A DNA stretch of 64,000 nt, from the NCBI GenBank assembly GCA_014360805.1, contig JACIWU010000001.1, positions 3,327 through 67,326 on the forward strand. Direction: 5' to 3'. Origin of the DNA: Chloroflexota bacterium (GTDB lineage Bacteria; Chloroflexota; Anaerolineae; DTLA01). The notes below the pieces were generated by a model that was given only the letters and a program-made list of their open reading frames with translations, had not been told where the DNA came from and made no database searches. Below, piece after piece: positions 1 to 64,000 of this stretch. A program made the translations under genes and the position numbers. How positions within the stretch are numbered: position 1 is the stretch's first letter; the number at the start of each line of letters is the position of its first letter.

Positions 1-2
1 CC

Positions 3-722
3 TGGAACATCATCACGTGGATTCTCGGCATCCCGTCCAGTTCCTCCCATGCGCTCATCGGCGGGCTTGTCGGCGCGGTCGCCGTCGCCCATGGCTTCTC
101 GGCCATCCAGGTCGCGGGCATCCGCAAGACCGTCATCGCCCTTTTCACGTCGCCCATCCTGGGCCTAATCGTCGGCTACCTCTTCATGAAACTCCTCATG
201 TGGCTTTCGCGGGCCGCCACGCCCCGCGCCAATGACTTCTTCAAGGGCGCGCAGGTGCTCACCTCCATCGGCCTGGCCCTGAGCCACGGCACGAACGACG
301 CGCAGAAGTCCATGGGGATCATCACCATGGCCCTGGTGAGCGGTGGGCTGATAGAGTCCTTCCACGTGCCCGTATGGGTCATCGCGCTTTGCGCCAGCGC
401 CATCGCCCTCGGCACGTTCACCGGCGCCTGGCGCATCATCCGCACGCTGGGCGCCAAGTTCTACCGCATCCGCCCCATCCACGGCTTCAGCGCGCAGGCC
501 GCATCCGCCGCCGTCATCCTAGGCGCGGCCGTACTGGGCGGGCCGGTCAGCACTACGCAGGTCGTGAGTTCCACCATCATCGGGGTCGGCTCGGCCGAGC
601 GCGTGTCCAAAGTACGCTGGGGGGTGGCAGGCGACATCGCCGTTGCCTGGCTACTCACCATCCCGGCGTCCATGCTGATGTCCGCGCTCATCTACATCCC
701 GCTTCATGCGTGGCTCGGCTAA
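3..722 (+). CDS. Inorganic phosphate transporter, PiT family (5' partial; N-terminus lies outside the window)
   Basis: The frame is open from nt 3. The C-terminal sequence GTNDAQKSMGIIT, multi-TM, is the PiT signature repeat. Stop at 720-722. Confidence 0.85.
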   Translation, partial: WNIITWILGIPSSSSHALIGGLVGAVAVAHGFSAIQVAGIRKTVIALFTSPILGLIVGYLFMKLLMWLSRAATPRANDFFKGAQVLTSIGLALSHGTNDAQKSMGIITMALVSGGLIESFHVPVWVIALCASAIALGTFTGAWRIIRTLGAKFYRIRPIHGFSAQAASAAVILGAAVLGGPVSTTQVVSSTIIGVGSAERVSKVRWGVAGDIAVAWLLTIPASMLMSALIYIPLHAWLG

Positions 723-750
723 GTCCTATCCAGCATTCGGAGGCAAACAA

Positions 751-1377
751 ATGGGCTTGAAAGATCTCTTTCGCAGGAAACCCGACCGGTTCCGGCAACT
801 CCTCGCCGAACAGGCCGCCAAAACCCTGGAGGGTGTCCAACTCCTGGAGCAGTACGTGCGCGCCCCAAGCCCCGAAATTGTGGACGCCCTGAGGCGTGCC
901 GAGAAAGAAGCCGACGAACTGCGCCGCATCCTGATAGACGAACTCAACCGCACCTTCGCCACGCCGTTTGACCGCGAGGACATCTTCGGCCTGTCGCGCG
1001 CCATTGACGACATCATTGACTACGCCCATACCTCCGTGGACGAGATGGCCTTGTTCAAGGTGGAGCCGAACGCAGACATCGTGGCCATCGTGAAACTCCT
1101 CGCCGATGCCGCCACAGAGATTCACCTGGCCGTCCTGCGCCTCAGCGACCATCCTGGCGTCGCCATTGAGCACGCCAAACGCGCCAAGTCCCTGGAAAAC
1201 CGCGTGGAAGATCTCTACCGGCAGGCGCTTGTGCACCTGTTTGAGGGCGTGAAAACCATAGAGGACGTGAACCGCGTGCTCAAACTGCGGGAAATCCTGC
1301 GCCACCTGAGCAACAGCGCCGACCGTGGAGACGAGGCCGCCAACCTCATCAGCGACATCGTCGTAAAGGGGACATAG
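751..1377 (+). CDS. DUF47 / PhoU-like phosphate-transport regulator (Pit accessory protein)
   Basis: ATG 751 with GGAGG 7 nt upstream. All-helical protein of about 208 aa directly after PiT, the usual pit-accessory arrangement (here PiT comes first). Confidence 0.8.
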   Translation: MGLKDLFRRKPDRFRQLLAEQAAKTLEGVQLLEQYVRAPSPEIVDALRRAEKEADELRRILIDELNRTFATPFDREDIFGLSRAIDDIIDYAHTSVDEMALFKVEPNADIVAIVKLLADAATEIHLAVLRLSDHPGVAIEHAKRAKSLENRVEDLYRQALVHLFEGVKTIEDVNRVLKLREILRHLSNSADRGDEAANLISDIVVKGT

Positions 1378-1392
1378 CCGGCTCCGAACCCC

Positions 1393-4281
1393 CTACGGCA
1401 CGGGCGGCTCTACGATCGCCGCGCTCGGGTACGTGGCTGCATAGTCGTCAAAGCGGCAATCCGCCGCCGGCCCTGACTCCGAGAACAGAATGGCCGCGAG
1501 GCCCATGCTCCGCACCAGGAACGCATCCTTGTCCTGCCATGCGGGCGTGAATTCCACGGGCGTGTCGTTCACGAAGAAACGCACCAGACCGCCTTCCTTG
1601 TCCACTGTGAGGATATTTGCCGCATCGCCTCCGCGAACCGCGTCGCACCGCGTCCAGCCGCGAACCTCCAACCACTGCCGCGCCTGCGCGTCGTACCGCC
1701 ACAGCGCCACCCACCCCCGCGGCGAGACCATGAAGGCGTGCGTTGCCGATCCGCCAAACACGACTCCGTAGGCCGGTTCGCCCCCGCCCGCGCGCCGGGC
1801 TTGCACGCGGATGCGAACCCAGTCAGACTGCATCTGCACCGGCGCCAGGCTTACGAAGACCAGGCCGCTTCGCCGCGCCAGAATCTGATACTCCCCGCCC
1901 ACATACCCCATCGCGAATGCCGGATTGTCCGCAGACCTCGGCCAGCCGCTCATGGGATCGCTGAAGTCGTCAAAGAACGGCGTTGGCGTGCCGCCGACCG
2001 GGTAGCGATAGTTCCGCGCCACCCGCGGCAGGTAGCACTGCGGCGGCGCGACAGCCGTCCGCGTGGGCGTTGGGGGCGCGGTAGCCGTCGCCGTCCGCGT
2101 GGGCGTGGGGGTTGTCGTAGCCGTCGGTGTCAGTTCCCGCGGCGTCGGAGATGGCGTAGCCGTAGCCGAAGGCGTGGCCGTCGGCCCCTGTGGCGTCGGG
2201 GATGGCGTAATCGGTGTGGGCGTCGCGGTCAGGGTCGGCGTTGCGCTGGGTGTCCCCGTCGGCGTCCATGTGGGCGTCGCGGTCGCCGACGGTGCAGGGG
2301 TAGGCGCGGGAGGCGTGGGCGTGTGGGACGGCTCCGCGGCCGGCGTGGCCGTCGCCGTGCGCGTGGTCGTTGCCGTCGGCATCGGTGTATCCGTGGGGGT
2401 GGCCGTGGACGAGGGATTCGGCGTCGGCTCGGCGAACGGCCGCAGCTGCGAATAGGCGTTTTTCACGTTCAAGTATCCTGCCCCCTCCCACTGGGGCAGG
2501 CGATGGGTAACAGCGCCGTGCATCAGCGCATCCCTGACGATGTCCGGCATGTCGGGGCGACCCCTCAGCACCGGATAAGCCTCCAGGAGCAGCGCCGCCG
2601 CCCCCGCGACAACGGGGCTGGCCATGCTTGTCCCGCCCATGACGAAATAGTCCGCCGGGCCCGCGCCGTCCAAGACGCCATCGTTGTCCACAATTTGCGG
2701 GTCGTAACCACTGCCCAGGGGGTACACGCGGTCGCGCGCGGAAATCACGGCCGTGCCGGGCGCCGCAATGTCGGGCTTCCTGCGGCCATCCAACGTCGGC
2801 CCCCGCCCGCTGTACGAAGCCATGCCTTGCTCGGCGCCCGGCGAGGGGCTGAAAGCGTACGATTGCCCTTGATAGTTCGTCCAGGACGCCCGGCTGACAT
2901 ACCCGCCGACGGCCACGCACCCCGCCGCGTCCGCCGGCGTCTCCACGGTATAGTTGGGATCGGGCTGGGTGAACACAGCGGCGGCATTCTCGCTGTACAC
3001 ATGCAGGCGGCGGCCCACCACCACAGGCCCCATGCTGCGGATTCGCAGCAGATAGTCGCCTGCCGGAAGCGTCGGAGCGGAGATCAAAACCGACTCGGTG
3101 CCCGCCTCGCTCTCTCGGGGTTCCCGAATGACGTCCACCGCCACATCCATGTTGCCCGCGGCGAATAGCGTAACCGTGTATGCCTCGCTCCGCCCAACGC
3201 CATCGTTCCACACCAGTCGCAACAAAAGCGGGGCGTCGGCCCGAACCTGGAGACCCACTTCTTTTGTAGACGCCCCGCCTGCCCCCAGTTCCACTGACGC
3301 ATGGCGGCCCTCGTCGCCTGCGTTCCCCGCCGCGCAAAACACCAGTCGCCCCTGACTTGCAGCCCAATCCACCGCCTGCGCCAGCGGAGAGGAACCGTCG
3401 TGATAGGCATCCCACCCGCCATAACTGACGTTGACGACTTCCGCGCCGGACTCCACGGCCTGGCGAATCGCCGCGACAAAGGCATCGTCCGTCGCGGGCG
3501 CGCCCTCTTCGTCCAGGCCGATCTTCAGGAAGATGAGGTCGGCGCCCGGCGCCATGCCCTGATAACGCTCTCCCGAGAGCACGCCGCGGCCCACCGCCGT
3601 GGCCGCCACATGGGTGCCATGCCCCGAATAGGGATTCCTCACGTCGTCGTCCATCGCGGGGAAGCGGGACACGTCCCTGGCCACAATCGGTGCGGGGATA
3701 TCCGGATGGCCAACGTCCAGCCCCGCGTCCAGAATCGCCACCCGCACCCCGGCGCCCGTGTACCCCAGAGCCTGCGCCCAAGACGCCTGCGAGAAGTCCC
3801 TCGCCAAATCGTTGTTGGGGCGCAGAACCTGCTCGGCCGTCTCCAGGCGCACCACGTCGTCCAGCGAAGCCAGCGCCGTCACCTGCTGGACGGGTGCGTC
3901 GGCAACCACGAAGCCATACGGATGCGTTCCCACGGGGGGAATCCACGTCTGCCCGTACAGGACGACGCCCAGGGCCTGCGCCCGCTGCGCCCACTGCGAG
4001 GTTGGAGCGCCTTGCAGGTACACGAACAGGTGCTGCCTTTGGGGATTCCAGCGGCTGCCCGCGGTGGCCGTCAGCGCCTCGGCGATGCCCACGTCGGGGT
4101 TGGCGAGAAATTCCCGCTTCAGCGCCAGTTGGTACTGGAGAAGCGCGCTCATCTTGGCGGCAGGGGTTGGCTCCGTTGCGTGGCCGCCGGCAGGCAGCAG
4201 CGCAAACACAATGGCCAGGGTCACGATGCCGCGCCCTGCCGTCCACAGTATCATGCGAACGAAGGATCTGCCCCTACCCAC
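1393..4281 (-). CDS. Secreted S8 subtilisin-family serine peptidase with a Pro/Thr-rich linker and a C-terminal domain of unknown function
   Basis: Catalytic triad motifs ILDAGLD, HGTHVA and GTSMASP. N-terminal signal peptide MILWTAGRGIVTLAIVFALLPAGG. A PT linker of about 110 aa. GTG start with AAGGGAG 11 nt upstream (ATG alternative at 4254). Confidence 0.88.
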   Translation of the reverse strand: MGRGRSFVRMILWTAGRGIVTLAIVFALLPAGGHATEPTPAAKMSALLQYQLALKREFLANPDVGIAEALTATAGSRWNPQRQHLFVYLQGAPTSQWAQRAQALGVVLYGQTWIPPVGTHPYGFVVADAPVQQVTALASLDDVVRLETAEQVLRPNNDLARDFSQASWAQALGYTGAGVRVAILDAGLDVGHPDIPAPIVARDVSRFPAMDDDVRNPYSGHGTHVAATAVGRGVLSGERYQGMAPGADLIFLKIGLDEEGAPATDDAFVAAIRQAVESGAEVVNVSYGGWDAYHDGSSPLAQAVDWAASQGRLVFCAAGNAGDEGRHASVELGAGGASTKEVGLQVRADAPLLLRLVWNDGVGRSEAYTVTLFAAGNMDVAVDVIREPRESEAGTESVLISAPTLPAGDYLLRIRSMGPVVVGRRLHVYSENAAAVFTQPDPNYTVETPADAAGCVAVGGYVSRASWTNYQGQSYAFSPSPGAEQGMASYSGRGPTLDGRRKPDIAAPGTAVISARDRVYPLGSGYDPQIVDNDGVLDGAGPADYFVMGGTSMASPVVAGAAALLLEAYPVLRGRPDMPDIVRDALMHGAVTHRLPQWEGAGYLNVKNAYSQLRPFAEPTPNPSSTATPTDTPMPTATTTRTATATPAAEPSHTPTPPAPTPAPSATATPTWTPTGTPSATPTLTATPTPITPSPTPQGPTATPSATATPSPTPRELTPTATTTPTPTRTATATAPPTPTRTAVAPPQCYLPRVARNYRYPVGGTPTPFFDDFSDPMSGWPRSADNPAFAMGYVGGEYQILARRSGLVFVSLAPVQMQSDWVRIRVQARRAGGGEPAYGVVFGGSATHAFMVSPRGWVALWRYDAQARQWLEVRGWTRCDAVRGGDAANILTVDKEGGLVRFFVNDTPVEFTPAWQDKDAFLVRSMGLAAILFSESGPAADCRFDDYAATYPSAAIVEPPVP

Positions 4282-4423
4282 AGAACAACGCGCTCCCTTC
4301 TACCAACTCTATCAACGAAGAAGTTGGCGAAACGTTGCGGGTGGCCGCAACGAGGTGAACGTGGGTGACATCGCGACGGCGCGCTAGGCACGGGCACAGC
4401 ATGCTGTGCAGGCCGATCCGTAG

Positions 4424-4690
4424 CCCTCGGCGCCCCCCCAGCGTAGAATCCAGCGCCCGCCTGCCGTGCATCCGGACAGGCCCCCAGCCCGCAGGGCTTC
4501 GCCCCTTTAGCCCGATGCCTCGGCGTCGAGCGGACATGCAGACGTGCCGCGGGCAAATCCAGAATCCTCCACGCCCTCGGCGTCCCCAGCGTAGAATCCA
4601 GCGCCCGCCTGCCGTGCATCCGGACAGGCCCCAGCCCGCAGGGCTTCGCCCCTTTAGCCCGATGCTTCAGCGTCGGGCCGACATGCAGGT
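4424..4690. repeat. Tandem direct repeat, two copies of a 149-bp unit at about 93% identity, in the divergent intergenic region between the subtilase gene and the BNR lipoprotein gene
   Basis: Copy 1 is 4424-4572 and copy 2 is 4573-about 4690. Both contain gcccgcctgccgtgcatccggacaggc and agcccgcagggcttcgcccctttagcccgatgc(t/c)tc(a/g)gcgtcg. Hairpin-capable segments gcctg...caggc and gcccga...tcgggc. Confidence 0.85.
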
Positions 4691-4696
4691 GCGCAC

Positions 4697-4725
4697 TTGA
4701 CCGACCGAGCGGAACCTCCTACAAT
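4697..4725 (+). promoter_or_regulatory. Sigma70-type promoter candidate for the BNR lipoprotein gene
   Basis: TTGACC (4697-4702), 17-nt spacer, TACAAT (4720-4725), about 55 nt upstream of ATG 4783. The -35 lies at the end of tandem repeat copy 2. Confidence 0.45.
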
Positions 4726-4782
4726 AGTCGCGCGTCTGCAATTCGCATCACCAATCGCGCAGACACACCGGGGAGCACACCA

Positions 4783-6036
4783 ATGACACGAAACCGACAA
4801 TGCCTACATTCTCTGTGCGGCGCCTCGTTTCGCCTTCTCGCTCTCGCAGCACTTGCGGGCATCGTCGCGCTTGCCCAGGCCTGCGGGCCAACGCCCACGC
4901 CGCCGGCCCCAACCGCAACGTCGGCTCCTGCAACGCCTGCCGCGCCCACCCTGGCGCCTTCGCCCACGCCGACCGCGCTGCCCCCATCCGCTACGCCGTC
5001 GCCGATACCATCCGCGACCCTCGCGCCCACGGCAACGCCGGCGCCCACGCGCACGCCGACGAAATCCACACCCGCCACGCCAACGCCCACCGCGACCGTC
5101 GTCCCGGTTCCGTCTGTCCGGTCCCTGGTCGTCTCCTCGGGAGAAGACCGTACCCTGTACGCCATCATCGGCGACAGCGCGTATCGGAGCGCCGATGGGG
5201 GCGCGACGTGGACGCCGCTGGACCTCACGGGTGTCGCGCCCGCGTCGCGCCTGTTCGCCCTGGCGCTGGACTACCGCAACCCGTCCGTGATGTACCTGAC
5301 CACCAGCAGCGGCATCTATCGGCGCGTTAGCACGTCTGCATGGGAGTTCGTGCATCCTCTCAAAGCGCAGACGCTGGCAGTGGATTTCGTGGATTCCAAC
5401 GTCCTGTGGGCGGGCGTATCCTGGACGACGGAGTACAAAGCCGTCATTCTCAAAAGCACCGATGCTGGGCGAACCTGGGGCAAGGCCGATTTCGGCATCC
5501 AGGCATACCTGGGCTATGGCGTTACCCGCATCCTCATTGACCCTGCGAACCCCGATATCCTCTACGCCAATCTTCGCTACGGCGGGCGGTTCGGGTGGCC
5601 GGAGGGCTGGCTCTACCGAGGCGGCCGGGTCGGGAACTGGGAGCCGCTGCCTGTGGGTGACCAGCCGACAGGCGGAGGTTTCTCCGAGGGCGCATGCATG
5701 CCCCACGGCCTGGCGTTTGACCCCAACCTGCGCCGCCTGTACGTGGGATGCGATGCCTACTACTACAACAACTCCCGCTTGTTCATGCTCGTCTCTGACA
5801 ACGCCCACGAGCCGGATTCGCGCAACATCGCCTGGGCCGAGGCGCTGACGCTGGGCACGTTGACGCCGCCGTTCGCCCTGGGCTACGTGGAGCCTCTTGC
5901 GGTGGACGCCCGCGCACCCAAAGCCCTCTACGTAGCCGTATCGGGAAACAGCACCGTCTCCGAACAACCCTATCGTCTCCTCGTCGGCCGCGATGATGGC
6001 CAGACATGGCTTGACCTGCCCATACCCGCATATTGA
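4783..6036 (+). CDS. Lipoprotein with a PT-rich linker and a BNR/Asp-box beta-propeller (Ycf48/sortilin-like)
   Basis: Signal peptide plus lipobox LAQAC. PT-rich segment of about 90 aa. Asp-box-like motifs SADGGATW, STDAGRTW and GRDDGQTW. RBS GGGGAG. Confidence 0.8.
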   Translation: MTRNRQCLHSLCGASFRLLALAALAGIVALAQACGPTPTPPAPTATSAPATPAAPTLAPSPTPTALPPSATPSPIPSATLAPTATPAPTRTPTKSTPATPTPTATVVPVPSVRSLVVSSGEDRTLYAIIGDSAYRSADGGATWTPLDLTGVAPASRLFALALDYRNPSVMYLTTSSGIYRRVSTSAWEFVHPLKAQTLAVDFVDSNVLWAGVSWTTEYKAVILKSTDAGRTWGKADFGIQAYLGYGVTRILIDPANPDILYANLRYGGRFGWPEGWLYRGGRVGNWEPLPVGDQPTGGGFSEGACMPHGLAFDPNLRRLYVGCDAYYYNNSRLFMLVSDNAHEPDSRNIAWAEALTLGTLTPPFALGYVEPLAVDARAPKALYVAVSGNSTVSEQPYRLLVGRDDGQTWLDLPIPAY

Positions 6037-6365
6037 TACCAAGGAGGTGCACCATCCGAACCCCAAACGGACAAGAGTGCCGTTTCTTCTACGGAGACTA
6101 TGCGCGCGGCAGGCACACCGAAATCTGCCGCCTGTTGGAAGCCGCCGAGCAGCCCTGGAAACCCGTGCTGTGCCGAACGTGCCCCGTTCCGGGCATCCTC
6201 CGCGCCAACGCCTGCCCGCACATGATCCTCTACGCGCGCGTCCAGCGCCGATTGGGGCTATGGCAACGCGTGGGCGTTACAGCCGTGTGCCAGAAGACTC
6301 GCCAGGTCGTCTCCGAACCGCATATCGGTTGCGGACAGTGTGGGCGCGACGATGCGCAAGGCTAG
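6033..6365 (+). CDS. Small Cys-rich hypothetical protein (9 Cys, two CxxC pairs), possibly metal-binding
   Basis: Strong GC3 codon bias in this frame. CRTC and CGQC motifs. TTG start at 6033 overlapping the upstream stop; the true start is uncertain. Sits directly upstream of the ArsR/SmtB gene. Confidence 0.45.
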   Translation: MIPRRCTIRTPNGQECRFFYGDYARGRHTEICRLLEAAEQPWKPVLCRTCPVPGILRANACPHMILYARVQRRLGLWQRVGVTAVCQKTRQVVSEPHIGCGQCGRDDAQG

Positions 6366-6403
6366 TGGGCGACCTTTTCTTGCCTGAACAGAAAATTCCC
6401 TAC

Positions 6404-6432
6404 TTGACGAAAGTACGAAGGTATGGTACAAT
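6404..6432 (+). promoter_or_regulatory. Near-consensus sigma70 promoter for the ArsR/SmtB gene, in an AT-rich patch
   Basis: TTGACG (6404-6409), 17-nt spacer, TACAAT (6427-6432). AGGAGG RBS at 6461-6466. ATG 6472. Confidence 0.55.
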
Positions 6433-6471
6433 GTAAGACGTGCGAACCCAAATTTATATTAGGAGGCTGAA

Positions 6472-6831
6472 ATGCGTAGAGAGGATCGCTGCGAGGTTCG
6501 TATCATTGACGCCGAGAAAGTCAAGAAGATCTCGGAAACCCTCATCAGTGGCCTGGATGCCACGCATCTAGCGGACGTATTTGACGCAATGTCAGATCCC
6601 ACCCGCCTGCGCATCATCTCGGCCGTCGCCAGCGTCGGAGAAGTCTGCGTGTGCGACATCGCCGGCTCCCTCGGCATGACACAGTCGGCCATCTCCCACC
6701 AACTCCGACTGCTACGCACCGTCAACATCCTCAAGAACCGAAAGCAAGGGCGGATGGTGTACTACTCCCTCGCGAGCGAACACATCGGCAAGGTCTTCGC
6801 CGAGGCCCTGGCCCACATTCGCCAAGAGTAG
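6472..6831 (+). CDS. ArsR/SmtB-family metal-sensing transcriptional repressor
   Basis: Winged-HTH protein of 119 aa with a CVCD metal-site motif (alpha3 site) and a typical ArsR helix, SQSAISHQLRLLR. The gene is noticeably AT-richer than its surroundings. Confidence 0.85.
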   Translation: MRREDRCEVRIIDAEKVKKISETLISGLDATHLADVFDAMSDPTRLRIISAVASVGEVCVCDIAGSLGMTQSAISHQLRLLRTVNILKNRKQGRMVYYSLASEHIGKVFAEALAHIRQE

Positions 6832-7021
6832 CCCCCAACGCGGTGTTCCCTGGCACCGCTTGCTACCCCCAATTAGCGGCTGTTCCCTGGCAGCCGCTAA
6901 TTGTTTGCCTTTTGCGGCCTCAAGCCCTCTGTGTTATCATGGGGCAGACGAATTCGCCCAAAGCACAATCCAAGGCGCCAGAGATGTTGGCCCGGCGCCG
7001 GATCTGAGGAGGAAACGCTTC

Positions 7022-9580
7022 ATGCGACCCTATATGATCCTGAACGTGATCCCATCGCTTCCGCCGAGCCTCGTTCGGCTGGCAGAACTCGCGTACAACC
7101 TGCGCTGGACATGGGACCACGACACGCGAGACCTGTTCCGCCGCCTGGACAGCGACCTCTGGGAGCAGAGCGGCCACAACCCCGTCGCCATGCTCGGAGC
7201 CATCGCCCAATCGCGCCTGGAAGCCGCCGCGCGGGACGATGGCTTCCTCGCCCACTTCCAGCGCGTCTGCGAGCAGTTTGACCGCTACATGGCCAATCAG
7301 CGCGCCTGGTATTCCCAGCATTGCGCCGAAGTGCCCGAGTGCCGGGTGGCCTACTTCTCGCCCGAGTTCGGCCTCACCGAGTGCATCCCCATCTATTCGG
7401 GCGGCCTGGGCGTCCTGTCCGGCGACCATCTCAAGTCGGCCAGCGACTTGGGGATCCACATGGTGGGCGTGGGCCTGCTGTATCAGTTCGGCTACTTCAG
7501 CCAGTACCTCAGCCCCGACGGCTGGCAACAGGAGTACTATCCGGTCAACGACTTCTACAACATGCCCCTGCAACTCATGCGCAAGCCCGACGGCGCGCCT
7601 GTCATCGTCCAGGTCAACTACCCCGACGCACCCGTAAGCGCCCAAATCTGGCGCATCCAGGTCGGGCGGGTGCCGCTCTACATGCTGGACAGCAACCTGC
7701 AGCAGAACCGCCCCCGCGACCGCGAGATCACGGGCAAACTTTACGGCGGCGACCGCGAGATGCGCATCCGCCAGGAAATCCTGCTCGGCATCGGCGGCTA
7801 TCGCGCCCTCATGGCGCTGGGCATTGAACCCACCGTCTGCCACTTGAACGAAGGACATGCGGCCTTTCTCTGCGTGGAACGCGTGCGGGTACTCATGGAC
7901 CGATTCGGCCTAAACTTTTACGAGGCAGCCGAACTAGCCCGCGCCGGAAACATGTTCACCACCCATACGTCGGTGCCGGCGGGGATTGACGTGTTCGCGC
8001 CGGACCTGGTGGACCGCTACTTCGGCGGCTGGTATCCGATCCTGGGCATCACGCGCGAGCAGTTCATGGCCCTGGGTCGCCAGCACCCCGCCGACGCCAG
8101 CGAGCCATTCAACATGGCCGTCTTTGCCGTGAGCATGTCCAGCCACACCAACGCCGTGAGCACCCTCCATGCCACCGTGGCCCGGCGACTCTGGAGCAAC
8201 CTTTGGCCGGGCGTGCCCGAAAACGAGATTCCGGTGGGCCACATCACCAACGGCGTGCATCTGCGATCCTGGGTTTCGGGAGACCTGGCGTCGCTGCTGG
8301 ACCGTTACCTGGGCCCCCGATGGCGGGAAGAGCCGAGCGACATGTCGGTCTGGCAGAAGGTGGCCGATATCCCCGACGAAGAACTCTGGCGCACCCATGA
8401 GCGGCGCCGAGAGCGTCTTGTGCACTTCGCCCGACAGCGCCTGCGCGCGCAGTTGGAGGCCCGAGGCGCGCCCCCGTCCGAAGTGGAAGTTGCCAACGAG
8501 GTCCTGGACCCCGAGGCGCTGACCATCGGGTTCGCGCGGCGCTTCGCCACGTACAAGCGCGCCACGCTCCTCCTGCGCGATCCCGCCCGCCTGGCACGCA
8601 TCCTGAACGACCGTGACCGGCCGGTGCAGATCATCATCGCAGGCAAGGCCCACCCCCAGGACCAGGCTGGCAAGGAACTCATCCAGGCCATCGTCAAGGC
8701 GGCCCGACAAGAGGACTTCCGCCACCGACTCGTCTTCCTGGAAAACTACGACATGAACATCGCGCGCTATCTGGTGCAGGGCGTAGACGTCTGGCTCAAC
8801 ACCCCGCGCCGAATGCAGGAGGCCAGCGGCACCAGCGGGATGAAGGCCGCCGCCAACGGCGCACTCAACTTGAGCATCCTGGACGGGTGGTGGGATGAGG
8901 GATACGCCCCCGAAGTCGGCTGGGCCATCGGGCGCGGCGAAATCTACGACGACCCGGAGTATCAGGACGCTGTGGAGTCGCAGGTCATCTACGAACTCCT
9001 GGAGAAGGAAATCGTCCCCCTGTTCTACTCGCGCGGCCGGGATGGCCTCCCTCGGGCCTGGATCGCCAAGATGAAGGCCGCCCTTGGCAACCTGGCGCCT
9101 GTCTTCAACACCGACCGCATGCTCATGGAGTACACGCAAAAGTACTACCTGCCCGTCAGCGCCCATTACCTGGCCATGCAGGAGAATCAGGCCCAGCGCG
9201 CCAAGGACCTGGCCGCCTGGAAAGCGAACCTCCGCCAGAACTGGAGCCAACTTCGGGTGGAAAGCGTAGAGGCGAATACGCTCGCCGAGATCCACGTCAA
9301 CGCCGAAGTCGTCGTTACGGCCCGCGTGAACCTGGGCAGCCTGTCGCCCGATGACGTCCGCGTCCAACTGTACTACGGCCACGTGAACCCTGCCGGCGAG
9401 ATCCGTCAGGGCGAAATCGCGCCGATGCAACTGAAGCAGAAATTGGACTCGGCCTACATCTACGAGGGCAAGGTGAACTTCGCCACCAGCGGCCTGCACG
9501 GCTATACCGTGCGCATTCTGCCGCACCATCCCGACATGGCCACGCCCTTTGACTCGGGCCTGGTGTACTGGTTCAGTTAG
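7022..9580 (+). CDS. glgP: Alpha-glucan phosphorylase (GT35, GlgP / maltodextrin phosphorylase family)
   Basis: 852 aa. Conserved blocks LNEGHAAF, TNGVHLRSW, TIGFARRFATYKR and EASGTSGMKAAANG (PLP-Lys region). GAGGAGG RBS 9 nt before ATG 7022. The longer ORF from 6860 lacks an RBS. Confidence 0.9.
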   Translation: MRPYMILNVIPSLPPSLVRLAELAYNLRWTWDHDTRDLFRRLDSDLWEQSGHNPVAMLGAIAQSRLEAAARDDGFLAHFQRVCEQFDRYMANQRAWYSQHCAEVPECRVAYFSPEFGLTECIPIYSGGLGVLSGDHLKSASDLGIHMVGVGLLYQFGYFSQYLSPDGWQQEYYPVNDFYNMPLQLMRKPDGAPVIVQVNYPDAPVSAQIWRIQVGRVPLYMLDSNLQQNRPRDREITGKLYGGDREMRIRQEILLGIGGYRALMALGIEPTVCHLNEGHAAFLCVERVRVLMDRFGLNFYEAAELARAGNMFTTHTSVPAGIDVFAPDLVDRYFGGWYPILGITREQFMALGRQHPADASEPFNMAVFAVSMSSHTNAVSTLHATVARRLWSNLWPGVPENEIPVGHITNGVHLRSWVSGDLASLLDRYLGPRWREEPSDMSVWQKVADIPDEELWRTHERRRERLVHFARQRLRAQLEARGAPPSEVEVANEVLDPEALTIGFARRFATYKRATLLLRDPARLARILNDRDRPVQIIIAGKAHPQDQAGKELIQAIVKAARQEDFRHRLVFLENYDMNIARYLVQGVDVWLNTPRRMQEASGTSGMKAAANGALNLSILDGWWDEGYAPEVGWAIGRGEIYDDPEYQDAVESQVIYELLEKEIVPLFYSRGRDGLPRAWIAKMKAALGNLAPVFNTDRMLMEYTQKYYLPVSAHYLAMQENQAQRAKDLAAWKANLRQNWSQLRVESVEANTLAEIHVNAEVVVTARVNLGSLSPDDVRVQLYYGHVNPAGEIRQGEIAPMQLKQKLDSAYIYEGKVNFATSGLHGYTVRILPHHPDMATPFDSGLVYWFS

Positions 9581-9611
9581 CGCGGGACGGCTCGGCGAAG
9601 GCGCCCGCGCG

Positions 9612-9720
9612 CTGTCCCCTCTCCCGCTGGGAGAGGGCTAGAGTGAGGGATGCCCGCCTGCACGGGGGTTCGTCCCGCGCTAAAGGGGCGAGGCCCCCTT
9701 CGGGGCTAGCGCCAGTCCAT
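9612..9720. repeat. REP-like structured intergenic element, CCCCTC-hairpin family (copy 1)
   Basis: Contains cccctctcccgctgggagagggctagagtgaggg, then cgggggttcgtcccg, then ggcgaggcccccttcggggct (UUCG-loop hairpin). Homologous over about 100 bp to 40760-40860. Located 30 nt after the glgP stop. Confidence 0.5.
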
Positions 9721-9841
9721 AGCGGCACACCATGCTATACTAGGCAATCTATGGCCCACGGTGCCCTCGGCGGCGAAATCCATCGCGCCCAGCCAGACGC
9801 TCCAGCGCCGGGCGCAACGCAACCGATGCTAGGAGGCAAAC

Positions 9842-10600
9842 ATGCGCTGGATTGCACTCACACGCACACCTGGACAGAGTTATGTCAAGGCTATATCCTC
9901 CACGGCGGCCCGCATTGACCCTGACAAGGCCCGCCGACAACATGCCGGCTACTGCCAGGCGCTCCGCAACATCGGACTGGAGGTCATCATCCTCCCGCCC
10001 GACGAGCGCTTCCCGGATGGCTGCTTCGTGGAGGATGCCGTCGTTGTGCGGAACGGCAAGGCGCTACTCACCCGTTCAGGCGCGCCATCCCGCCAGGGCG
10101 AAGGCGAGACCCTGCGCCCGACGCTCCAGGCGCACAATCTGCAAATCGTGGAGATTGAGCCGCCCGGCACCCTGGACGGCGGCGATGTCCTCTGGGTAGA
10201 AGATGTCGCCTACGTTGGGCTGGGCGACCGCACCAACCGAGAGGGCATCGCCCAACTGGCCGCCAAACTGGGCGTGGAGGCTCACCCCGTCCCCCTGCCT
10301 AAGGGTATGCTGCACCTGAAATCCGGCGCTGCCTACCTGGGTAACGGCATGTTGTACGCCGTCGCCGCGTTCGCCCCCCTCGCCGCGCAGATCGGTCTGG
10401 AATGGATCCCTGTGCCGCAAGGCGAGGAGATCACCGCCGACGTGCTCCTGTTCGGCGCGAAGGTTGTCATCCCGGCGGGATACCCGAGGGCCGCGAACCT
10501 GCTCAAGGAACTGGGGTTTCAGGTGCAGCCGGTAAACCTGGCCGAATTCGCCAAGGCCGACGGCGGCCCCACCTGCCTGAGCGTCATCTGGCCCGAGTGA
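9842..10600 (+). CDS. Dimethylarginine dimethylaminohydrolase (DDAH) / amidinotransferase-superfamily hydrolase
   Basis: 252 aa. C-terminal catalytic Cys in GGPTCLS. DDAH-like fold motifs. AGGAGG RBS. Confidence 0.75.
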   Translation: MRWIALTRTPGQSYVKAISSTAARIDPDKARRQHAGYCQALRNIGLEVIILPPDERFPDGCFVEDAVVVRNGKALLTRSGAPSRQGEGETLRPTLQAHNLQIVEIEPPGTLDGGDVLWVEDVAYVGLGDRTNREGIAQLAAKLGVEAHPVPLPKGMLHLKSGAAYLGNGMLYAVAAFAPLAAQIGLEWIPVPQGEEITADVLLFGAKVVIPAGYPRAANLLKELGFQVQPVNLAEFAKADGGPTCLSVIWPE

Positions 10601-10689
10601 GTATCGCACGGACACGTGAACCGACGCGAACGTGCCTGACGGTTCGGACGAGCGACATCGCGAGGGCACACACCGCGCAGGGGCCCAGC

Positions 10690-10923
10690 GTGCTGTGCGG
10701 GCCAAATGAGAGGCTCTGCGGCCCTTGTCCGCCACCGAATCGGCTCCAAACTCTAATAGGGTTCTACGTCAAGCGCCAAGAGTGTAGCCACATGATTCTG
10801 CGCCGCGACGAGCCGTTTGCGCAGATTGTCGCTCCTGATCATCGGGAACTGGATAGAGGAACGCTACGCGCGATCATCCGGCAGGCTGGCCTCAGCGTAG
10901 ATGAGTTCGTGAAACTGCTCTGA
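10690..10923 (+). CDS. HicA-family type II toxin-like protein (orphan; no HicB partner seen)
   Basis: C-terminal 50 aa, KRQECSHMIL...IVAPDHRELDRGTLRAIIRQAGLSVDEF, matches the HicA/YcfA signature (GSH...vtvP.H...GTLrsIlkQAGLs.eeF). An upstream in-frame GTG at 10690 has a weak RBS, and ATG 10792 would give a truncated 43-aa product. Confidence 0.45.
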   Translation: MLCGPNERLCGPCPPPNRLQTLIGFYVKRQECSHMILRRDEPFAQIVAPDHRELDRGTLRAIIRQAGLSVDEFVKLL

Positions 10924-10959
10924 CGGGCTGGCCTCTCCCGCTTTTCATTTCCCAATCGT

Positions 10960-11060
10960 CCCTTCGCGCGCCTCGCAGTCGCTGCCCTTTCGCGTCTTTC
11001 GCGCCCTTTCGCGCCCTGTCGCGAGGTTTGCGTTCCAAATCCCCTTCGCGCAATTCGCGT
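10960..11060. repeat. Phased tandem array of a 10-bp unit (consensus about CCCTTTCGCG) in the convergent intergenic region
   Basis: TTTCGCG-like cores at 10988, 10997, 11007, 11017, 11044 and 11054, spaced 9-10 bp apart (one helical turn). Confidence 0.5.
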
Positions 11061-11071
11061 CCCCAAACCCT

Positions 11072-13235
11072 CTAGCGCACCTCAATCGGATAGAACCCAA
11101 TGCCCAAGGTTCGCTCGTCCAGGCTGCCGGGCACCGAGTCCTTGGGCACAAAACTGCCGCCCAGATACCGGAACGTAACGAGGTTGAAATCGCGCCCCAG
11201 CGGGAGCGCTACATCCGTCAGCACATCCTTGCGCATGTCAAACGTGCCGATCTCCCGCCCGTTCACCAAAATGCGCAACCGACCGAAGTCCCCGAACGTG
11301 CCGCGAACGTGCATCTTCACCGGCGTGAGCAAGATATGCGCGGTTCTTGCCTTCTCAGTGTAGATGAGCATCCGCGCTGTGGCCTGCATCCAGCGGACGC
11401 CCGTCCCGGGGTCCGGACCGTACCATCCCGACTGGTACAGCACGCTCAGGCCCGATTCATTCGGCATGGCGATGGCCCCGTTGATGTCCAGATAGCGAAT
11501 GGAATCATCCAGCATAAACCCGTAGCGTCCGGCCACTACGACGGCCCCCAAATTCGGGCGGAACATGTGGGCACAGGGCAGCGGCGCAGTGCCGCAGCGG
11601 TCGCCCTCCTTCGGCAGGTACACTACAAACCCTGCGTTGGTTACGCGGCTCTGATACGCCGTTTTCGGCAAGGCACTGAAACCGGCATCCGACCCAGGCG
11701 CTACCAAATACGGCGTGCGGATGGGCGACAGAAACAGGAAAAAGGCCAGCACGATGGCGAGCACGAAGCCCGATTGCGGCAACTCTCCCGCATCCGTCTC
11801 GCCCACCAGCCTCGTCGCGGCCACGGTCAAAGCCCCAACCGCCAACCCCCAGAACGCCCCCATCCCCAGGCGGGGACTGGGAACCGTCAAGAACCACGCG
11901 ACCAACGCCACGATGGGCGGTAGCAGGACGAGCCAAAGGCGCTTGCGGCTCGCCTGTCCGCCGCACTTGGGGGCGAACAGCCCGGCCAATCCCGCCACGA
12001 GCGCGACGCCAATGGCCCGAGGCACGTCCGCCGGCAGGCTGTCGGCCCACTTGCGTACCCACGCCATATCCGCCAGCACGTCGGCCCAGAAGACCTGCGG
12101 CGTGCGCACCCACGACTGTAGCCACTTCGCCTCGCTGGCGACCAGCGCGCGGGGCACGCGCCATGGCACGTTGACCGCACCGAAGGTGCTCGGGTACACC
12201 GGGTAGCCGCTCAGGATAATGCCCCGTGCCATCCACGGCACGACGACCAGCAAGACCGCCGCGCAACTCCGCCCGAGGATTGCGACAATCTCGCGAGGCG
12301 CACGCCCGGGGCGACGCGCCACTTCCACACCGAGCGCCACGGCGAAAATGCCTATGCCCAACACGGCAAAACTCCGCTCCACCACGACCCCGGCGCACGC
12401 CATCAGCGCGAACCAGACAAGCCAGAACTGCGCCTCGGCCGGCTCCATCTCCCCGGACCGCGCGAGAAACCCCAGCAACTGCCCCAGCATCAGCACCGCA
12501 AGGACAAAGACCGGCAAGGAGGGAGACAGTGTGGCGATGTTGCCGCCGGAGACCTCTACCATCACGGGCGCCAGCAACAGCGCGTAGTACAGGCGATAGG
12601 CGCGCTCGCTGTCGCGCCCCACAAACAGAGCCGCCAGGCTCCGCACCGCATACGCCATCAGTACGGTGGCCAACAAACCGCTGGCCAGATGCAGCGCCCG
12701 ACCCGTCCATTCGCCAGCGTCCAGCATGGCCGCGTACAGGTAGTACGTGCTGTTGAACGCCAGTCTCCCATGCACGTTGCCCAGCCCGGGCACGATCGGA
12801 TACGATTTCGCCCAGAGCATGGATTGGATTCGGTACAGAGCATCGTCGTAGTTGGCCGTGCCCGCCGTGGCTAGATTGGCGAACCACAGGCCGATGATCG
12901 CCGTGGCCAGCCAGACCCGCTTCCGCCCTCGCCATTCCGCCTGGATCAGCGCCCACACGTCGCGCCAGTGCAGCCCCAGCCCCGCCAGGCCCAAAAGCCA
13001 CACCACCGTCAGCGCCAGCCAGTTGACGGCGAAGAAGATGTGCCAAATCTGGAGAAGCGCAAGCGTCAGCGCCCAGCCGATCCAGAACGCGAGGAACACC
13101 CTGCGCGGGAAGGGCACCACCCGCCCGAGTCGCGGCGCGCATCGTAACCCCAACAGGCCCACGCCGCTGAACACCGCGAACAGGCCCACCCACGAGAGGA
13201 GCATAAACGACGCTGGCTTCAGCAATTCAAGCATG
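11072..13235 (-). CDS. Large polytopic membrane protein (about 12 or more TM segments plus a C-terminal soluble domain of about 200 aa), possible GT-C-fold glycosyltransferase
   Basis: 721 aa from ATG 13235 (MLELLKPASF). Many hydrophobic helices. Acidic loop motif YDDALY early in the protein. The C-terminal beta-rich domain is unassigned. Confidence 0.6.
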
Positions 13236-13478
13236 TCGCACCACCCGGTCGCAACAGTCTTTCGCCACGGACAACAGCGGGATTTGCAATTGCACCAACC
13301 GCGCCTGCCGTCGGAACGCGAGGCCATAGGCGCATTCCCCGGCGCGCGGCGCTATCATACCCGTTTTCGCATCCCTGTCAACGTCGTGCGCCCCGCTGTG
13401 GGTCGCAGCGTCCTCGACGGTGAAATCCAGGCCCTTCACCCCGCACCCCCAGCCGTGAATCCCGCACACGTCGTCTTT

Positions 13479-13507
13479 TTGACATCCGCAGCGCCTCGCC
13501 CCATAAT
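13479..13507 (+). promoter_or_regulatory. Sigma70-type promoter candidate for the gene at 13561
   Basis: TTGACA (13479-13484), 17-nt spacer, CATAAT (13502-13507). Confidence 0.5.
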
Positions 13508-13560
13508 GGCGTGCAGAAGGCCCAAGGCCACATCCCACACCATCACTGCGGGAGCACGCA

Positions 13561-14204
13561 TGTCGTTACATTCGCTCTGGACCGACGAAGAACAGGCCAT
13601 CCTGGCCTCGCTCAGCACCCCTGCGCGGGTGCAGGATTTCCTGGACAGCATCCCCTACACCACCGACCATCAGACCCGCTCGCCGAGGCGGGTGCTCCGC
13701 GATCGCTGCGCTCACTGCACCGAGGGCGCGATCTTCGCGGCGGCGGCCCTGCGCTTCCACGGCCACCCCCCGCTTGTCGTGGACCTCCGCGCCGAGAACG
13801 ACGACGACCACGTCATCGCCGTCTATCGGTGGCGAGGGCACTGGGGAGCCGTCGCCAAGTCCAACTTCGTCGGCCTGCGCTACCACGAACCCATCTTTCG
13901 CAACCTGCGCGAATTGGCGCTCTCGTACTTTGAGGAATACTTCAACACGCTGGGGGAAAAGACCCTTCGCGCCTACTCGCGCCCCCTGGACCTGAGCGTA
14001 TTTGACAGCATCCACTGGATGACTACCGAGCAGGATTTGGAGATCATCGGCGCGCGGCTGGATCGGGTGCGCCACTACCCGCTGCTGGACGCCGAAGCCG
14101 CCCACAACCTGCGCCCCGTGGACAAGCGCATGTACGACGCCGGTTTCTTGGGCACGGACATGGCGGGCGTCTACGTGGCCAAGCCCAACGCCGCACGCGG
14201 GTAG
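13561..14204 (+). CDS. Transglutaminase-like / papain-fold cysteine peptidase superfamily protein (hypothetical)
   Basis: Cys-His-Asp arrangement: RCAHCTEGAIFAAAALRFHG ... DDDHVIAVYRWRGHWGAV resembles the transglutaminase-like core. Confidence 0.45.
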
Positions 14205-14290
14205 GGAGCCGAACGCACGGCGCGCCACCTGGCGCTTGACAGCCCGCCCGCGCCATGCTACAGTGGCGCTACTTCACGCGAGGCGCAAAT

Positions 14291-14887
14291 ATGCCGGACG
14301 ACGAAAATTCGGGTGGGGAGCGCCAGACCCTCACCTGGGACTACGCTCTGCCGCTGGCGACCAATCCGTTCATCTGGTGGGACTTCCTGCGCGTGGTCGC
14401 GGCAAGCCTGCTCATCATGGAACTCTTCGTCTTCGCCATGAGCCTCGTTGCGGGCGATCCCGCATGGCTGCCCCCATCCGTGTTGGCGCTCGTCGCGGGC
14501 ATCCTGGCGGCACTCTTCCTCATCGCTACGCTGCTGATCTACGGCAACCGCTACCGCGCCCGTTTCGTCGTGGACGCGAGGGGCGCGCAGATGGAAGATG
14601 CGGGCCAGGGCCGCCGTTTCCGGTGGCTGATGGCGGTGCTGGGCGTGCTGGCGCGGCGGCCAGGTGTAGCCTTCTCATCCACGGCAGGCCCGTCGGGCTA
14701 TGGCGAGCGCGTCAGTTGGCGCGAGGTGCGGCGCGTTACGGTGCACCGCCGCCTTCGGGTCGTTACGCTCAGCAACTCGTGGCGGTCGCTGCTGCGGCTC
14801 TACTGCCCGCCACAACTGCTGGACCAGGTCGCGGCGCTGGCGCAGGCCCATGTCGCCACAGCCGCGAAACGCAGAACGACGCGGTAA
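14291..14887 (+). CDS. Hypothetical membrane protein (two TM helices)
   Basis: ORF with GC3 bias. Hydrophobic helices FIWWDFLRVVAASLLIMELFVFAM and LALVAGILAALFLIATLLIY. Start assigned at ATG 14291. Confidence 0.45.
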   Translation: MPDDENSGGERQTLTWDYALPLATNPFIWWDFLRVVAASLLIMELFVFAMSLVAGDPAWLPPSVLALVAGILAALFLIATLLIYGNRYRARFVVDARGAQMEDAGQGRRFRWLMAVLGVLARRPGVAFSSTAGPSGYGERVSWREVRRVTVHRRLRVVTLSNSWRSLLRLYCPPQLLDQVAALAQAHVATAAKRRTTR

Positions 14888-14953
14888 GTCCGCACGCGGC
14901 GAAAGAATCCGGCCTAATGACATGAGGTGCGACATCCGTAAGGAGGGGAGCCG

Positions 14954-16423
14954 ATGAATACCAAGAGGTTCACAATCCTGCATTCCAACGACATGCACGG
15001 CGATTTTCTGGCCGAAATGCGCGGAGCGGAGGGCCGCCTCATCGGAGGGCTGGCGCTGCTCTCCGGCTATGTCAACAAGGTGCGCCGCGAAGAGGAAAAC
15101 GTTCTGTACGTCATCGCTGGCGACATGGTACAAGGCTCCATCATTGACACCGAATACAGGGGTATCTCCACCATTGAGATCATGAACTACCTCTCGCCCG
15201 ACGTCGTATCCCTGGGCAACCACGAGTTTGACTACGGCCTGCCGCACCTCCTGTTCCTGGAGCGCATGGCGAACTTCCCCATTGTCAACGCCAACCTGTA
15301 CATCAAGCCCTACAACAAACGCCTGATGCGCCCGTACCACATCATCAACAAAGCGGGGTTTGACATCCTGTTCATCGGCATCATCACCGACAAGGTCATT
15401 GACGCCCTCAAAACCGACCCCGTCATCGGCACGTTCATCTCTCTGCAAGAGGCCAGCGACGAGGTAGGCCGCATCTGCAACGCCTACAAGAACGACGACA
15501 TAGACCTAACCGTGCTCCTCACCCACATCGGGTTTGACTCCGACGTGGAACTGGCCAAATTGCTGAAGCCCGAATGGGGCGTGGACATGATCATCGGTGG
15601 GCATTCGCACACGATCCTCAGCACGCCGGTGGAGGTGAACGGCGTGCTCATCGCCCAGGCCGGCGTCGGCACCGACCAGATCGGGCGATTTGACATCGTC
15701 GTGGACGACGACACGAACTCCATCGTGGACTATACCTGGAGACTCATCCCCATCACGGACGAGATCACCGAGCCTGACGAGGGCTTGCACAACTTCATCG
15801 CCTCGTTCAAAGATGAGGTGGACCGCAAGTACAACGCGATCCTGTGCAGGTTCGCGACGGTGCTCACCCACCCCAAACGCGAGGAGGAAACGGCGCTGGG
15901 CAACCTGGTGGCCGACGCCCTGGCCGAATACACCGAGAGCGATGTGGTCATGGTCGGGAGCGGCTCCATTCGCCTGAAGGAACTGGGGCCGATCCTCACG
16001 CTGGGCAATTTCATCTCCTGCTTCCCCTTTGACGACGCGCTGACCCGTTTCACCGTCACCGGCGGGCAATTGAAACGCATCTTCGCCCACGTCATGCGCC
16101 CCGAAAACCGAGACGGCGAAGGCGAATGCTACCAGGTGAATCGCGGCGTCCGCGCCGCGTACACCGAGGCGAAGCGCGAACTGGAATCCCTGGAGGTGCG
16201 CGGCAAGCCCGTGGACGGTGAGGCGCTGTACACGCTGGTGCTCCAAGGCTACCATGTCAACAACGCGGCGGTCTACCTCAACATCACCTACGATGAACTG
16301 ACCGCCCACGGCAAGCCCAAAGTCGTCAGCACATCCATCCAGGACGTGCTGGAGGAGTACTTCCGCAACAACCAGAACCTAAACGCCAAGGTGGAAGGAC
16401 GCCTGGTGTACAAGAGCGCATAG
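14954..16423 (+). CDS. Bifunctional metallophosphatase / 5'-nucleotidase (UshA-like)
   Basis: Calcineurin-like metallophosphoesterase motifs (HSNDMHG, GDMVQG, GNHEFD, GGHSHT) plus a C-terminal 5'-nucleotidase domain. AGGAGG RBS. Codon usage is visibly AT-richer than in neighbouring genes. Confidence 0.85.
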   Translation: MNTKRFTILHSNDMHGDFLAEMRGAEGRLIGGLALLSGYVNKVRREEENVLYVIAGDMVQGSIIDTEYRGISTIEIMNYLSPDVVSLGNHEFDYGLPHLLFLERMANFPIVNANLYIKPYNKRLMRPYHIINKAGFDILFIGIITDKVIDALKTDPVIGTFISLQEASDEVGRICNAYKNDDIDLTVLLTHIGFDSDVELAKLLKPEWGVDMIIGGHSHTILSTPVEVNGVLIAQAGVGTDQIGRFDIVVDDDTNSIVDYTWRLIPITDEITEPDEGLHNFIASFKDEVDRKYNAILCRFATVLTHPKREEETALGNLVADALAEYTESDVVMVGSGSIRLKELGPILTLGNFISCFPFDDALTRFTVTGGQLKRIFAHVMRPENRDGEGECYQVNRGVRAAYTEAKRELESLEVRGKPVDGEALYTLVLQGYHVNNAAVYLNITYDELTAHGKPKVVSTSIQDVLEEYFRNNQNLNAKVEGRLVYKSA

Positions 16424-16485
16424 CCCCCAGACCAATCCAGGCCAAAGCCCATAGGCTGCTCACATACCCACGCAAAGAGGAGTCC

Positions 16486-17067
16486 ATGAACGCAGGTGAA
16501 CAACGCTACTGTGAACAGTGCGGCGCGGCGCTGGGCCCCGACGCGCGGTTCTGCGGTAAGTGCGGCCGGCCGGTCGCGCCGGCGGCCCCGCCACCACCGC
16601 CGCAGGCAAGCGCCCCGACCGACTCGCGCGCCCAGGCCCAGGCGTGCGCCGTCGCCGAAGCCATGCCGAAGAAAACGCGGACTCCCGTCCTGGGCCGTGT
16701 GTTGGCCGTGCTGGCGGGCCTGGCGCTCATCTTCCTGGGGCTGCGCGGGCCGATTCTGAGCATCTTCGGTGAATCGGCGACGGCGGTCATCACGGACGTC
16801 TCCGTGTCGGACAGCGAGGAGCACGAGTATCAAATCACGTATCAGTTCACCGCAAATGGCCAGCCCTATGCAGGCTCATGGAATCAGGAAGCGCTCAACA
16901 TCACGACCCTCCCCGCCGAAGGCGCTCGGATTTCCGTCCGCTATCTGCCTGCGTGGCCTGGCCTGAACGCCCCGGCACGCGAGGCTGCCCCTGGCCTCAC
17001 CAGTCTCGTCCTGGTCGGCCTCGGTGTGCTGCTCATCCTGTTCAACGGCAAGGTGCGCATCGGCTAG
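16486..17067 (+). CDS. Zinc-ribbon protein with a Pro-rich linker and a DUF3592-like membrane domain
   Basis: N-terminal YCEQCGAALGPDARFCGKCG. Pro-rich stretch, TM helix, beta domain, then a C-terminal TM helix. Confidence 0.6.
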   Translation: MNAGEQRYCEQCGAALGPDARFCGKCGRPVAPAAPPPPPQASAPTDSRAQAQACAVAEAMPKKTRTPVLGRVLAVLAGLALIFLGLRGPILSIFGESATAVITDVSVSDSEEHEYQITYQFTANGQPYAGSWNQEALNITTLPAEGARISVRYLPAWPGLNAPAREAAPGLTSLVLVGLGVLLILFNGKVRIG

Positions 17068-17128
17068 GGCGCAGAACCCGCGTGGCCAGCCACGTCTGCT
17101 CCGCCCAGAAGGCGGAAGGGAGAACGAA

Positions 17129-17554
17129 ATGAACTATCGGGCGACCGTGGTAACGATGCCCGCCTTGCTCCTGGCCGTTTGCAGAGCGCACACGTTCCCG
17201 GAAGGCATCAAGGATGCGTGGAATCGCCTGGAAGCCGCCAAGCCATCCTTGAAGGGGCGACGATTCTACGGACTCACAGTGTGCGAAGGCGACAAACTTG
17301 CCTACTATGCTGCGGTGGAGGTGACCCACGACGAGGAAGCCGCGGCGCTGGGATTCCCGGTGTTGCGCGTCAAAGGGGGCCCCTGCGCCCGAGTGAAATT
17401 ACGGGATTGGCCCAAGCACGTGGATGAAATCGGCGACATCTTTGCCGATCTCATGCGCCGCTTCACCATGGCCCCCGATGCCCCCACCGTAGAGTACTAC
17501 CGAAGCCAATCCGAACTGCACCTGTTGCTCCCTTTGGCCCACAAGGACGAGTAA
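17129..17554 (+). CDS. GyrI-like small-molecule-binding domain protein (AraC effector-domain-like)
   Basis: 141 aa. Sequence pattern of the GyrI-like / bacterial transcription-activator effector domain. GGAAGGGAG RBS. Confidence 0.55.
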   Translation: MNYRATVVTMPALLLAVCRAHTFPEGIKDAWNRLEAAKPSLKGRRFYGLTVCEGDKLAYYAAVEVTHDEEAAALGFPVLRVKGGPCARVKLRDWPKHVDEIGDIFADLMRRFTMAPDAPTVEYYRSQSELHLLLPLAHKDE

Positions 17555-17637
17555 GCAACGGCTGCCCACAGCGGTGGGTTCTAGGCCGCGGCGACGCAAC
17601 CCGCCCGGCGCCTACGGCGGCTAGGGAGGTACAGATT

Positions 17638-18756
17638 ATGGCAAACAAACAATGGGTATCCTTCGCTGTCTCGCTGGGAGGTCTTGTCCTGTTGGTAGCG
17701 TGCGCTGGCCCCGCAACTTCAAGCCCTACGGCCAGGCGTACCGTGCCTATCGGCACAGTCGCAGTGGCCACAAAGGCCCATCCCACAGAACCCCCTTGGA
17801 CTAGCACGCCCGCCCGCAAACCCACAGCCACCCCCATGTCCACCGCTACGCCGCAAGCCGTCATCCCCATTGACGGAGCGCGCAGTGTGGCCTTTCACCC
17901 GAGTGGGCGATGGGTGGCCTTCGGCACTCTGGACGGCGAGGTGATCCTATGGGACATCCGCGAGAACCGCGAAGTGCGCCGCATGAAAGAGCACAGCGGC
18001 ATGGTCGGTACTGTGGACTTCAGCGCCGATGGCTCACTCCTCGCGTCGGGCAGCGCCGACAAGACCGCCATCGTATGGGACGCGAATACGGGGGAACGGA
18101 AGCATCGCCTAATCGAGCATTCCGCCGAGGTTGCCGGCGTGGCCTTTGCCGACTACGGCGCGTGGCTGTTCACCGGCAGCAGGGATGGCTATGTGTGGAT
18201 GTGGGATGCAGACGACGGCACCAAGGTGGCCTATACCCAGGGGCCGTCGCAGGTCGTGGGCATCGCCTACAGCCACACGCGCCTGCTAGCAATGGCCCGC
18301 CAGGATGGCCTGGTCATAGTCGCCGACTGGCAGGCCCAGAAGGACAAATTCGTGATCCGCGCCTTCCCCGATCTACAGCAGGGGCAGACGACCTACGCAC
18401 TGGGCTATCCCCGCATGGCCTTCAGCCCAGATGGCTCCTTGCTGGCCTGCCCGTCGCTCTTCCTTCAGGCTGGCGCGTCGCCTGGAAAGGCGTATCTCTT
18501 TGACATGCGCGCAGGTCAGAACGTGGCGGAGTTCCCCGGCAACCCTCGCGCGACGGCCTTCAGCCCCGATGGTACACAACTGGCACTCGGCCACTTGTCC
18601 GGCGCTGTAGAGGTATGGGACGTGAAAAAGAAAACCAAGTCTCTGACGTTCCCCGGAGCCGGCGTCGTTTGGGATCTGGCCTTCAGCCCCGATGGGCGCT
18701 CCCTGGTCGCCGTAGGCACTCTGGGCGTGCAAATCTGGACCATACCGGCCGATTAG
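17638..18756 (+). CDS. WD40-repeat lipoprotein with a PT-rich linker
   Basis: Signal peptide plus lipobox LVAC. PT-rich segment. Multiple WD repeats (GSADKTAIVWD, GSRDGYVWMWD, VEVWD). Confidence 0.85.
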   Translation: MANKQWVSFAVSLGGLVLLVACAGPATSSPTARRTVPIGTVAVATKAHPTEPPWTSTPARKPTATPMSTATPQAVIPIDGARSVAFHPSGRWVAFGTLDGEVILWDIRENREVRRMKEHSGMVGTVDFSADGSLLASGSADKTAIVWDANTGERKHRLIEHSAEVAGVAFADYGAWLFTGSRDGYVWMWDADDGTKVAYTQGPSQVVGIAYSHTRLLAMARQDGLVIVADWQAQKDKFVIRAFPDLQQGQTTYALGYPRMAFSPDGSLLACPSLFLQAGASPGKAYLFDMRAGQNVAEFPGNPRATAFSPDGTQLALGHLSGAVEVWDVKKKTKSLTFPGAGVVWDLAFSPDGRSLVAVGTLGVQIWTIPAD

Positions 18757-18778
18757 CCGAAGCACGGCGAGGAATACA

Positions 18779-19108
18779 ATGGCAGCACAGCGGCCGTTCC
18801 GGGGTAGCGAAGCCTTGGCGGGCCTTTCGCTGTTGGGGCTTGCTTATGTGGGGGCTCTCTACTACCTCCGCACGCTCACCGGCTTGGACGTGGCCGATGG
18901 GGTCATCGGCGTCCTGCTGGGGCTCTACATCGCCTCGCATCCCGCCGCCAACGCCATAGACATGTTGTTCTTCCGCCGCCACGTTGCGCGCGAACTTTTG
19001 GCAGGCACAGCAGGCGCGATCTGGCTGGCCCTGAACGCACTCGCGCTGGCCGTGGGATGGGTGAACATCTGGGTGGGAGCGGTGCGATTCGTCCCGCCCG
19101 CACCGTAA
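18779..19108 (+). CDS. Small hypothetical membrane protein
   Basis: 109 aa with three hydrophobic helices. GC3-biased frame. Confidence 0.45.
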   Translation: MAAQRPFRGSEALAGLSLLGLAYVGALYYLRTLTGLDVADGVIGVLLGLYIASHPAANAIDMLFFRRHVARELLAGTAGAIWLALNALALAVGWVNIWVGAVRFVPPAP

Positions 19109-19126
19109 AGATGCGCGTTGCCTGGC

Positions 19127-20446
19127 CTACGCGACTTTCTCGGTTGTGGACGCGCCCTCGGCCGGCTCCAGGTAGATGCGCTCATCGCTGTCGTCGTAGG
19201 CCAGCAGTTCCGCATAGCGGCCCCAGTTGATGACCGTCTCCAACTGCCGCGCTGCTTCGTCGGGCGGGAACTCCAGTTCCAGCGCAGTCTTCACCACCTC
19301 GCTCTGAAGTTTCTGGCCCGACGCTCGCAGCATAGCAAACAGCCACTTGAACAACGGCAGACGCCGTATGCGGGTGCGGAAGATTTCCTTGCGCGCCAGA
19401 ATGCTGGCATCGGCGAAGGTCTCGCCCAGCGGCGTCAACATGATATCGCCTTTGTCAACCGTCGCGAACCCCAGCAGTTCGCACGCCTCGGTGAGCATCA
19501 GCAGGTGATCCGAGTCCACCTTGAGGTCTTCGGTCAGGCGGTACAGGTCGGCGCGATTGCCGGGCGCCTCGGCCAGTTGCTCCAAAAGGCCCGCGAGTTG
19601 GTTCACGGTAACATGGGGCAGCGCCCGGGTACGGCCTGGTTCGCCGGGGGCGCTCCCCAACTCTACATGCTCTGGCTGAGTCTGGCCAGCCAGAATGCCG
19701 TACACCTCATCCACCACTTTCAGGAAGTCCGGGTGCTTGCGTTGGCGCGGGTGCGGAAGCGGGACCGCCAACTCGGCGACCACGCGGCCCGGGTCCTTCT
19801 CCATGACCACGATGCGGTCGGCCATGAACACGGCTTCCTCAATGTTGTGCGTTACCATCAGTATGGCGCGAGTGGGGATGCTCCCGCTTGTCCACAACTC
19901 CAGCAATTCGCCCCGCAGCGCCTCGGCGCTCAGGACATCCAGCGCGGAAAATGGCTCGTCCAGGCACAACAGTTCCGGCTCCACGGCCATCGCGCGGGCA
20001 AATCCCACCTTCTGGCGCATCCCGCCCGACAGTTCGCGTGGGTATGCCGTCTCAAACCCGTCCAGGCCCACCCTATCCAGCAGGTCCACGGCGCGCGTGG
20101 TCCGAATTGGTTCGGGCACGCCCCGCGCCTTCAGCGCCACCGCCACGTTATCCAGAACCGTGAGCCATGGGAAAAGGGCAAACGTCTGGAAAACAATCGC
20201 CGCGTGAGGGTTCACCCCTTGCAAAGCCGCGCCGCGATACAGCACCACGCCCCCGCTGGGACGTTGCAGGCCCGCGATGATGCGCAACAGCGTACTCTTG
20301 CCGCAGCCCGACGGACCTAGCAGGGCCACAAACTCGCCCTCTCGCAACGTCAGATTGACGTCTTCCACAGCGATGAACTGGCGCGAGCCACTGCCGTAAT
20401 ACTGACTGATGTGCTGAAGTTCAAGCAGGTATCCGTTTGTGGCCAT
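19127..20446 (-). CDS. ABC transporter ATP-binding protein, NitT/TauT family, with a C-terminal AAA-associated domain
   Basis: Walker A (GPSGCGKST), signature (LSGGMRQ) and Walker B (LLCLDEPFSALD) motifs, plus a C-terminal extension of about 190 aa. Confidence 0.88.
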   Translation of the reverse strand: MATNGYLLELQHISQYYGSGSRQFIAVEDVNLTLREGEFVALLGPSGCGKSTLLRIIAGLQRPSGGVVLYRGAALQGVNPHAAIVFQTFALFPWLTVLDNVAVALKARGVPEPIRTTRAVDLLDRVGLDGFETAYPRELSGGMRQKVGFARAMAVEPELLCLDEPFSALDVLSAEALRGELLELWTSGSIPTRAILMVTHNIEEAVFMADRIVVMEKDPGRVVAELAVPLPHPRQRKHPDFLKVVDEVYGILAGQTQPEHVELGSAPGEPGRTRALPHVTVNQLAGLLEQLAEAPGNRADLYRLTEDLKVDSDHLLMLTEACELLGFATVDKGDIMLTPLGETFADASILARKEIFRTRIRRLPLFKWLFAMLRASGQKLQSEVVKTALELEFPPDEAARQLETVINWGRYAELLAYDDSDERIYLEPAEGASTTEKVA

Positions 20447-20449
20447 GGT

Positions 20450-22180
20450 TTACTCCATCCGATATCGTTCTTCGGCCAGGCGATAGAACCGGCGCCAGAC
20501 AAGCCGATTGATGAGAACCACCGCGAACACCATGGACAGCGTGGCGGCCAGGAGCAGCGGATAGTCGCCCGTGCCGGTGGATTCGGCGATCAGCGCGCCG
20601 ATGCCAATGGTCTTCAAGGTGCGGCCGGCAAACTCCACGTGCTCGGCCACAATGCTGGCGTTCCAGGCCCCGCCACTGGCCGTAATCGCACCGGTGATGA
20701 TGTACGGGAACAGCGCGGGCAAGATCAACGTGCGCCAGCGTTCCCATCGCCCAAGCCCCAGCAGTGTTGTGGTGTATCTCAAGTCCTGCGGAATGGCCGA
20801 GGCCCCCGCGATGATGTTGAACAGCAGATACCACTGCGTGCCCATCAGCATCAAGAGGACAGCCGCCACCTCCAGCCCACCTGACACGCCAATGAGCGCC
20901 AGCAGCAGCACAGGAAACAACGCCGTTGCTGGCACCGACGCCGCAATCTGCACAATCGGCTGGAGCCAGGCGGCAATGCGCCGATTGGTGCCGATGGCCA
21001 CGCCCACGGGGATCGTCCACGCCAGCGCCACCGTCAGCGCTACTCCCACCCGCAGCAGGGTCGCCCCGACTCCTTCCAGGATATGAAGCCACTGTGCTGG
21101 CGGAACAGCAAACAGCAGAAGCGCCGCGCGGTAGGCCCCGTACAGCAGCGCAGCGCCCGCCAGTACGACAAGCACACGCCCCGGCCACGATGCCTTCCGC
21201 CCGTCCTGCGCCAGTGCATCCCGCGCCGGGAAACGGCGGACAAGATACCCGTCCAGCCGCTCGCTGATGGGGTGCAAGACGGCCCTAGCAAACCAGTCGG
21301 CAAGGCGCGATTGGCGCACCGCGTCGTGGAACCACGATGCGGGCGGCTCCTCGCCTTCCACCATTTCCAGTTTGAACCGGTCAGACCACGCAAGCAGTGG
21401 CCGCCAAACGAGTTGATCCAGCGCCACAACCACCAACACTAGCGTCCCCACGCCCCACAGGATAGAGCCTACATTGCCTTGATTGGCTGCCTCTTGGAGA
21501 TACGCGCCCAGGCCGGGCAGACGAAAGTCGCGCTGGCCCACGGTGAAGATCTCCGCGGCCATCAGGAAGAACCACCCGCCCGCCCAACTCATCATGCTGT
21601 TCCATATCAGGCTGATCGCCGCGAAAGGCAGTTCCAGCGCCTTGAATCGCAGCCAGCCGTTGAAACGGAAGATGGTGCCGGCCTCGCGCAGTTCCTGCGG
21701 GATCGTCTTCAGCGACTGGTACCACGCGAAGGTCAAGTTCCACACCTGGCTGGTGAAGATGAGGACAACGGAAGCCAGTTCCGCCGCCATCTTCTCGGGC
21801 AAGATGGCGCTCAAACTCAAGAGCACTACCGGCAGGAACGACAGAATGGGCACGCTCTGCAGCACATCCAGCAAGGGGATGAGCACCGACTCGGCACGGC
21901 GGCTGTACGCGGCCCAGCGCCCGTAGGTCAGCGTAAACAGCATGGACAGCGCGTAGGCGGCCAACATGCGGCCCACCGACAGCACAGCATACCAGGGCAG
22001 CGCCGTCGGCTTCAGCGAGATGGTCGGCCCTTCCACCACAACCGGAGCGCCGAACGCCAGTCGCACGCCCACATATAGCAGAACGGCGACCAACAGAAGA
22101 GCCAGAACATCACCCCACGTCAGGGGCCGATGCAGTGGCTGTTCGGTTCGGAGAAGGCGCGGGGGTCGGGCCATGGGCAC
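20450..22180 (-). CDS. ABC transporter permease, fused double-permease (NitT/TauT type)
   Basis: 576 aa with two repeated 6-TM permease modules. Ends 3 nt before the ATPase start. No substrate-binding-protein gene is adjacent. Confidence 0.8.
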   Translation of the reverse strand: MPMARPPRLLRTEQPLHRPLTWGDVLALLLVAVLLYVGVRLAFGAPVVVEGPTISLKPTALPWYAVLSVGRMLAAYALSMLFTLTYGRWAAYSRRAESVLIPLLDVLQSVPILSFLPVVLLSLSAILPEKMAAELASVVLIFTSQVWNLTFAWYQSLKTIPQELREAGTIFRFNGWLRFKALELPFAAISLIWNSMMSWAGGWFFLMAAEIFTVGQRDFRLPGLGAYLQEAANQGNVGSILWGVGTLVLVVVALDQLVWRPLLAWSDRFKLEMVEGEEPPASWFHDAVRQSRLADWFARAVLHPISERLDGYLVRRFPARDALAQDGRKASWPGRVLVVLAGAALLYGAYRAALLLFAVPPAQWLHILEGVGATLLRVGVALTVALAWTIPVGVAIGTNRRIAAWLQPIVQIAASVPATALFPVLLLALIGVSGGLEVAAVLLMLMGTQWYLLFNIIAGASAIPQDLRYTTTLLGLGRWERWRTLILPALFPYIITGAITASGGAWNASIVAEHVEFAGRTLKTIGIGALIAESTGTGDYPLLLAATLSMVFAVVLINRLVWRRFYRLAEERYRME

Positions 22181-22276
22181 TCACTCGCAACACGAGATTC
22201 CGCGTCCTCGGCGGGTGAGCGTATTCTAGCGCCGAGTCACCCTGCTGTCAATTACTGCCAACCGGTGGCAACGTCC

Positions 22277-24049
22277 TCACCCCGCACGCAGGCCGTGTAG
22301 CCACGCCGAGAGGAACGTAACCGTCCACACAAACGGCCTCACGCCGACATGCATCGGCTGGCCCGCCTCCACTCGGCGGAAGATGGCCTCTACATTCCGA
22401 GCGTTGCAGAACGAGAGAATGGGGTTGTCCCTGGCGAAGACCACATCCCGAACGTAATCGCGGGCAGCCGAATGTCGGAAGGTCTCGTAGTACGGGAGCA
22501 GAAACCGCCCCTTGGGCCAATAGGCCCACTCGCGCGGGACTTGCCGCGCCAGGAGTTCCTTGAGCAGCCCCTTCGGCTCACCGCCGAGGCATTTTTCGTC
22601 CCACGAGAGCGAGAAGGCGGCGCGCACCGTCTCCGGCTCCAGGAAAGGCATCACCGTACCTACGCCGCGCCTACGGAGCGGGTCAAACACTCGCGCGCCG
22701 CACTGGCACATACTATTGCGAAGCCCACCGGAAATAGAGATGCGGTCGGACAGGTCGGCGTCCCCGGCCAGCGCGTCCAGTTCCGCGAGTGCGGCTCGTT
22801 CCATTTCGGCGCGCACGTGCGGCGGAATGCGAAACGCAAACCCGTCCATGCTGGAATGGCCGCCTGCCGCCGCATATTCCGCGGGTAGGTGCGCCGTCTT
22901 GTTGACTGCGCCGACGAACCAACTCAGCCTGGACGTGCCACGCCACAGGCCCGCCGGATATGCTGCGGCGACCAATCGGCGCAAGGCGCGCGGCACAGCA
23001 TAGAGCCGCCGGAACAGTCGCGCTTTGCGCCCCGATGCGAACAGCGACTGCGCTCCCGTGCCGGTCAGCACCGCCGTAGGCAGGCTTGCCCATTGCGCCA
23101 TGGCTTGTATCAGCATCAACGTGGGCAGAGATGCAGGGTCGGCCAGGGGCGCGGCATATTCTTGCGCCAGACTCTGCAGAATAGGGACAATCTCCGCCGG
23201 ATTCCAGTACACCTCTTCAAACTCCAGGCCCAGGTGCCGGGCCATGGCGGGAGCCATTTCATGGAATGGGTCAGATGGCCCCAGGGTGAAGCGCTGCAAG
23301 CGCGCGTCCGTGCGACGCAGAGCCGCGAGCCGCGCCGCCACGAGCGCCGAGTCCACGCCGCCGCTGAAATGCACCACCACGGGCGGTTGCGTGCGGGCGA
23401 TCGCCGTATCCATGGCGACAAGGACGTACTCCTCCGGATCGCGCTCCCGCCTCTCCTCCACCAAGTCGCCGATGCTGAAGAAACGCTGGAGTCGCGCCTC
23501 GCCCGAGTCGGCGGGAAGAATCAACGTGTGCCCTGGAACGACCCGCAGCACGTTGCGCGATAGGGTCAACGGCGAAGGGACAGAGCCATACTGGAAGAGC
23601 GTGTAGACCGCACGCACGTCTATGTCAAGCCCGACGATGCGAACAATCAGGCGCAGGTCGTTGCTCAGTACCCAACCGTCGCCCGTTCGCGCGTAGTAGA
23701 ATTTCTCCAGAGATAGCACGGGAACTGTTACCCACACCTCCCCCGAAGTCAGCGAAACGTCCATGCGAGTTGCATGGGTACCGAAGCCCTTGGGGGGTTC
23801 CTCGGTCAGGGCGTGCTCGCGGGTCGGCACGTCCAATGGGACAATGGTGCAGCGTTGCGCCCCGTCCCTCACGAGTGCTGCTGTGTCGGGCGCGCGGATG
23901 CTGGCCCAGCCAAAGGCAAACGTCCTGCCGTCCGCCAACAGGCGCGAGTACAGATGCGCCGACAGACCCAACCAGGCGGCGTGCCGCTGCATAGCATCGG
24001 CCCACGCAGACGAGCCCGTCGGCTCCCCAACAAACGCAGCGAAAAACAT
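22277..24049 (-). CDS. Asparagine synthase (AsnB)-like ATP-dependent amidotransferase/ligase lacking the N-terminal Cys nucleophile
   Basis: PP-loop motif VVVHFSGGVDSALVAA in the synthetase domain. The N-terminus is MFFAAFVGE, with no Cys2. GGGAGAGG RBS. Confidence 0.78.
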   Translation of the reverse strand: MFFAAFVGEPTGSSAWADAMQRHAAWLGLSAHLYSRLLADGRTFAFGWASIRAPDTAALVRDGAQRCTIVPLDVPTREHALTEEPPKGFGTHATRMDVSLTSGEVWVTVPVLSLEKFYYARTGDGWVLSNDLRLIVRIVGLDIDVRAVYTLFQYGSVPSPLTLSRNVLRVVPGHTLILPADSGEARLQRFFSIGDLVEERRERDPEEYVLVAMDTAIARTQPPVVVHFSGGVDSALVAARLAALRRTDARLQRFTLGPSDPFHEMAPAMARHLGLEFEEVYWNPAEIVPILQSLAQEYAAPLADPASLPTLMLIQAMAQWASLPTAVLTGTGAQSLFASGRKARLFRRLYAVPRALRRLVAAAYPAGLWRGTSRLSWFVGAVNKTAHLPAEYAAAGGHSSMDGFAFRIPPHVRAEMERAALAELDALAGDADLSDRISISGGLRNSMCQCGARVFDPLRRRGVGTVMPFLEPETVRAAFSLSWDEKCLGGEPKGLLKELLARQVPREWAYWPKGRFLLPYYETFRHSAARDYVRDVVFARDNPILSFCNARNVEAIFRRVEAGQPMHVGVRPFVWTVTFLSAWLHGLRAG

Positions 24050-24130
24050 CGTGCTCGCGCCTCTCCCATTGCGCCTGGCAACAGCGCCAGGCCCCTCGCG
24101 TTCTGCGCAGAGCCGCGCACGGCGAAGGCA

Positions 24131-24709
24131 TCAGCCGCGAATCGTGTACCGCATGATGAACCGCGACGCTGACCCGCGTGCCACCTCCACGAAACCGGCC
24201 TTGCGAAAAGCCGACACCGTCCCCATGTACAGGAACACGACAGGCGCATCGGCCTTCTTCGGCTCCGTCGGGTAGGCCTCCACAATGCGAGCGCCGTGCG
24301 CCGCAGCGTAGTCCACGGCGGCCCGTAGCAGGGCAACGGTCAGGCCGCGACGTCGGTACGGCTTCGCGATGAAGAAGCAGACCACCGACCACACCGGCTG
24401 GTCGTCAATCGGCCGCAGCACCCGCGACCGCGCCAGCGCACAGAACTCCTCGCGCGGGGCCACCGAGCACCAGCCCACGGGCGCGCCCCCAGCATAGGCC
24501 AGGATACCCGGCACCCACCCCGCCTCCACGATGGCCTTCATCGCCAGGCGGTTGCCCTCGCCCTTCTGCCGGTCAAACTCTGCCCGCGTCTGCCGCCACC
24601 ACATGCACCAGCAACCCCCGCACGCGCCCCGCGGGCCAAACAGCGCCTCCAGGTCGCCCCAACGTTCAGGGGTTACCGGATGAAACTCCCACTCACTCCC
24701 GACTTCCAT
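24131..24709 (-). CDS. GNAT-family N-acetyltransferase
   Basis: 192 aa from ATG 24709 (GGGAGGG RBS). GNAT fold motifs including GCWCMWWR, RRRGLTVALLRAAVDYA and ...FRKAGF. Confidence 0.7.
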   Translation of the reverse strand: MEVGSEWEFHPVTPERWGDLEALFGPRGACGGCWCMWWRQTRAEFDRQKGEGNRLAMKAIVEAGWVPGILAYAGGAPVGWCSVAPREEFCALARSRVLRPIDDQPVWSVVCFFIAKPYRRRGLTVALLRAAVDYAAAHGARIVEAYPTEPKKADAPVVFLYMGTVSAFRKAGFVEVARGSASRFIMRYTIRG

Positions 24710-24837
24710 CCCGCCCTCCCCGTGGCACAGCGCCGCTTTTGCACGCAGCATAGCAGAACCGTAGCCGGTGTCAAAGCGAAGAATCCGCAAGCACGCCACA
24801 GGCGGCTCGCGTAGATGGCACCGGCCTCAAGCTGCGC

Positions 24838-24866
24838 TTGCATGCGGGATACAATCCTGCTATACT
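24838..24866 (+). promoter_or_regulatory. Sigma70-type promoter candidate for the methyltransferase gene
   Basis: TTGCAT (24838-24843), 17-nt spacer, TATACT (24861-24866). The predicted TSS lies at or near the in-frame ATG 24873. Confidence 0.4.
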
Positions 24867-24899
24867 ATAATTATGTACAGAAGCGCGGAGGGTCGGCAG

Positions 24900-25730
24900 A
24901 TGCCCCAACAGCGAGTGAAGACGCAACGAGAGTACGAAATAGAACAGAAGTGGCGCGAGCGCCTGCTGCACAATCCGACGACCGAGGACTTCCAGCGGGC
25001 CTACGATGAACTGCACGCCTGGTTTCTGGAAGAACAGGGCGGCGAAGGAGACATCTACGCGCAGGTCAACCCCCGCGGCATGGACCGCTCGCGAGTCGCC
25101 GTGCTGCGCGAAATCGGCACCGGAAAGCGCGTGCTGGAAGTGGGCTGTGGCGATGGGGCCACCTCCTACCTGTTGGCGCAACGCGGGAATTCCGTCGTAT
25201 CCATTGATGTCTCAACCATCGCCCTGGAGCGGGCGCGCGCCAGGCCGGGCCAGGAGGGGCTCAGTCTTCGCTACGAATACGGCGATGCGCGTGATCTTCG
25301 GTACGAGGCTTCGTCGTTTGACTACGTGGTAAGCGAGCACCTGGTGGAGCATCTCGCCCCCGCCGACCTGAGCCGACACCTCGCCGAGGTTCATCGGGTC
25401 CTGAAACCCGATGGGTGCTACCTGTTCTTCACTCCCTCGCGCCTATGGCATGGCCGACGGTCGGTGGGGTTTCACCTCCACGTGTATTTGCTGGCGGAAA
25501 TCTGTCCGCTGGTCAGGCGCCACGGCTTCGCGGTAACGTGGCTGGAGCCGCGATTCTTGCCGCGCTGGGGCTTCGTGCTGCAACTCCCGCTGGCACTGAT
25601 GGGGCCCATCTTCTTGTACGAGTACCTCCTCCAAACAGTCAACGTGCACCGGTGGCCCGAATTCATCCGCGCGAGGATCATCCCGTCCATCATGATCCGC
25701 GCGCGGAAGACGGAGCGGGCTACGGGGTGA
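24900..25730 (+). CDS. Class I SAM-dependent methyltransferase
   Basis: Motif I VLEVGCGDG, acidic motif II and motif post-I. GGAGGG RBS 7 nt before ATG 24900. A longer form from ATG 24873 is possible. Confidence 0.75.
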   Translation: MPQQRVKTQREYEIEQKWRERLLHNPTTEDFQRAYDELHAWFLEEQGGEGDIYAQVNPRGMDRSRVAVLREIGTGKRVLEVGCGDGATSYLLAQRGNSVVSIDVSTIALERARARPGQEGLSLRYEYGDARDLRYEASSFDYVVSEHLVEHLAPADLSRHLAEVHRVLKPDGCYLFFTPSRLWHGRRSVGFHLHVYLLAEICPLVRRHGFAVTWLEPRFLPRWGFVLQLPLALMGPIFLYEYLLQTVNVHRWPEFIRARIIPSIMIRARKTERATG

Positions 25731-26538
25731 GCGGTGCGCCAGACTGCTCATTGCCGGCGTGTCGGAGCACCTCCAGCAACTCGCCGTGGAAGCGGCCGTT
25801 CGTCGCCACCAGCCGCGCCGTCCCCACAGTCCACCGGCGGCCCTCATAGTCCGTAACGCGCCCCCCTGCCTCCTCCACCAGCAGCGCCCCCGCCGCCCAG
25901 TCCCAGGGCTGCAAGTTGGGCTCCCAGTAGCCATCCAACACGCCCGCCGCCACCCAAGCCAAATCCAGCGACGCCACACCCAGCCTGCGGATGGCCTGCG
26001 CCCGCAACGCAACCTGGACGAACTCGGGCAGATTGTTCTCGGGATTGCCTACCATACGGTAGGGGAATCCCGTGCTCAGCATGGCCTGCGCCAGCGACGC
26101 CGCCTTGGACACGTGCAGCCGCTTCCCGTCCCGCCACGCGCCTTTCCCACGCTCGGCCACGAACAGCAAGTCCTGGCACGGGCTGTACACCACCCCGCAC
26201 ACGACACGCCCCTCGTGAACCAGGGCGATGCTCACACTGAAACTCGGCAAGCCATGGGCGTAGTTCACCGTGCCGTCCAGCGGATCCAGCAGCCACAGCC
26301 ATTCGCTGGCGAGGCTGCTCGTGGACGTCCCCTCCTCGGTCAGGATGCCGTAGTCGGGGAACCGCCGACGGATGCGCTCCACGAGGAGTTTCTCCGACAC
26401 CTCGTCCGCCTCGGTTACCAGATCGTTGGGCGTGGATTTGCTTCGCACGTTATGATGGTCATGGAAGCGGCGCTTCAGTTCCGCGCCTGCTTCCTGGGCA
26501 ATCTGCACGGCAAACCGAGTATACTCGTTGAAATCCAT
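25720..26538 (-). CDS. Inositol monophosphatase family protein (SuhB-like)
   Basis: IMPase motifs DPLDGT and WDWAAG. AAGGAG RBS before ATG 26538. Confidence 0.85.
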   Translation of the reverse strand: MDFNEYTRFAVQIAQEAGAELKRRFHDHHNVRSKSTPNDLVTEADEVSEKLLVERIRRRFPDYGILTEEGTSTSSLASEWLWLLDPLDGTVNYAHGLPSFSVSIALVHEGRVVCGVVYSPCQDLLFVAERGKGAWRDGKRLHVSKAASLAQAMLSTGFPYRMVGNPENNLPEFVQVALRAQAIRRLGVASLDLAWVAAGVLDGYWEPNLQPWDWAAGALLVEEAGGRVTDYEGRRWTVGTARLVATNGRFHGELLEVLRHAGNEQSGAPLTP

Positions 26539-26601
26539 ATCGCTCCTTGCCAAGGTAAAGTCCCGCGAGGGGGATTGCGGCTGCCGATGCCCGCTCCGCC
26601 G

Positions 26602-27444
26602 CTACTCGCGCGCAACCGCTTCGTTTTGAGAGCCTGGCGCCATAGCGCGCGCGACGACCTTCAGCAGATTCGCCTTGGCAGATGGGCATTCCCGCTCCAG
26701 TTCCCGCAGGATGGCCGCCATGCGCACCCGCTCGGATGTCGCCGCGTTGGGGCATCGCGAGACTTGCGGCGGGATTCCCCGCGCCTGGGTGAACTCCACT
26801 AGCCGCCTCTCGTCAACCCCCAGCAGCGGACGGACGAGGGTCAGCACGCCGCCGAACATGACCCGCACCGGTTCCAGGCCCAGCAGAATGCCATGCCGAA
26901 ACAGGTTCAGCATGGCCGTAGTGGCCGCGTCGTCGCGGTGGTGCGCGAAGGCGATGCGGTTGCACCCCTCGCGGTGCGCGGCGATGAACAGCGCCTTTCG
27001 CCGCTGGAACGCGCAGCCGAAACACGTGATCTCCCCCCGCTCGCGGTCGCGCAACTCGGCTTCGGCGACACGCTCCACGAACAGCGGCACGCCATAGGCG
27101 CGACACAGGGCGGCCAAATCATCTGGCGCAAGACACCCGCCGCAAGGCGGTTCCGTCGCCACGTGGATGGCGATGACTTCGTACTTGTCCTTGGCGATGG
27201 CCCGATGGCGCAACAGCAAATCCAGGAGCGACAGGCTGTCCTTGCCGCCCGACACGGCCACCGCCACGCGGTCGCCGCCGCGAATCATGTCGTAGTCGCG
27301 AATAGTCTTGCTCAGCCTGCGCAGGAGATAGTGAGCGCGCTTCTCCACCAGGGGGTTGTCCGAGGGATGGCGCGCAAGAACCTCAATCTGCTCTGCGGAT
27401 AGGGGCGAGGGCGTCATCGCGGGCGGGTCAATGTCCATGCGCAT
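26602..27444 (-). CDS. TtcA-like PP-loop ATPase (tRNA 2-thiocytidine biosynthesis family)
   Basis: SGGKDS PP-loop, CGGC and CFGC Cys pairs, and a C-terminal Cys, as in TtcA. Confidence 0.75.
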   Translation of the reverse strand: MRMDIDPPAMTPSPLSAEQIEVLARHPSDNPLVEKRAHYLLRRLSKTIRDYDMIRGGDRVAVAVSGGKDSLSLLDLLLRHRAIAKDKYEVIAIHVATEPPCGGCLAPDDLAALCRAYGVPLFVERVAEAELRDRERGEITCFGCAFQRRKALFIAAHREGCNRIAFAHHRDDAATTAMLNLFRHGILLGLEPVRVMFGGVLTLVRPLLGVDERRLVEFTQARGIPPQVSRCPNAATSERVRMAAILRELERECPSAKANLLKVVARAMAPGSQNEAVARE

Positions 27445-27454
27445 CGCAACTCCG

Positions 27455-28132
27455 TCAATTCGGGGGCCGCTGGGTGAACGGGAACGTGTTCCAGCGCTCC
27501 TGGTCGTCCTCGGTGCGCGCCATGAACTGTAACAACTTCTGCTCCACGTTCAGCAGCCGCAACTCGCGCCCAAGGAGCGCGGGCAAATCGGCGCACTCCA
27601 GCAGTTCCTGCCGCTCCAGCGAAGAGATTTGAAGCGCAACGCCGATCACCCATGCCAAGATTTCAGGCTCATCGGGCAACTGCTCCACCTGGATCACGGT
27701 GCCCGACACCCGCCCCAGCAACCCCATGTACGCCCGCAGGTCATCCTTGACCCGATGCGCCAGGCGGCCGACCCTGGGATCGTCCACGCCTTCCAGGGGG
27801 AACGGCTCCACCGCTCCCACCAGGTACGGGCGCTTCTGGAGGATTTCGCGAATCACAAACCGCTCGCGGCCCACCACGACGATAGTCAGGCCCCCGTCGT
27901 TGGCATTCCGCTCCGCGCGGATGACGTGAGCCGAGGTGCCGACGCGATGCGGCACCGCGGGCTCGCCTACCTCCTGCCCCTCCTTGATGAGGACAACGCC
28001 GAACACGCGGCCCTCCGCCTGGCAGGTCGCGATCATCTCCAGGTATCGCCGCTCAAAGACGTTGATCGGCATGAGCATTCCCGGGAAAAGCACCGTGCGC
28101 AATGGGAACAGAGGGATTTCGTCCATAAGCAT
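27455..28132 (-). CDS. Lon N-terminal (LON substrate-binding) domain protein
   Basis: 225 aa. N-terminal PLFPLRTVLFPGMLMPINVFERRY is typical of the Lon N domain. No ATPase or protease domains. Confidence 0.75.
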   Translation of the reverse strand: MLMDEIPLFPLRTVLFPGMLMPINVFERRYLEMIATCQAEGRVFGVVLIKEGQEVGEPAVPHRVGTSAHVIRAERNANDGGLTIVVVGRERFVIREILQKRPYLVGAVEPFPLEGVDDPRVGRLAHRVKDDLRAYMGLLGRVSGTVIQVEQLPDEPEILAWVIGVALQISSLERQELLECADLPALLGRELRLLNVEQKLLQFMARTEDDQERWNTFPFTQRPPN

Positions 28133-28183
28133 CCCATCCTTGTGCCCATTCTATCCACGCACCCACAAAGCGCCAAACGGGCA

Positions 28184-28212
28184 TTGACGCTTTCGCCCAG
28201 TGGGTGTATCAT
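28184..28212 (+). promoter_or_regulatory. Sigma70-type promoter candidate for the ybaK-like gene (about 110-nt leader)
   Basis: TTGACG (28184-28189), 17-nt spacer, TATCAT (28207-28212). Confidence 0.45.
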
Positions 28213-28323
28213 AGAGGCAGAGGAGAATCGCGCGAGGCCCGCCAATCCAACGCACCCATCGCCACGCAGCGCCCATCGTGCTCGCGGCGCCTCCACAGTC
28301 CAACCAGACAGGAGGGAGTGGAG

Positions 28324-28788
28324 ATGAGATGCAAGGACAGACTCGCCCAGTACCTGACAGAAAAGGGCGTGCCCTTCAAGGCCATGACCCACCCGACCGC
28401 CTACACCGCGCAGGAAGTGGCGGCGGCCCAGGGCGTGTCGGGCAAGCAACTGGCGAAGGTGGTCATCGTCAAGGCGGACGAGCGACCGGTGATGCTGGTG
28501 CTCCAGGCCAGCGCCATGGTTGACCTGCACAAGGCCGCGCAGATGCTAGGCGCCAAGTCCATGACGTTGGCCAGAGAAAGCGACTTCGCCGAGTTGTTCG
28601 CTGACTGCGAGGTCGGCTCCATGCCCCCCTTCGGCAACCTGTACAACATTCCCACCTACGTGGACGAGGGGCTGGCCGCCAACGAAGAGATCGTCTTCGC
28701 CGTCGGCACGCACACCGACACGTTCAGGATGAAATACGCCGACTACGCCCGCCTGGCATCGCCGACTGTGGGGGCATTCGCAAAGTAG
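28324..28788 (+). CDS. YbaK/ProX-family aminoacyl-tRNA deacylase
   Basis: 154 aa. YbaK/EbsC domain. GGAGGGAG RBS. Confidence 0.78.
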   Translation: MRCKDRLAQYLTEKGVPFKAMTHPTAYTAQEVAAAQGVSGKQLAKVVIVKADERPVMLVLQASAMVDLHKAAQMLGAKSMTLARESDFAELFADCEVGSMPPFGNLYNIPTYVDEGLAANEEIVFAVGTHTDTFRMKYADYARLASPTVGAFAK

Positions 28789-28971
28789 GCAACCAAGGGC
28801 AGGGCAAAGACGCCCCCAGAACGGTCGCTTCCGGCGAAGAAGTTGCGAAAATCATCGGGCTTGGCGAGGCGAACCGCTTGACAACCGCGCCAACCTCATA
28901 TACCATTCGCATCGCGGGCACGCGGCACAGATAGCCACGCGCCGCAAGAACAGCAACATCCGGAGACGCAA

Positions 28972-29637
28972 ATGAACATCGCATCGTTGATTGACCACAC
29001 GCTGCTCAAGCCCGAGGCAACACCGGAGCAGATCGTGCAACTCTGCACCGAGGCAAGGGAGTACGGCTTTGCGTCGGTATGCGTGAATCCCGTTTATGTC
29101 AAACTCGCATGGGATCTGCTCAAGGGAAGCCAAGTCAAGGTGTGCTCGGTTGTCGGGTTTCCACTGGGCGCCACTACGCCCGAAGTCAAGGCGTTTGAGG
29201 CCAGGCAAGCGATACGGGACGGGGCGTCCGAGATTGACATGGTAATCCACATCGGCGCGCTCAAGGCGGGAGACGACGACCTGGTGGAAGCCGACATCGC
29301 CGCCGTGGTGGATGTGTGCCACGCCGCCGGCGCGCTCTGCAAGGTGATTCTGGAAACCTGCTACCTCACCGACGACGAAAAGATACGGGGCTGCACCCTG
29401 GCCAAGCGGGCAGGCGCCGATTTCGTGAAGACTTCCACCGGCTTCGGCCCGCGAGGCGCCACCGTGGAGGACGTGGCCCTCATGCGGCACGCCGTCGGCC
29501 CCGACATGGGTGTCAAGGCCGCTGGCGGCATCCGCACGCTGGAGGCGCTTCGGCAGATGGTCGCCGCAGGAGCCAACCGCATCGGCGCCAGCGCCAGCGT
29601 AAAAATCATGCAGGAGGCGCAGAGTGTCCAAGGATAA
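28972..29637 (+). CDS. deoC: Deoxyribose-phosphate aldolase
   Basis: 221 aa. DeoC motifs including the catalytic Lys region (DFVKTSTGF) and LIDHTLLKP. Confidence 0.9.
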
Positions 29638-29887
29638 TGCCGCTTCAGAACCCAAGCGCATCTGCCCTATCTGCCACATCGGACAGATTCGCACCCGCCG
29701 AACGTCCCATGCCGAATGGCACGAGGACCAGTTGATCGTGGTGCCCAACGTTACCGCCGACATTTGCGACTTCTGCGGCGAAACCGTGTTCCAGGACGAC
29801 CAGGTCTGGCGACTGGACCAGTTGCTGCGCTACGGCACCGACGTCCGCCACATCCCCTACGGCCGCCGCAGTCATCGCATTATGTGA
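29624..29887 (+). CDS. YgiT-type zinc-finger small protein (MqsA N-terminal-domain-like)
   Basis: CPICHIG ... [12 protein letters not shown] four-Cys zinc ribbon. 87 aa. Its start overlaps the deoC 3' end by 14 nt. Confidence 0.55.
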
Positions 29888-29906
29888 ACTCACTGGAGCC
29901 GTTCTC

Positions 29907-30590
29907 GTGGAGATCGCGCCGAACGTCCATCAGATAGAAGGCATCCCGCCCGTCAGCAACGCCTACTTGGTTATAGCAAACGACGGGCTGATCCTGATAG
30001 ACACGGGCATCGCATGGGCGGCCAAGGGCGTGCTCGCCTACATCCGACGCCTGGGATTTGAGCCGTCGGCGGTGAAAGCCATTTTTATCACCCACGGTGA
30101 CGGCGATCACATCGGAGGGCTGCACGCGCTTGTGCGGCAGACCGGCGCGGCGGTCGTAGCGCACCAGGCCGAGGTCGCGCTGGTGGAAGGCCGCGAGGTG
30201 CGCCGCCCCACCAATCCGAGTTGGGCCGATCGGCTCACGGCCCCGATTGTTCGGGTGTTCATGCCCTCCCGGCCCACACCGGTATCGCACCCGGTCGCGG
30301 ATGGCGACTCGGTCTTCGGGCTGGAGGTCATCCACACGCCCGGCCACTCGCCCGGCAGCGCGTGCTATCGCCTTCCCGCGCAGGGGGTGTTGTTCGTCGG
30401 CGACGCCATGACTCACTTCGGCGGGCGGCTGGCCCTCCCGCTGAAGTCCTACACCACCGACATGGCCCAAGCCATCCAGTCCATCCAGCGAATTGCCCAG
30501 TGCGAGTTTGATGTGTGCGGGTTCGGGCACGGCCCGGCACTCTTGCACGACGCCCGCGCTGTGGTCGCCGATTTCGCAGCCCGCCTGTAG
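29907..30590 (+). CDS. MBL-fold metallo-hydrolase
   Basis: ITHGDGDHIGG (HxHxDH) motif. Downstream His and Asp ligands. GTG start. Confidence 0.8.
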   Translation: MEIAPNVHQIEGIPPVSNAYLVIANDGLILIDTGIAWAAKGVLAYIRRLGFEPSAVKAIFITHGDGDHIGGLHALVRQTGAAVVAHQAEVALVEGREVRRPTNPSWADRLTAPIVRVFMPSRPTPVSHPVADGDSVFGLEVIHTPGHSPGSACYRLPAQGVLFVGDAMTHFGGRLALPLKSYTTDMAQAIQSIQRIAQCEFDVCGFGHGPALLHDARAVVADFAARL

Positions 30591-30617
30591 CACTGCCCAA
30601 CTCCAAGGAGGTATGAG

Positions 30618-31022
30618 ATGACAGAAGAAGCGCCCCAACCCGTCCGACGCTGCGCCAACTGCGGCGCCGAACTGCGCCCTACCGACCGGTACTGTGGCGA
30701 GTGCGGCCTGCCCACCTTCGTGCCGCCCCCCGCCCAGGCCACGCCTTCCGCAGAAACGCCGGCCGAAAAAATCCCACGCCCCGCCCCTGGCCCGTCGGAC
30801 AATCGGACGTGGGCCATCGTTACGGGGATCATCCTCATCCTCATAGGGGCCGTCTCTTGCGGCGTGGGCGCCCTGGTGATGCTGGGAGCGTCCATGATGG
30901 CGACCGACACCGACTCGGGCTGGATCACGGCGACTGCCGGCCTCTGCTGTGTGCTGCCAGCCCTGGTGCTCATGATTGGGGGCGGGGTTGTCTGGTACGT
31001 GTGGGGGCGCAAGAAGTCCTGA
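30618..31022 (+). CDS. Zinc-ribbon domain membrane protein
   Basis: RCANCGAELRPTDRYCGECG, Pro-rich linker and two TM helices. Same architecture as the 16486 gene. AAGGAGG RBS. Confidence 0.6.
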   Translation: MTEEAPQPVRRCANCGAELRPTDRYCGECGLPTFVPPPAQATPSAETPAEKIPRPAPGPSDNRTWAIVTGIILILIGAVSCGVGALVMLGASMMATDTDSGWITATAGLCCVLPALVLMIGGGVVWYVWGRKKS

Positions 31023-31047
31023 CCGCACTCGGCTAGCGACCTAGCGT

Positions 31048-31076
31048 TTGACAAGGATATCACAATGACCTAGAAT
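31048..31076 (+). promoter_or_regulatory. Consensus sigma70 promoter for the kimA-trkA operon
   Basis: TTGACA (31048-31053), 17-nt spacer, TAGAAT (31071-31076). Short leader to the GTG at 31094. Confidence 0.5.
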
Positions 31077-31093
31077 GAGATACCCCGTAGGCC

Positions 31094-32992
31094 GTGAACC
31101 GAATTGTTCCTGCGGGGTATTTCTATCAGTCGGAAGCGGGTGAAAACCACGTGGCTCGTTCATTCAGCCTGCGGCGCATCCTGATTGGGCGACCGCTGGC
31201 CACTGCACAACTAAAACATGAGCGTCTGACGAAAGTGAAGGCACTGGCCGTCTTCTCGTCCGACGCGCTGTCTTCGGTGGCCTACGCGACCGAAGAGATC
31301 ATGCTCATGCTCATCGTCGCCGGCAGCGCAGCCGTGGGACTTGCCTGGCCCATCGCCCTGGGCATTGCCACGCTTCTGGTCATCGTGGCGTTCTCGTACT
31401 ATCAGACAGTGCATGCCTACCCGAAAGGCGGCGGCGCGTACATCGTCGCCCACGAGAACCTGGGCCAATTGCCGGGGCTGACAGCAGCCGCGGCCATTCT
31501 CACGGATTACGTGCTCACCGTGTCCGTGAGCATCACCGCCGGCGTGGCCGCCATCACCTCGGCGTTTCCGGCCTTGTATCCGCACCGAATTCTGCTGGCG
31601 CTTTTCTTCGTCGCGCTCATCATGACCCTGAACCTGCGCGGCGTGCGCGAATCGGGCACCATCTTCGCGATTCCCACGTACCTCTTCCTGGCCATCATGC
31701 TATCCATGCTGGCGGTGGGGTTTGCGCGGTGGATTGCCGCGGGAATGCCGCCCGCCCAGCCCCCGCGCATAGACTACCCCGCCGTGCAAGGACTGACCCT
31801 GTTCCTCATCCTGCGGGCTTTCTCCAGCGGGTGCGCGGCCCTCACCGGCATTGAGGCCATCAGCGACGGCGTGCCCGTCTTCAAGCCGCCTGAGTCCGAC
31901 AACGCCGGCAAGACGTTGATCGCCATGGCGGCGCTCCTGGCGACGATGTTCCTGGGCATCACGTTCCTCACCCACCAGTTTGGCATCGTGCCCAATGAGA
32001 TGACACACGAGACGCTTGTCTCCCAACTGGGCCGGTATGTGCTCGGCGAAGGCTCGCCGCTGTACTTCGCGCTCCAGGTAGCCACCATGCTCATCCTGGT
32101 GCTGGCGGCAAACACCAGTTTCGCCGACTTCCCGCGCCTGTCGTCCATCCTGGCCCGCGACCGCTACATGCCGCACCAGTTCGCGAACCTGGGCGACCGG
32201 CTCGTGTTCTCCAACGGGATCATCACGTTGGCGCTGGCGTCGTCGGCCCTCATTGTGCTGTTCGGCGGCCAGACCACCCGCCTCATCCCGCTGTATGCCA
32301 TCGGCGTATTCCTGTCGTTCACGCTCTCACAGGCGGGAATGGTCGTGCGATGGTGGCGTCTGAGAACCCACCATTGGCAACTCAAGGCGGCCATCAACGG
32401 GCTTGGCGCGCTGGCGACCGGCGTGGTGCTCATCGTGATCGCCGCGACAAAGTTCGCCCTGGGCGCCTGGATCGTCCTGCTCTGGATACCGATCTTCATC
32501 TCCTTCTTCCTGGCGGTGCACCGCCATTACCAGCGGGTCGCAAAGCAACTGTCCCTGGAGAACCGTGGCAGCCTCCCGCCGATCCGTCGGCACCGCGTGA
32601 TCGTCCCCATCGCCGACGTGCATCGGGGGGTAATCGCCGCCCTGAACTATGCCCGCTCCATCTCGGACGACGTTACGGCCGTGTATGTGGAAGTAGACCC
32701 CGCCGACACGCCAAAGGTACAGCGAAAGTGGGCAGACTGGGGCGAAGGCGTGCGGCTCGTAACGCTGAAATCCGAGTATCGCTCCATCATCGGCCCGCTG
32801 ATTGAGTATGTGGACAAGGTGGATGACCCCAATCGCCGCGACCAGGTGGTAACCATCGTGCTGCCACAATTCGTCCCCGCCAGGCCGTGGCACAATCTGC
32901 TGCACAACCAGACGGCGATCCTCATCCACCTGGCATTTGTATTCCGGCGCGACGTCATGGTAACCGACGTCCCGTTCCATCTTGAGGAATAG
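31094..32992 (+). CDS. kimA: KimA (YdaO)-family K+ transporter, APC superfamily, with a C-terminal cytoplasmic domain
   Basis: Blocks KVKALAVFSSDALSSVAYATEEI and YPKGGGAYIVAHENLGQLPGL...LTDYVLTVSVSITAGVAAITSAFPAL closely resemble KimA from B. subtilis as recalled from memory. 12 TM plus a tail of about 170 aa. The exact start is uncertain. Confidence 0.8.
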   Translation: MNRIVPAGYFYQSEAGENHVARSFSLRRILIGRPLATAQLKHERLTKVKALAVFSSDALSSVAYATEEIMLMLIVAGSAAVGLAWPIALGIATLLVIVAFSYYQTVHAYPKGGGAYIVAHENLGQLPGLTAAAAILTDYVLTVSVSITAGVAAITSAFPALYPHRILLALFFVALIMTLNLRGVRESGTIFAIPTYLFLAIMLSMLAVGFARWIAAGMPPAQPPRIDYPAVQGLTLFLILRAFSSGCAALTGIEAISDGVPVFKPPESDNAGKTLIAMAALLATMFLGITFLTHQFGIVPNEMTHETLVSQLGRYVLGEGSPLYFALQVATMLILVLAANTSFADFPRLSSILARDRYMPHQFANLGDRLVFSNGIITLALASSALIVLFGGQTTRLIPLYAIGVFLSFTLSQAGMVVRWWRLRTHHWQLKAAINGLGALATGVVLIVIAATKFALGAWIVLLWIPIFISFFLAVHRHYQRVAKQLSLENRGSLPPIRRHRVIVPIADVHRGVIAALNYARSISDDVTAVYVEVDPADTPKVQRKWADWGEGVRLVTLKSEYRSIIGPLIEYVDKVDDPNRRDQVVTIVLPQFVPARPWHNLLHNQTAILIHLAFVFRRDVMVTDVPFHLEE

Positions 32993-33003
32993 AGGCAATT
33001 CCG

Positions 33004-33672
33004 ATGAAATTCATTGTCGTGGGGTGTGGGCGCACCGGCGCAACGCTGGCGCAATCGTTATGCCGCAAGGGGCATCAGGTGGCCGTCATTGACAAGGACG
33101 AGCGCGCGTTTTCCAGGCTTGGCGCGGGATTCCGCGGGCGCACTTACGAAGGGCTTGCCTTTGACCGCGATGTGCTCCTGCGAGCGGGCATCCAGGATGC
33201 TGAAGGGCTGGCCGCGCTCACCAATGACGAGGCAGCCAACATGATCGTGTGCCGCATTGCGAAACTCGCCTTCAAGGTGCCAAACGTGGTCGCGCGACTC
33301 TACGAACCCGAACGAGCCTCGCTCTACAAGAGCATGGGCGTGGCGACCGTGTCATCGGTAACGTGGCGGGTGCTGCGCCTGGAACAGTTGCTGTGCCAGC
33401 CCACCCTGAGCGTCGTGGGCAGCCTGGGCAACGGCGAGGTTCAGGTTGTAGAGGTTCAGGCCACCGAGGGGTTGGTGGGCCGCCTCGTCAAGGAGTTTGT
33501 CCACCCAGGCCAGACGACGGATGTAGCGGTGCTCCACGGCGGTGCGGCATCCTTGCCTACGATGGACACGTCGCTGGCAGAAGGCGACCGACTGCGCTTG
33601 GCCGTCGCGTCGGACTACCTGGACAAATTCAAAGCCTGGCTGGAAAATCTCAAGAAAGAGGAACGATCATGA
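33004..33672 (+). CDS. TrkA/KtrA-type RCK protein (TrkA-N NAD-binding plus TrkA-C)
   Basis: GCGRTG Rossmann motif followed by a TrkA-C domain. 222 aa. Confidence 0.85.
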   Translation: MKFIVVGCGRTGATLAQSLCRKGHQVAVIDKDERAFSRLGAGFRGRTYEGLAFDRDVLLRAGIQDAEGLAALTNDEAANMIVCRIAKLAFKVPNVVARLYEPERASLYKSMGVATVSSVTWRVLRLEQLLCQPTLSVVGSLGNGEVQVVEVQATEGLVGRLVKEFVHPGQTTDVAVLHGGAASLPTMDTSLAEGDRLRLAVASDYLDKFKAWLENLKKEERS

Positions 33673-34364
33673 GAGTCGTCATCGTAGGTGGCGGCAAGGT
33701 CGGTTCGTACCTGGCAGCGCTGCTCCTGGAAGGCCAGCATGAAGTATACGTTGTGGAAAACCGCCCCCAAGTGCTGGCGCGCCTTCACCGCGAACTCCCA
33801 ACCGAGGCTATCGTGGACGGAGACGGCCTGCGCCGTGAGACTCTGGATTTGGCCCACGCCGACCGCGCCGACGTCCTCGTAACCGTTACAGGCGACGACG
33901 AGGTGAATCTGGCCATCGCCCTCATGGCGAAAACCGTCTACAAGATTCCGCGCGTTATCGGCCGCATCAACAACCCGCGCAACGCCTGGCTGTTCACACC
34001 CGAGATGGGCGTGGACGTGGCGGTCAACCAGACGGATTTGCTGGCCAAACTCATTGTGGAAGAGATGTCGCTGGGCGACATGATGATTCTCCTCCGGCTC
34101 CGCAAAGGGGAGATTTCGCTCGTTACCGAGAAACTGGAACCTGGCGCGCCGGCCGAGGGCAAGCGCGTGGCCGACCTATCGCTCCCCAAAGACTGCCTCC
34201 TCGTCGGCGCAATCCGCGAAGGCGACATCCTGGTGCCCCGAGGGGATACGGTTCTCCAGGCTCACGATGAGATCCTCGCGCTGGTGCGAACCGGCTCGCA
34301 CATGGCTTTCCGCAACCTGCTGGCCAATCCGGCGCGGGCAGAAGCCGTAGAGACTCAAGACTGA
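33669..34364 (+). CDS. TrkA/KtrA-type RCK protein, second copy
   Basis: GGGKVG Rossmann motif plus a TrkA-C domain. ATGA start/stop overlap with the upstream gene. Confidence 0.85.
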   Translation: MRVVIVGGGKVGSYLAALLLEGQHEVYVVENRPQVLARLHRELPTEAIVDGDGLRRETLDLAHADRADVLVTVTGDDEVNLAIALMAKTVYKIPRVIGRINNPRNAWLFTPEMGVDVAVNQTDLLAKLIVEEMSLGDMMILLRLRKGEISLVTEKLEPGAPAEGKRVADLSLPKDCLLVGAIREGDILVPRGDTVLQAHDEILALVRTGSHMAFRNLLANPARAEAVETQD

Positions 34365-34476
34365 CCCCGCCGCAATGGCCCGCATCGGCGCAGCGCGGGC
34401 GAGGTCATCGGCGATAACCGCACACTCCGGCGCAGTGTCACTGCACGGAGGACATTGACGAAAGGATGGGTAACGC

Positions 34477-35349
34477 ATGTGGCAAGAATACCTGTTTGCG
34501 ACCTCGGTAGAGCACGCGCTGGAATTGCTAGGCCAGTATGAGGGGCGTGCCCAACTCATCGCGGGAGGCACAGACCTGGTGCTCCAAAGCCAGCGCGGCG
34601 AATGTCCCGCCACCGTCATTGTGGACATCACCCGCATCCCTGGCCTGAATTACATCCAAGAGCAAGACGGCCATATCGTCGTCGGTGCGCAAGTTACCCA
34701 CGCCCAGATCGCAGCGTCATCTCTGATACGCGAGAAGGCCCCCATCCTCGCCATGGCCTGCGCGCAGGTCGGCGGCCCGCAAATCCGAAACGCCGGCACC
34801 CTCGTGGGCAATGTGATCAACGCGCAGCCCGCCGCCGACGGCGCTGTGGCCCTGTTCGCGCTGGACGCCGAACTGGAAGTCGCAACCCCCGAAGGCCGGC
34901 GATGGGAGCCGATCGCCCACGTGTACCGCGGCGTCGGTGTCTGCACCATCAACCCCTGCCAGGAGATGGTAACGGCCGTCCGCTTCAGATCCCTCACAGG
35001 CGCTTGCGGATGCAACTACCAGCGCTTGGCCCGCCGCAAAGCGTTGACGCTCCCCACGCTCGTGGTGGCGGTGGTGCTGGAGATGGCCGGCGACGCCATC
35101 AAGTGGGCGCGCATCGCCATCGGGCCGGTCGCGCCCACGCCCTACCGCGCCGCCGACGCCGAGGCTTACCTCATCGGCAAGAAGGCAGAAGAGTCGGTCT
35201 TCGCCGAGGCCGGGCGACTCGCCGCCGCCAAGGCCCGACCGCGCGACAGCCTGATACGCGGTTCTGGCGAATACCGGACGGCCATGGTCGGGGTGTTGGT
35301 GCGGCGCGCGCTGGCTGCGGCTGCCCAGGAATGCCACGGGAGGCGATAA
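34477..35349 (+). CDS. Xanthine dehydrogenase / CO dehydrogenase family FAD-binding subunit (CoxM-like)
   Basis: FAD-binding PCMH domain with AGGTDL. 290 aa. Confidence 0.85.
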   Translation: MWQEYLFATSVEHALELLGQYEGRAQLIAGGTDLVLQSQRGECPATVIVDITRIPGLNYIQEQDGHIVVGAQVTHAQIAASSLIREKAPILAMACAQVGGPQIRNAGTLVGNVINAQPAADGAVALFALDAELEVATPEGRRWEPIAHVYRGVGVCTINPCQEMVTAVRFRSLTGACGCNYQRLARRKALTLPTLVVAVVLEMAGDAIKWARIAIGPVAPTPYRAADAEAYLIGKKAEESVFAEAGRLAAAKARPRDSLIRGSGEYRTAMVGVLVRRALAAAAQECHGRR

Positions 35350-35350
35350 G

Positions 35351-35830
35351 ATGCACACGCTGATGATGAACGTCAACGGATCCGACGTCCACGTTGAAAT
35401 CTACCCGGACGAAACGCTGGCCGAGGTTCTGCGCGACCGGCTCGGCCTCATCGGCACAAAGGTAGCCTGCGGCGAAGGCGAGTGCGGCGCCTGCACCGTG
35501 CTCATTGACGGCGTCGCAGTTACATCCTGTATTACCCCCGCCATGAAGGCCCATGGGCGCCGTGTGGTTACCATAGAGGGACTTACCGAAGACACAGAAC
35601 TGCACGTCATTCAGCAGGCTTTCGTGGACGCCACCGCCTCGCAGTGCGGATACTGCACCCCTGGTTTCATCATGGCTACCAAGGCGCTGCTGGATGCGAA
35701 CCCCAACCCCACACGAGACGAGATCATGCACGGCATATCGGGCAACCTGTGCCGCTGCACAGGTTACTACCAGATCGTGGACGCAGTGGCCCTGGCCGCG
35801 AAACGCCTCGCAGAGGAGGAGCGATCATGA
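35351..35830 (+). CDS. (2Fe-2S)-binding small subunit of a molybdo-hydroxylase (CoxS-like)
   Basis: CGEGECGACTV and QCGYCTPG two-cluster motifs. Confidence 0.9.
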   Translation: MHTLMMNVNGSDVHVEIYPDETLAEVLRDRLGLIGTKVACGEGECGACTVLIDGVAVTSCITPAMKAHGRRVVTIEGLTEDTELHVIQQAFVDATASQCGYCTPGFIMATKALLDANPNPTRDEIMHGISGNLCRCTGYYQIVDAVALAAKRLAEEERS

Positions 35831-38043
35831 GCAAAGCGATTGGCTCGCCGCATACTCGCCTGGACATCGTCGCGAAAGTCAAGGGAACCCGCAAGTACCC
35901 GCAGGACTTCAACATGGAGGGGCAACTCTGGGCCGCCGTCGTCTGGGCCGCTCACCCTCATGCCATCGTCCGACGCATTGACACGTCGGCCGCCGAGGCG
36001 CTGCCGGGCGTCGTGCGCATCCTCACGTCCAACGACGTGCCCGTCAACAGTTACGGCATCAACATCCCCGACCAGCCCGTTCTGGTGGGCGAAGGCGAAA
36101 AGGTGCGCTGGGTGGGCGACCGCATCGCCATCGTCGTGGCCCAAGACCGCCGCACCGCCTACAAGGCGCGGGATCTGGTGCAGGTGGACTACGAACCGCT
36201 GCCGGTGGTGTCCGACGTGTTCGCCGCCATGCAGGAGAACGCCCCTCGCATTCACGAAGACCGCCCCAGCAACATTCTACACCACATTCCTATACGCAAG
36301 GGCAACATAGAAGAGGGTTTCGCGCAGGCCGATGTCATCGTGGAAAGCGAAATCTCCACGCCTTTCGTGGAGCACGCCTACATGCAGCCGGAAGCAGGCA
36401 TCGGCTACATAGACGAGGAGGGGCGCGTTACCGTTATTGCTTCCGCCCAGTGGCCCCATGACGACCTGCACCAGATCGCGCGCATGCTGGACCTGCCGGA
36501 GGACAAGGTGCGGGAAATTGTGCCCGCAGTCGGGGGCGCATTCGGAGGGCGCGAGGACATGTACATCCAGCATCTCCTGGCCCTCTGCGCCTTCGTCATG
36601 CGCCGGCCGGTGAAGATGGTGTGGGACCGCGAGGAGTCCATCACCCGTACAGGTAAGCGCCACCCGTTCTACTTCCAGTACAAGGTCGGAGCCACGCGCG
36701 AGGGCATCCTGACGGCTGTCCAGATTCGCCTTGTCTCCGACGCCGGAGCCTACGCATCCACGTCCGTCCCCGTGCTCAACAATGCGGCCAGTTTCGCCGC
36801 GGGGCCCTACAAGTACCCACACGCGCACGTGGACGCCTACACCGTCTTCACGAACAACGCGGTTACGATGGCGATGCGCGGGTTCGGCGCTACGCAGCCG
36901 CCGGTCATGTACGAGAGAATGCTGGACCAGTTGGCCGAAGCCCTGCACATGGACCCGGTGGAACTGCGCATGAAGAATCTGCTGGGCGACGGCGACATCA
37001 GCATCACCGGCAATGCCATGTGGGGCGGCGTAGGCATCAAGGAAACGCTGCGGCAGGCAGCCCTGGCTGCCGGCTGGCGGCAGGAAGGCGAGCACTGGGT
37101 CAAACCCGACCTGGGCCAGCCGTCCGCCCCGCACAAGAAGCGCGGCATCGGCATCGCCTGCGCGTACAAGAACGTCGGCTACTCCTTCGGCTTTGACGAC
37201 AAGTCGGAGGCCGAAGTCATCCTCCGCCTCAAGATGGACGGCAGCATCGCCAGCGCAACGGTCAAGACCGCCGCCGTGGAGGTAGGCCAGGGTGTAACCA
37301 CCGCCCTCGCCCAGATCGCCGCCGAGACGCTGGGCATTCCGGTGTCCAGGGTGCGCATCGCCCTCATTGACACCAGCGACGTCCCTAACGCAGGCAGTTC
37401 CTCCGCCTCGCGCCATGTGTACATCACGGGTAACGCGGTGTACGGTGCCTGCAAGGCGGCACTTGAAAAGCGCGAGCGCATCCTGCTGGAGGAAAGCGGC
37501 GAACCGACCGTGTCGGCCCGATACCTGTACCACGGCCGCTCCCATCGCCCCACGACGCCCTATGACCCCGAGACAGGGCAATGCAATCCGCACATCGCCT
37601 ACTCCTACGGCACCGAGATCGCCCTCGTGGAGGTGGACACCGAGACGGGAGAGACAGAGGTCTTGAAAATGTGGGCCGCTCACGACGCGGGCAGGGTGGT
37701 CAATCCGGCCCAATACTTCGGCCAGGTGGCCGGCGGCGTCCACATGGGCGTGGGCTACGGCCTGACCGAGGAGTACATGCAGCAGGACGCACGGCCGCGC
37801 ACCCGCCACTTCAGCGAGTACTTCATCCCGACCGTGCTGGACATGCCGCGCGAACTGGTCTCCCTGGCCGTAGAAGTGGAAGACCCCACCGGCCCCTTCG
37901 GCGCGAAGGGCCTGGGCGAGACGCCGACTCTGCCCACAGCCGCCGCAATCGCCAATGCGATCCACGACGCCACAGGTGTCTGGCTCAATCGCATACCGGC
38001 CACCAGCGAAATGGTCTGGCGCGCGATTCATAGCAGGGGCTAG
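35827..38043 (+). CDS. Molybdopterin-binding large subunit of a xanthine dehydrogenase family enzyme
   Basis: 738 aa. Aldehyde-oxidase/xanthine-dehydrogenase a/b hammerhead and MoCo-binding domains (GGAFGGRED). ATGA overlap with the upstream gene. Confidence 0.9.
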   Translation: MSKAIGSPHTRLDIVAKVKGTRKYPQDFNMEGQLWAAVVWAAHPHAIVRRIDTSAAEALPGVVRILTSNDVPVNSYGINIPDQPVLVGEGEKVRWVGDRIAIVVAQDRRTAYKARDLVQVDYEPLPVVSDVFAAMQENAPRIHEDRPSNILHHIPIRKGNIEEGFAQADVIVESEISTPFVEHAYMQPEAGIGYIDEEGRVTVIASAQWPHDDLHQIARMLDLPEDKVREIVPAVGGAFGGREDMYIQHLLALCAFVMRRPVKMVWDREESITRTGKRHPFYFQYKVGATREGILTAVQIRLVSDAGAYASTSVPVLNNAASFAAGPYKYPHAHVDAYTVFTNNAVTMAMRGFGATQPPVMYERMLDQLAEALHMDPVELRMKNLLGDGDISITGNAMWGGVGIKETLRQAALAAGWRQEGEHWVKPDLGQPSAPHKKRGIGIACAYKNVGYSFGFDDKSEAEVILRLKMDGSIASATVKTAAVEVGQGVTTALAQIAAETLGIPVSRVRIALIDTSDVPNAGSSSASRHVYITGNAVYGACKAALEKRERILLEESGEPTVSARYLYHGRSHRPTTPYDPETGQCNPHIAYSYGTEIALVEVDTETGETEVLKMWAAHDAGRVVNPAQYFGQVAGGVHMGVGYGLTEEYMQQDARPRTRHFSEYFIPTVLDMPRELVSLAVEVEDPTGPFGAKGLGETPTLPTAAAIANAIHDATGVWLNRIPATSEMVWRAIHSRG

Positions 38044-38065
38044 CCGAACACCCGCGATCTGCGGC

Positions 38066-38206
38066 CTGGGCCAGCTCCCTCGCCCCGCTTGCGGGCAGAG
38101 GGCTGGGGTGAGGGGTACCCCGCATGGAGAGAACACGTAGGGCGGCTTTCCCTAGCCGCCCGTCCCCTCGCCCCGCGCAAGCGAGGAGAAGGCCAGGGCG
38201 AGGGGT
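38066..38206. repeat. Two REP-like CCCCTCGCC...GGCGAGGGG hairpin elements after the xdh operon
   Basis: Element A at 38069-38110 (ccctcgccccgcttgcgggcagagggctggggtgagggg). Element B at 38163-38205, with a perfect 9-bp stem cccctcgcc / ggcgagggg. Same family as 9612 and 40760. Confidence 0.5.
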
Positions 38207-38336
38207 ATTTTGCGGCTTCCCGCGATTGCATCCCTAAACGCAAGTTGTGCTATAATAGAAAATGTAAGAAACGGAAAGCCCCGATGCGCAGGGGCGCACG
38301 GGGCATTTCGCGTCCGTGCTTCAGGTGGGGGGAAAA

Positions 38337-38912
38337 TTGGCAAAGAAGGGCACTCTTCTCAGCACTGGCGAAGTAGCCACTCGGGCCGGCGTAACCCGTA
38401 CCACGGTGCTTCACTGGATCAAGTCCGGGAAACTACAGCCTGCCCTCACGACCGCTGGCGGCCACTACCGCATCGCAGAGTCTGACCTGGCGCGCTTCCT
38501 GGCCGAGCACTACGGTACGGACGCGCCCGGCCCCAGAAACGTCATCCTCGTCGTGGACGACGAGCCTTCCATCCTGGAAGTCGTGCTCCTGGCCCTCCGG
38601 CCTGCCTTCCCCGGATGGCGCATGGAAACGGCATCCGATGGCGTGGAGGCCGGCATGAAACTGCTCCGCTTCACGCCGGCGCTTCTGGTCCTGGATCTCA
38701 TGCTGCCGGGGATTGACGGCTTTGAAGTCTGTCGCCTCGTGCGAAGCGACCCCGAACTGCGCAAAATTGCCATCCTGTGCATCACCGGCTACAAGCACCC
38801 CGGCATATACGAGCAGGCCCTGGAGGCCGGCGCCGACGAATGCCTCTTCAAGCCGCTTGACATGAAGACCCTGAGCGAAAAAGCGCAGGAACTTGTGGCC
38901 CGCCACCGCTAG
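38337..38912 (+). CDS. Hybrid regulator with an N-terminal MerR/excisionase-type HTH and a C-terminal response-regulator receiver domain
   Basis: LSTGEVATRAGVTRTTVLHWIKSGKL HTH, then a REC domain (VVDDEPS...D in LVLDLMLPGIDG...K). TTG start at 38337. Confidence 0.65.
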   Translation: MAKKGTLLSTGEVATRAGVTRTTVLHWIKSGKLQPALTTAGGHYRIAESDLARFLAEHYGTDAPGPRNVILVVDDEPSILEVVLLALRPAFPGWRMETASDGVEAGMKLLRFTPALLVLDLMLPGIDGFEVCRLVRSDPELRKIAILCITGYKHPGIYEQALEAGADECLFKPLDMKTLSEKAQELVARHR

Positions 38913-38962
38913 CCCGGGCAGCGGCCCAGTGTCACATTATCGCCCCCTGCGGTGTTATTCTA

Positions 38963-39550
38963 TTGAGTTCGCCGCGCGTAGACCCGAAAGGACAAGGGTA
39001 CGTGGACATTTCCGACGCGCTTCTCCTACAACGGTGGCAGGACGGCGACGAGACGGCCTTCGCCGACATCTTCCTGCGCCACTACGGCCCACTGGTCCGC
39101 GCGCTACGAAACCTGCTCGGCTCCACCGACGAGGCGGAGGACATCGCGCAGGAGACGTTCTGGCGGCTCTACCGGCATCCGCTGGCCGCAGAACGAGAGC
39201 ACAACCTGGCCGCCTGGCTCATGCGCGTGGCGACACGCCTGGGCTACAATGCACTGCGAGAACGGGCGCGGCGGGAGCGCAGGCAGGGCGTGTGGCAGCA
39301 GCAGGTGGAAACCACACCCAATCCGGAGACGGAAGCCCTTCGGCAGGAGACGCGGCGAGAGGTGCAGCAGGCCTTGGCCCGAATGCCATTCCGCCAGGCG
39401 CAGATACTGTTCCTGCGGCACCAGGGATACGCCTACGCGGAACTCGCAGAAATCGTCGGGGTCAAAGTCTCATCAGTGGGAACGTTGCTTGCCCGCGCCG
39501 AACGCACCTTCGCCAGACACTACCGCGGCGACGCGCCGGGCAGCATGTGA
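38963..39550 (+). CDS. ECF-subfamily RNA polymerase sigma factor
   Basis: Region 2 (DIAQETFWRLY) and region 4 (AELAEIVGVKVSSVGTLLARAE). The start is uncertain (TTG 38963 or GTG 39002). Confidence 0.82.
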   Translation: MSSPRVDPKGQGYVDISDALLLQRWQDGDETAFADIFLRHYGPLVRALRNLLGSTDEAEDIAQETFWRLYRHPLAAEREHNLAAWLMRVATRLGYNALRERARRERRQGVWQQQVETTPNPETEALRQETRREVQQALARMPFRQAQILFLRHQGYAYAELAEIVGVKVSSVGTLLARAERTFARHYRGDAPGSM

Positions 39551-39571
39551 AGTTTGCGAGAGGAGGCAGAG

Positions 39572-40711
39572 ATGCACATCCCTGAAGGCACTCTCCGCGC
39601 ATACCTGGACGAGCAAACATCGTCCGAAGAAACGCGCACCATCGCCGAACATCTCCGCGCATGCGTCGCGTGCCGCGAGCGGCTGGCGAGGCTGGAAGCC
39701 CGCCGCAGCCACGCCGCAGCCGCCATGTCCACCCTGCAGCCCCCGGAGGACCGCGTGCCCACCCATCCGTCCCAGGCCCTCGCGCGGTTCCGCCAGCAAC
39801 ACAACGTCCACGAACACAACGAAAGGAGACACGCTCCCATGAGAAAGCACAACAACCTGGGCCGCTGGAAGCCCGTCTGGATCGGCCTCGCGGTCCTTGT
39901 CATCGCATCGCTGTTCATCTTCTACCCGCCATTGCGGACGGCGGCCTCGGACTTCCTGGGCATTTTCCGTGTCCGCAAGTTCGTCGCCGTGCCCATCAAC
40001 GTGTCGGCGCTGGAGAACCCGACGTTTGAGAACCTGCTGCAATCCGCGTTCTCGGATCAACTCACCGTCACCAAGGAACCAGGGCCAGCGATCCCCGTCG
40101 CCTCCCCCGAGGAAGCATCCGCGGCCCTGGGGTTCGCGGTGCGGCTCCCGTCGGCACTGCCCCAAGGATACACGGCCCAGCCCAGCATGAGCATCCAGGG
40201 CGAGTTCGCATTCCGCGCGCGTGTGGACATGGATTACGTGCTGGCCGTTCGGGAGGCCCTGGGCAAGACGGACGTCCCCATCCCGCCGGGGTTGGACGGG
40301 GCGGTGCTGGACGTAACCGTGCCCAAGATACTCGCCGCCAACTACACATCGGAGTGGGGTTGGCTCACCGTAGTCCAGGCCATGTCGCCCGAGGTTCAGT
40401 TGCCGCCGAACCTGGACTTGCAGCAAATCGGCGAGTTTGGCCTGCGACTGGCCGGCATTCCGGCGGATCAGGCCCGCCAGATGGCTGCGGTCATTGACTG
40501 GGCCAACACGCTCATCATCCCTGTGCCGCTGGGCTACGCCTCTTACGAAGAGGTAACCGTGGCAGGCACGCGCGGCGTGCTCATCAGTGACAGCGCAGAG
40601 GAGGCTTCCGGGCACTACCTGCTCGTCTTCGCCAAGGATGGCATCGTGTACGGGCTGGAGGGGGCGGCCTCGGCGCAGGAACTGCTGGCCGCCGCCGAGT
40701 CCATGTTCTAG
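39572..40711 (+). CDS. Anti-sigma factor: zf-HC2, single TM, periplasmic DUF4367-like domain
   Basis: HLRACVACRERL zinc-finger motif. TM helix WIGLAVLVIASLFIF. GAGGAGG RBS. Located immediately downstream of the ECF sigma gene. Confidence 0.72.
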   Translation: MHIPEGTLRAYLDEQTSSEETRTIAEHLRACVACRERLARLEARRSHAAAAMSTLQPPEDRVPTHPSQALARFRQQHNVHEHNERRHAPMRKHNNLGRWKPVWIGLAVLVIASLFIFYPPLRTAASDFLGIFRVRKFVAVPINVSALENPTFENLLQSAFSDQLTVTKEPGPAIPVASPEEASAALGFAVRLPSALPQGYTAQPSMSIQGEFAFRARVDMDYVLAVREALGKTDVPIPPGLDGAVLDVTVPKILAANYTSEWGWLTVVQAMSPEVQLPPNLDLQQIGEFGLRLAGIPADQARQMAAVIDWANTLIIPVPLGYASYEEVTVAGTRGVLISDSAEEASGHYLLVFAKDGIVYGLEGAASAQELLAAAESMF

Positions 40712-40739
40712 GGTGAGGGGCACTCGCGGGCCACACACC

Positions 40740-40935
40740 TCACCCCCGACCTTCGGCCACCCCCTCTCCGCTCGCGGAGAGGGGGATTGAGGGGTGTGAG
40801 GCCGGCATGGGCACGGGGCTAAACCCCCGCGCTCAAGGAGCAAAGCCCCTTCGGGGCTGCGAATAGCCCGCAGGGCTTCGCCCATTCAGCCCGATGCTTC
40901 AGCGTCGGGCGGGCTTGGGAGAGGGTTAGGGTGAG
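40740..40935. repeat. Composite REP-like element: three successive hairpins homologous to 9612-9720, followed by the 52-nt core of the 4424-4690 tandem repeat and a GAGGG-rich tail
   Basis: Perfect 12-bp palindrome ccccctctccgc/gcggagaggggg (40760-40785). ggggctaaacccc hairpin. agccccttcggggct hairpin. Then agcccgcagggcttcgcccattcagcccgatgcttcagcgtcgggc (40868-40913). Confidence 0.55.
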
Positions 40936-40957
40936 GGTTCCGCCGCGCCCCTGGCCT

Positions 40958-40986
40958 TTGGCATTCTAGGCGCCCTATGGTAAACT
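40958..40986 (+). promoter_or_regulatory. Sigma70-type promoter giving a leaderless or near-leaderless transcript for the ABC-2 exporter operon
   Basis: TTGGCA (40958-40963), 17-nt spacer, TAAACT (40981-40986). ATG at 40993 is only 6 nt after the -10 element and has no RBS. Confidence 0.45.
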
Positions 40987-40992
40987 GACGTT

Positions 40993-41916
40993 ATGACCAC
41001 ATCGCTCGCCATTGAGACCAGTAGCCTCCGCAAGGAGTACGGCCCCAAAGTGGCCGTTGCCGACCTGTCGCTCAGCGTCCAGCGCGGCGAGATATTCGGC
41101 TTCCTCGGCCCCAACGGCGCAGGCAAGACCACCGCCGTGAAGATGCTCCTGGGGCTCATCGCGCCGACCGCGGGCGCGGGGCGAATCCTGGGCCGCCCCC
41201 TCGCCGACATGGAAGTCCGCCGCAAAGTCGGATTCCTCCCTGAGCACTTCCGCTTCTACGACTGGCTTACCGCACGGGAGTTGCTCCACTACCACGGCAG
41301 GCTCCTCGGCATGACGGATGCGGCCTGCCGCGCCCAGATTCCCGAACTCCTGAACATGGTGGGCCTCCTTCGCCACGCTGACCAGCGCATCAAAACCTTC
41401 TCCAAAGGCATGCTCCAGCGCGTGGGACTGGCCCAGGCGTTGCTCAACGACCCCGAACTGGTCTTCCTGGACGAACCCACGTCGGGCCTTGACCCTATCG
41501 GGCGACGCATGGTGCGCGACGTCATCCACCATCTGCGCGAGCGTGCCTGCACCGTGTTCTTGAACTCGCACCTCCTCAGCGAAGTGGAGATCACCTGCGA
41601 CCGCGTGGCGTTCATCCGCGAGGGGGTCGTCGTCCGCACGGCCAGCCTGCGCCAACTAGCACAGGGCGAGACTGCCGTGCGCATCCGCGCTGCGGGCATT
41701 ACGCCCGAGACCCTGGACGGCCTGAACCGTTGGGGCCGCGAGATTCGCGCCGACGGCGAGCACATCCACATGGTCGTGGACGAAGAGGACAGCCTGCCTG
41801 CCATCGCCAACTGGATCGTCGCCAGCGGCGCGCGCCTGTACGCCCTGACGCCCGAACGCATCTCCCTGGAAGACCTGTTCATGCAGATTGTGGGCACTTC
41901 GGGAGAGACCGAATGA
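40993..41916 (+). CDS. ABC transporter ATP-binding protein (ABC-2 type)
   Basis: Walker A (GPNGAGKTT), signature (FSKGMLQRV) and Walker B (LVFLDEPTSGLDP) motifs. Confidence 0.88.
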   Translation: MTTSLAIETSSLRKEYGPKVAVADLSLSVQRGEIFGFLGPNGAGKTTAVKMLLGLIAPTAGAGRILGRPLADMEVRRKVGFLPEHFRFYDWLTARELLHYHGRLLGMTDAACRAQIPELLNMVGLLRHADQRIKTFSKGMLQRVGLAQALLNDPELVFLDEPTSGLDPIGRRMVRDVIHHLRERACTVFLNSHLLSEVEITCDRVAFIREGVVVRTASLRQLAQGETAVRIRAAGITPETLDGLNRWGREIRADGEHIHMVVDEEDSLPAIANWIVASGARLYALTPERISLEDLFMQIVGTSGETE

Positions 41917-42749
41917 ACCGCATCGCGCTCATCGCCCGACTCACGTTCCACGAGGCGCGCCGCCGCAAGATCATGTGGGCGGCCGTCCTACTCGGCCTCG
42001 CCTTCCTCGCCATCTACGCGCTGGGACTCTACTTCCTGCGCGGCGAAATCCTTGAGGGGATGGAGCGGTACCCGCAAGGCACGCTCACCGGCCTCAACAT
42101 GCTCGTCATGATGGCGCTGTATGCGGTGAACTTCCTCATCATCGTGATGACCGTCCTCACATCGGTGGACACCGTCGCAGGCGAAGTGGCCTCTGGCGCC
42201 ATCCACGCCATCGCCGCCAAGCCCATCCGCCGCGCCGAAATCCTCCTGGGCAAGTGGCTGGGATTCGCCGTCATGCTTGTCCTGTACGCGGCCCTCATGA
42301 TCGGCGGGGTCGTGCTGGCCACCCGACTCCTCACCAACTACACGCCCCCGAACGTCCTGCGCGGCAGCCTGCTGATGATCCTGGAAGGATTCATCGTGCT
42401 GCACCTGTCGCTGCTCGGCGGCACGTTCCTGTCCACGCTCGCCAACGGCGTCTTCGTGCTCGGACTGTTCGGCGTCGCCTTCATCGGCGGGTGGATGGAG
42501 CAGTTCGGCGCGATGATGCACAACGAGACCGTCGTGAACATCGGCATCCTCAGCAGCCTCATCATGCCTTCCGAGGCCATCTGGCGCTGGGCGGCGTACC
42601 TGATGCAGCCGCCCATCCTGCGGACGTTCAACGTCAGCCCGTTCGGCAGCAACGCACAACCCAGCCTGGCCATGGTGGTGTACACGCTGGCGTACCTGGC
42701 TGCCGCCCTGGCGTTCGCCATTCGCAACTTCAGCCGCAAGGACCTGTAG
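41913..42749 (+). CDS. ABC-2 family transporter permease
   Basis: 278 aa, 6 TM. ATGA overlap with the ATPase gene. Confidence 0.75.
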   Translation: MNRIALIARLTFHEARRRKIMWAAVLLGLAFLAIYALGLYFLRGEILEGMERYPQGTLTGLNMLVMMALYAVNFLIIVMTVLTSVDTVAGEVASGAIHAIAAKPIRRAEILLGKWLGFAVMLVLYAALMIGGVVLATRLLTNYTPPNVLRGSLLMILEGFIVLHLSLLGGTFLSTLANGVFVLGLFGVAFIGGWMEQFGAMMHNETVVNIGILSSLIMPSEAIWRWAAYLMQPPILRTFNVSPFGSNAQPSLAMVVYTLAYLAAALAFAIRNFSRKDL

Positions 42750-42871
42750 GCTCACGAGGAACCGCGAACCCACGCGAATCTCGCCTTCGCGCCACCCGCG
42801 GTTTGCCTTGCCGCGCCTTTGTGCTACACTTCGCTCGCAAGTCTCGATTCGCGACGCGGAGGCATAACCCC

Positions 42872-43345
42872 ATGTCGGGCATCGTCAGAAACACACGCGC
42901 GGCCTGGCCCATCTGGGCGGCGCGGGTTGCCGTCGCCGTCGTGTGCGCCTGGAACCTGTCGGCGGCGTTCCCGTTCACCCTGGCCCCGGCCCGCTACGCC
43001 CCCGCCTTTGAGGTGATCGGCGCTGGCGGCGAGGCTCTCGTGCGCGGGATGGGCATCCTGTTCCTCATGTGGCAAGTGCCGTTCCTGCCCGTCATCCGGC
43101 ACCCCCGACGCCATCGCGCTTGCTTCCGGGTCATCCTCGCCATGCAAGCCATCGGCCTGGCCGGCGAGACGTGGATGCTGGCGACGCTGGTGCCCGGACA
43201 CGAGGCCCTCCGCGCCACGGGCATGCGGTTCGTCGCCTTTGATGCAGCGGGGTTGGCGCTGCTCGCCGCCGCCTACGCCCTCGCGCGAAGGGCGCCCGCA
43301 GGCCGGGCTTCCGGCCCGCCTACGGGCTCTCGCAGTATGGCCTGA
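42872..43345 (+). CDS. Hypothetical membrane protein (4 TM)
   Basis: 157 aa from ATG 42872 (GGAGG RBS). Hydrophobic helices. Confidence 0.5.
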   Translation: MSGIVRNTRAAWPIWAARVAVAVVCAWNLSAAFPFTLAPARYAPAFEVIGAGGEALVRGMGILFLMWQVPFLPVIRHPRRHRACFRVILAMQAIGLAGETWMLATLVPGHEALRATGMRFVAFDAAGLALLAAAYALARRAPAGRASGPPTGSRSMA

Positions 43346-43371
43346 CGCCGCCTGCCCGTGCAGCCACCCGC

Positions 43372-43400
43372 TTGACGCTTGAACCGATGGAGGCTAAACT
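43372..43400 (+). promoter_or_regulatory. Sigma70-type promoter candidate for the first GT39 gene
   Basis: TTGACG (43372-43377), 17-nt spacer, TAAACT (43395-43400). Confidence 0.45.
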
Positions 43401-43443
43401 CCACACACCGACCCATGCGAATACTGCATATCGGAGGATTCCC

Positions 43444-44958
43444 ATGACAACCGAAACCCGCGATACCCGGCTTGCATGGCTGCGACGGCACCACGAGGTC
43501 ATCCTCCTGGGCATCATCCTCCTCGCCGCCCTCGCCCTGCGCCTGTACGGCCTGGAGCGCAGCAGCCTTTGGCTGGATGAACTGATGCAAGTTCAGGCCG
43601 CGCGCCGCCCGTGGTGGGCCGTGCCAAAGGCCGCCCTGGGACATGATGGCTCAGCGCCTCTAGACTACCTTATCACGCACTTCGTGTACTACCACATCGG
43701 CCGCTCCGAGGGCATCCTGCGCCTGCCGGCCGTGCTGTGGGGCGTCCTCTCCGTCGCAACGGTTTACTTCCTCGGCAAGCGCATGTTTGACAAGACGACG
43801 GGATTCCTGGCCGCCGCGCTCCTCACCATCCTCCCGTCCCACATCTACTACTCGCAAGAGGTGCGCCCGTACAGCCTACCCGCGCTCATGGTGCTGCTGG
43901 CGACCTTCGCGTTCTACCATGCCGTGAGTAGGAACACCCGTGGGGCATGGGCGCTGTACGGGATTACCCTGGTCATTGGGATGTACTCCCACTACTACGT
44001 GGCCATTGTGGGCATTCTCCACGGCGCGTACCTGGTGCTGATGGCGCTGGCGAAGCGCCTGCCGTGGAATCGCCTGCTCCCGTACGTGGTCGCGGCGTGC
44101 GCGGCGGGACTGCTGTTCCTGCCCTGGCCCCTGTCGGACACGATCACGACATCCCAAACTTTTCGCATGCCGGGCGTAGGTACCTTGTTCTCCGCACCGT
44201 TTGTGTCCACAGGGGTGAACTACAAGTTCACCCTGTTACATCCGCTCACGTGGTTTGCAGGGTTCGTGTGGCTTTCCGCACTTGCGGGAGTCGTTCTAGT
44301 TATCACGGGAGGCTCGGCCGCACGGAATAACATAGGGCTCCTTGCTGTGGTCGTTCTATTCGGACTAACAGCGGTTGTCACACTGGACTACACAGCACCC
44401 TACTTCTTCTCCACCCGCCAATTCCTTCCCTTTGCGCCGCTGCTGATACTCCTGGGGTCGGCGGGGGCGCTCGCCATCGTTCGCGCCGTGTCGCGACGCC
44501 TGGCGCCGCACCTGCCCGGCGATGCCGTCGCGGCCGCGGCCGCTGTCGTACTCGTCCTCTTCGCTGCCGGAACTCTTTCCGGCGCGCTGTCGGACATCTA
44601 CCGTTACAAGAAGGAAGACTGGGGAACCGCAAGCCGGTATCTAATCCAGTATGCCCACCAAAACGATGTCATCATCGCTCGCCATCCGTATTTCAAATAC
44701 TACTACGCACCCGAACTAGCCAACCAGATTATCGCGCTCACAGACGTGGGTACAATCCAGACCCAGGCCAACAAACATGCCCGCGTGTGGATCCTGGCGG
44801 AAACCGTGTGGCGCAGATATGGCTACGTGCCCGACGTGGTCGCGTGGATCGAAGCCACAAAACCGCTGGAAGTCAAGAGGTTCAGCGGCCTGCGGCTCTA
44901 CCTCTATTCCGCCACACTCACGCCCCAGCAATTGGAAGCGACTCTGAAGCAGTGGTAA
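43444..44958 (+). CDS. Glycosyltransferase family 39 (PMT/ArnT-like GT-C) membrane protein, paralog 1
   Basis: 504 aa. Multi-TM N-terminal core with a DE motif in the first loop (LWLDELMQV). The N-terminal 240 aa and the final 20 aa are nearly identical to the downstream paralog. Confidence 0.8.
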   Translation: MTTETRDTRLAWLRRHHEVILLGIILLAALALRLYGLERSSLWLDELMQVQAARRPWWAVPKAALGHDGSAPLDYLITHFVYYHIGRSEGILRLPAVLWGVLSVATVYFLGKRMFDKTTGFLAAALLTILPSHIYYSQEVRPYSLPALMVLLATFAFYHAVSRNTRGAWALYGITLVIGMYSHYYVAIVGILHGAYLVLMALAKRLPWNRLLPYVVAACAAGLLFLPWPLSDTITTSQTFRMPGVGTLFSAPFVSTGVNYKFTLLHPLTWFAGFVWLSALAGVVLVITGGSAARNNIGLLAVVVLFGLTAVVTLDYTAPYFFSTRQFLPFAPLLILLGSAGALAIVRAVSRRLAPHLPGDAVAAAAAVVLVLFAAGTLSGALSDIYRYKKEDWGTASRYLIQYAHQNDVIIARHPYFKYYYAPELANQIIALTDVGTIQTQANKHARVWILAETVWRRYGYVPDVVAWIEATKPLEVKRFSGLRLYLYSATLTPQQLEATLKQW

Positions 44959-44992
44959 GATGTATTATGAACCCTTGCAAGGGAGGATTCTC

Positions 44993-46501
44993 ATGACAAC
45001 CGAAACCCGCCATACGCCACTCGCATGGCTGCGACGGCACCACGAGGTCATCCTCCTGGGCGCCATCCTCCTCGCCGCCCTCGCCCTGCGCCTGTACCAA
45101 CTGGAGCAGGACAGTTTCTGGATTGACGAACTGACCCAAATCAACCATTCCCGCGTGCCGCTCCTTCGGGTATTCAAGGCCGCCCTGCTTGATGATGGGA
45201 GCACACCCCTAGACTACCTTGTTACCCACTTCGTGTACTACTACATCGGCCGCTCCGAGGGCATCCTACGCCTGCCGGCCGTGCTCTGGGGCGTCCTCTC
45301 CGTCGCGACGGTTTACTTCCTCGGCAAGCGCATGTTTGACAAGACGACGGGATTCCTGGCCGCTGCGCTCCTCGCCATCCTTCCGTCCCACATCTACTAC
45401 TCGCAAGAGGTGCGCCCGTACAGCCTACCCGCGCTCATGGTGTTGCTGGCGACCTTCGCGTTCTACCATGCCGTGAGTAGGAATACCCGCGGGGCGTGGG
45501 CGCTGTACGGGATCACCCTGGTCATCGGGATGTATTCCCACTACTACGTGGCCATTGTGGGCATTCTTCATGGCGCGTATCTGGCGCTGATGGCGCTGGT
45601 GAAGCGCCTGCCGTGGAACCGCCTGCTCCCGTATGTCATCGCGGCGGGCGCGGCGGGACTGTTGTTCCTGCCCTGGGTACTGGCAGACCAGTTCAGATCG
45701 GGCTATGCGTTCCAGATGCCCAGCAAGAGCGTCTTGCTTTCGGCAGCCTTCGTACCCCGCGGCGGCGATGCCCTCATCGCAAACTTCCGCCCGCTGACCG
45801 TATTCGTGGGTTTCGTCTGGGCCTGTGTGCTGGTGAGCGTGGGCTTGAGCATCAGGGGTGGCTCGGCCGCACGAAATAACATGGGGCTGCTCGCACTGGT
45901 AGTCCTCGGCGGAATGGCCGTGGCAGTCGTACTGGACTACCTGGGTTCCCACTTCTTCCCCACTCGCCATTTCCTTCCCTTTGCGCCGCTGCTGATACTC
46001 CTGGGGGCGGCGGGGGCGGTAGAAGGCATGCGCGGAGCAGCCCGTTCCGTCCGCAGAGAGCCGACGGAGGCCATGAACACCCTCATAGTAGTATTGCTCG
46101 TGGCACTCGCAGCATGGACGCTGGCAACACCGATTTCGGAGGTGTATCGGCACAAGAAGCAGGATTGGCGCGGTGTAGGGCGATATCTTCTTCGTAACGT
46201 CGCACAGGGGGACGTAGTACTCCTCCGCATGACATTTGATGTGGAATTCTACGCACCTGAGTTGAAAAACCATATCCAGCCCCTTCGCAGTCTGAAAACC
46301 ATCCAAGATGCAGCAAAAGCCCATCAGCGTGTGTGGATAGTGGATTGGTCAAGCGCGCTCCGGCGCTACGTGCCCGATGTGGCCCATTGGCTGGAAGCGG
46401 AAAAGCCTCTGCGAATCCGAGGGTTCACCAGCATGGAACTCTACCTCTACTCCGCCACACTCACGCCCCAGCAATTGGAAGCCACCCTGAAGCAGTGGTA
46501 A
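44993..46501 (+). CDS. Glycosyltransferase family 39 (PMT/ArnT-like GT-C) membrane protein, paralog 2
   Basis: 502 aa. FWIDELTQI DE motif. The 5' 750 bp and 3' 80 bp are near-identical to paralog 1, and the middle periplasmic part is divergent. Confidence 0.8.
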   Translation: MTTETRHTPLAWLRRHHEVILLGAILLAALALRLYQLEQDSFWIDELTQINHSRVPLLRVFKAALLDDGSTPLDYLVTHFVYYYIGRSEGILRLPAVLWGVLSVATVYFLGKRMFDKTTGFLAAALLAILPSHIYYSQEVRPYSLPALMVLLATFAFYHAVSRNTRGAWALYGITLVIGMYSHYYVAIVGILHGAYLALMALVKRLPWNRLLPYVIAAGAAGLLFLPWVLADQFRSGYAFQMPSKSVLLSAAFVPRGGDALIANFRPLTVFVGFVWACVLVSVGLSIRGGSAARNNMGLLALVVLGGMAVAVVLDYLGSHFFPTRHFLPFAPLLILLGAAGAVEGMRGAARSVRREPTEAMNTLIVVLLVALAAWTLATPISEVYRHKKQDWRGVGRYLLRNVAQGDVVLLRMTFDVEFYAPELKNHIQPLRSLKTIQDAAKAHQRVWIVDWSSALRRYVPDVAHWLEAEKPLRIRGFTSMELYLYSATLTPQQLEATLKQW

Positions 46502-46502
46502 A

Positions 46503-46514
46503 CCCCTTGCGGGG
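46503..46514 (+). terminator. Short GC hairpin (CCCC TTGC GGGG) immediately after the GT39 paralog 2 stop, a weak terminator candidate
   Basis: Perfect 4-bp stem with a 4-nt loop, 2 nt after the TAA. No U-tract. Confidence 0.25.
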
Positions 46515-46570
46515 GATGCGGCGCGACGGCCGGCCACTCGCGCGCCTGCCCGCGCTGAAAGGAGGCACCT

Positions 46571-47884
46571 ATGGCAACGTCGCCGGCCCGGAAGTCCAAT
46601 CGGGTAACCCTGTCGCTCCTGTTGCTGCTTGCGGCCTTCGGTGCATGGCTGGCCGTGATTGCAGTCCTTCCCCATGCGCAGGCATGGACCCACTGGGTGC
46701 CCATCTCGCCATATGGCTGCATCAACCCTGACATCGCGGCCGATCCCTTCGGGGACGTGTACGCCGTCTGGGAACGCGAGGCCAACGGCGATATCTTTCT
46801 CGCGCGGCGGCACGGCGACGCCTGGCTTTCGCCCGTCAACCTCAGCAACTCGGCGGACGCATCCAGAACACCCCGCGTTGCCGCCGACTTGCGCGGATGG
46901 CTCCACGTCGTCTGGGCCGAAGGCAACGAGGGCCAGTCCGACATCTACTACACATCGTGGAACCGCTCGGCCTGGTCCACGCCCCGCAACCTTTCGCAAT
47001 CCGCTGCCACCGAGTCGCTGGCCCCCGCCATCGCCGTGGACGACGCCAACAGGGTGCACGTAACGTGGGTGGAGAAAGCCGGCACAAACCGCGAGGTTCT
47101 CTACACGTCCGGCCAAGGCGACGGGTGGGCTGCGCCGCTGAATCTGTCCAACACGCCCGGACGGTCAGAGGACCCCGACATCACGCTGGATGCCAACGGG
47201 AATGTGCATGTGGCCTGGCAGGAAGGTATGCCGGCCGCGCCCGAAATCCTTCATCGCTACCTTACGCCGGACGGCTGGGCGCCCGTCGCCAACGTGTCGC
47301 GCAACCCCTCGTTCTCGCGCCATCCGGCGGTCGTCGGAGACCGACAGGGCCGCGTGATTGCCGTGTGGGAAGATAACGCCACCGGCACGTCGGAGTTGCA
47401 TGCGGCCATGTGGGATGTCGGCGAGTGGTCCCCCGCACGGAATGTCGTCATCATGCCCAGCGGCGCCAGTAGCCAAATTGACCTCGTCGTGGATGACGCC
47501 AACGTGCTCCACGTGCTTTGGGACGACCTCGTGGTGGATCAGTGGGAAATCTACTACATCCGGTGGAATGGGGCGGCGTGGTCCGGCGTGCGAGAACTGT
47601 CCCATAACTGGGGGTACTCGTTCTGGCCGGCGCTTGCGTTGGACAGCCGGGGCATCCTTCACGCCGTGTGGACCGACTCGGAGCCGTTTTTCCCGTCCGA
47701 GGGCATTGTGTATTGCTGGCAGGCCGCCGATTCCCCGCTGCCCCTGTATCCATCTGCCACGCCTGCCCCGACAGCCACACCCACGGCGACCGCCACCGCC
47801 GCGCCCACCGCACCGAGCACGCCAACGCCAACTCCCACGCCAACGCCATTCCTCCGCTACTTGCCCATTGTCATGCGCCCGTGA
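46571..47884 (+). CDS. Secreted repeat protein (BNR/sialidase-like beta-propeller repeats) with a C-terminal PT-rich tail
   Basis: Signal/TM helix. At least five repeats of about 45 aa with a conserved P.NLS(N/Q)(S/T)...VHV.W.E motif. C-terminus ...PTATPTATATAAPTAPSTPTPTPTPTPFLRYLPIVMRP. Confidence 0.7.
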   Translation: MATSPARKSNRVTLSLLLLLAAFGAWLAVIAVLPHAQAWTHWVPISPYGCINPDIAADPFGDVYAVWEREANGDIFLARRHGDAWLSPVNLSNSADASRTPRVAADLRGWLHVVWAEGNEGQSDIYYTSWNRSAWSTPRNLSQSAATESLAPAIAVDDANRVHVTWVEKAGTNREVLYTSGQGDGWAAPLNLSNTPGRSEDPDITLDANGNVHVAWQEGMPAAPEILHRYLTPDGWAPVANVSRNPSFSRHPAVVGDRQGRVIAVWEDNATGTSELHAAMWDVGEWSPARNVVIMPSGASSQIDLVVDDANVLHVLWDDLVVDQWEIYYIRWNGAAWSGVRELSHNWGYSFWPALALDSRGILHAVWTDSEPFFPSEGIVYCWQAADSPLPLYPSATPAPTATPTATATAAPTAPSTPTPTPTPTPFLRYLPIVMRP

Positions 47885-47905
47885 GCACGCGGAGTCGAGG
47901 AAACC

Positions 47906-49753
47906 TTACGGCAGCAGAAGCATAGCCTTCGCAAACGTGTCCGGAAACTCGGGCAGAATCGTCAACTCCAGGTAGTCCGCGCGGGCTGCGATGGCACGCG
48001 CGCGCTCCCGCTCGTCCAGCGACACCAGCGCCAGCCGCGCGCCCACCGCCGCCGCATTCCCCACCTGCTGCACCTTAGAGGCCGGCACCGGCGGGAGAAG
48101 CCCGATTTCCAGAATGCTGTCCACACTCAAGTACGTGCCGAACGCGCCTGCCAGGATCACCGCATCCACATCGGAAACGGCGACGCCCGCCTCGGCCATC
48201 AGCAGTTCAATGCCCGCGCGAATGGCCCCCTTCGCCAGTTGAATCGCGCTCACGTCTTTGCGAGAGAGCGCGACCGCTCGCCCGTGCCCCGACTCGTCCG
48301 GCGTCGCCAGCACGAATTCAGGCCCGTCGGCCCCTTTGTGGACGCGGGGGTGATCCAGCATCTTGCCCGCAGCCGTGAGCACGCCAGCCCGCCGCAGCGC
48401 CGCCACCGCGTCCAGCACGCCAGACCCGCATATCCCGACGGGCGGCGCGTTGTCCACCGTCTGCCAGTGCACCTGGCCGTCGTCCAGGCTCACCCACTCT
48501 ATGGCGCCCGAGGCCGCGCGCATCCCGTCGCGAATATGCGCACCCTCAAAGGCCGGCCCCGACGCCGTGGAGCAACTGATGAGTCGCGACGGCGTCTTCA
48601 GCACCAGTTCCGTATTGGTGCCGATGTCAAGGCCCAGCACGATGCCTTCCATGTCCGGTATGCGCGTGCCCAGGAGCATCGCCACATGATCGGCGCCCAC
48701 AAACCCCGCCACGTTGGGTAGGAGATGCACATAGGCCCCCTCCGCGATGTCCAGGCCCACGTCGCGCGCCTTCACATCCAGCGCGGCGCTCTCGGTGGGG
48801 ACGTAGGGAGCCGCGCCCAGTTGGCTCACGGGCAGGCCCAGGAACAGGTGGTGCATCGCCGTATTGCCCACGACGACGGCTTCCACGACTTCACGGGGCG
48901 TTCGCCCCACCCGCCGACACAGCGCGCCCGCCAAATCCCCGATGGCACGCACCACAACCTGCTGCAACTCCCGCGCCTGCTGCTCCCCCTGCATGGCGTA
49001 GCCGATGCGCGCCATCACGTCCTCGCCAAAGGCAATCTGCGGGTTCATGACGCCGTCGGCGGCCAGCGAACGCCCGCTCTCCAAATCCACCAGGTGCGCG
49101 GCGATCTTGGTCGTGCCCAGGTCAACCGCAAGTCCCAGCGGCCGCTCATCAGGCGGGCCGAAGCGCACCACTTCCGCCTTGCCCCCCACGCGGCGAACAT
49201 GCGCCACGCCTCGCCACCCCTGCGCCCGCAGGCGATCCGCCAATGGCCGCAACGCCGCGAAGTCCACCGCAACATCGGCGAAGCCGCACGTCCCGCGCAA
49301 GGCGTCGCGCAGACGAACGGCATCGGCGCGGAGGTCGGTCAGGGCGGCGGGCGGCAGTTCCACAGCGCAGGCCACAACCGGCGGGTTCGGCGTAACCTGG
49401 ACGGCCTGGCCCTCCACCTGTAGGCGCTGCGTGGTGCTGAGGGAATCGGCGGGGACGTACACCTTCACGCCCCCGCGAACGCGCGTCTGGCACGCCAGTC
49501 GCATTCCCTGCGCAACGGCGTCAGCGCCCAGTCTGCGAATCTCGGTTTCGGATGGCGACGAGACATCGCCGGCCATCACGCGCACGCGACAGCGCCCGCA
49601 CGACCCGGTTCCGCCGCAGATCGCGGCAAGCGCGACACCCGCGCGCCTGGCCGCGTCCAGCAGTGTCTCGCCCGAAGCGCACTCCGATCGCAGTCCAAGC
49701 GGCTCAAAGTCAATCCAGCATGTGCCCACCACGAGCCTCCTACGAACGACCAC
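47906..49753 (-). CDS. RACo-like ASKHA-fold ATPase with an N-terminal plant-type [2Fe-2S] ferredoxin domain (DUF4445 family)
   Basis: N-terminal Cys motif CGGTGSCGRCRV...C. ASKHA motifs (LAVDLGTT, LDIGTNTE, GICGSG). 615 aa. GTG start overlapping the upstream gene by 14 nt. Confidence 0.78.
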   Translation of the reverse strand: MVVRRRLVVGTCWIDFEPLGLRSECASGETLLDAARRAGVALAAICGGTGSCGRCRVRVMAGDVSSPSETEIRRLGADAVAQGMRLACQTRVRGGVKVYVPADSLSTTQRLQVEGQAVQVTPNPPVVACAVELPPAALTDLRADAVRLRDALRGTCGFADVAVDFAALRPLADRLRAQGWRGVAHVRRVGGKAEVVRFGPPDERPLGLAVDLGTTKIAAHLVDLESGRSLAADGVMNPQIAFGEDVMARIGYAMQGEQQARELQQVVVRAIGDLAGALCRRVGRTPREVVEAVVVGNTAMHHLFLGLPVSQLGAAPYVPTESAALDVKARDVGLDIAEGAYVHLLPNVAGFVGADHVAMLLGTRIPDMEGIVLGLDIGTNTELVLKTPSRLISCSTASGPAFEGAHIRDGMRAASGAIEWVSLDDGQVHWQTVDNAPPVGICGSGVLDAVAALRRAGVLTAAGKMLDHPRVHKGADGPEFVLATPDESGHGRAVALSRKDVSAIQLAKGAIRAGIELLMAEAGVAVSDVDAVILAGAFGTYLSVDSILEIGLLPPVPASKVQQVGNAAAVGARLALVSLDERERARAIAARADYLELTILPEFPDTFAKAMLLLP

Positions 49754-50303
49754 GGCGGCGCTGGCTCAGCCCCACGAGCGCCTGCACGCCAAACGCGATC
49801 ACCCCACCGGCCAGAGCCGTGCCCAATTGCGGCCAGCGCATCATGTTGGCAAGGGCTTGCGGAATGGCGACGGTAGCCACCTCGCCGCCGACGGCCACCC
49901 GCAGCGGCCATGCGACGAGAACCCCGACCGCCGCGTACAGCCAGGCGAACTTCACCACCGCCGCCGCCACCAGCGCCGCGATGCGGCTGCGCCCCCGCAA
50001 CAGGCGGAACACGCTCACAAAGGCCGCGTTGCCCACGGCGATGAACGGAATCATGACCCACAGCGGCAGGGGCAGAATGCCCCGCAGCGCTGCGCCCATC
50101 GGCGTAACCATGCCCACCACAATCGCCTGACTCAACCCACACCACTCCAGCGTCAACAGCAACAGCGCGTTGACCAGCGGGCCGGTAAGGTACTGCGGCA
50201 ACCCCATGTTGGTGATGGCGAGGGCCGCCGCCAGGGCAAGCGCCAACTTCGCCGCGGCCATCCAGGCCGCACTCCGATTCCAAACGAGCGACTTGGTCTC
50301 CAT
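49740..50303 (-). CDS. Small polytopic membrane protein, possibly an ECF-type S-component / Gx-transporter-like protein
   Basis: 187 aa with about 6 TM helices. GGGGAG RBS before ATG 50303. Confidence 0.45.
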   Translation of the reverse strand: METKSLVWNRSAAWMAAAKLALALAAALAITNMGLPQYLTGPLVNALLLLTLEWCGLSQAIVVGMVTPMGAALRGILPLPLWVMIPFIAVGNAAFVSVFRLLRGRSRIAALVAAAVVKFAWLYAAVGVLVAWPLRVAVGGEVATVAIPQALANMMRWPQLGTALAGGVIAFGVQALVGLSQRRRGRS

Positions 50304-50351
50304 CTTACGTCTCCCCAAAGATATGCATGCAACTGCGGCATGCCGCCGGTG

Positions 50352-51527
50352 CTAGATCGTCTCCAGTGTAACCGATTTGTTCCTTTGCTCCAACTGGCGG
50401 ATCAACTCCTTGACGTAGAGCATCCGCATGGACTCGCCCCGAATCACATCCGCCACCTGATTGGGGTTGATGGCTGTGCCCACCAGAAAATGAATCTCGT
50501 CCGCGGAGAGGAGAATTCGCGCGAGGCGGCTGGCCGCATCCTCGCCTGGAGGCACGTCGTTCGCCGTCTGCGCGTGCTCCAGCAGGCTCACCGTCTGCCC
50601 CAGCGTGAGAATGCCCTCGGTAACCAAATCCACCCCGTCCAGCCGCGCTGTGGGGGGCGTGCCGCGCGCCCGAGGCGCGCCGCCCTTGCGTTTGCTCGGC
50701 GGCACCCAGTCCACCCGGAGTTCTTGCCCCAACACGCGCGCCGCGATCTGGGCGGTCGTCCCCCCGCAGATGACCTTCGCCCCGCGCGCCTTCATCAGTT
50801 TCGCGACGGCGGCCTCATCCTGCGAGCGGTCGGCGGGTGGCCCGGTCCACACATTCGCGACGACGGTCCGCCGAACGCGCATGACCACCGCCGTACTGTC
50901 GTCGCCGGGCTTCCCTTCGTACAGCCGCAGGGCCGTGTTGGACAGGGCGCGCGCCAGGCTATGCGCGTCCCCGGCCGTCTGCGCCCAACGTCGAACCGAC
51001 ACGGCGATATTCTGCCAGCCCCAGCCCAGGCGGTACAACCCGCCTACCCCCGCATGCACGTAGCCATCGCTGACCATCACCATGTAGTCGCCTTCTTGCA
51101 GAAGGAAATGCGCTTCGTGAATCTTGCGCCCCTCCACCTCACGCTCCACGCGGGGCACGTCCCATATCTTCCCCTCCCGAATCAGAATCAGGGGCGGGGT
51201 ATCGTACTCCACGAGATAGGCGTCGCGCCCTCGTTGCACCAGCAGCACCGCGAAGGTCGCGTAGGCCAGTTTCCTCACGCTGCACTCGGGCAGCGTGGCG
51301 ACCAGCGTGCTGATGACCTCCTCCACCGACGCGCCGCGCTGGAACATGGAGGCAGCGATCTCCGCCGTGAGCGTGGCCATGATGTTCGCCTTCACCCCGC
51401 TGCCAAGGCCGTCCGAAAGCACAACAATGAAGGACTGCGGCGTCGTGGCCACGCGCACGCAGTCGCCACAGAGTTCCTCCCCGTGCTTGGCCAGGCTGTT
51501 CCACGCGATCTCAACAAACAGCCTCAT
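50352..51527 (-). CDS. SpoIIE/PP2C-family serine phosphatase
   Basis: PPM-type metal-binding Asp motifs (CGDCV, VLSDGLGSG, MVMVSDG). 391 aa. ATGA overlap with the upstream hydS-like gene. Confidence 0.8.
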   Translation of the reverse strand: MRLFVEIAWNSLAKHGEELCGDCVRVATTPQSFIVVLSDGLGSGVKANIMATLTAEIAASMFQRGASVEEVISTLVATLPECSVRKLAYATFAVLLVQRGRDAYLVEYDTPPLILIREGKIWDVPRVEREVEGRKIHEAHFLLQEGDYMVMVSDGYVHAGVGGLYRLGWGWQNIAVSVRRWAQTAGDAHSLARALSNTALRLYEGKPGDDSTAVVMRVRRTVVANVWTGPPADRSQDEAAVAKLMKARGAKVICGGTTAQIAARVLGQELRVDWVPPSKRKGGAPRARGTPPTARLDGVDLVTEGILTLGQTVSLLEHAQTANDVPPGEDAASRLARILLSADEIHFLVGTAINPNQVADVIRGESMRMLYVKELIRQLEQRNKSVTLETI

Positions 51528-53242
51528 GGCTCGGACTCTTCCTCCAACAACTTGGCGAGCCGCGACAGCATGATCTTCGCGTCCGCCGTCGTCTCGCCCA
51601 GCAATTGCGCGATCTCGTGGGCCACGCGCATCTGCTTGATGACCACCTCTTGGGTTCGCTGGAGCGTTTCCTCGCGAATGCGTTCCAACTGGGCTCGCTG
51701 CTGCTCGTGCTCGGTAACATCCCGCAGGATGCCCACGATAAGGTTCTGGTCTTTCACGGCGACGATAGTCTGCTCCACGATGAGGCCGTTGAGGGCAAGG
51801 CGCTGGCGGATGATGGGCTGGCCGGTTCGGCGCACCGACTCAAACCCCTGCAATACGACGGGCGGGGCGACCTCGTCCAGCGGGTGCCCCATGACCTGCG
51901 GGAGCGAACACCGTAGCATCGCCTCTGCCGAGGGCGACATGTCTTGGATGTGGAGCCGCGTGTCCACCGTAATCACCGGGTCCTGCGTTACAGCCATGAT
52001 CACCTGGCGGAGCGACTCGGCCCGCTTGCGCGTGTACGGGATGCACATCGTAGCCTCTGCAAGCCCGCGCAAGGTAGCAATGGCTTTGTCTCGGCAGGTG
52101 GGATAGCCGCACGCGCCACAGTTCAGTTCGTCTTCGGGCGTGTACTTGTCCACCCGATGCAGGACTTCGCGGATTTGCTCCTCGGTAAAATCCGGCAGCG
52201 GAACGCTTTTGTCCCGATAGGTCCGAGTTAGCGGCGGCCACTCCGACCGAGACGGCAGCGGTTGGGGCTGGCGCCGCGCCGCATACTCCAGCACCCGCTG
52301 TCGCGCCTGGTACACGCCGATGTCCTTGCCCATCCCCGGGCCGTTGATGCACCCGCCCTCGCAGGCCATGAGTTCCACGAGCGACGCCCGCAGGGTTCCG
52401 GCGCGAATGCTCTGGAGCACGTCTTCACAGGCAGATAGCCCCGATGTCGTTACGATTTCGCTCGCAAGAATATCGGTGTCCAGATTCGCCGTGCCCACCA
52501 GGCCCCCCTCCACAGGGAACACGCGGGCATTGGCGCGGGGCACGTGCTCGTGCAAATCGGGGGGCGCAGGCATGGCAACCGCATCCGATTGCAGCCATTC
52601 CGACAGTTCCTCGTAGGTCAGCGCCGCGTCAATCACGCCCTCAACCGCCTCTTCGCGGATTTCGCCCTTCTTGGCGAAACACGGCCCGATGAAGACGAGA
52701 AAGGCCTCCTCGCCATACCGCTGGCGCAGCCAACGCCCGTGCGCGATCATGGGCGAAACCACAGGGGCCAGATGCGGGATCAGATCGGGGTAGTAAATCT
52801 CAATCAGATTCACCACCACAGGGCAGGACGAGGTAATCACCGGCCACCGACTGGGTTCGGCTTCCATCACTTCGCGGTGCGCATGGCCCACCATCTCCGC
52901 GCCGAAGGCCGTCTCGTGCGCCGCCGAGAACCCCAACGCGCGCAGAGCCTGCTCCATCTGCGCGAAGGACTGGATGCCGAAATAGGCCGGCGCCGAGGGC
53001 GCAACGCTGGCGACGAGCGTTCGGCCTGCGGCCAGCGCCTCGCGCACCGCCGGACGGTCGTCGCGCACGCTTTTGGCGCCCTGCGGGCACGCGCGCACGC
53101 ACGAGCCGCACACAATGCACAACTCCGCCACGACCTGCGCCTGCCCGCTCTGCACTCGGACAGCCTTCACGGGGCAAGTCCGTACGCATCGGTAACAGTC
53201 GCGGCAACGCGCGACATTTGTGCTCACTACGGAATGCGTCAT
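51524..53242 (-). CDS. Sensory [FeFe]-hydrogenase-like protein (HydS-like, group C): N-terminal ferredoxin domain, H-cluster domain, extra 4-Cys motif and a C-terminal PAS domain
   Basis: CRDCYRCVRTCP and CIVCGSCVRACP 4Fe-4S motifs. H-cluster motifs TSSCPVV (L1), GPCFAKKGE (L2) and ELMACEGGCINGPG (L3). CGACGYPTCRDKA...C motif. PAS-like C-terminus. Confidence 0.8.
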   Translation of the reverse strand: MTHSVVSTNVARCRDCYRCVRTCPVKAVRVQSGQAQVVAELCIVCGSCVRACPQGAKSVRDDRPAVREALAAGRTLVASVAPSAPAYFGIQSFAQMEQALRALGFSAAHETAFGAEMVGHAHREVMEAEPSRWPVITSSCPVVVNLIEIYYPDLIPHLAPVVSPMIAHGRWLRQRYGEEAFLVFIGPCFAKKGEIREEAVEGVIDAALTYEELSEWLQSDAVAMPAPPDLHEHVPRANARVFPVEGGLVGTANLDTDILASEIVTTSGLSACEDVLQSIRAGTLRASLVELMACEGGCINGPGMGKDIGVYQARQRVLEYAARRQPQPLPSRSEWPPLTRTYRDKSVPLPDFTEEQIREVLHRVDKYTPEDELNCGACGYPTCRDKAIATLRGLAEATMCIPYTRKRAESLRQVIMAVTQDPVITVDTRLHIQDMSPSAEAMLRCSLPQVMGHPLDEVAPPVVLQGFESVRRTGQPIIRQRLALNGLIVEQTIVAVKDQNLIVGILRDVTEHEQQRAQLERIREETLQRTQEVVIKQMRVAHEIAQLLGETTADAKIMLSRLAKLLEEESEP

Positions 53243-53502
53243 GGTTTCTTCTCACGCTCCAGACGAGGCAGAATCTCCTTCTCAAAGAACGACTCCGCCT
53301 CCAGAAAATGAATCTCCCGATATTGCTGGTCTCCCACCTTCACCGAGATGCCCTTGGAACACTGCTCCATGCAAAACGCGCCCACCAGCCGCACGCGGTC
53401 TTCCAACCCCGCCTTCTGAATCAGCCGCTCCAGCGCGTCCGCAAACTCGTCCGAACCCCGCACGCTGCAAGAACTTCCAACGCAGATCGTAACCGTAATC
53501 AT
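53239..53502 (-). CDS. Thioredoxin-like [2Fe-2S] ferredoxin (NuoE/HoxE-like)
   Basis: 87 aa. Cys pattern C7-x5-C13 ... C44-x3-C48. GGGAGG RBS. ATGA overlap with the hydS-like start. Confidence 0.6.
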   Translation of the reverse strand: MITVTICVGSSCSVRGSDEFADALERLIQKAGLEDRVRLVGAFCMEQCSKGISVKVGDQQYREIHFLEAESFFEKEILPRLEREKKP

Positions 53503-53851
53503 CGCAACCTCCCTGGTGCCTGATGGGCAGAGCATCACTGCGACGGATGGACAATTATGTCAACACCACTTTCGCACCCCACACGGACCAGCGCCCACCT
53601 ACTGTAGCACAAACCGGCGCAGTTGCCAAATCCATTCGTGAAATCTGGAACGAGCCAAGGCGCAGATCAGGTTCCCGCACCCGACATTGCCGAACCCCGG
53701 TGGCTAACGATAGAGCCGCCCACCCACCCGTAGGTCGGATTTCCATACCCGACTGGCCTACCCCCCGCGATTGCGCCCCCGTGGCGTATCCGCTATACTG
53801 TATGTGTCCGATACTCCCTGTCAAATCTTGCGACCACAAGGAGGTTTGCTC

Positions 53852-54625
53852 ATGACGCTCAAGGGAAAACGCGTGGCTGTATTGGCCGAAGAGATGTACC
53901 AAGAACTGGAACTCTGGTATCCGACGCTCCGAATGCGCGAGGCCGGAGCCGAGGTAAAAATCGTCGGCACAGGCAGTAGCCCCACGTATGCGTCCAAACA
54001 CGGGTACCCAGTTACCGTGGATGTGCCGGCAGACCAGGTGTCCGCCGCCGACTTTGACGCGGTCATTATCCCTGGGGGCTACGCGCCCGACCGCATGCGC
54101 CGCTACCCTGCTGTCCTGAAACTCGTGCGTGAGGCGTTTGAGCAGGGCAAGGTCATCGCCGCCATCTGCCACGCGGGTTGGGTGCCGATCTCCGCGGGCA
54201 TTCTCAAAGGGCGGCGGGTAACCAGTTTCTTCGCGATCAAGGACGACATGATCAACGCAGGCGCCACCTGGGTTGACGAGCCGGTCGTCCGCGACGGGAA
54301 CCTCATCACGTCGCGCATGCCCGACGACCTTCCCTACTTCTGTAGCGCCATCATTCAGGCGCTGGGCGGCGGGGAGGTGAGCGCCGACATCGTGGAGACG
54401 ACGACAGCGAAAGAGGCCCTGGCCATCGCCGTCCGTGCCGAGGAACAGGCCGCCGCGTTCTACAAGGCCGCCGTCAAACGTACCCAGGACCCCGAGGCCA
54501 AGGCCATGTTTGAGGAACTGGCCAGGGAAGAACTCGGACACAAGGCGCGGCTGGAGAAAGAATACGTCCACCTCAGCGGCGATCCAAACTGGGCGCGCTA
54601 CGTGCTGTGGAGCAATCTCCCCTAG
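53852..54625 (+). CDS. DJ-1/PfpI-family protein fused to a C-terminal half-ferritin/rubrerythrin-like helical segment
   Basis: PfpI nucleophile elbow AICHAG. C-terminal AFYKAAV...EELAREELGHKARLEKEY (ExxH). AAGGAGG RBS. Confidence 0.72.
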   Translation: MTLKGKRVAVLAEEMYQELELWYPTLRMREAGAEVKIVGTGSSPTYASKHGYPVTVDVPADQVSAADFDAVIIPGGYAPDRMRRYPAVLKLVREAFEQGKVIAAICHAGWVPISAGILKGRRVTSFFAIKDDMINAGATWVDEPVVRDGNLITSRMPDDLPYFCSAIIQALGGGEVSADIVETTTAKEALAIAVRAEEQAAAFYKAAVKRTQDPEAKAMFEELAREELGHKARLEKEYVHLSGDPNWARYVLWSNLP

Positions 54626-54785
54626 CGCAGGCTTTCGGTGGGCGGGGCGTCAAGTCCCGCCGCACCACGCAGCGCCGCCAACGGACGTCCGCGGGTTTCC
54701 GCCCATCGGAGTAGAGCATGCTTGTTGTCTTCCCATATGGGCCTGCCGCGAGTGTTGGGCAACACAGATGTGTGGAGGTACACAG

Positions 54786-55703
54786 GTGAACGATATCGCT
54801 ATCCAAGTTAACAGTTTTCGGAAACGCTATGGCTCAGTGGTAGCAGTGGACGACATCAGTTTTGAGGTACGCCACGGCGAGATTTTCGGGTTGCTAGGGC
54901 CCAACGGGGCAGGGAAGACGAGCACATTGGAGTCTCTAGAAGGACTCCGCTCTGCCGACGGTGGAATGCTACGTGTAATGGGAGTAGATCCCTCCCGGGA
55001 AGCCCGTAAACTGCGCGGTCTGATTGGCGTACAACTACAGACCTCTGGGCTCCCAGGCAGCATGACCGTCTGTGAAGCGATGCAATTCTTCTGCGCCTAC
55101 CACCGAGTTCCCGTGCGCGTGGATCTGCTACGGCGACTGGGCCTCGGCCAGAAGATGTCAGCCCAGTATGCGACCCTATCTACAGGCCAGCAGCGACGCC
55201 TCACCCTGGCGCTCGCAACTGCCCACAACCCACCCGTGCTTTTCCTGGATGAGCCAACAGCCGGGTTGGACGTAGCGACCCGCATAGACCTGCACGAGAT
55301 GATGAGCGAACTGCGACAGGCGGGGACGACGATTCTCCTGGCTACGCACGATATGGCCGAAGCCGAGAAGATGTGCGACCGCGTGGCCATCCTCCTTCGC
55401 GGGAAAATCGCCGCCATCGGGACCCCGCGGGAGTTGACAGCGACAGGCTCAAGACTGACGAAGGTTTCCGCACGCACGGAACATGGAAGCCTCATGCATC
55501 ATACGACACCATTCCCTGGCGTGGCAGTGCAGACTAGTCGGGACGACTATATTGTATACTTCACGACAACAATAGGGCCAACGCTCTCGGCGATTCTCGC
55601 CCACATTGAGGCTCACGGCGATGCGCTCATAGACTTGCGAGTGGAACGACCCTCGCTCGAAGAACGGTTTCTGGAAATCACCAACGCGGGAGGTGTCCAA
55701 TGA
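54786..55703 (+). CDS. ABC transporter ATP-binding protein (ABC-2 type)
   Basis: GPNGAGKTS, LSTGQQRRL and LFLDEPTAGLD motifs. GTG start with a GGAGGTA RBS. Confidence 0.85.
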   Translation: MNDIAIQVNSFRKRYGSVVAVDDISFEVRHGEIFGLLGPNGAGKTSTLESLEGLRSADGGMLRVMGVDPSREARKLRGLIGVQLQTSGLPGSMTVCEAMQFFCAYHRVPVRVDLLRRLGLGQKMSAQYATLSTGQQRRLTLALATAHNPPVLFLDEPTAGLDVATRIDLHEMMSELRQAGTTILLATHDMAEAEKMCDRVAILLRGKIAAIGTPRELTATGSRLTKVSARTEHGSLMHHTTPFPGVAVQTSRDDYIVYFTTTIGPTLSAILAHIEAHGDALIDLRVERPSLEERFLEITNAGGVQ

Positions 55704-56509
55704 GAGCGTTCGTCAATCACTTCGCCTTTGAGTTCCGCACCGGCCTACGCAACAAGGACCTGCTTCTGCTCAACTACCTGTTCCCCCTGGGGTTCTACCT
55801 CATGATGGGCGTGATGATGGGCCAAATCAACCCGCTGTTTGTGGAAACCATGATACCCGCCATGGCCCTCTTTGCGGTCCTATCGGCCACCATACTGGGC
55901 CTGCCGAACCCCCTGGTAGAAGCGCGCGAAGGAGGCATCTTCCGCTCGTTCAAGGTCAACGGCGTGCCGGCCGTCTCCATCCTGAGCATCCCGACCCTGA
56001 CGACTGCCTTTCATGCGGTTATCGTGGCATTCATCGTTGCTCTCACGGGCACCCCGCTGTTCAAAGCGCCTGCCCCGGTCAACTGGGTTGCTTTCGCACT
56101 GCTGTGCCTGCTGACAGCATTCACGTGCGCCGGAGTGGGCGCGCTCATCGGCGTGATCTCTGCGAACACGCGGGTTACCATCCTGTGGTCACAACTCGTC
56201 TACCTGCCCTCCATGATGCTGAGCGGGATGATGGTGCCCACAACCATCCTGCCCGCCGCACTCCGCAAAGTGGGCCTCTTGCTCCCGCCAACGTATAGCC
56301 TCTATGCATTTCAAGGCCTGTCGCAGGGGCAGGCCACAGAGGTCAACCCATGGGTCGCCGTGGCGATCTTGAGCGTAGGGGGCCTTCTCGCCTTCGGCAT
56401 GGCGTTGTATCTGTTCAGTTGGGACCGGCAGAATGCGACGCGGCGGGGGCACCCGGCGATGGCTCTCGTTGCGCTTGTGCCGTACATCGTGGGAGCCCTG
56501 GCGCTCTAG
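55700..56509 (+). CDS. ABC-2 family transporter permease
   Basis: 269 aa, 6 TM. Overlaps the ATPase stop. Confidence 0.72.
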   Translation: MRAFVNHFAFEFRTGLRNKDLLLLNYLFPLGFYLMMGVMMGQINPLFVETMIPAMALFAVLSATILGLPNPLVEAREGGIFRSFKVNGVPAVSILSIPTLTTAFHAVIVAFIVALTGTPLFKAPAPVNWVAFALLCLLTAFTCAGVGALIGVISANTRVTILWSQLVYLPSMMLSGMMVPTTILPAALRKVGLLLPPTYSLYAFQGLSQGQATEVNPWVAVAILSVGGLLAFGMALYLFSWDRQNATRRGHPAMALVALVPYIVGALAL

Positions 56510-56628
56510 CCCAGCGCGCCTCGCTCATCCCGCCATGCTTCGCATCCGACGGCAAGCCACAAATGATCCCGGACATCCCGACGCCGCCAGCCGGCCCCGT
56601 GGGGGCAGGGATTCCGAAGGAGGCCGCA

Positions 56629-57444
56629 ATGCCCGAGTACCCCGACATCTACATCCTGGCCCGCAGCATGAACGAAGCCCTGCCCGGCCTGACAATCACA
56701 GGGGCGGATGTCAATCAGCCCAAGTGTGTGAACCTGCCGCCCGACCGGTTCCGCGAGGCCATCCTTGGGCGGGTGTTCGGCGCAGTGGGCCAGAAGGGCA
56801 AGTGGGCGCTGGCCTCCCTGGACGGCGGTCCTGTCCTGGCGCTGAATCTGGGCATGGGCGGCGAGGTGCGGCTACACAGCCCCGACGAAGTCCCAGACCC
56901 CGCACGCGAGCGGGTTGTGTTGCGCCTGTCGGGCGGCGCGCAACTGTGGATTCATTTCTGGTGGTTCGGAAGTGTGCATGTGATCCCGCCTGGTGGGCTG
57001 GACGCACACCCGCAGATCGGAAAACTGGGCCCGGATCCGATGGCCGGGGATTTCACGCCGGAGCGCCTCGCCGAGATGCTCCGGGGCCGGCGCGGCGCAA
57101 TCAAGAAGTACTTGCTGGATCAGTCCTTCATCGCGGGCATCGGCAACGTGTACATCCAGGACATCCTGTGGCACGCGCGCCTGCACCCCCTGCGCCCCGC
57201 CAATACGCTGGACTTCGCCGATGTGCAGCGGCTGCACGCGGCCATTCGCTACGTCTTGGAGGAGGGCATCCGCTGGGGCGGCGGTCCGGGCGAGCAGGAC
57301 ATCTGGGGTAACAAGGGCACGTACCATGAGCACTTGCAGGTGGGCTACCGGACGGGGCAACCCTGCCCGGCCTGCGGCACACCGATTGAGGAACTGCGTG
57401 TAGGGTCCACTACAAGTTACATCTGCCCGCGCTGCCAAACCTGA
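56629..57444 (+). CDS. Fpg/Nei-family DNA glycosylase/AP lyase
   Basis: N-terminal MPEYPD (Pro2 nucleophile). H2TH region. C-terminal zinc finger CPACG...CPRCQ. AAGGAGG RBS. Confidence 0.85.
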   Translation: MPEYPDIYILARSMNEALPGLTITGADVNQPKCVNLPPDRFREAILGRVFGAVGQKGKWALASLDGGPVLALNLGMGGEVRLHSPDEVPDPARERVVLRLSGGAQLWIHFWWFGSVHVIPPGGLDAHPQIGKLGPDPMAGDFTPERLAEMLRGRRGAIKKYLLDQSFIAGIGNVYIQDILWHARLHPLRPANTLDFADVQRLHAAIRYVLEEGIRWGGGPGEQDIWGNKGTYHEHLQVGYRTGQPCPACGTPIEELRVGSTTSYICPRCQT

Positions 57445-57477
57445 GCGCCGCAGGCGAAGGTTCTAGGGAGCCATGGA

Positions 57478-58374
57478 ATGCTGACCGGAATTCACTTCTT
57501 GCTAACGTATGCATGTACCAGCGAATGCGATCACTGCTTCGTCTTCAGCAGCCCCCGCGCCACGGGCACCTTCACGCTGGACCAAATCGCGCAGGTGTTG
57601 GCGCAGGCGGCCGACCTGGGCACAGTGGACGCGGTCTATTTTGAGGGCGGAGAGCCATTTCTGTACTACCCGCTTATGTTGGAGGGGATTCGCCTGGCGC
57701 GCGACCTGGGATTCAAGACCGGCGTGGTTACCAACGCTTACTTCGCCACCACGGTCCAGGATGCGATGCTTTGGTTACGGCCTCTGCGGGACTTGGGCAT
57801 TTCGGATTTGAGCCTCAGCGACGACGCCTTCCACTTTGACACACCAGACAACGCCGCCAAGCGCGCTCTGGAAGCCGCCAAGTTGTTGGACCTGCCTGTG
57901 GGCACCATTTGCATAGAGATGCCGCGCGTGGCAACCGAACCTGGCGCGAGGGAGAAAGGCGCGCCGATTGTGGGCGGCAACGTCATGTTCCGAGGCCGAG
58001 CCGCCGAGAAACTGACCGAGGGGCTTCCGCGCCAAGATTGGCGAAGGTTCACCGAATGCCCCCACGAGGACCTGCGCAACCCCGAGCGCGTCCACGTGGA
58101 CGCTTTCGGCTGGGTCCATCTCTGCCAAGGGTTGTGCATGGGGAATCTGTGGGAAAAGCCGCTCGCGGCGCTGGTACGAGAGTATAGTCCCGACGCGCAT
58201 CCGGTCGTAGGCCCATTGGTACGGGGCGGCCCAACCCGCCTGGCCGAGGAGTACCGGTTGCCGCACGCGGAGGGCTATGCGGATGCCTGCCACCTGTGCT
58301 ACTCCATGCGCCTCGCCTTGACGGACCGCTTCCCCGACCTCTTGGCGCCGAGGCAAGTCTATGTACGGGAATAG
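57478..58374 (+). CDS. Radical SAM domain protein, function unknown
   Basis: CTSECDHC (CxxxCxxC) 14 aa from the N-terminus. Glycine-rich SAM-binding motif FEGGEP. 298 aa. Confidence 0.7.
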   Translation: MLTGIHFLLTYACTSECDHCFVFSSPRATGTFTLDQIAQVLAQAADLGTVDAVYFEGGEPFLYYPLMLEGIRLARDLGFKTGVVTNAYFATTVQDAMLWLRPLRDLGISDLSLSDDAFHFDTPDNAAKRALEAAKLLDLPVGTICIEMPRVATEPGAREKGAPIVGGNVMFRGRAAEKLTEGLPRQDWRRFTECPHEDLRNPERVHVDAFGWVHLCQGLCMGNLWEKPLAALVREYSPDAHPVVGPLVRGGPTRLAEEYRLPHAEGYADACHLCYSMRLALTDRFPDLLAPRQVYVRE

Positions 58375-58428
58375 CATGAGGCGCACAGGCTTGCCGGTGC
58401 ACCCGCAACGGCTGCGCCAGGGAGCACG

Positions 58429-59604
58429 ATGAGCCTCCTGCTTTGCAATGCCACGCTGCTGACGCCCGCGGCGCAGGTGGACCGCGGCGCGCTCCTCGTC
58501 TCCGACGAGGGCCGCATCGCCTACGCCGGGCCGGCGGAGCGCGCGCCCGACGTAGGCGGCGGCTCGCTGAACCTGGAAGGCTACACCCTTGCGCCGGGGT
58601 TCATAGACATCCACACCCATGGCGGGAATGGGATCGCGTTCGGGGGAACCGGCGACGCTACCGGCGAACTCCGCGCCTACTCCGAGTGGGCGGCGGGCCA
58701 TGGCGTTACCGCCTTCCTCTGCTCCCTCGCCGCTCCCAACGCGGATGCTCTACTCCGCCTCGTGCGCGCCTACGCCGACGCGCTGGACACGGACTTGCCG
58801 GGCGCGCAGGCCCTGGGCATCCACCTGGAAGGCCCGTTCCTCAACCCCGATAGGTGCGGTGCCTTCCCGCGCTCCTGGCTGCGCCTCCCGACGCCGCACG
58901 ACGTGGACACGCTCATTCGCGCAGGTCGCGGCTGGATTCGCATGGTAACTCTGGCCCCCGAACTCCCCGGCGCGACCGATGCCACAGCGAGATTTCGGGA
59001 AGCGGGCGCTGTCGTCGCCATGGGCCACACCGATGCCGACTGCGACGCGGCAGCGGCCGCCTTGCGCGGGCCGTTCACGCATGTAACCCACGCCTTCAAT
59101 GCCATGCGCGGGTTCCACCATCGCGACCCAGGCGCTCTCGGCGCCGTCCTCGCATCCGACCATGCCACTGCCGAACTCATCGCCGACGGGGTCCATGTCC
59201 ACCCCGCCGCGATGAGGGTACTCCTGCGCTGCCTGGGGCCAGAGCGGGTCGTGCTCATCACCGACGCATCGCCTTGGGCCGGACAACCTGACGGGACTCA
59301 CGAGTGGCTGGGGCAAACGGTGGACGTGCGAGGCGGCCGCGCCACGCTTCCCGACGGCGGATTAGCCGGCAGCACGGCCACGCTGGATCGCTGCGTGCGC
59401 AACGCCGTGGCGCTCGCAGGTGCTAGCATGGCCGACGCCGTCCGCATGGCGACGCTCAATCCGGCCCGCGCGCTCGGCGTGGACGGACGCATGGGACAAC
59501 TGTCCGTCGGCTCCGATGGGAACCTGGTGGTGCTGGGCGCCGATGGAGAGGTGGCGATAACGTTCGTGCGAGGCAACAAGGTTTACGACCGAGCGCCGAC
59601 GTAG
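58429..59604 (+). CDS. nagA: N-acetylglucosamine-6-phosphate deacetylase
   Basis: Amidohydrolase motifs (IDIHTHGG, HLEGPF, HAFNAM). 391 aa. Confidence 0.85.
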   Translation: MSLLLCNATLLTPAAQVDRGALLVSDEGRIAYAGPAERAPDVGGGSLNLEGYTLAPGFIDIHTHGGNGIAFGGTGDATGELRAYSEWAAGHGVTAFLCSLAAPNADALLRLVRAYADALDTDLPGAQALGIHLEGPFLNPDRCGAFPRSWLRLPTPHDVDTLIRAGRGWIRMVTLAPELPGATDATARFREAGAVVAMGHTDADCDAAAAALRGPFTHVTHAFNAMRGFHHRDPGALGAVLASDHATAELIADGVHVHPAAMRVLLRCLGPERVVLITDASPWAGQPDGTHEWLGQTVDVRGGRATLPDGGLAGSTATLDRCVRNAVALAGASMADAVRMATLNPARALGVDGRMGQLSVGSDGNLVVLGADGEVAITFVRGNKVYDRAPT

Positions 59605-60854
59605 GGAATCGTCATCGGGCCTTCGGGCAGGACGCAGATGGTGGCGTCGGGGCCGTAGCGTTCCACAAGGCTCGCCACGGTGGCCTCTATGGACTCGCAC
59701 GGGTTCAACATCACGCTGCGCAGCGTATCGCCGTCCAGGTAGTCGCTCCTCACATACACGTCGGCTTTCATCTGGATTTGCGCCTGAATCTGCGCCTCCC
59801 ACTGATCCTGCACAGGATGTTCCAACGAAGCGAGGATTTCCAGCAGGGCGCGCGGAGTGGGTGCCAGTTGTAGCAGCCGCTTGAACTCGCCGTGGTCGGG
59901 AATCCCGTCCCAGCATTCGGCCGCAACAATGATGCTACCGCCGGGCTTCACCACCTGGGCGGCGGCCGACATCCCCTTGACCGCCTGGTACAGGTTCAAG
60001 TCCAGGGGGTAACCGGAGTTGCTCGTGATCACGATATCAAAGGGGTGGGGAACCGGCACCAACGCAGCATCGGCGGCAAACTTCGCGCCGGCCGCGTGAG
60101 CCTGGAGCATGTCCCCCGCGAAGACGCCCGTAATCTGCTTGTCGCGGTTCAGGGTTACATTGAGCAGAAAGGTCGGCGCGGTCATCAGCGCCACTTCCCG
60201 CATCTCCTCCCACACCGGATTGCCCTCGGTTACGCCCCACGTAGCGCGGGGGTCGCCGATCATCCGCGCGTCGTGGTTGCCCAGCACCGCGTCCGCGCTG
60301 GCAACCCCGGGTAGCACCGCCTTGGGCCCGCCGGAAAAACCCGCGAAGAAATGCGGCTCAATGAATCCGGTCAGGATTCGCACGTCCGCGCGCATGTAGT
60401 CGGCATTGACGCGAACCTCGTGCCCGTACGACGTGCGCCCCAGATACACCAGGTCGTCCGACCACGCGTCATGCTGCACAATCCGGTACGACTCCGCAAC
60501 CTCGCGCCCAAGCATGGCGCGGAGTTCGTCCGGCGTATTGGGTCGGTGGGTGCCCAGCGCGTTGATGAGCGCGATCTGCGAGCGCGGCACGTGGGCGATT
60601 TCGGCCAGCAGGACGGGCAGCATCCGGTCCCGCGGTTGAGGCCGCGTGAGATCGCTGAAGACGATGGCCACGGTATCCGAAGACTTGACCAACTCCTTCA
60701 GCGGCGGGCTGCCGATGGGCGCTCGCAGTGCGGCGCGGATGGCCTCGGCCTCATCGGGCAGTCCAGGCACGTACCGCGGCTCCACCACCGTAACGTTGCG
60801 GTCGGGCAAATCCACCCACAGCCCTTGCTTCCCATACGCAAGGCGCACCCTCAT
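59583..60854 (-). CDS. LarA-family (nickel-pincer-nucleotide-dependent) 2-hydroxyacid racemase/epimerase homolog
   Basis: DUF2088-type N domain. Conserved GFSGGPKAV (NPN-binding Lys) plus His residues. 423 aa. Confidence 0.78.
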   Translation of the reverse strand: MRVRLAYGKQGLWVDLPDRNVTVVEPRYVPGLPDEAEAIRAALRAPIGSPPLKELVKSSDTVAIVFSDLTRPQPRDRMLPVLLAEIAHVPRSQIALINALGTHRPNTPDELRAMLGREVAESYRIVQHDAWSDDLVYLGRTSYGHEVRVNADYMRADVRILTGFIEPHFFAGFSGGPKAVLPGVASADAVLGNHDARMIGDPRATWGVTEGNPVWEEMREVALMTAPTFLLNVTLNRDKQITGVFAGDMLQAHAAGAKFAADAALVPVPHPFDIVITSNSGYPLDLNLYQAVKGMSAAAQVVKPGGSIIVAAECWDGIPDHGEFKRLLQLAPTPRALLEILASLEHPVQDQWEAQIQAQIQMKADVYVRSDYLDGDTLRSVMLNPCESIEATVASLVERYGPDATICVLPEGPMTIPYVGARS

Positions 60855-60874
60855 ACCGCCTCCCCACTCGCCCG

Positions 60875-62143
60875 TCAGCGAACCGACTTGATGCGCGTCA
60901 GGTCGCCGTCGCGCGCCGCCTCCAGCAACGGCCTCATGTACTCCTCCACCGTTTCGGGCGTCAGCGGCACCGGCATGTTCTCCAGTTTCATCCGCAGTTG
61001 CGGATCTTTGGCGGCCTCCAACGCCCGCTCAATGTGCGCCTCCGAGAAGCCGGGGACTTGACCGAGCGCGGTCGGCAATCCAATGCGCCGATGGAACGCC
61101 ATCATGGCCTCGGCCACCGCGATGCCCAGGTCGCGCCCGTGCAGGCGTGCCAATGGCGCGTCGGTGATGCCGGCCTCGCGGAAGACCTCGCCCACAATGC
61201 GAAGCGGGCCTTCCACGGCCGGGGCGAAGAACACTGCGTAGTACGGGTTCATGATGCCACACGCGCGCCCGTGGCTCAGGATGTCCACCAGCGAGAAACT
61301 CGTGAGATGCGCGCCGCCGGTTCCCCCCAGCATGATGGCGTAGGCCCCCAGGTCGGTCGCCAGTCCCAGGGCCACGCGTGCCTCCAAGTCGGCTGGATTT
61401 CTGACCGCGCGCTCGGCGAAGTTCACGGCCAGTCCGAACACCAAGCGCGCGACCTCGGCCATGGTGTCGTAGTACGGCTTGCCCACCGAATCGTACAGCA
61501 CCTCTAGGGCATGGGCCATCCCGTCCACCACGCCGTCGGCGGTCAGGTCAGGCGGCATGGAGCGGGTAACGCCGTAGTCAAACGCAGCGCGCGCGGGCAC
61601 AATGGCCGGGTCCACGATGAGTTTCTTCTGCCCCGTGCGCGCGTCGGTGATGTTGGAGTACTTCGTCAGGTGGGCGCCGGAACTGGCGGCTGTCTGCACG
61701 GCCAGCATCGGCGCCAACGCTGCGCCGGTCTCCGCCAGCCGCGCCGAGACCCGCCCCACGCCGAAGTACTCGTCCATCGTCCCGCCGAGCGCCCACAGCA
61801 CGCAAGCGGCCTTGACCGCGTCCAGCGTGCTCCCGCTGCCGATGGCGACGACGGCATCGGGCGCAAGCGTGGCCAATTCCGCAGCAATGCGCGCCACATC
61901 CTCGCGGGGCGCGTTCGGGGCTGCGCCCACAACCTGGCCGACCGCGTGGACGCCCGCGTCCGCCAGCGACTGGGAGACTTGCTCCACCACATCGGCCCCG
62001 TGCGAGCGCGGGCGCACAAGGGCCACGCGGCGCCCCAGTTCCGCCGCCAGCGCCCCCGTCTCCCGAAGCGCGCCGACGCCAAAGACGTACCGCTCGCCCT
62101 TGAACTCGCGGAGAATCTGCGTTGCGCGTGTAAACAAGTCCAT
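60875..62143 (-). CDS. Iron-containing alcohol dehydrogenase family oxidoreductase
   Basis: Fe-ADH fold motifs (GGGSTLD-like GSGSTLDAVKA, and the metal-binding His cluster HALEVL...H). A TTG alternative start at 62158. Confidence 0.8.
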   Translation of the reverse strand: MDLFTRATQILREFKGERYVFGVGALRETGALAAELGRRVALVRPRSHGADVVEQVSQSLADAGVHAVGQVVGAAPNAPREDVARIAAELATLAPDAVVAIGSGSTLDAVKAACVLWALGGTMDEYFGVGRVSARLAETGAALAPMLAVQTAASSGAHLTKYSNITDARTGQKKLIVDPAIVPARAAFDYGVTRSMPPDLTADGVVDGMAHALEVLYDSVGKPYYDTMAEVARLVFGLAVNFAERAVRNPADLEARVALGLATDLGAYAIMLGGTGGAHLTSFSLVDILSHGRACGIMNPYYAVFFAPAVEGPLRIVGEVFREAGITDAPLARLHGRDLGIAVAEAMMAFHRRIGLPTALGQVPGFSEAHIERALEAAKDPQLRMKLENMPVPLTPETVEEYMRPLLEAARDGDLTRIKSVR

Positions 62144-62164
62144 CGTCTGCACCCGCAATTGGGC

Positions 62165-62953
62165 CTACTCGGCGACAAGTCGGCGGAATATCGCCTCGGC
62201 CTCGTCGGCGGTGGCCCCCTCGTGTACGATAGCCCGCAGCGCTTGCGCCATCGCCACCGGATGATCGTTCTGCCAGATGTTGCGCCCCAGGTTGATCCCG
62301 ATAGCCCCGCGCTGCATCCCATCGTACACGAAGTCAAAGACCTCGCGCTCCGTGTCGCATCGCGGCCCGCCCGCCATGACCACCGGCACCGGACAGCCCT
62401 CCACCACCTTCTCAAAATCCTTGCACCAGTAGGTCTTCACGACGCGGGCGCCCAGTTCAGCGGCGATGCGGCAGCACAGGGCCAGATACCGCGCATCGCG
62501 CTTTTCTAGTTCCTTGCCCACCGCCGTAACCGCCATCACGGGAATGCCGTAGGTCTCACAGGCGTTCACCAGATTCGCCAGGTTCATGAGCGTTTCATGC
62601 TCGTAATCGCTGCCGACGAAAATGGACACGCCCACCGCCGCGGCGTTCAGCCGGATGATGTCCTCAATAGATGTGGTAACCCCCTCGTGCGCCAGGTCCT
62701 TGCCCACCATGCTCGTGCCGCCCGACACGCGCAGGATGATGGGCTTCGTGTTCGCGGGGTCAATGCACGCCCGCAGGACGCCCCGCGTAACGAACAGCGC
62801 GTCGGCGTAGGGCAGGAGAGGCCGCGCCGTCTCGCCGGGCTTCTCTAGCCGTCGCGTCGGCCCCTGGAAATAGCCGTGGTCAATCGGCAGGAAGAAACAA
62901 TGCCCATCGGGCTGAATCAACTGCGCCAAACGATTCCGCATCCCCCAGTCCAT
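62165..62953 (-). CDS. Class I aldolase of the DhnA/LsrF family
   Basis: DhnA-type aldolase motifs, with the Schiff-base Lys region VVKTYW. AGGAGG RBS before ATG 62953. Confidence 0.78.
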   Translation of the reverse strand: MDWGMRNRLAQLIQPDGHCFFLPIDHGYFQGPTRRLEKPGETARPLLPYADALFVTRGVLRACIDPANTKPIILRVSGGTSMVGKDLAHEGVTTSIEDIIRLNAAAVGVSIFVGSDYEHETLMNLANLVNACETYGIPVMAVTAVGKELEKRDARYLALCCRIAAELGARVVKTYWCKDFEKVVEGCPVPVVMAGGPRCDTEREVFDFVYDGMQRGAIGINLGRNIWQNDHPVAMAQALRAIVHEGATADEAEAIFRRLVAE

Positions 62954-63103
62954 GCCAGCGTCCTCCTGTCGTGCGTGAGTTTTACGCGGCAAGTATAGGC
63001 GACCTCGCCGCATCGCGCAAGTGCTTTACAGTCTGACACTTGTGCTGTACAATGCGAGTCGGGGCTTTCTGGCAGCACCCTACGGGGCGCGGGAGGAATC
63101 AAG

Positions 63104-63793
63104 ATGACAGCAAAGGGAAGTCTGGGGATTTTCATCGGGTGGCCCATCGCCACCCCGCTTCGGTTGCGCGAAAATGTGGAGGGCGGCCCACCACCGCCCC
63201 CCGACCCCGACTGGGTGGCCGACTTCCAATCCGCCCAGGGGCGCGCCCCCAACCAGCAGGACTGGCAGGACCATCTCCTGTCCCTCCGCTATCCGGGCAC
63301 CGGCCCGAATGGCGAGTGGCTGGACCGCGACTGGCAGGTGTACTATCGGCTCGTGGACCTTCTCGGCGGCGACTTGCTCAGCCAAATCGGCAAACCCGGA
63401 GGGCACGGCGCTGCCTTCTACTCCGGTGTCGGCGTGCTCCTCGCCCTGTGGAAACTGGAGCCAGGCCCCGACGGCACGCGCATCGCCTACGTGCGCAACT
63501 TCCCCGCAGGCGGCATCCCGCCCAACACCACGGGTTGGACATGGGGCAACACCATCCTTATCCTGGAGAGCGAGCGCAACAACCGTCCACTCCTCATGCA
63601 CGAATACACGCATGTCCTCCAGTATCGCCACAAAGGCATCCGGTATGTGCCCAACTACCTCAAGGGCGGCCTGTACAATTGGGACAACAACCCATACGAA
63701 ATGCAAGGGGTGGAAGTCCAGCAGATTTACGAGTGGAACCCGTGGCTTCCGCCCATTTGGGAAATCGTGTGGGCGGGCGGGAGGTCTGGGTAG
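63104..63793 (+). CDS. DUF4157-like (eCIS core / zincin-like HExxH) domain protein
   Basis: GAAFYSGVGV...LLMHEYTHVLQYRHKG matches the DUF4157 HExxH core. 229 aa. GGGAGG RBS. Confidence 0.6.
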   Translation: MTAKGSLGIFIGWPIATPLRLRENVEGGPPPPPDPDWVADFQSAQGRAPNQQDWQDHLLSLRYPGTGPNGEWLDRDWQVYYRLVDLLGGDLLSQIGKPGGHGAAFYSGVGVLLALWKLEPGPDGTRIAYVRNFPAGGIPPNTTGWTWGNTILILESERNNRPLLMHEYTHVLQYRHKGIRYVPNYLKGGLYNWDNNPYEMQGVEVQQIYEWNPWLPPIWEIVWAGGRSG

Positions 63794-63794
63794 G

Positions 63795-64000
63795 ATGAGC
63801 GCAAGGCACATGGGAAGGCGACTCGGCCTGTTGGTGCTCCTCGTCGGTGCGGCGTGCCTTCTCGCCGGCTGCGACGCTACCTACGACTTGGTCATAGAGA
63901 ACCAGACGACCCAGCCCGTCTCCGTTGCCCTGTACGACCGCATCGTGTACGAACTGCAGCCCTGCTCGGTCCAGATCAGCACCATCGCGGGGCCTGCGAC
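63795..64000 (+). CDS. Lipoprotein, 3' partial (continues beyond the window)
   Basis: MSARHMGRRLGLLVLLVGAACLLAGC lipobox signal peptide. Starts 1 nt after the upstream stop. Confidence 0.5.
   Translation, partial: MSARHMGRRLGLLVLLVGAACLLAGCDATYDLVIENQTTQPVSVALYDRIVYELQPCSVQISTIAGPA

Follow-up and report, generated by a model that had tools for sequence, protein, structure and literature searches.

RCK rings are textbook gating devices of K+ channels and of Kef/Kht antiporters. The best-scoring solved relatives of the two RCK proteins described here belong to the TrkAH systems of V. parahaemolyticus and E. coli, where TrkA is a single 458-aa chain of four domains that pairs with a channel from the K+ transporter superfamily; TrkH is closed there by ADP-bound TrkA and opened by ATP-bound TrkA (PMC6987127). 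In two-subunit versions of the ring, such as Thermotoga TM1088A/B (PDB 3l4b) and the TrkA-TrkA-TrkG cluster of Acaryochloris pMB03, adjacent RCK genes follow one another in A-then-B order; a TrkH channel is encoded alongside these systems and is believed to be their target. An operon of two TrkA-like genes is also found in M. tuberculosis, where CeoB and CeoC (Rv2691/Rv2692) are about 220 aa each, no TrkH partner has been named in the literature, and papers up to 2026 describe the mycobacterial 'Trk' transporter as "two TrkA proteins". A different type of K+ importer is represented by B. subtilis KimA (YdaO; PDB 6s3k, 8b70, 8b71), a domain-swapped homodimer (PMC10284832) with a 12-TM APC fold and a C-terminal cytosolic domain, which in Bacillus is expressed from a monocistronic gene behind a c-di-AMP riboswitch and is itself inhibited by c-di-AMP.

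The locus presented here, part of a 64-kb stretch of Chloroflexota DNA (hereafter the window), combines a kimA-like gene with two downstream RCK genes, RCK1 and RCK2, in an operon-like three-gene architecture (Table 1). All elements of the original prediction were located within 31048-34364, including the 11-nt gap between the kimA stop codon and the RCK1 ATG (33004) and the ATGA overlap of RCK1 and RCK2 (33669-33672). Unlike TrkAH, the locus divides TrkA between two genes and places them beside a secondary transporter of the APC fold; in comparison with Bacillus kimA, the riboswitch is missing and two translationally coupled RCK genes lie downstream.

Table 1. Features of the kimA-RCK1-RCK2 locus, in window coordinates
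Feature	Position	Strand	Description
Putative sigma-70-like promoter, TTGACA-17 nt-TAGAAT	31048..31076	+	11/12 consensus matches
kimA-like gene	31151..32992	+	613 aa from GTG 31151; stop TAG 32990-32992
RCK1, putative first subunit of split TrkA	33004..33672	+	222 aa; TrkA_N Rossmann + divergent RCK_C
RCK2, putative second subunit of split TrkA	33669..34364	+	231 aa; TrkA_N + TrkA_C

The kimA reading frame is open from GTG 31094 onward (632 aa), and we favour the GTG at 31151 over this first GTG because of the lengths of the homologues, mostly 613 aa, and the alignment with B. subtilis KimA; with this start the leader measures about 70 nt, the length originally given. A consensus scan of 30500-35000 returned two promoter-like sites against a shuffle mean of 1.0, and its match to the consensus suggests that the one listed in Table 1 may act as promoter. 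The encoded protein aligns with KimA 6s3k at E=2e-170 (phmmer; query 25-631, KimA 4-606), with about 46% identity to B. subtilis KimA over the full length, and the aligned span therefore covers the C-terminal cytoplasmic domain that had been attributed to it. The sole Pfam match is AA_permease_2 (103.9 bits, 1.3e-29), hydropathy predicts 11 segments, and the translation contains both of the blocks earlier singled out as distinctive of KimA, SSDALSSVAYATE and YPKGGGAYIV...LTDYVLTVSVSITAG. Judged by these matches, the protein is a KimA/KUP-family homologue in which an APC-fold membrane domain is followed by a cytoplasmic domain at the C-terminus; a look-up found no record of this exact protein. 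The residues listed for K+ coordination, gating and coupling in PMC10284832, namely D36, Y43, T230 and Y377 plus E233, T121, D117 and S125 (B. subtilis numbering), occur unchanged in the window protein and in nearly all of 83 aligned relatives. The KimA assignment is thus upheld by the Pfam profile and PDB sequence searches and by the full set of K+-coordinating residues, and K+/H+ symport is the activity predicted for this KUP/KimA-family protein.

The c-di-AMP pocket appears largely retained: P479, H579, N580 and Q581 are kept, S582 is replaced by Thr, as is also the case in S. aureus KimA and in Kups (PMC10284832), the c-di-AMP contact R337, a residue not essential for c-di-AMP binding (PMC10284832), is replaced by His, and N237 by Asp. 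On this basis KimA may need no additional regulator. When RCK-linked KimAs were examined for loss of c-di-AMP-binding residues, no consistent pattern emerged: R337 is mostly retained, and the HNQ[ST] motif is degenerate in one Anaerolineae clade in members with as well as without adjacent RCK genes. A difference from the Firmicutes is found at the level of the leader. Rfam detected the c-di-AMP riboswitch RF00379 upstream of kimA in five of six Firmicutes loci, which served as positive control (90-107 bits), and found it neither at the window locus nor at six other RCK-linked loci; no Rfam family reached its gathering score anywhere in the 64 kb. The contrast with Bacillus that had been drawn originally holds.

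Both downstream genes encode TrkA/KtrA-type RCK proteins, in agreement with the initial reading, as each carries a Pfam TrkA_N domain (RCK1 1.5e-25, 90.2 bits; RCK2 2.9e-26, 92.5 bits). TrkA_C is recognized in RCK2 (45.7 bits, 6.3e-12; cut-off 27 bits) and is borderline in RCK1, where it scores 25.5 bits, slightly below the cut-off; the C-terminal region of RCK1 aligns throughout with the RCK_C domains of its relatives. Among solved structures, RCK1 is matched by TrkA 4j9u (6e-27) and TM1088A (1e-23), and RCK2 by TrkA 4j9u (3e-33) and TM1088B (1e-27). RCK1 resembles the A subunit of the two-subunit rings (35% identity to the short subunit of Acaryochloris) and RCK2 the B subunit, with the Rossmann motifs for nucleotide binding shared: GCGRTG...VIDKD in RCK1 and GGGKVG...VVENR in RCK2 both retain GxGxxG and the acidic residue that ends beta2. 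RCK1 is distinguished by an extra, divergent RCK_C domain that is absent from the short A subunits, and RCK2 by a subfamily signature visible in the alignment, R[VI]N[NH]P[RK]xxW-L-F, which the TrkH-linked Acaryochloris protein lacks. By analogy, TrkAH is probably the model for nucleotide-dependent gating by the RCK pair.

The original prediction that the window holds no TrkH/KtrB was borne out when TrkH from E. coli and from Acaryochloris served as phmmer and hmmsearch queries (none at E<=1), and neither Pfam on ten of its larger ORFs nor a hydropathy screen of its called genes revealed one. The same threshold yielded no TrkH-like ORF among 12,661 ORFs from the window and about 170 loci, and no trkH or ktrB lies near the RCK pair in any of about 85 related loci, within flanks of up to 10 kb on each side as far as the contigs reach; a channel gene belonging to the same operon was thus found neither in the window nor around its relatives. 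These searches work across phyla, as the E. coli TrkH query matches Acaryochloris TrkH at 5e-48. The plasmid collection, which includes the Nonomuraea chromosome, has 238 TrkH-positive records.

The gene order is not peculiar to the window. Following up the adjacency of kimA and trkA across loci, we find the KimA-RCK1-RCK2 triad in 16 of 80 species-level KimA loci: 12 of 36 from Chloroflexota, three of four from Actinomycetota, and one contig labelled Acidobacteriota. The pairing that had been called unusual is therefore not rare, while it does appear to be undescribed: the searchable literature yielded no description of KimA paired with TrkA/RCK, of RCK with a P-type ATPase, or of CeoB/CeoC with TrkH. 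Spacing is tight, with KimA-RCK1 gaps of -4 to +61 nt and RCK1-RCK2 gaps of -4 to +34 nt, each in all but one of the loci compared (13 same-strand loci of the genome collection plus four close relatives of the window locus). One of these four, at 63% identity, keeps the triad amid entirely different neighbours, and the recurrence of the same gene order in unrelated flanks and different phyla goes beyond chance. In the three actinomycetotal triads the RCK pair is divergent from kimA in two and convergent in one; a cultured Nonomuraea has the divergent form, and in Streptomyces the triad is loose, an additional gene separating kimA from the RCK pair. In the KimA tree the RCK-linked members fall into three clades: that of the window (4/4), one from Acidimicrobiia (3/3) and a large one from Anaerolineae (12/22), where about ten of the 22 KimAs have no adjacent RCK genes. 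The plasmid-borne KimAs of Leptolinea HRD-7, Rhodococcus and S. mirabilis are likewise solitary, and the link is thus not obligatory. No KimA-RCK fusion was detected among 270 KimA relatives searched by phmmer with RCK1 and RCK2, nor by Pfam in the ten longest KimA representatives. Taken as a whole, the KimA-RCK1-RCK2 triad is well supported as a conserved module.

Seen from the RCK side, the pair is cohesive: where the upstream sequence reaches far enough (67 loci), RCK1 lies ahead of RCK2 in 66, the exception being L124. Of 46 loci whose next upstream gene could be seen, about 20 have KimA there, about 22 a P2-type cation ATPase, two a divergent KimA-like protein and two some other product; TrkH occupies this place in none of them. 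The KimA or the ATPase is the only membrane protein beside the pair in most loci, and their flanks contain no recurring channel gene. In the RCK2 tree, KimA-linked and ATPase-linked pairs form separate groups, with a single exception. At the control locus (L172) a more distant two-subunit TrkA from Acaryochloris (24-35% identity) is directly followed by TrkG/TrkH.

These distributions have to be weighed against the possibility that the pair is a conventional two-subunit TrkA gating a remote TrkH/KtrB channel, with the placement of kimA merely co-expressing two independent K+ uptake systems. In E. coli trkA and trkH are unlinked, and for this reason the absence of TrkH nearby is, taken alone, weak evidence; moreover, the closest solved relatives of both RCK proteins are genuine TrkA (4j9u, TM1088A/B), RCK1 and RCK2 match the A and B order of the Acaryochloris cluster, and not every member of the KimA clades adjoins RCK genes. 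Stronger evidence than the missing TrkH is provided by the phylogeny of the RCK pair, which tracks the neighbouring gene, and by its attachment to P-type ATPases: the split between KimA-linked and ATPase-linked RCK2 would be unexpected if all pairs shared a remote TrkH. The translational coupling to kimA in many lineages and the TrkH-free flanks of the RCK-pair loci, set against an outgroup pair that does adjoin TrkH, point the same way, and we consider the remote channel an unlikely explanation. A comparably low probability is assigned to the idea that KimA is a mere neighbour and that the RCK pair serves another non-TrkH K+ pathway, such as a Rv3200c/Kch-type channel, or acts as a multi-target soluble sensor of nucleotides or K+. 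In M. tuberculosis, TnSeq co-essentiality links ceoB and ceoC to Rv3200c and Rv2694c and not to Rv2690c, the divergent gene that adjoins them; in Streptomyces sp. BHT-5-2 a TrkA_N-domain ORF sits between the RCK pair and kimA; and its occurrence beside a P-type ATPase shows that the RCK subfamily is not restricted to one partner. Against this stand the neighbour-specific RCK2 clades, the lack of other adjoining membrane proteins in most loci and the lack of a recurrent channel gene.

A further alternative regards the APC-family protein as an amino-acid or polyamine permease, functionally unrelated to the RCK genes. Public annotations do read 'amino acid transporter' or 'APC family permease', in keeping with AA_permease_2 as the only Pfam hit, but the NCBIfam amino-acid transporter models remain far under their cut-off (23.6 vs. 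556.8 bits), the full-length match to KimA includes the KimA-specific cytosolic domain, and the K+-coordinating and proton-coupling residues of the structural study are conserved without exception, so that this reading is highly improbable.

The recurrence of the triad across several phyla without TrkH suggests that the RCK proteins probably control another kind of transporter, and we propose, at a confidence no better than even, that a portable split-TrkA regulator directly controls KimA in a three-gene K+-uptake operon. KimA would be the transporter of this operon, a KUP-family importer that couples K+ uptake to protons, and RCK1 and RCK2 the two halves of a split TrkA that, by analogy with Thermotoga TM1088A/B, may assemble into a cytoplasmic nucleotide-binding ring. 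The ring would attach to KimA, and in the sister clade to a P2-type cation ATPase, in place of a TrkH/KtrB channel; the RCK proteins would then contact KimA directly. Once docked, the ring could tune KimA to the nucleotide status of the cell (ATP/ADP, possibly NAD(H)), activating or inhibiting the importer, and would replace the c-di-AMP riboswitch through which Firmicutes regulate kimA expression.

We are more hesitant about a broader formulation, which appears plausible and yet somewhat less likely than not to hold: that the split-TrkA subfamily marked by the RxN[NH]P..W-L-F signature has left TrkH/KtrB altogether and docks on KimA and P2-type ATPases as a portable gating ring, in which case the CeoB/CeoC-like 'Trk' systems of Actinomycetota would be KimA-RCK systems. 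CeoBC reportedly affects host colonisation and cholesterol use by M. tuberculosis, and Rv2690c has been described as an integral membrane protein; the papers mentioning it give no sequence or family. The layout of Rv2690c, CeoB and CeoC matches the divergent KimA/RCK1-RCK2 arrangement of Acidimicrobiia (L081, L085) and of Nonomuraea, and a homologue search with the KimA of L081 returned matches from Acidimicrobiia only. Rv2690c may be KimA-like, and M. tuberculosis is not known to encode a TrkH. The finding may bear on the TrkH-less 'Trk' of mycobacteria.

If direct control of KimA by the RCK pair is correct, RCK gating would reach new folds, with a ring on a KUP/KimA symporter or a P-type ATPase, and would call for a new docking geometry. 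The same importer would then be controlled in two alternative ways, by a riboswitch RNA in Firmicutes and by a sensor protein in Chloroflexota and Actinomycetota, and KimA would become a concrete candidate for the membrane partner that has been missing from the TrkH-less 'Trk' systems of mycobacteria.

The protein encoded ahead of the RCK pair aligns with B. subtilis KimA of known structure (6s3k, 8b70, 8b71) at E=2e-170, and since the match spans residues 25-631 versus 4-606, it takes in the KimA-specific cytosolic domain. Pfam returns only the generic AA_permease_2 fold, and NCBIfam models of amino-acid transporters score far under their cut-offs. Mapping the residues singled out in the structure paper on KimA and c-di-AMP (PMC10284832) onto an 84-sequence KimA alignment shows every K+ ligand (D36, Y43, T230, Y377) to be kept, and E233, T121, D117 and S125 likewise; of the c-di-AMP pocket, H579, N580, Q581 and P479 are retained, with S582 changed to T, R337 to H and N237 to D. 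The KimA-family assignment of the original prediction thus stands, and the full-length match together with the preserved K+ site makes the protein very probably a K+ importer. Elsewhere in the family, two Nitrospira-type KimA loci (L012 and L013) carry Asn in place of the K+-coordinating Asp36 with all other site residues kept, and a 1041-aa homologue, P0208, has a C-terminal DUF4118 domain. DUF4118 is the membrane domain usually seen in the KdpD sensor kinase, and its presence suggests a KimA-sensor fusion.

Coordinates of the kimA-RCK module, of other window genes and of related features in retrieved loci (L handles)
Feature	Position	Strand	Description
Sigma-70-type promoter candidate	31048-31076	+	TTGACA-17 nt-TAGAAT, 11/12 consensus matches
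kimA	GTG 31094 to TAG 32990-32992	+	alternative start GTG 31151
RCK1	ATG 33004 to 33672	+	222 aa; start 11 nt past kimA stop
RCK2	33669-34364	+	231 aa; start within ATGA overlap with RCK1
Zinc-ribbon protein	30618-31022	+	134 aa; zinc ribbon and membrane segment, just 5' of kimA promoter
Unassigned polytopic protein	11072-13327	-	751 aa; ~11 predicted transmembrane segments; no Pfam match at E<=1e-4
WD40-repeat protein	17638-18756	+	372 aa; bacterial beta-propeller, N-terminal lipoprotein-like signal sequence
PMT_2 tandem, first gene	43372-44958	+	528 aa; membrane protein, PMT_2 glycosyltransferase domain
PMT_2 tandem, second gene	44960-46501	+	513 aa; paralogue of the first, starting 2 nt past its end
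ATPase-RCK clusters	L098:4437-8666; L120:4471-8693; L093:1046-7054; L171:1517-5645		L171 is Streptomyces fungicidicus p1
APCx family	L093:1046-2917; L117:2618-4468; L126:2654-4495; L100:393-2357; L143:2132-4171; L095:416-3211		9-11 TM, ~620 aa, 60-73% mutual identity; 5' of ATPase-RCK clusters
TrkA_N ORF, Streptomyces sp. BHT-5-2	L169:3663-5720		between RCK1-RCK2 and kimA

The window (G+C ~64%) has metagenome-assembled Anaerolineae (Chloroflexota) as its nearest relatives, and GCA_014874485.1 shares its gene order, flanks included. GTG 31151 is the likelier kimA start because most KimA homologues are 613 aa long and the long form aligns with B. subtilis KimA only from its residue 25 onward; this start would leave a ~70-nt leader. 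The 11-nt kimA-RCK1 gap and the ATGA overlap were found as originally predicted, and a site scan of 30500-35000 gave no intrinsic-terminator-like sites. The zinc-ribbon protein keeps its place in the close relatives L001 and L002, not in L004, and so probably lies outside the module; in L004 (63% identity) the flanking genes are wholly different and the KimA-TrkA_N-TrkA_N triplet is the same.

Both RCK proteins contain TrkA_N with the GxGxxG motif and the acidic residue after beta2, and the TrkA_C domain is clear in RCK2 and divergent in RCK1 (25.5 bits versus a 27-bit cut-off). Among solved structures they come closest to Vibrio TrkA (4j9u) and to Thermotoga's two-subunit TrkA (TM1088A/B); in such two-subunit systems the short "A" subunit is the counterpart of RCK1 and the long "B" subunit that of RCK2. 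TrkA/KtrA rings are known with TrkH/KtrB, a gene for which had been claimed to be missing from the window. Indeed, its six-frame ORFs gave no match at E<=1 in phmmer searches with the E. coli and Acaryochloris TrkH sequences or with a profile built from two sequences, and Pfam found no PF02386 on 10 of its larger ORFs; the search is sensitive enough for E. coli TrkH to recover its cyanobacterial counterpart at 5e-48. A hydropathy screen left one polytopic protein without assignment, 11072-13327, which is not TrkH-like. The further claim that Bacillus-style c-di-AMP riboswitch control is not shared here also held: Rfam returned no families in the window, while the positive control located RF00379 directly upstream of kimA in 5/6 Firmicutes loci; RF00379 was not found in 6 further RCK-linked loci.

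Scanning outward from KimA with a diverse alignment and one genome per species, we retrieved 80 loci at 45-60% identity, and RCK1- and RCK2-type genes lie beside KimA in 16 of them, always in the order RCK1-RCK2, which answers the earlier call for an adjacency check across genomes. The pair occurs on the same strand 3' of kimA in Chloroflexota (12/36) and in loci labelled Acidobacteriota (1/8), and in Actinomycetota (3/4) it is divergent from kimA twice and convergent once; none was seen in Firmicutes (0/11), Nitrospirota (0/8), Cyanobacteria (0/4), Bdellovibrionota (0/4) or the other five loci (0/5; Armatimonadota, Rokubacteria and three records that are unplaced or mislabelled). The Acidobacteriota-labelled contig, L034, may be mis-binned, as its KimA is nested among those of Chloroflexota in the KimA tree. 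With one exception each, KimA-RCK1 gaps run from -4 to +61 nt and RCK1-RCK2 gaps from -4 to +34 nt. RCK-linked KimAs occupy three clades, comprising 4/4 members of the window's own, 3/3 of an Acidimicrobiia clade and 12/22 of a large Anaerolineae one. The divergent arrangement is present on the chromosome of cultured Nonomuraea gerenzanensis; in Streptomyces sp. BHT-5-2 the RCK pair is followed by an ORF with a TrkA_N domain and then KimA, and this ORF may be a third K+-related component, recalling the M. tuberculosis ceoBC co-essentiality with channel-like Rv3200c.

The reverse scan, from an RCK2 alignment against metagenomes with the subfamily signature R[VI]N[NH]P[RK]xxW, gave 80 loci at 45-77% identity. 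Of the 67 whose upstream sequence was long enough to tell, 66 have RCK1 directly 5' of RCK2; L124 is the odd one out, with ~390 bp upstream and no RCK1 match in them. Where the next upstream gene was visible (46 loci), it encodes KimA in ~20, a ~940-aa P-type ATPase in ~22, APCx bearing a C-terminal domain of KimA type in two, something else in two and TrkH in none. KimA-linked and ATPase-linked pairs split almost perfectly in the RCK2 tree, with L114 as sole exception. Acaryochloris, unlike this pair, has a more distant two-subunit TrkA (24-35% identity) followed directly by TrkG/TrkH.

A sister clade of the split-TrkA pair sits directly 3' of a P2-type cation ATPase, often with overlapping genes. 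This ATPase-TrkA-TrkA order is also annotated, again with overlaps, on a Streptomyces fungicidicus replicon; in this cultured Streptomyces universal stress proteins flank the cluster. The ATPase has E1-E2_ATPase, Cation_ATPase_N and Cation_ATPase_C domains; its nearest NCBIfam models, none of them reaching the cut-off, describe type II Ca2+ pumps and Na,K-type pumps, and its putative regulation by RCK proteins appears undescribed. The ATPase is often preceded by APCx, a ~620-aa protein whose membrane domain bears a distant resemblance to that of KimA (E about 1e-16) and which has no match in Pfam or NCBIfam. In L095 and L101 an APCx membrane domain joined to a KimA-type C-terminal domain directly precedes RCK1.

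These data show that kimA-RCK1-RCK2 is a conserved, translationally coupled module, and that its RCK genes have diversified in step with the neighbouring membrane transporter and never stand beside their canonical partner in the loci examined. All this favours action of the pair on its neighbour and is not what one expects if it served a remote TrkH; the earlier observation is confirmed, and the earlier reading of the locus supported. RCK1 and RCK2 would then form a split-TrkA ring regulating KimA directly, the reading we prefer and to which we give about even odds, and the ring would probably sense adenine nucleotides, by analogy with TrkAH (PMC6987127).

Caution as to direct regulation comes from the facultative RCK linkage within KimA clades and from KimA's own largely intact c-di-AMP pocket, and no fusion protein was found in support of KimA-RCK contact. 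It comes also from M. tuberculosis, where ceoB and ceoC group by co-essentiality with Rv3200c and Rv2694c, not with the neighbouring Rv2690c. Rv2690c, named "probable integral membrane protein" and presumably KimA-like, lies on the complementary strand next to Rv2691-Rv2692 (ceoB-ceoC), the divergent actinobacterial layout found here; M. tuberculosis is not known to have a TrkH. KimA itself has been described as a symporter that works alone and is under c-di-AMP control, both by way of the riboswitch and by direct binding to the protein (PMC10284832). A full-text literature search (KimA with TrkA, RCK with P-type ATPase, CeoB/CeoC with TrkH) brought up no KimA-RCK or ATPase-RCK system. The KimA-RCK arrangement is conserved across phyla and appears undescribed so far, and it represents K+ transport under predicted RCK regulation with a new class of partner.

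Follow-up and report, generated by a model that had tools for sequence, protein, structure and literature searches.

Mosaic structure of tandem GT-C glycosyltransferase genes in a Chloroflexota bacterium

Results

Two adjacent glycosyltransferase genes, here called A and B, form a mosaic in which four similar blocks (87 to 95% nucleotide identity) alternate with three divergent blocks (51 to 57%). They lie in a stretch of 64,000 nucleotides from a Chloroflexota contig (JACIWU010000001.1), the whole of which is referred to as the window. The mosaic, the contrast at synonymous sites that goes with it, the reassortment of the same modules across the protein family, and the variation in cassettes and copy number among close relatives were all observed. 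The explanation that we favor, at a probability of about 75%, is that A and B are tandemly duplicated GT-C enzymes that were made mosaic by repeated homologous recombination, with the cassettes as exchangeable modules.

Gene pair and block structure

A and B are same-strand paralogs that are 67% identical overall and recur with a period of 1549 nt. Both are full-length, intact open reading frames, each with its own ribosome-binding site (RBS), and GGAGGATTC[C/T]C precedes the ATG of both. No terminator-like site was found between them, and they are probably co-transcribed. Upstream of A, one promoter-like site was found against 0.9 expected by chance. The features of the locus are as follows.

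43372..43400, + strand: promoter-like site TTGACG-17-TAAACT, about 44 nt upstream of A, a weak consensus match only
43433..43443, + strand: RBS region of A, common to both genes, GGAGGATTCCC; the 1549-nt repeat unit begins here
43444..44958, + strand: gene A (P0001), 504 aa, PMT_2 / GT-C fold glycosyltransferase
44959..44992, + strand: spacer between A and B, the duplication junction, 34 nt, with the RBS of B at its end
44993..46501, + strand: gene B (P0003), 502 aa, PMT_2 / GT-C fold glycosyltransferase
46502..46570, + strand: 3' flank of B, homologous to the sequence that starts right behind the stop codon of the single glycosyltransferase gene of L014, and to that following the DUF6798 gene of H111_75
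46571..47884, + strand: signal-anchored BNR-like protein with a Pro/Thr-rich C-terminal tail, in a strain-variable stretch; missing from the syntenic contig L014, as is gene B

The BNR-like protein matched BNR_4 at 23.8 bits, which is under the cut-off. The other neighbors of the pair encode an ABC-2 transporter, an ECF sigma factor, a response regulator, a molybdopterin dehydrogenase, and a RACo protein; none of the neighboring genes is a sugar-activation or glycan-assembly gene, and the neighborhood holds no glycan-synthesis cluster.

Alignment of A with B divides each gene into seven blocks, S1 to S7; the loops, helices, and sides of the membrane given for them are predicted.

43444..43551, + strand: A block S1, codons 1-36, cytoplasmic N-terminus and TM1; similar, 90.7% nt identity to B, pS 0.11
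43552..43659, + strand: A block S2, codons 37-72, external loop 1 with the invariant W43-x-D45-E46; divergent, 55.6% nt identity to B, pS 0.67
43660..44127, + strand: A block S3, codons 73-228, end of external loop 1 (EL1), TM2-TM7, EL2; conserved GT-C module
44128..44403, + strand: A block S4, codons 229-320, external loop 4, TM8, TM9; divergent, 57.2% nt identity to B
44404..44478, + strand: A block S5, codons 321-345, FF-x-TR-x-FLPFAPLLILLG, short external loop and TM10; similar island
44479..44895, + strand: A block S6, codons 346-484, cytoplasmic loop, TM11, C-terminal alpha/beta external domain; divergent
44896..44958, + strand: A block S7, the last 20 codons, LYLYSATLTPQQLEATLKQW, and stop; similar
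44993..45100, + strand: B block S1; similar
45101..45208, + strand: B block S2; divergent external-loop-1 cassette
45209..45676, + strand: B block S3; similar, and 99-100% nt identical to L009 gene 2
45677..45952, + strand: B block S4; divergent, nearest relative P0008 (64% aa)
45953..46027, + strand: B block S5; similar island
46028..46438, + strand: B block S6, TM11 and C-terminal domain; divergent, nearest relatives P0008 (62% aa) and P0009 (60% aa)
46439..46501, + strand: B block S7, last 20 codons and stop; similar

The earlier note on this DNA had described the two genes as tandem mosaic paralogs, which they are, although the pattern is finer than it had supposed. The RBS and the last 20 codons are indeed common to both genes, the tail agreeing at 20/20 amino acids and 57/60 nucleotides; in other family members S7 is at most 78% identical in amino acids. 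The 750 bp of near identity claimed for the 5' ends are real for codons 1-36 and 73-228 but are broken by codons 37-72, and they end at about nucleotide 690. A divergent center of 230 residues had likewise been proposed; the divergence spans about codons 229-485 and is interrupted by the conserved island at codons 321-345. Conversion had been suggested for the ends of the genes, and the ends are similar, but the largest of the four similar blocks, S3, is internal. That block is 94.0% identical in nucleotides and 96% in amino acids (pS 0.17, pN 0.02; 28 differences), and S5 is 86.7% identical (pS 0.11) and contains an exact run of 36 nt; the longest exact run common to the two genes is 60 nt. 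S6 stands at 51.2% nucleotide and 41% amino acid identity (pS 0.74). Uniform divergence along the whole gene, which would have spoken against the mosaic, was not seen.

Synonymous sites and nearest relatives by block

Between A and B, pS/pN was 0.11/0.08 in S1, 0.17/0.02 in S3, 0.11/0.14 in S5, and 0.22/0.00 in S7, compared with 0.67/0.37 in S2, 0.66/0.34 in S4, and 0.74/0.41 in S6, so that synonymous divergence of 0.11 to 0.22 in the similar blocks alternates with saturated values of 0.66 to 0.74 in the divergent ones. Codons that specify the same amino acid in both genes are identical in 183/209 cases (88%) in similar blocks versus 52/112 (46%) in divergent blocks (Fisher p=9e-15), and a Sawyer-type permutation of the polymorphic sites of A versus B gave p<=0.0005. 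The heterogeneity along the genes thus far exceeds chance, and the proposal of a cassette-like pattern produced by recombination or gene conversion is supported. In the similar blocks pS is the same as between the flanks of this locus and the orthologous flanks of L014 and H111_75 (0.15 to 0.16).

The nearest neighbors of A and B switch from block to block, in both block identity and block type, and in the divergent blocks they are found in other genomes rather than in the sister gene. S2 of A is closest to P0005 (80% aa) and P0004 (75% aa), and S2 of B is identical to that of L009 gene 2 (P0006) and 80% identical in amino acids to those of P0009 and P0010. S4 of A is orthologous to that of gene 1 of H111_75 and L014 (94% aa, pS 0.14), and no relative above 51% aa was found for S6 of A. 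Correlations between block identity matrices fall as low as 0.05 to 0.33 for S2, the C-terminal domain, and S7. The two marks of a recombination mosaic, a sharp alternation of low and saturated synonymous divergence and incongruence between blocks, with the paralogs closest to each other in some blocks and to genes of other genomes in others, are both seen here.

Two explanations that dispense with repeated recombination were weighed against these data. If an old duplication had been followed by unequal purifying selection, the transmembrane core being constrained while the external parts drifted, S3 should be well conserved, and it is indeed the most conserved part across the family (67 to 96% aa), with a pN of 0.02 between A and B. 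Constraint on the protein cannot hold synonymous sites, however, and these differ as sharply between the two kinds of block as do the same-amino-acid codons. When S3 of A or B is compared with that of more distant orthologs of similar protein identity (L001 and L003), pS rises to 0.37 to 0.46, which means that the low pS between A and B does not come from constraint at the nucleotide level. Together with the change of nearest neighbors between blocks, this makes constraint without recombination very unlikely. Still less likely is a recent duplication followed by rapid adaptive change in the substrate-recognition parts, the second option of the earlier note. The divergent blocks do include outward-facing loops and the C-terminal domain according to the proposed topology, but positive selection raises dN and not dS, and in these blocks dS is saturated and dN/dS is about 0.2 to 0.3, a ratio that, like any age for these blocks, is unreliable at such saturation. 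They are also nearer to sequences of other genomes than to the sister copy. The contrast at synonymous sites and same-amino-acid codons thus points to recombination, rather than constraint or fast protein evolution, as the source of the mosaic, and the divergent blocks are old or imported sequence and not rapidly mutated sequence.

GC3 is 0.72 to 0.88 in the similar blocks, 0.61 to 0.76 in the divergent blocks (0.61 in S6 of B), and 0.80 to 0.92 in the flanking genes. The lower GC3 of the divergent blocks is compatible with import as well as with GC-biased conversion.

Cassettes and copy number in related contigs

Exact-sequence look-ups with A and B, using short as well as long start codons, gave no contig, and the proteins came up only in a homology search. 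A scan of metagenomes with the family alignment yielded 80 loci, among which only L014, L015 (the same as L009), and L016 (the same as P0008) are close relatives; the remaining loci, at 25 to 43% identity, were left out. The variation in copy number and cassettes that the earlier note had expected in related strains is present in these contigs. Close relatives of the pair have either a single gene, as in L014, or two genes with other cassettes and other downstream genes, as in H111_75 and L009. The single copy of L014 may reflect a loss or may be ancestral. L014 and H111_75 belong to the same species (flanks 98.3 to 98.7% identical, gene 1 99.8% identical). Between gene 1 of the window and that of H111_75, S2 and the C-terminal domain have been replaced (45 to 58% nt identity), the remainder is 85 to 98% identical, and the flanks are 93 to 97% identical. 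Gene 2 of L009 matches B at 99 to 100% nucleotide identity for about 600 nt and then at about 60%. More widely, modules are reassorted among related contigs, and each cassette type recurs in independent proteins.

All of these sequences are short-read metagenome assemblies, in which repeats of 94% identity invite mis-joins, and we give a small chance to the explanation that the assembler joined paralogs or co-existing strains through their common blocks. Contigs L002, L004, L005, and L007 end within S3, and L007 opens with the 127-mer that ends L005 and from there leads elsewhere. A strain chimera is conceivable for L009, in which H111-like sequence gives way to window-like sequence inside a block that is identical in both. 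Against such an origin for the mosaic in the window, the similar blocks of A and B have not been collapsed, as their 28 differences in S3 and their longest exact run show, and the junctions from S1 through S2 to S3 are about 110 nt each, which fits inside a single read. The gene-spacer-gene layout, with a homologous 34-nt spacer, is found in three independent assemblies (the window, L009, and L002), more distant tandem pairs occur in L010 and L011, and the recurrence of cassette types in independent proteins is likewise hard to reconcile with mis-joining.

The layout of conserved arms flanking variable segments also brings to mind programmed variation by a diversity-generating retroelement, an invertase shufflon, or a set of expressed and silent cassettes, but this is extremely unlikely. 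A and B are complete reading frames that carry their own RBS; only weak, chance-level inverted repeats were seen; a scan of 14 neighboring genes turned up neither a reverse transcriptase nor a recombinase; and the changes, at about 50% identity, include all substitution types and are not adenine-directed. The hallmarks of programmed diversity (inverted repeats, silent cassettes, A-biased changes, and, in those 14 genes, a reverse transcriptase or recombinase) were thus not found at this locus. Constraint alone, positive selection after a recent duplication, and programmed variation were each rejected on the evidence set out for them above.

Protein family, fold, and topology

The label GT39 given by the earlier note corresponds to the NCBI product name only. 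In a Pfam scan at E<=0.01, PMT_2 (PF13231; gathering cut-off 26.1 bits) was matched by A at 61.0 bits (residues 73-228) and by B at 59.1 bits, a weak STT3 match for B being the only other hit; PF02366, MIR, and PMT_4TMC, the domains expected of GT39, were not matched by A or B at that threshold. A precomputed match to PF02366 exists only in the relatives P0008 and P0010. The NCBIfam mannosyltransferase model scored 39 bits against a cut-off of 900, and the NCBIfam ArnT model did not match A or B. A profile search of the PDB gave only a 36-residue match to archaeal AglB and none to ArnT or Pmt chains; the family placement therefore draws on Pfam and on the fold.

AlphaFold models of A and B had pLDDT values of 88.7 and 89.0. 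Foldseek matched them at a probability of 1.00 to ArnT (5ezm, TM-score 0.60), human STT3A (0.60 to 0.61), PglB (5ogl, 0.52), and Pmt4 (9i5k, 0.50); ArnT was the best fold match, followed by STT3/PglB/AglB and Pmt, which places the proteins in the GT-C (GT-C_A) fold. Except for Pmt4 9i5k, the Pmt matches covered only about 300 columns at TM-scores of 0.32 to 0.35. The acidic residues that GT-C enzymes have in the first external loop after TM1 are present as D45-E46, which is invariant in 25 sequences, and within the close family W43, L47, and Q49 do not vary either. A and B both keep the invariant residues D45-E46, R93, R141, R325, and D408/D407; B has the same secondary-structure layout as A and retains every family-invariant residue.

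Topology was inferred from predicted secondary structure (DSSP helices), hydropathy, and the positive-inside rule. In the resulting model of 11 transmembrane helices, the proposed inner loops (about 61 residues) hold 16 Lys+Arg by manual count and the short outer loops (about 64 residues) hold 4, a distribution that agrees with the positive-inside rule. The C-terminus of both models is a small alpha/beta domain. The similar blocks would then correspond to the N-terminus with TM1, to TM2-7, and to the EL5/TM10 stretch, and the divergent blocks to external loop 1, a variable transmembrane module with loop 4, and the C-terminal external domain. The periplasmic core that had been proposed as the divergent part would hold for external loop 1, loop 4, and the C-terminal domain, but on this topology TM8, TM9, and TM11 diverge too. 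GT-C enzymes are described as combining a conserved module with a variable one and as binding the acceptor in the space that separates luminal loops from a C-terminal dome (PMC10154233).

Discussion

Under the favored reading, A and B would be intact glycosyltransferases of the PMT_2 family, predicted to depend on polyprenyl-phosphate sugars, that arose by one tandem duplication whose 34-nt junction is common to a sister lineage. Interlocus gene conversion between the copies would keep the N-terminus and TM1, the TM2-TM7 core, EL5/TM10, and the last 20 codons nearly identical, while strongly divergent alleles that circulate among related populations would take the place of the segments in between, with the similar blocks as homology arms. 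Three modules would be exchangeable in this way: the second half of external loop 1, the variable transmembrane module with loop 4, and the C-terminal external domain. These modules may set acceptor (or donor) specificity, the two enzymes may move sugar to different extracytoplasmic acceptors, and shuffling at the strain level may diversify the cell-surface glycan. With two copies only, gene conversion is inseparable from recent duplication plus import of foreign segments.

A broader and quite tentative idea is that this is a natural module-swapping system, in which Anaerolineae-like Chloroflexota recombine the three GT-C modules on a constant lipid-donor-binding chassis and the homogenized blocks provide ready-made arms for recombination. 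Selection might then preserve, at a single locus, a large stock of ancient cassette alleles and copy-number states; phages or grazers that recognize surface glycans would be examples of the selecting agent.

If the recombination reading is true, nature has already run the GT-C domain-swap experiment that glycoengineers want. The block borders would show at which points the enzyme tolerates an exchange of external loop 1, of the variable membrane module, or of the C-terminal domain, and the natural chimeras (A, B, and P0004-P0017) could be used to map the module that sets acceptor or donor specificity. A strain-variable surface-glycosylation locus would also have been identified in uncultured Chloroflexota, a phylum whose cell-envelope glycobiology has, to our knowledge, been little studied.

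The pair is a new example of a known, textbook evolutionary process, clean and structurally interpretable, with no new principle, and it is a clear, unsurprising case of the predicted outward-facing parts of a putative surface-sugar enzyme being reshuffled by recombination. Searches of the literature on GT-C, Chloroflexi, GT39, and gene conversion in glycosyltransferase paralogs found nothing about the A/B family. A close precedent in process is the futA/futB fucosyltransferase pair of Helicobacter pylori, in which interlocus gene conversion led to mosaic divergence (PMC2583950); a model of mosaic divergence in tandem paralogs has also been put forward (bioRxiv 10.1101/2025.10.29.685298). There, as here, paralogous glycosyltransferase genes trade segments through homologous recombination, so that similar and divergent stretches alternate and surface glycans vary, or in the present case would vary, from strain to strain. 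The futA/futB products, however, are soluble GT10 enzymes of a pathogen and are also subject to phase variation, whereas A and B are GT-C membrane proteins of an environmental Chloroflexota whose blocks, judging from the topology, appear to follow the structural modules of the fold.

Among enzymes, A and B resemble ArnT/PMT_2-type proteins (solved ArnT, 5EZM) in scoring above the cut-off for PF13231, in their best fold match, and, as predicted for A and B, in the layout of TM1 and EL1, in juxtamembrane helices with an acidic catalytic pair, and in a C-terminal external domain. They differ in that ArnT has 13 transmembrane helices versus the 11 inferred here, and neither ArnT nor Pmt chains match A or B at the sequence level. 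Since Chloroflexota, as far as we know, lack lipid A, the acceptor of A and B should differ from that of ArnT. Like the GT39 family of CAZy (Pmt1/2/4, POMT, bacterial Pmt), they have the GT-C fold and, in external loop 1, an Asp-Glu pair, and NCBI calls them "glycosyltransferase family 39 protein," but they do not match PF02366, MIR, or PMT_4TMC at E<=0.01. A likeness to TMTC proteins is seen in distant family members of A and B, which bear TPR tails. The embC-embA-embB genes of mycobacteria encode tandem paralogous GT-C arabinosyltransferases that have a common transmembrane core with distinct external domains and acceptors, and that are twice as long as A and B. We know of no report of Emb proteins as recombination mosaics with strain-variable cassettes. 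Emb structures are among the fold matches of A and B.

Tandem PMT_2-family glycosyltransferase genes

The two tandem paralogs, referred to here as A and B, are arranged as follows:

Gene A: 43444-44958, + strand, ORF of 504 aa
Gene B: 44993-46501, + strand, same strand as A, ORF of 502 aa

The spacer between them is 34 nt, the repeat period is 1549 nt, and both genes start with GGAGGATTC[C/T]C followed by ATG. There is no third copy within the window. A promoter-like site lies 44 nt 5' of A and no terminator-like site was found between A and B, both on weak evidence. In the public record, A and B each appear as 'MAG: glycosyltransferase family 39 protein [Chloroflexi bacterium]' on a contig of 96 kb, and the earlier note likewise called them GT39. 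The Pfam, NCBIfam, and fold results reduce that name to an annotation label. Both proteins match Pfam PMT_2 (PF13231; 61 bits for A and 59 for B, cut-off 26.1). Neither matches PF02366 (PMT) or any MIR or PMT_4TMC model at E<=0.01, and NCBIfam gave nothing beyond matches far below threshold. AlphaFold2 models built from a 25-sequence alignment (A, pLDDT 88.7 and pTM 0.89; B, 89.0 and 0.89) have the same secondary-structure layout. A Foldseek search with model A returned the GT-C fold, with ArnT (5ezm) as the top match at a TM-score of 0.60, followed by human and yeast STT3, AglB, PglB, Pmt4, AftA, DPY19, and ALG9. Invariant across 25 relatives, A and B included, are D45-E46 in the first loop, R93, P131, S137, R141, Y143, R325, and D408 (D407 in B). 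Together, these results support the assignment of A and B as PMT_2-family GT-C enzymes that are ArnT/PMT-like.

Block mosaic of A and B

In a codon alignment, A and B are 72% identical in nucleotides and 67% in amino acids, and this identity is strongly uneven along the genes.

Consecutive blocks of the A-B alignment: codons, nucleotide identity, and predicted part of the protein from the inferred topology (TM, membrane helix; EL, external loop)
S1: codons 1-36; 90.7%; N-terminus and TM1
S2: codons 37-72; 55.6%; variable second half of EL1
S3: codons 73-228; 94.0%; TM2-TM7 and EL2, 'conserved GT-C module'
S4: codons 229-320; 57.2%; long loop 4 and TM8-9
S5: codons 321-345; 86.7%; short FFxTRxF loop and TM10
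S6: codons 346-485; 51.2%; cytoplasmic loop, TM11, and C-terminal domain
S7: last 20 codons; 95.0% (20/20 amino acids); final strand and helix

The longest exact run common to A and B is 60 nt. Near-identical ends of 750 bp (5') and 80 bp (3') around a divergent core had been described, and this holds roughly. However, the 5' similarity stops near nt 690 and has S2 as a divergent island inside it, and the supposed core contains S5 as a conserved island.

Origin of the mosaic

The A-B mosaic is a product of recombination. Synonymous sites mirror it: the proportion of synonymous differences (pS, Nei-Gojobori proportions per block) is 0.11, 0.17, 0.11, and 0.22 in S1, S3, S5, and S7, and 0.67, 0.66, and 0.74, i.e., saturated, in S2, S4, and S6. 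Among codons for the same amino acid in both proteins, 183/209 are identical in the similar blocks versus 52/112 in the divergent blocks (Fisher p=9e-15), and a Sawyer-type permutation of the A-B polymorphic sites gave p<=0.0005. The earlier note was right in kind in reading the mosaic as recombination. In S3, either gene differs from the single-copy orthologs on contigs L001 and L003 by a pS of 0.37 to 0.46 at comparable protein identity, so the low A-B value there does not reflect nucleotide-level constraint. The pS of the similar blocks matches the divergence obtained when flanking housekeeping genes of the window are compared with those of a sister lineage (0.15-0.16). For all these reasons we rejected differential constraint, since synonymous sites are mosaic too, and also positive selection after duplication, since pS is saturated in the divergent blocks.

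All sequences are short-read metagenome assemblies, and the A-B mosaic could in principle be an assembly artefact and contig L009 a strain chimera. Four related contigs do terminate in S3, and L007, from the related MAG H111_75, opens with the last 127 nt of contig L005 of that MAG and then jumps elsewhere. Four points speak against an artefact in the window itself: the differences between A and B in the similar blocks are scattered, a single read can cover the S1/S2/S3 borders, the gene-spacer-gene layout is the same in independent assemblies, and every cassette type is found again in independent proteins.

The third-codon-position GC is 0.72 to 0.88 in the similar blocks (at least 0.81 in all except S7 of A and S5 of B) and 0.61 to 0.76 in the divergent blocks, below most similar blocks; flanking genes, at 0.80 to 0.92, overlap the similar blocks. 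This suggests either that the cassettes are foreign and were imported or that gene conversion was GC-biased where the blocks were homogenised.

Variation among close strains

The copy-number and cassette variation that had been proposed as a check is present in related strains. Contigs L005, L002, and L007 of H111_75 are syntenic with the window upstream (~93-94% nucleotide identity), and the 36.7-kb contig L014 on both sides (~93%). L014, H111_75, and L009 represent one species; between L014 and H111_75 the flanks are 98.3 to 98.7% and the first glycosyltransferase gene 99.8% identical. Compared with the window, H111_75 gene 1 is 85 to 98% identical except in S2 (~53%) and the C-terminal domain (45-58%), and gene 2 differs in S2 (43-50%). 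Within H111_75, both copies share S1-S3 including S2 (pS 0.04-0.13), and therefore homogenisation occurred independently there too. From ~45020 to 45620, including S2, B is 99 to 100% identical in nucleotides to L009 gene 2, and identity then drops to ~60%.

In L009, a DUF6798 membrane-protein gene comes after the second gene, in place of the BNR-like gene found in the window. Such multi-span proteins of ~610-660 aa follow the second glycosyltransferase gene in the sister species (L009 3061-4899; L007 100-2085) and are missing from the window; the cargo of the variable stretch therefore differs between lineages. L014 has a single glycosyltransferase gene of the gene-1 type, without B, DUF6798, or the BNR-like gene, and directly 3' of its stop stands the sequence found downstream of B in the window and of DUF6798 in H111_75. 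Either L014 has lost the second copy or it has kept a single-copy haplotype. The homology of the 34-nt spacer in the window, L009, and L002 (24/34 identical, manual count) points to one duplication that would predate the split of these lineages.

After its first 127 nt, L007 (1-2304) has a 46-nt stretch similar to the 3' end of the gene for the small membrane protein that precedes gene 1 (window 43256-43301), followed by the DUF6798 gene and a 3' flank of the L014 type. Either this arrangement is an artefact of the assembly graph, or the H111_75 population contains a deletion variant.

Reassortment in the family and predicted modules

With 19 proteins above ~38% identity, the close family is small, and the nearest neighbour by amino acid identity changes from block to block. 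S2 of A is closest to proteins P0005 (80%) and P0004 (75%), with B at only 52%; S2 of B is 100% identical to P0006 (L009 gene 2) and 80% to P0009 and P0010. S4 of A is 94% identical to gene 1 of H111_75, L009, and L014 and 46% to B, and S4 and S6 of B are nearest to P0008 (64% and 62%). S7 is the same in A and B and at most 78% identical in all other members. When each block was clustered at 70% identity, the resulting types proved to be reassorted among proteins: in P0004, for example, EL1 is of the A type, the TM module of the P0008 type, and the C-terminal domain of the P0006 type. S4, S5, and the TM11 part are inherited together (r=0.68-0.82); variation in EL1, in the C-terminal domain, and in the tail is almost independent (r=0.05-0.49). 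L010 and L011 have tandem pairs as well, and L001, L003, and L016 (P0008) have single copies in other genomic contexts. The second copy in L010 (5944-7485) has one in-frame stop, is split in public calls into 89-aa and 416-aa products, and may be a pseudogene or reflect a sequencing error.

DSSP helices, hydropathy peaks, and a manual Lys+Arg count in loops (16 in ~61 residues of proposed inner loops versus 4 in ~64 of short outer loops) are best fitted by a topology of 11 TM helices that places the N-terminus inside and the C-terminal alpha/beta domain outside. In this model, EL1 spans residues 37 to ~90 and has juxtamembrane helices, as in ArnT (PMC7801869); a W-x-D-E-L-x-Q motif inside S2 is invariant. 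GT-C structures have one conserved and one variable module, and the acceptor sits between the luminal loops and a C-terminal 'dome' (PMC10154233). Given that position and the predicted topology, the divergent blocks would mostly be parts expected to touch the acceptor, which may link them to specificity.

The mosaic pair is a real finding and adds a new case to a well-known process, interlocus gene conversion plus allelic cassette exchange in surface-glycan genes. Precedents are the H. pylori genes futA/futB (PMC2583950) and models of how tandem paralogues diverge as mosaics. Added interest lies in the exchanged blocks, which seem to correspond to GT-C structural modules of the predicted topology, and in the variability of the locus among near-identical strains.

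Neighbouring genes and repeats

The genes neighbouring A and B are not a glycan-synthesis cluster. Directly 3' of B, 46571-47884 (+) encodes a signal-anchored protein with BNR/sialidase-like repeats (BNR_4, 23.8 bits, below cut-off) and a Pro/Thr-rich C-terminal tail (…PSATPAPTATPTATATAAPTAPSTPTPTPTPTPFLRYLPIVMRP); the gene is missing from the syntenic L014. Its product is a possible O-glycosylation substrate of A and B. Directly 5' of A, 42932-43345 (+) encodes a small hydrophobic protein of ~137 aa with no Pfam match, and its synteny is kept in L005 and L014. Dispersed copies of an intergenic repeat of ~48 nt (AGCCCGCAGGGCTTCGCCCnTTnAGCCCGATGCTTCAGCGTCGGGC), 90 to 96% identical to one another and containing internal palindromes, lie at 40865-40912, 4486-4533, and 4633-4678. 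Just 3' of the copy at 40865-40912 is a second short motif, GGGAGAGGGTTAGGGTGAGGG, with a near-copy, GGGAGAGGGCTAGAGTGAGGG, within 9600-9660.

What the first reader, a model, noticed from the sequence alone, without database searches (positions are those of the whole stretch)
47906..50303. RACo-like ASKHA/[2Fe-2S] ATPase and a small 6-TM membrane protein embedded in the hydS-PP2C operon
Downstream of the phosphatase, with only a 33-nt gap and then a 14-nt overlap, lie an ECF-S/Gx-transporter-like membrane protein and a 615-aa ASKHA ATPase with an N-terminal plant-type ferredoxin domain. That ATPase matches the fold of reductive activators of corrinoid enzymes (RACo). Pairing an ATP-dependent reductive activator with a sensory hydrogenase and a PP2C phosphatase is not an arrangement I know to be described. 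One hypothesis is ATP-driven low-potential reduction or reactivation of the sensor's clusters, with a membrane-anchored partner.
Basis: inference. Interest (0 to 1): 0.7.

Follow-up and report, generated by a model that had tools for sequence, protein, structure and literature searches.

The report
Corrinoid activase beside hydrogen-sensor operon
The two genes are real, but the ATPase is most likely an ordinary vitamin-B12-enzyme reactivator that landed behind a hydrogen-sensor operon in one narrow bacterial lineage. The small membrane protein is the real conserved companion of iron-hydrogenase genes, across several bacterial phyla.

Summary
On the minus strand lies a five-gene, operon-like cluster:
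- an 87-aa thioredoxin-like [2Fe-2S] protein
- a HydS-type sensory [FeFe]-hydrogenase
- a 391-aa SpoIIE/PP2C phosphatase
- a 187-aa six-helix membrane protein
- a 607-aa RACo/RACE-type ASKHA ATPase

The ATPase follows the membrane gene only in one shallow Anaerolineae clade (RACo identity 72% or more). Its nearest outgroups (63-66% identity) sit in corrinoid/pterin methyltransferase operons. More distant orthologues (55-62%) stand alone. The [2Fe-2S] and ATP-binding motifs do not differ between these groups. The best reading is a normal corrinoid reductive activase carried at the 3' end of the operon.

Interest is moderate to low for the original claim. The HymD-like link is a worthwhile lead.

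The parts
53601..53629 (-). Sigma-70-like promoter match (TTGGCA-17-TACAGT) in the 268-nt divergent intergenic region upstream of the small ORF. Candidate operon promoter.
   Evidence: Consensus scan only. Three matches were found against 0.8 expected in shuffles. Function not shown.
53239..53502 (-). 87-aa thioredoxin-like [2Fe-2S] ferredoxin (HydC/NuoE-like fragment, four Cys). First gene of the cluster. Its stop overlaps the hydS start by 4 nt.
   Evidence: Pfam 2Fe-2S_thioredx at 9.2e-05, below the cut-off. ATG at 53502 preceded by GGGAGG. A homologue sits immediately upstream of HydS in most Anaerolineae loci.
51524..53242 (-). HydS-type (group C, sensory) [FeFe]-hydrogenase, 572 aa. It has two N-terminal [4Fe-4S] motifs, an H-domain, a C-terminal 4-Cys 'FeS' domain and a PAS domain.
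   Evidence: Pfam Fe_hyd_lg_C 4.4e-54, FeS 4.1e-09, Fer4 and PAS_4. The H-cluster Cys motifs TSSCP, GPCFAKK and MACEGGCING can be read in the translation. Below every NCBIfam catalytic-hydrogenase cut-off.
50352..51527 (-). SpoIIE/PP2C-family Ser/Thr phosphatase, 391 aa, with an unassigned ~170-aa C-terminal region. Its start overlaps the hydS stop by 4 nt.
   Evidence: Pfam SpoIIE 4.4e-15 over residues 31-219. PDB PP2C matches cover residues 3-221 only. A 391-aa homologue follows HydS in 24 of 80 loci.
50325..50343 (-). Short hairpin (GCATGC-N7-GCATGC) in the PP2C-membrane spacer. Judged not to be a functional terminator.
   Evidence: Flagged by the lenient scan, which found 3 sites against 3.8 expected in shuffles. 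The 3' arm is mutated without compensation in L091 and L092. The spacer is only 22 nt in L012.
49740..50303 (-). HymD-like membrane protein, 187 aa, with six TM helices and an ECF S-component fold. Conserved companion of [FeFe]-hydrogenase genes.
47906..49729 (-). RACE-type (RACo-like) ATPase, 607 aa: plant-type [2Fe-2S] domain, linker, middle domain and ASKHA domain. Last gene of the cluster. It starts 10 nt after the membrane gene's stop, and GGAGG overlaps that stop codon.
   Evidence: Pfam. 3ZYY E 3.3e-111. NCBIfam AcsV 413 bits, below the 800 cut-off. Start codon read. Phylogeny and motifs.

Best explanation
The cluster is an H2/redox-sensing operon of the known HydS-PP2C type. Two further genes ride on it, and each has a different history.

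(1) The 607-aa protein is a bona fide RACE-type reductive activase. Its [2Fe-2S] domain takes a low-potential electron. ATP binding and hydrolysis in the ASKHA core then drive reduction of an inactive Co(II) corrinoid protein back to Co(I). Its client is most likely a methyl-tetrahydrofolate/corrinoid methyltransferase system encoded elsewhere in the genome. In one shallow Anaerolineae lineage the gene came to lie 10-14 nt behind the last gene of the hydS operon, so it is probably co-transcribed with it. Its chemistry has nothing to do with HydS.

(2) The 187-aa membrane protein is a HymD-like protein with an ECF S-component fold. It belongs to the hydrogenase gene set itself, because it travels with H-cluster proteins, both catalytic and sensory, across phyla. 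Most likely it binds or imports a small molecule that the hydrogenase module needs. A less likely role is tethering the module to the membrane.

Shown here: gene identities, folds, motifs, gene order and its phylogenetic distribution.
Inferred: co-transcription, the corrinoid client, the relocation event, and any ligand of the membrane protein.
For: RACo identity:
- All four RACo Pfam domains plus Fer2.
- Full-length match to RACo 3ZYY and to the RACo chain of the 4C1N complex.
- Intact Cys motif (CGGTGSCGRC...LACQ) and ASKHA motifs (DLGTT, DIGTNTE, AGAFG).

Shallow linkage:
- RACo follows the membrane gene only in L001/2, L011-14, L091-93 and L095 (RACo identity 72% or more).
- In the NJ tree these sequences form a single clade.
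- Outgroup contexts:
  - L097 (65%): URO-D, a B12-binding corrinoid protein and Pterin_bind.
  - L098 (66%): Pterin_bind.
  - L100 (63%): Met_synt_B12 and Pterin_bind.
  - L096 (62%) and L003-L006 (55-58%): stand-alone.
- L099 (69%), nested inside the clade, has an FCD regulator upstream instead of the membrane gene.
- All six functional motifs examined are identical between the hydS-linked and corrinoid-operon-linked proteins.
- RACE ATPases are described as interacting directly with the corrinoid (PMC7317905).

Membrane protein:
- Fold.
- 68 of 80 loci have an H-domain gene; 67 lie within 2.5 kb, 37 within 300 nt, and 65 are on the same strand.
- Neighbours confirmed by Pfam are HydA with HydB/Nuo51, HydA alone, or a HydS-histidine-kinase fusion.
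- Gene-order variants keep it inside the hydrogenase cluster: L036/L063 run Rex-small-HydS-MEM-PP2C, and L028 runs small-HydS-PP2C-NuoE-like-HydB-HydA-MEM.
- Genes beyond the hydrogenase set are unrelated housekeeping genes.
Against: - No corrinoid protein or methyltransferase lies in the 64-kb window, so the proposed client is unseen.
- The 10-14-nt spacing with a Shine-Dalgarno sequence at the membrane gene's stop is kept across RACo divergence down to about 72%. That could reflect selection for co-expression rather than neutral hitch-hiking.
- The NJ tree is a quick distance tree without support values.
- For the membrane protein, no ligand, riboswitch or ECF T/A genes were seen, and no sequence-level match to any solved S component exists. 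Transport is therefore inferred from fold alone.
- Five of 80 loci with ample flanks have no hydrogenase nearby.
Confidence: 0.62

Rival explanations
1. One reading: in this clade the RACE-type ATPase has been recruited to the sensor. It would use ATP to push a low-potential electron into the HydS Fe-S or H-cluster chain, or into the small [2Fe-2S] protein, to reset or reactivate the sensor, with the membrane protein acting as an anchor.
For: - Probable co-transcription: tight spacing and no conserved terminator.
- The gene order is kept in at least eight distinct relatives.
- No corrinoid client lies in the window.
- Other ASKHA ATPases (archerases, DCCP-R) do reduce Fe-S clients (PMC7317905).
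Against: - The linkage traces to a single shallow evolutionary event.
- About 20 other Anaerolineae species run HydS, PP2C and the membrane gene without RACo.
- Sister lineages are embedded in corrinoid methyltransferase operons, and none of the six motifs examined differs.
- RACE-type client recognition is described as corrinoid-dependent.
- The ASKHA ATPases that reduce Fe-S clients belong to a different family, carrying a bridging [4Fe-4S] cluster.
Confidence: 0.07
2. Regulatory coupling only. The ATPase still acts on corrinoid proteins, but its position in the operon is adaptive. Its expression would be tied to the H2/redox-sensing operon because corrinoid reactivation needs low-potential electrons that are available when H2 or reduced ferredoxin is present.
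For: - The tight 3' placement is conserved across the clade.
- The corrinoid identity of the protein is supported.
- HydS-PP2C modules are implicated in redox and fermentation control (PMC5707799, PMC11837493).
Against: - There are no expression data.
- The arrangement is absent from most Anaerolineae that have both gene sets.
- It was lost at least once within the clade (L099).
Confidence: 0.2
3. The membrane protein and the ATPase form their own functional pair: a solitary, BtuM- or CbrT-like S component that binds a corrinoid, which the ATPase then reduces.
For: - The two genes lie 10-14 nt apart in every member of the clade.
- In L001, L013 and L014 a 186-408-nt insertion separates this pair from PP2C.
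Against: - The membrane family is tied to hydrogenase genes in 67 of 80 loci, and to RACo in only one shallow clade.
- RibU-type S components score much higher than BtuM (15.8 against 9.9).
- The family has no invariant Cys or His to ligate cobalt.
- No B12 riboswitch was found.
Confidence: 0.04
4. The membrane protein is only a passive membrane anchor, or a relic of a lost neighbouring HydABC cluster, with no ligand and no role in sensing.
For: - From my own recollection of the original Hym description (not checked here), HymD was proposed as a possible membrane anchor.
- Clusters such as L028 and L030 show HydS-PP2C and HydABC side by side with the membrane gene at the end. Loss of HydABC would leave the window's arrangement.
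Against: - Six polar residues stay invariant across sequences only 34-38% identical (Q37, N45, N92, K118, Q159, T162); from the model's helix boundaries most of them fall within helices. The S-component fold is fully retained. Both argue for a binding site.
- The gene is kept tightly linked to HydS-PP2C in more than 20 species, and sits between HydS and PP2C in L036/L063.
Confidence: 0.2

Closest known systems
RACo of Carboxydothermus hydrogenoformans (PDB 3ZYY; complex with CoFeSP 4C1N) and the RACE-type ATPases (AcsV, O-demethylase activating enzymes, RamA)
   Same: - Same four-domain architecture: plant-type [2Fe-2S] domain, linker, middle domain and ASKHA domain.
- Full-length alignment at E 3.3e-111.
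- Conserved Cys and nucleotide-binding motifs.
- Close relatives (63-66% identity) lie in corrinoid/pterin methyltransferase operons.
   Different: - Below the NCBIfam AcsV equivalog cut-off (413 against 800 bits) and far below RamA (133 against 500), so it is a separate Chloroflexota subfamily.
- No acs/CODH or corrinoid genes lie nearby.
- Here it is the terminal gene of a hydS-PP2C operon.
HymD, the fourth gene of Hym-type [FeFe]-hydrogenase clusters, annotated '[Fe] hydrogenase, HymD subunit' in Dehalococcoides and Heliobacterium (PMC8516407, PMC2887804). My own recollection, not checked here, is that it was first named in Eubacterium acidaminophilum hymABCD.
   Same: - A small (~170-190 aa), six-helix membrane protein encoded next to the hydrogenase genes.
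- Dehalococcoidia homologues sit directly after HydB-HydA.
- NCBI still names some family members 'iron hydrogenase'.
   Different: - Here the partner is a sensory HydS plus a PP2C, not a catalytic HydABC.
- The Anaerolineae subfamily carries an extra beta-hairpin between helices 5 and 6.
- Sequence identity to the original HymD could not be tested, because no reference sequence was available.
ECF-transporter S components, especially RibU (PDB 3P5N, 5KBW)
   Same: - Ala-rich helix 1 with AxxxA-type spacing.
- Homologues give full-length but sub-threshold PF12822 alignments.
   Different: - Only 14-15% identity.
- No hit to any solved S component with a family profile.
- The window protein has no hit on the Pfam ECF_trnsprt model, and its homologues score below that model's cut-off.
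- No FMN or other riboswitch.
- No EcfT/EcfA genes seen nearby.
- Substrate unknown.
HydS-PP2C sensory modules of Firmicutes (Ruminococcus albus HydS; Thermoanaerobacterium HfsB-HfsC)
   Same: A PAS-containing [FeFe]-hydrogenase homologue is followed by a serine phosphatase. It is thought to regulate hydrogenase and fermentation genes (PMC11837493, PMC5707799).
   Different: - Those clusters contain a catalytic hydrogenase (HfsD/HydA2) and HfsA; they have no RACo.
- The window has no catalytic hydrogenase, kinase or Rex.
- Rex and the 87-aa ferredoxin accompany the module in other Anaerolineae.
Archerases and DCCP-R: ASKHA ATPases with a bridging [4Fe-4S] cluster that reduce Fe-S clients
   Different: They are a different ASKHA family: homodimers with a [4Fe-4S] cluster. 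They lack the RACo middle and linker domains and the plant-type [2Fe-2S] domain. The window protein shows none of their features.

Membership tests
RACE-type reductive activase (RACo family) | N-terminal plant-type [2Fe-2S] ferredoxin domain with four Cys ligands | tested here: met
   Pfam Fer2 8e-14 over residues 20-92. The motifs CGGTGSCGRC and LACQ are conserved across the clade.
RACE-type reductive activase (RACo family) | RACo linker, middle and C-terminal ASKHA domains in order, with full-length similarity to the solved RACo | tested here: met
   Pfam PF17650, PF17651 and PF14574, all above their cut-offs. 3ZYY aligned over query residues 18-603, E 3.3e-111.
RACE-type reductive activase (RACo family) | ASKHA nucleotide-binding motifs (phosphate-1, phosphate-2, adenosine) | tested here: met
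   DLGTTK, DIGTNTE and AGAFGTY are present, and identical to those of the corrinoid-operon-linked relatives.
RACE-type reductive activase (RACo family) | Genomic association with a corrinoid protein or methyltransferase | tested here: not met
   None in the 64-kb window. Met in the nearest outgroups L097, L098 and L100.
RACE-type reductive activase (RACo family) | ATP-dependent reduction of Co(II) to Co(I) in a corrinoid protein | not testable with these tools
   Needs biochemistry.
AcsV (NCBIfam NF040756) / RamA (TIGR04270) equivalogs | Score above the curated whole-protein cut-off | tested here: not met
   AcsV 412.9 bits against a cut-off of 800. RamA 133.1 bits against 500. It is a family member but not either named orthologue.
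ECF transporter S component (PF12822 and relatives) | Six-helix S-component fold | tested here: met
   [not shown]
ECF transporter S component (PF12822 and relatives) | Sequence match above the Pfam gathering score | tested here: not met
   The window protein has no hit at E 0.01 or better. Homologues score 11-26.5 bits against a cut-off of 30.7. A family profile finds no PDB S component.
ECF transporter S component (PF12822 and relatives) | Works with the EcfT/EcfAA' module, or shows substrate binding as a solitary S component | not tested
   No T/A genes were noticed next to it in the loci inspected. The genomes were not searched. Binding needs experiments.
HymD-type hydrogenase-associated membrane protein | Small polytopic membrane protein encoded within or next to an [FeFe]-hydrogenase gene cluster | tested here: met
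   67 of 80 loci have an H-domain gene within 2.5 kb; 65 are on the same strand. Neighbours verified by Pfam.
HymD-type hydrogenase-associated membrane protein | Sequence homology to the originally named HymD | not tested
   No reference sequence was available in the tools. The only support is source names, 'iron hydrogenase', and the annotations cited in PMC8516407 and PMC2887804.
Group C sensory [FeFe]-hydrogenase (HydS) with PP2C output | H-domain with H-cluster Cys ligands, plus a C-terminal 4-Cys domain and PAS, followed by a PP2C gene | tested here: met
   Pfam Fe_hyd_lg_C, FeS and PAS_4, with SpoIIE in the next gene. Motifs read in the translation. H2 sensing itself was not tested.

The most novel reading that the evidence does not exclude
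In this Anaerolineae clade a RACE-type ATPase has been co-opted away from corrinoid clients. It would deliver ATP-energised electrons to the H2-sensing module: HydS, its small [2Fe-2S] partner, or a cofactor held by the HymD-like membrane protein. That would make it the first RACE-type ATPase with a non-corrinoid client, and it would give sensory hydrogenases an active reset mechanism.

A milder reading is much more probable, at about 0.5. The HymD-like ECF-S-fold protein would be an obligate small-molecule-handling partner of H-cluster proteins in several phyla. That function has never been characterised.
Probability: 0.07. Interest if true: 0.75.

Novelty: new variant of a known kind. Interest (0 to 1): 0.38.

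Why it matters
If the main reading is right, the RACo gene itself is ordinary, and the pairing of a reductive activator with a sensory hydrogenase should not be treated as a new system.

The lasting value is in the membrane protein. A protein with a vitamin-transporter fold accompanies [FeFe]-hydrogenase genes from Patescibacteria to Chloroflexota, whether they are catalytic or sensory, and it has never been studied. Finding its ligand or its binding partner could reveal either of two things. One is a missing requirement of H-cluster enzymes, such as cofactor supply or membrane localisation. The other is a missing input or output of HydS-PP2C signalling, whose mechanism and targets are still unknown.

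Tried and rejected
- **HfsD as an ASKHA/DUF4445 protein.** I recalled that Thermoanaerobacterium HfsD was one, which would have made the arrangement already known. The papers show HfsD is a catalytic hydrogenase. Rejected.
- **Literature searches.** Searches for DUF4445 with hydrogenase, ECF S component with hydrogenase, and hymABCD or DET0148 found nothing relevant beyond two annotation tables. One broad PP2C search was uninformative.
- **Metagenome scan with the single RACo protein.** It returned only near-identical loci and one distant one. Synteny depth was therefore worked out from individual contig look-ups instead.
- **Riboswitch hunt, to reveal a ligand for the membrane protein.** It found only tRNAs in seven loci and nothing in the window.
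- **Search for HydE/F/G maturases next to the membrane gene.** The neighbours are unrelated housekeeping genes.
- **NCBIfam on nine family members.** No model matched.
- **Terminator between PP2C and the membrane gene.** The hairpin is not conserved.
- **The PP2C C-terminal domain** was not modelled, because only a single-sequence prediction was allowed.
Full report
**1. What is there**

The window is about 65% G+C. Its closest relatives are Anaerolineae/Chloroflexota metagenome-assembled genomes. Five tightly packed genes lie on the minus strand between 53502 and 47906:

- An 87-aa thioredoxin-like [2Fe-2S] protein at 53239-53502. It has an ATG preceded by GGGAGG, and a weak Pfam 2Fe-2S_thioredx match.
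- A 572-aa HydS-type [FeFe]-hydrogenase homologue at 51524-53242, with Fe_hyd_lg_C 4.4e-54, a C-terminal 4-Cys FeS domain and PAS. The H-cluster motifs TSSCP, GPCFAKK and MACEGGCING are readable in the translation.
- A 391-aa SpoIIE/PP2C phosphatase at 50352-51527.
- A 187-aa membrane protein at 49740-50303.
- A RACo-like ATPase at 47906-49729.

The first three genes overlap by 4 nt each. A 48-nt spacer follows, then a 10-nt spacer.

Homologues of the ATPase are 607 aa, and a GGAGG sequence overlapping the membrane gene's stop codon precedes a GTG at 49729. The "14-nt overlap" therefore comes from taking the longest ORF. The membrane gene starts at ATG 50303.

A promoter-like site lies upstream of the small ORF. 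The only hairpin in the PP2C-membrane spacer loses its pairing, without compensating changes, in strains that are 97% identical. The spacer is only 22 nt in another relative. Terminator-like sites are no more frequent than in shuffled sequence. Co-transcription of all five genes is therefore plausible, though it has not been shown.

**2. The ATPase**

The protein matches all four RACo Pfam domains plus Fer2. It aligns from residue 18 to 603 with the crystallised RACo 3ZYY at E 3.3e-111. It keeps the [2Fe-2S] cysteines and the ASKHA nucleotide-binding motifs. It scores below the NCBIfam cut-offs for AcsV and RamA. It is thus a member of the RACE-type family but belongs to neither named orthologue group.

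**3. How deep the linkage to hydS goes**

The order HydS-PP2C-membrane-RACo recurs in these loci:

| Locus | RACo identity to the window |
|---|---|
| L001/L002 | 88% |
| L011 | 97% |
| L012 | 81% |
| L013 | 87% |
| L014 | 83% |
| L091-L093 | 97-98% |
| L095 | 72% |

Outside this group the linkage is gone:

- L099 (69%) has an FCD-family regulator upstream.
- L098 (66%) is followed by a Pterin_bind methyltransferase.
- L097 (65%) sits between a B12-binding corrinoid protein and a Pterin_bind methyltransferase, with a URO-D methyltransferase in the same cluster.
- L100 (63%) directly follows a Met_synt_B12 protein, with a divergent Pterin_bind gene.
- L096 (62%) and the many orthologues at 55-58% identity, including one in a complete 4.9-Mb genome, stand alone among housekeeping genes.

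A neighbour-joining tree puts all hydS-linked proteins in one clade, and the nearest outgroups are the corrinoid-operon proteins. The six functional motifs I compared are identical between the two groups.

The linkage therefore traces to one recent event inside a subfamily whose usual context is corrinoid/methyl-tetrahydrofolate methyl transfer. RACE-type ATPases are described as forming their complex through the oxidised cobalt and direct contact with the corrinoid (PMC7317905). I found no corrinoid-related gene in the window: none among about 37 ORFs scanned with Pfam, and none by tblastn with the L097 proteins. The presumed client must be encoded elsewhere.

**4. The membrane protein**

The protein has no Pfam or NCBIfam hit. 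Its family is small at high identity, with 69 clusters that are mostly Anaerolineae.

A scan of one genome per GTDB species with the family alignment confirmed 429 hits, and the best 80 loci were fetched. I compared these by tblastn with the window proteins and with hydrogenase genes taken from the loci themselves:

| Measure (of 80 loci) | Count |
|---|---|
| Carry an [FeFe] H-domain gene | 68 |
| H-domain gene within 2.5 kb of the membrane gene | 67 |
| H-domain gene within 300 nt | 37 |
| H-domain gene on the same strand | 65 |
| Carry the 391-aa PP2C (all Chloroflexota-type) | 24 |
| Carry a HydB/Nuo51 gene | 34 |
| Carry RACo | 4 |

Of the 12 loci without a hydrogenase hit, seven are cut short by a contig end.

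Pfam confirmed the neighbours. In Patescibacteria, Dehalococcoidia and bins labelled as Gammaproteobacteria they are HydA (Fer2_4/Fer4/Fe_hyd_lg_C/Fe_hyd_SSU), with or without HydB. In Leptospiraceae the neighbour is a HydS-histidine-kinase fusion.

Variant orders keep the gene inside the hydrogenase cluster:

- L036/L063: Rex-small-HydS-MEM-PP2C
- L028: small-HydS-PP2C-NuoE-like-HydB-HydA-MEM
- L027: HydB-HydA-MEM

Genes beyond the hydrogenase set are unrelated. No riboswitch precedes the gene.

NCBI names members of one and the same 90% cluster either "iron hydrogenase" or "ECF transporter S component". Published annotation tables list a "[Fe] hydrogenase, HymD subunit" next to hymC (PMC8516407, PMC2887804). 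From my own recollection, HymD was named in the Eubacterium acidaminophilum hymABCD cluster as a six-helix membrane protein of unknown role. I could not verify that paper here, and I could not test sequence identity with the original HymD.

**5. Mechanism**

My best reading has confidence of about 0.6. The core is a known kind of H2/redox sensor:

- HydS senses H2 at an H-cluster.
- PAS-mediated control then acts on a PP2C phosphatase, whose target is unknown.

This follows what has been inferred for R. albus HydS and Thermoanaerobacterium HfsB/HfsC. None of it was tested here.

The HymD-like protein belongs to the hydrogenase gene set. It retains the S-component fold. Its polar residues Q37, N45, N92, K118, Q159 and T162 are invariant among homologues that are only 34-38% identical. 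From the model's helix boundaries, most of these fall within helices. I therefore favour small-molecule binding or uptake over a passive anchor. The ligand is unknown. FMN for HydB cannot be the whole story, because HydA-only and HydS-only clusters also keep the gene.

The RACo gene is an ordinary corrinoid activase that came to lie at the operon's 3' end in one lineage. Co-expression with the sensor may or may not be adaptive.

A corrinoid-binding pair formed by the S component and the activase gets about 0.04.

**6. Novelty and score**

- The RACo protein is a new member of a known family.
- The HydS-PP2C pair is known.
- The HymD-like protein exists in old annotation but is uncharacterised. 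I found no description, in the searchable literature, of its S-component fold, of its reach across phyla, or of its tight link to sensory HydS-PP2C.

Overall this is a new variant of a known kind. Interest is 0.38: low for the original claim, moderate for the lead on the membrane protein.

Noticed in passing
window 53239-53502 (-): An 87-aa thioredoxin-like [2Fe-2S] ORF (CxxxC...CxxxC) overlaps the hydS start by 4 nt. A homologue precedes HydS in most Anaerolineae loci, and lies after Rex in L008/L016.
   Followed up: partly
window 50352-51527 (-), residues ~220-391: The C-terminal ~170 aa of the PP2C has no Pfam or PDB match. The protein is 391 aa in every HydS-linked locus where its length was reported. 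This may be the domain that receives the HydS signal.
   Followed up: no
window 53771-54625 (+): A DJ-1/PfpI-rubrerythrin fusion protein is encoded divergently from the hydS operon. The same divergent neighbour, followed by an ABC transporter, occurs in L095. It may be an oxidative-stress partner of the oxygen-sensitive sensor.
   Followed up: no
L001 7021-7425; L013 6727-7076; L014 735-920: In three relatives the PP2C-membrane spacer carries a 186-408-nt insertion with inverted ends (GTCATTGCGAGGG...CGCTCGCAATGAC). It looks like a small repeat or mobile element. It separates the membrane-RACo pair from HydS-PP2C in those relatives.
   Followed up: partly
L036 7013-11715; L063 7082-11737; L028 2345-10495: Alternative layouts of the hydrogenase cluster occur in other Chloroflexota. 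One is Rex-small-HydS-membrane-PP2C. Another is a combined sensory and catalytic cluster, small-HydS-PP2C-NuoE-like-HydB-HydA-membrane.
   Followed up: partly
L048 9860-12409; L055; L057: In Leptospiraceae the membrane-protein homologue is convergent with, and 8-10 nt from, a HydS fused to a histidine kinase (HisKA + HATPase_c). This is a different sensory output next to the same membrane family.
   Followed up: partly
window 38316-47884 versus L001 9852-14087: Relative to L001, the window has three extra genes between the conserved ABC-transporter/anti-sigma/ECF-sigma/MerR-response-regulator block and the RACo gene. They are two PMT_2 glycosyltransferases (43372-46501) and a BNR-like secreted protein (46571-47884). 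The operon's 3' flank is therefore a rearrangement-prone spot.
   Followed up: no
window 59583-63013 (-): A LarA-like lactate racemase, an iron-containing alcohol dehydrogenase and a DeoC/LacD aldolase lie in a row. A radical-SAM protein (57478-58374) and an amidohydrolase lie next to them. No link to the finding is apparent.
   Followed up: no
L100 2312-4851: A 230-aa stand-alone Met_synt_B12 (methionine-synthase activation-domain) protein ends at the start codon of the RACo homologue, and a Pterin_bind gene lies divergently. This hints that this Chloroflexota RACo subfamily serves a split MetH-like system.
   Followed up: no
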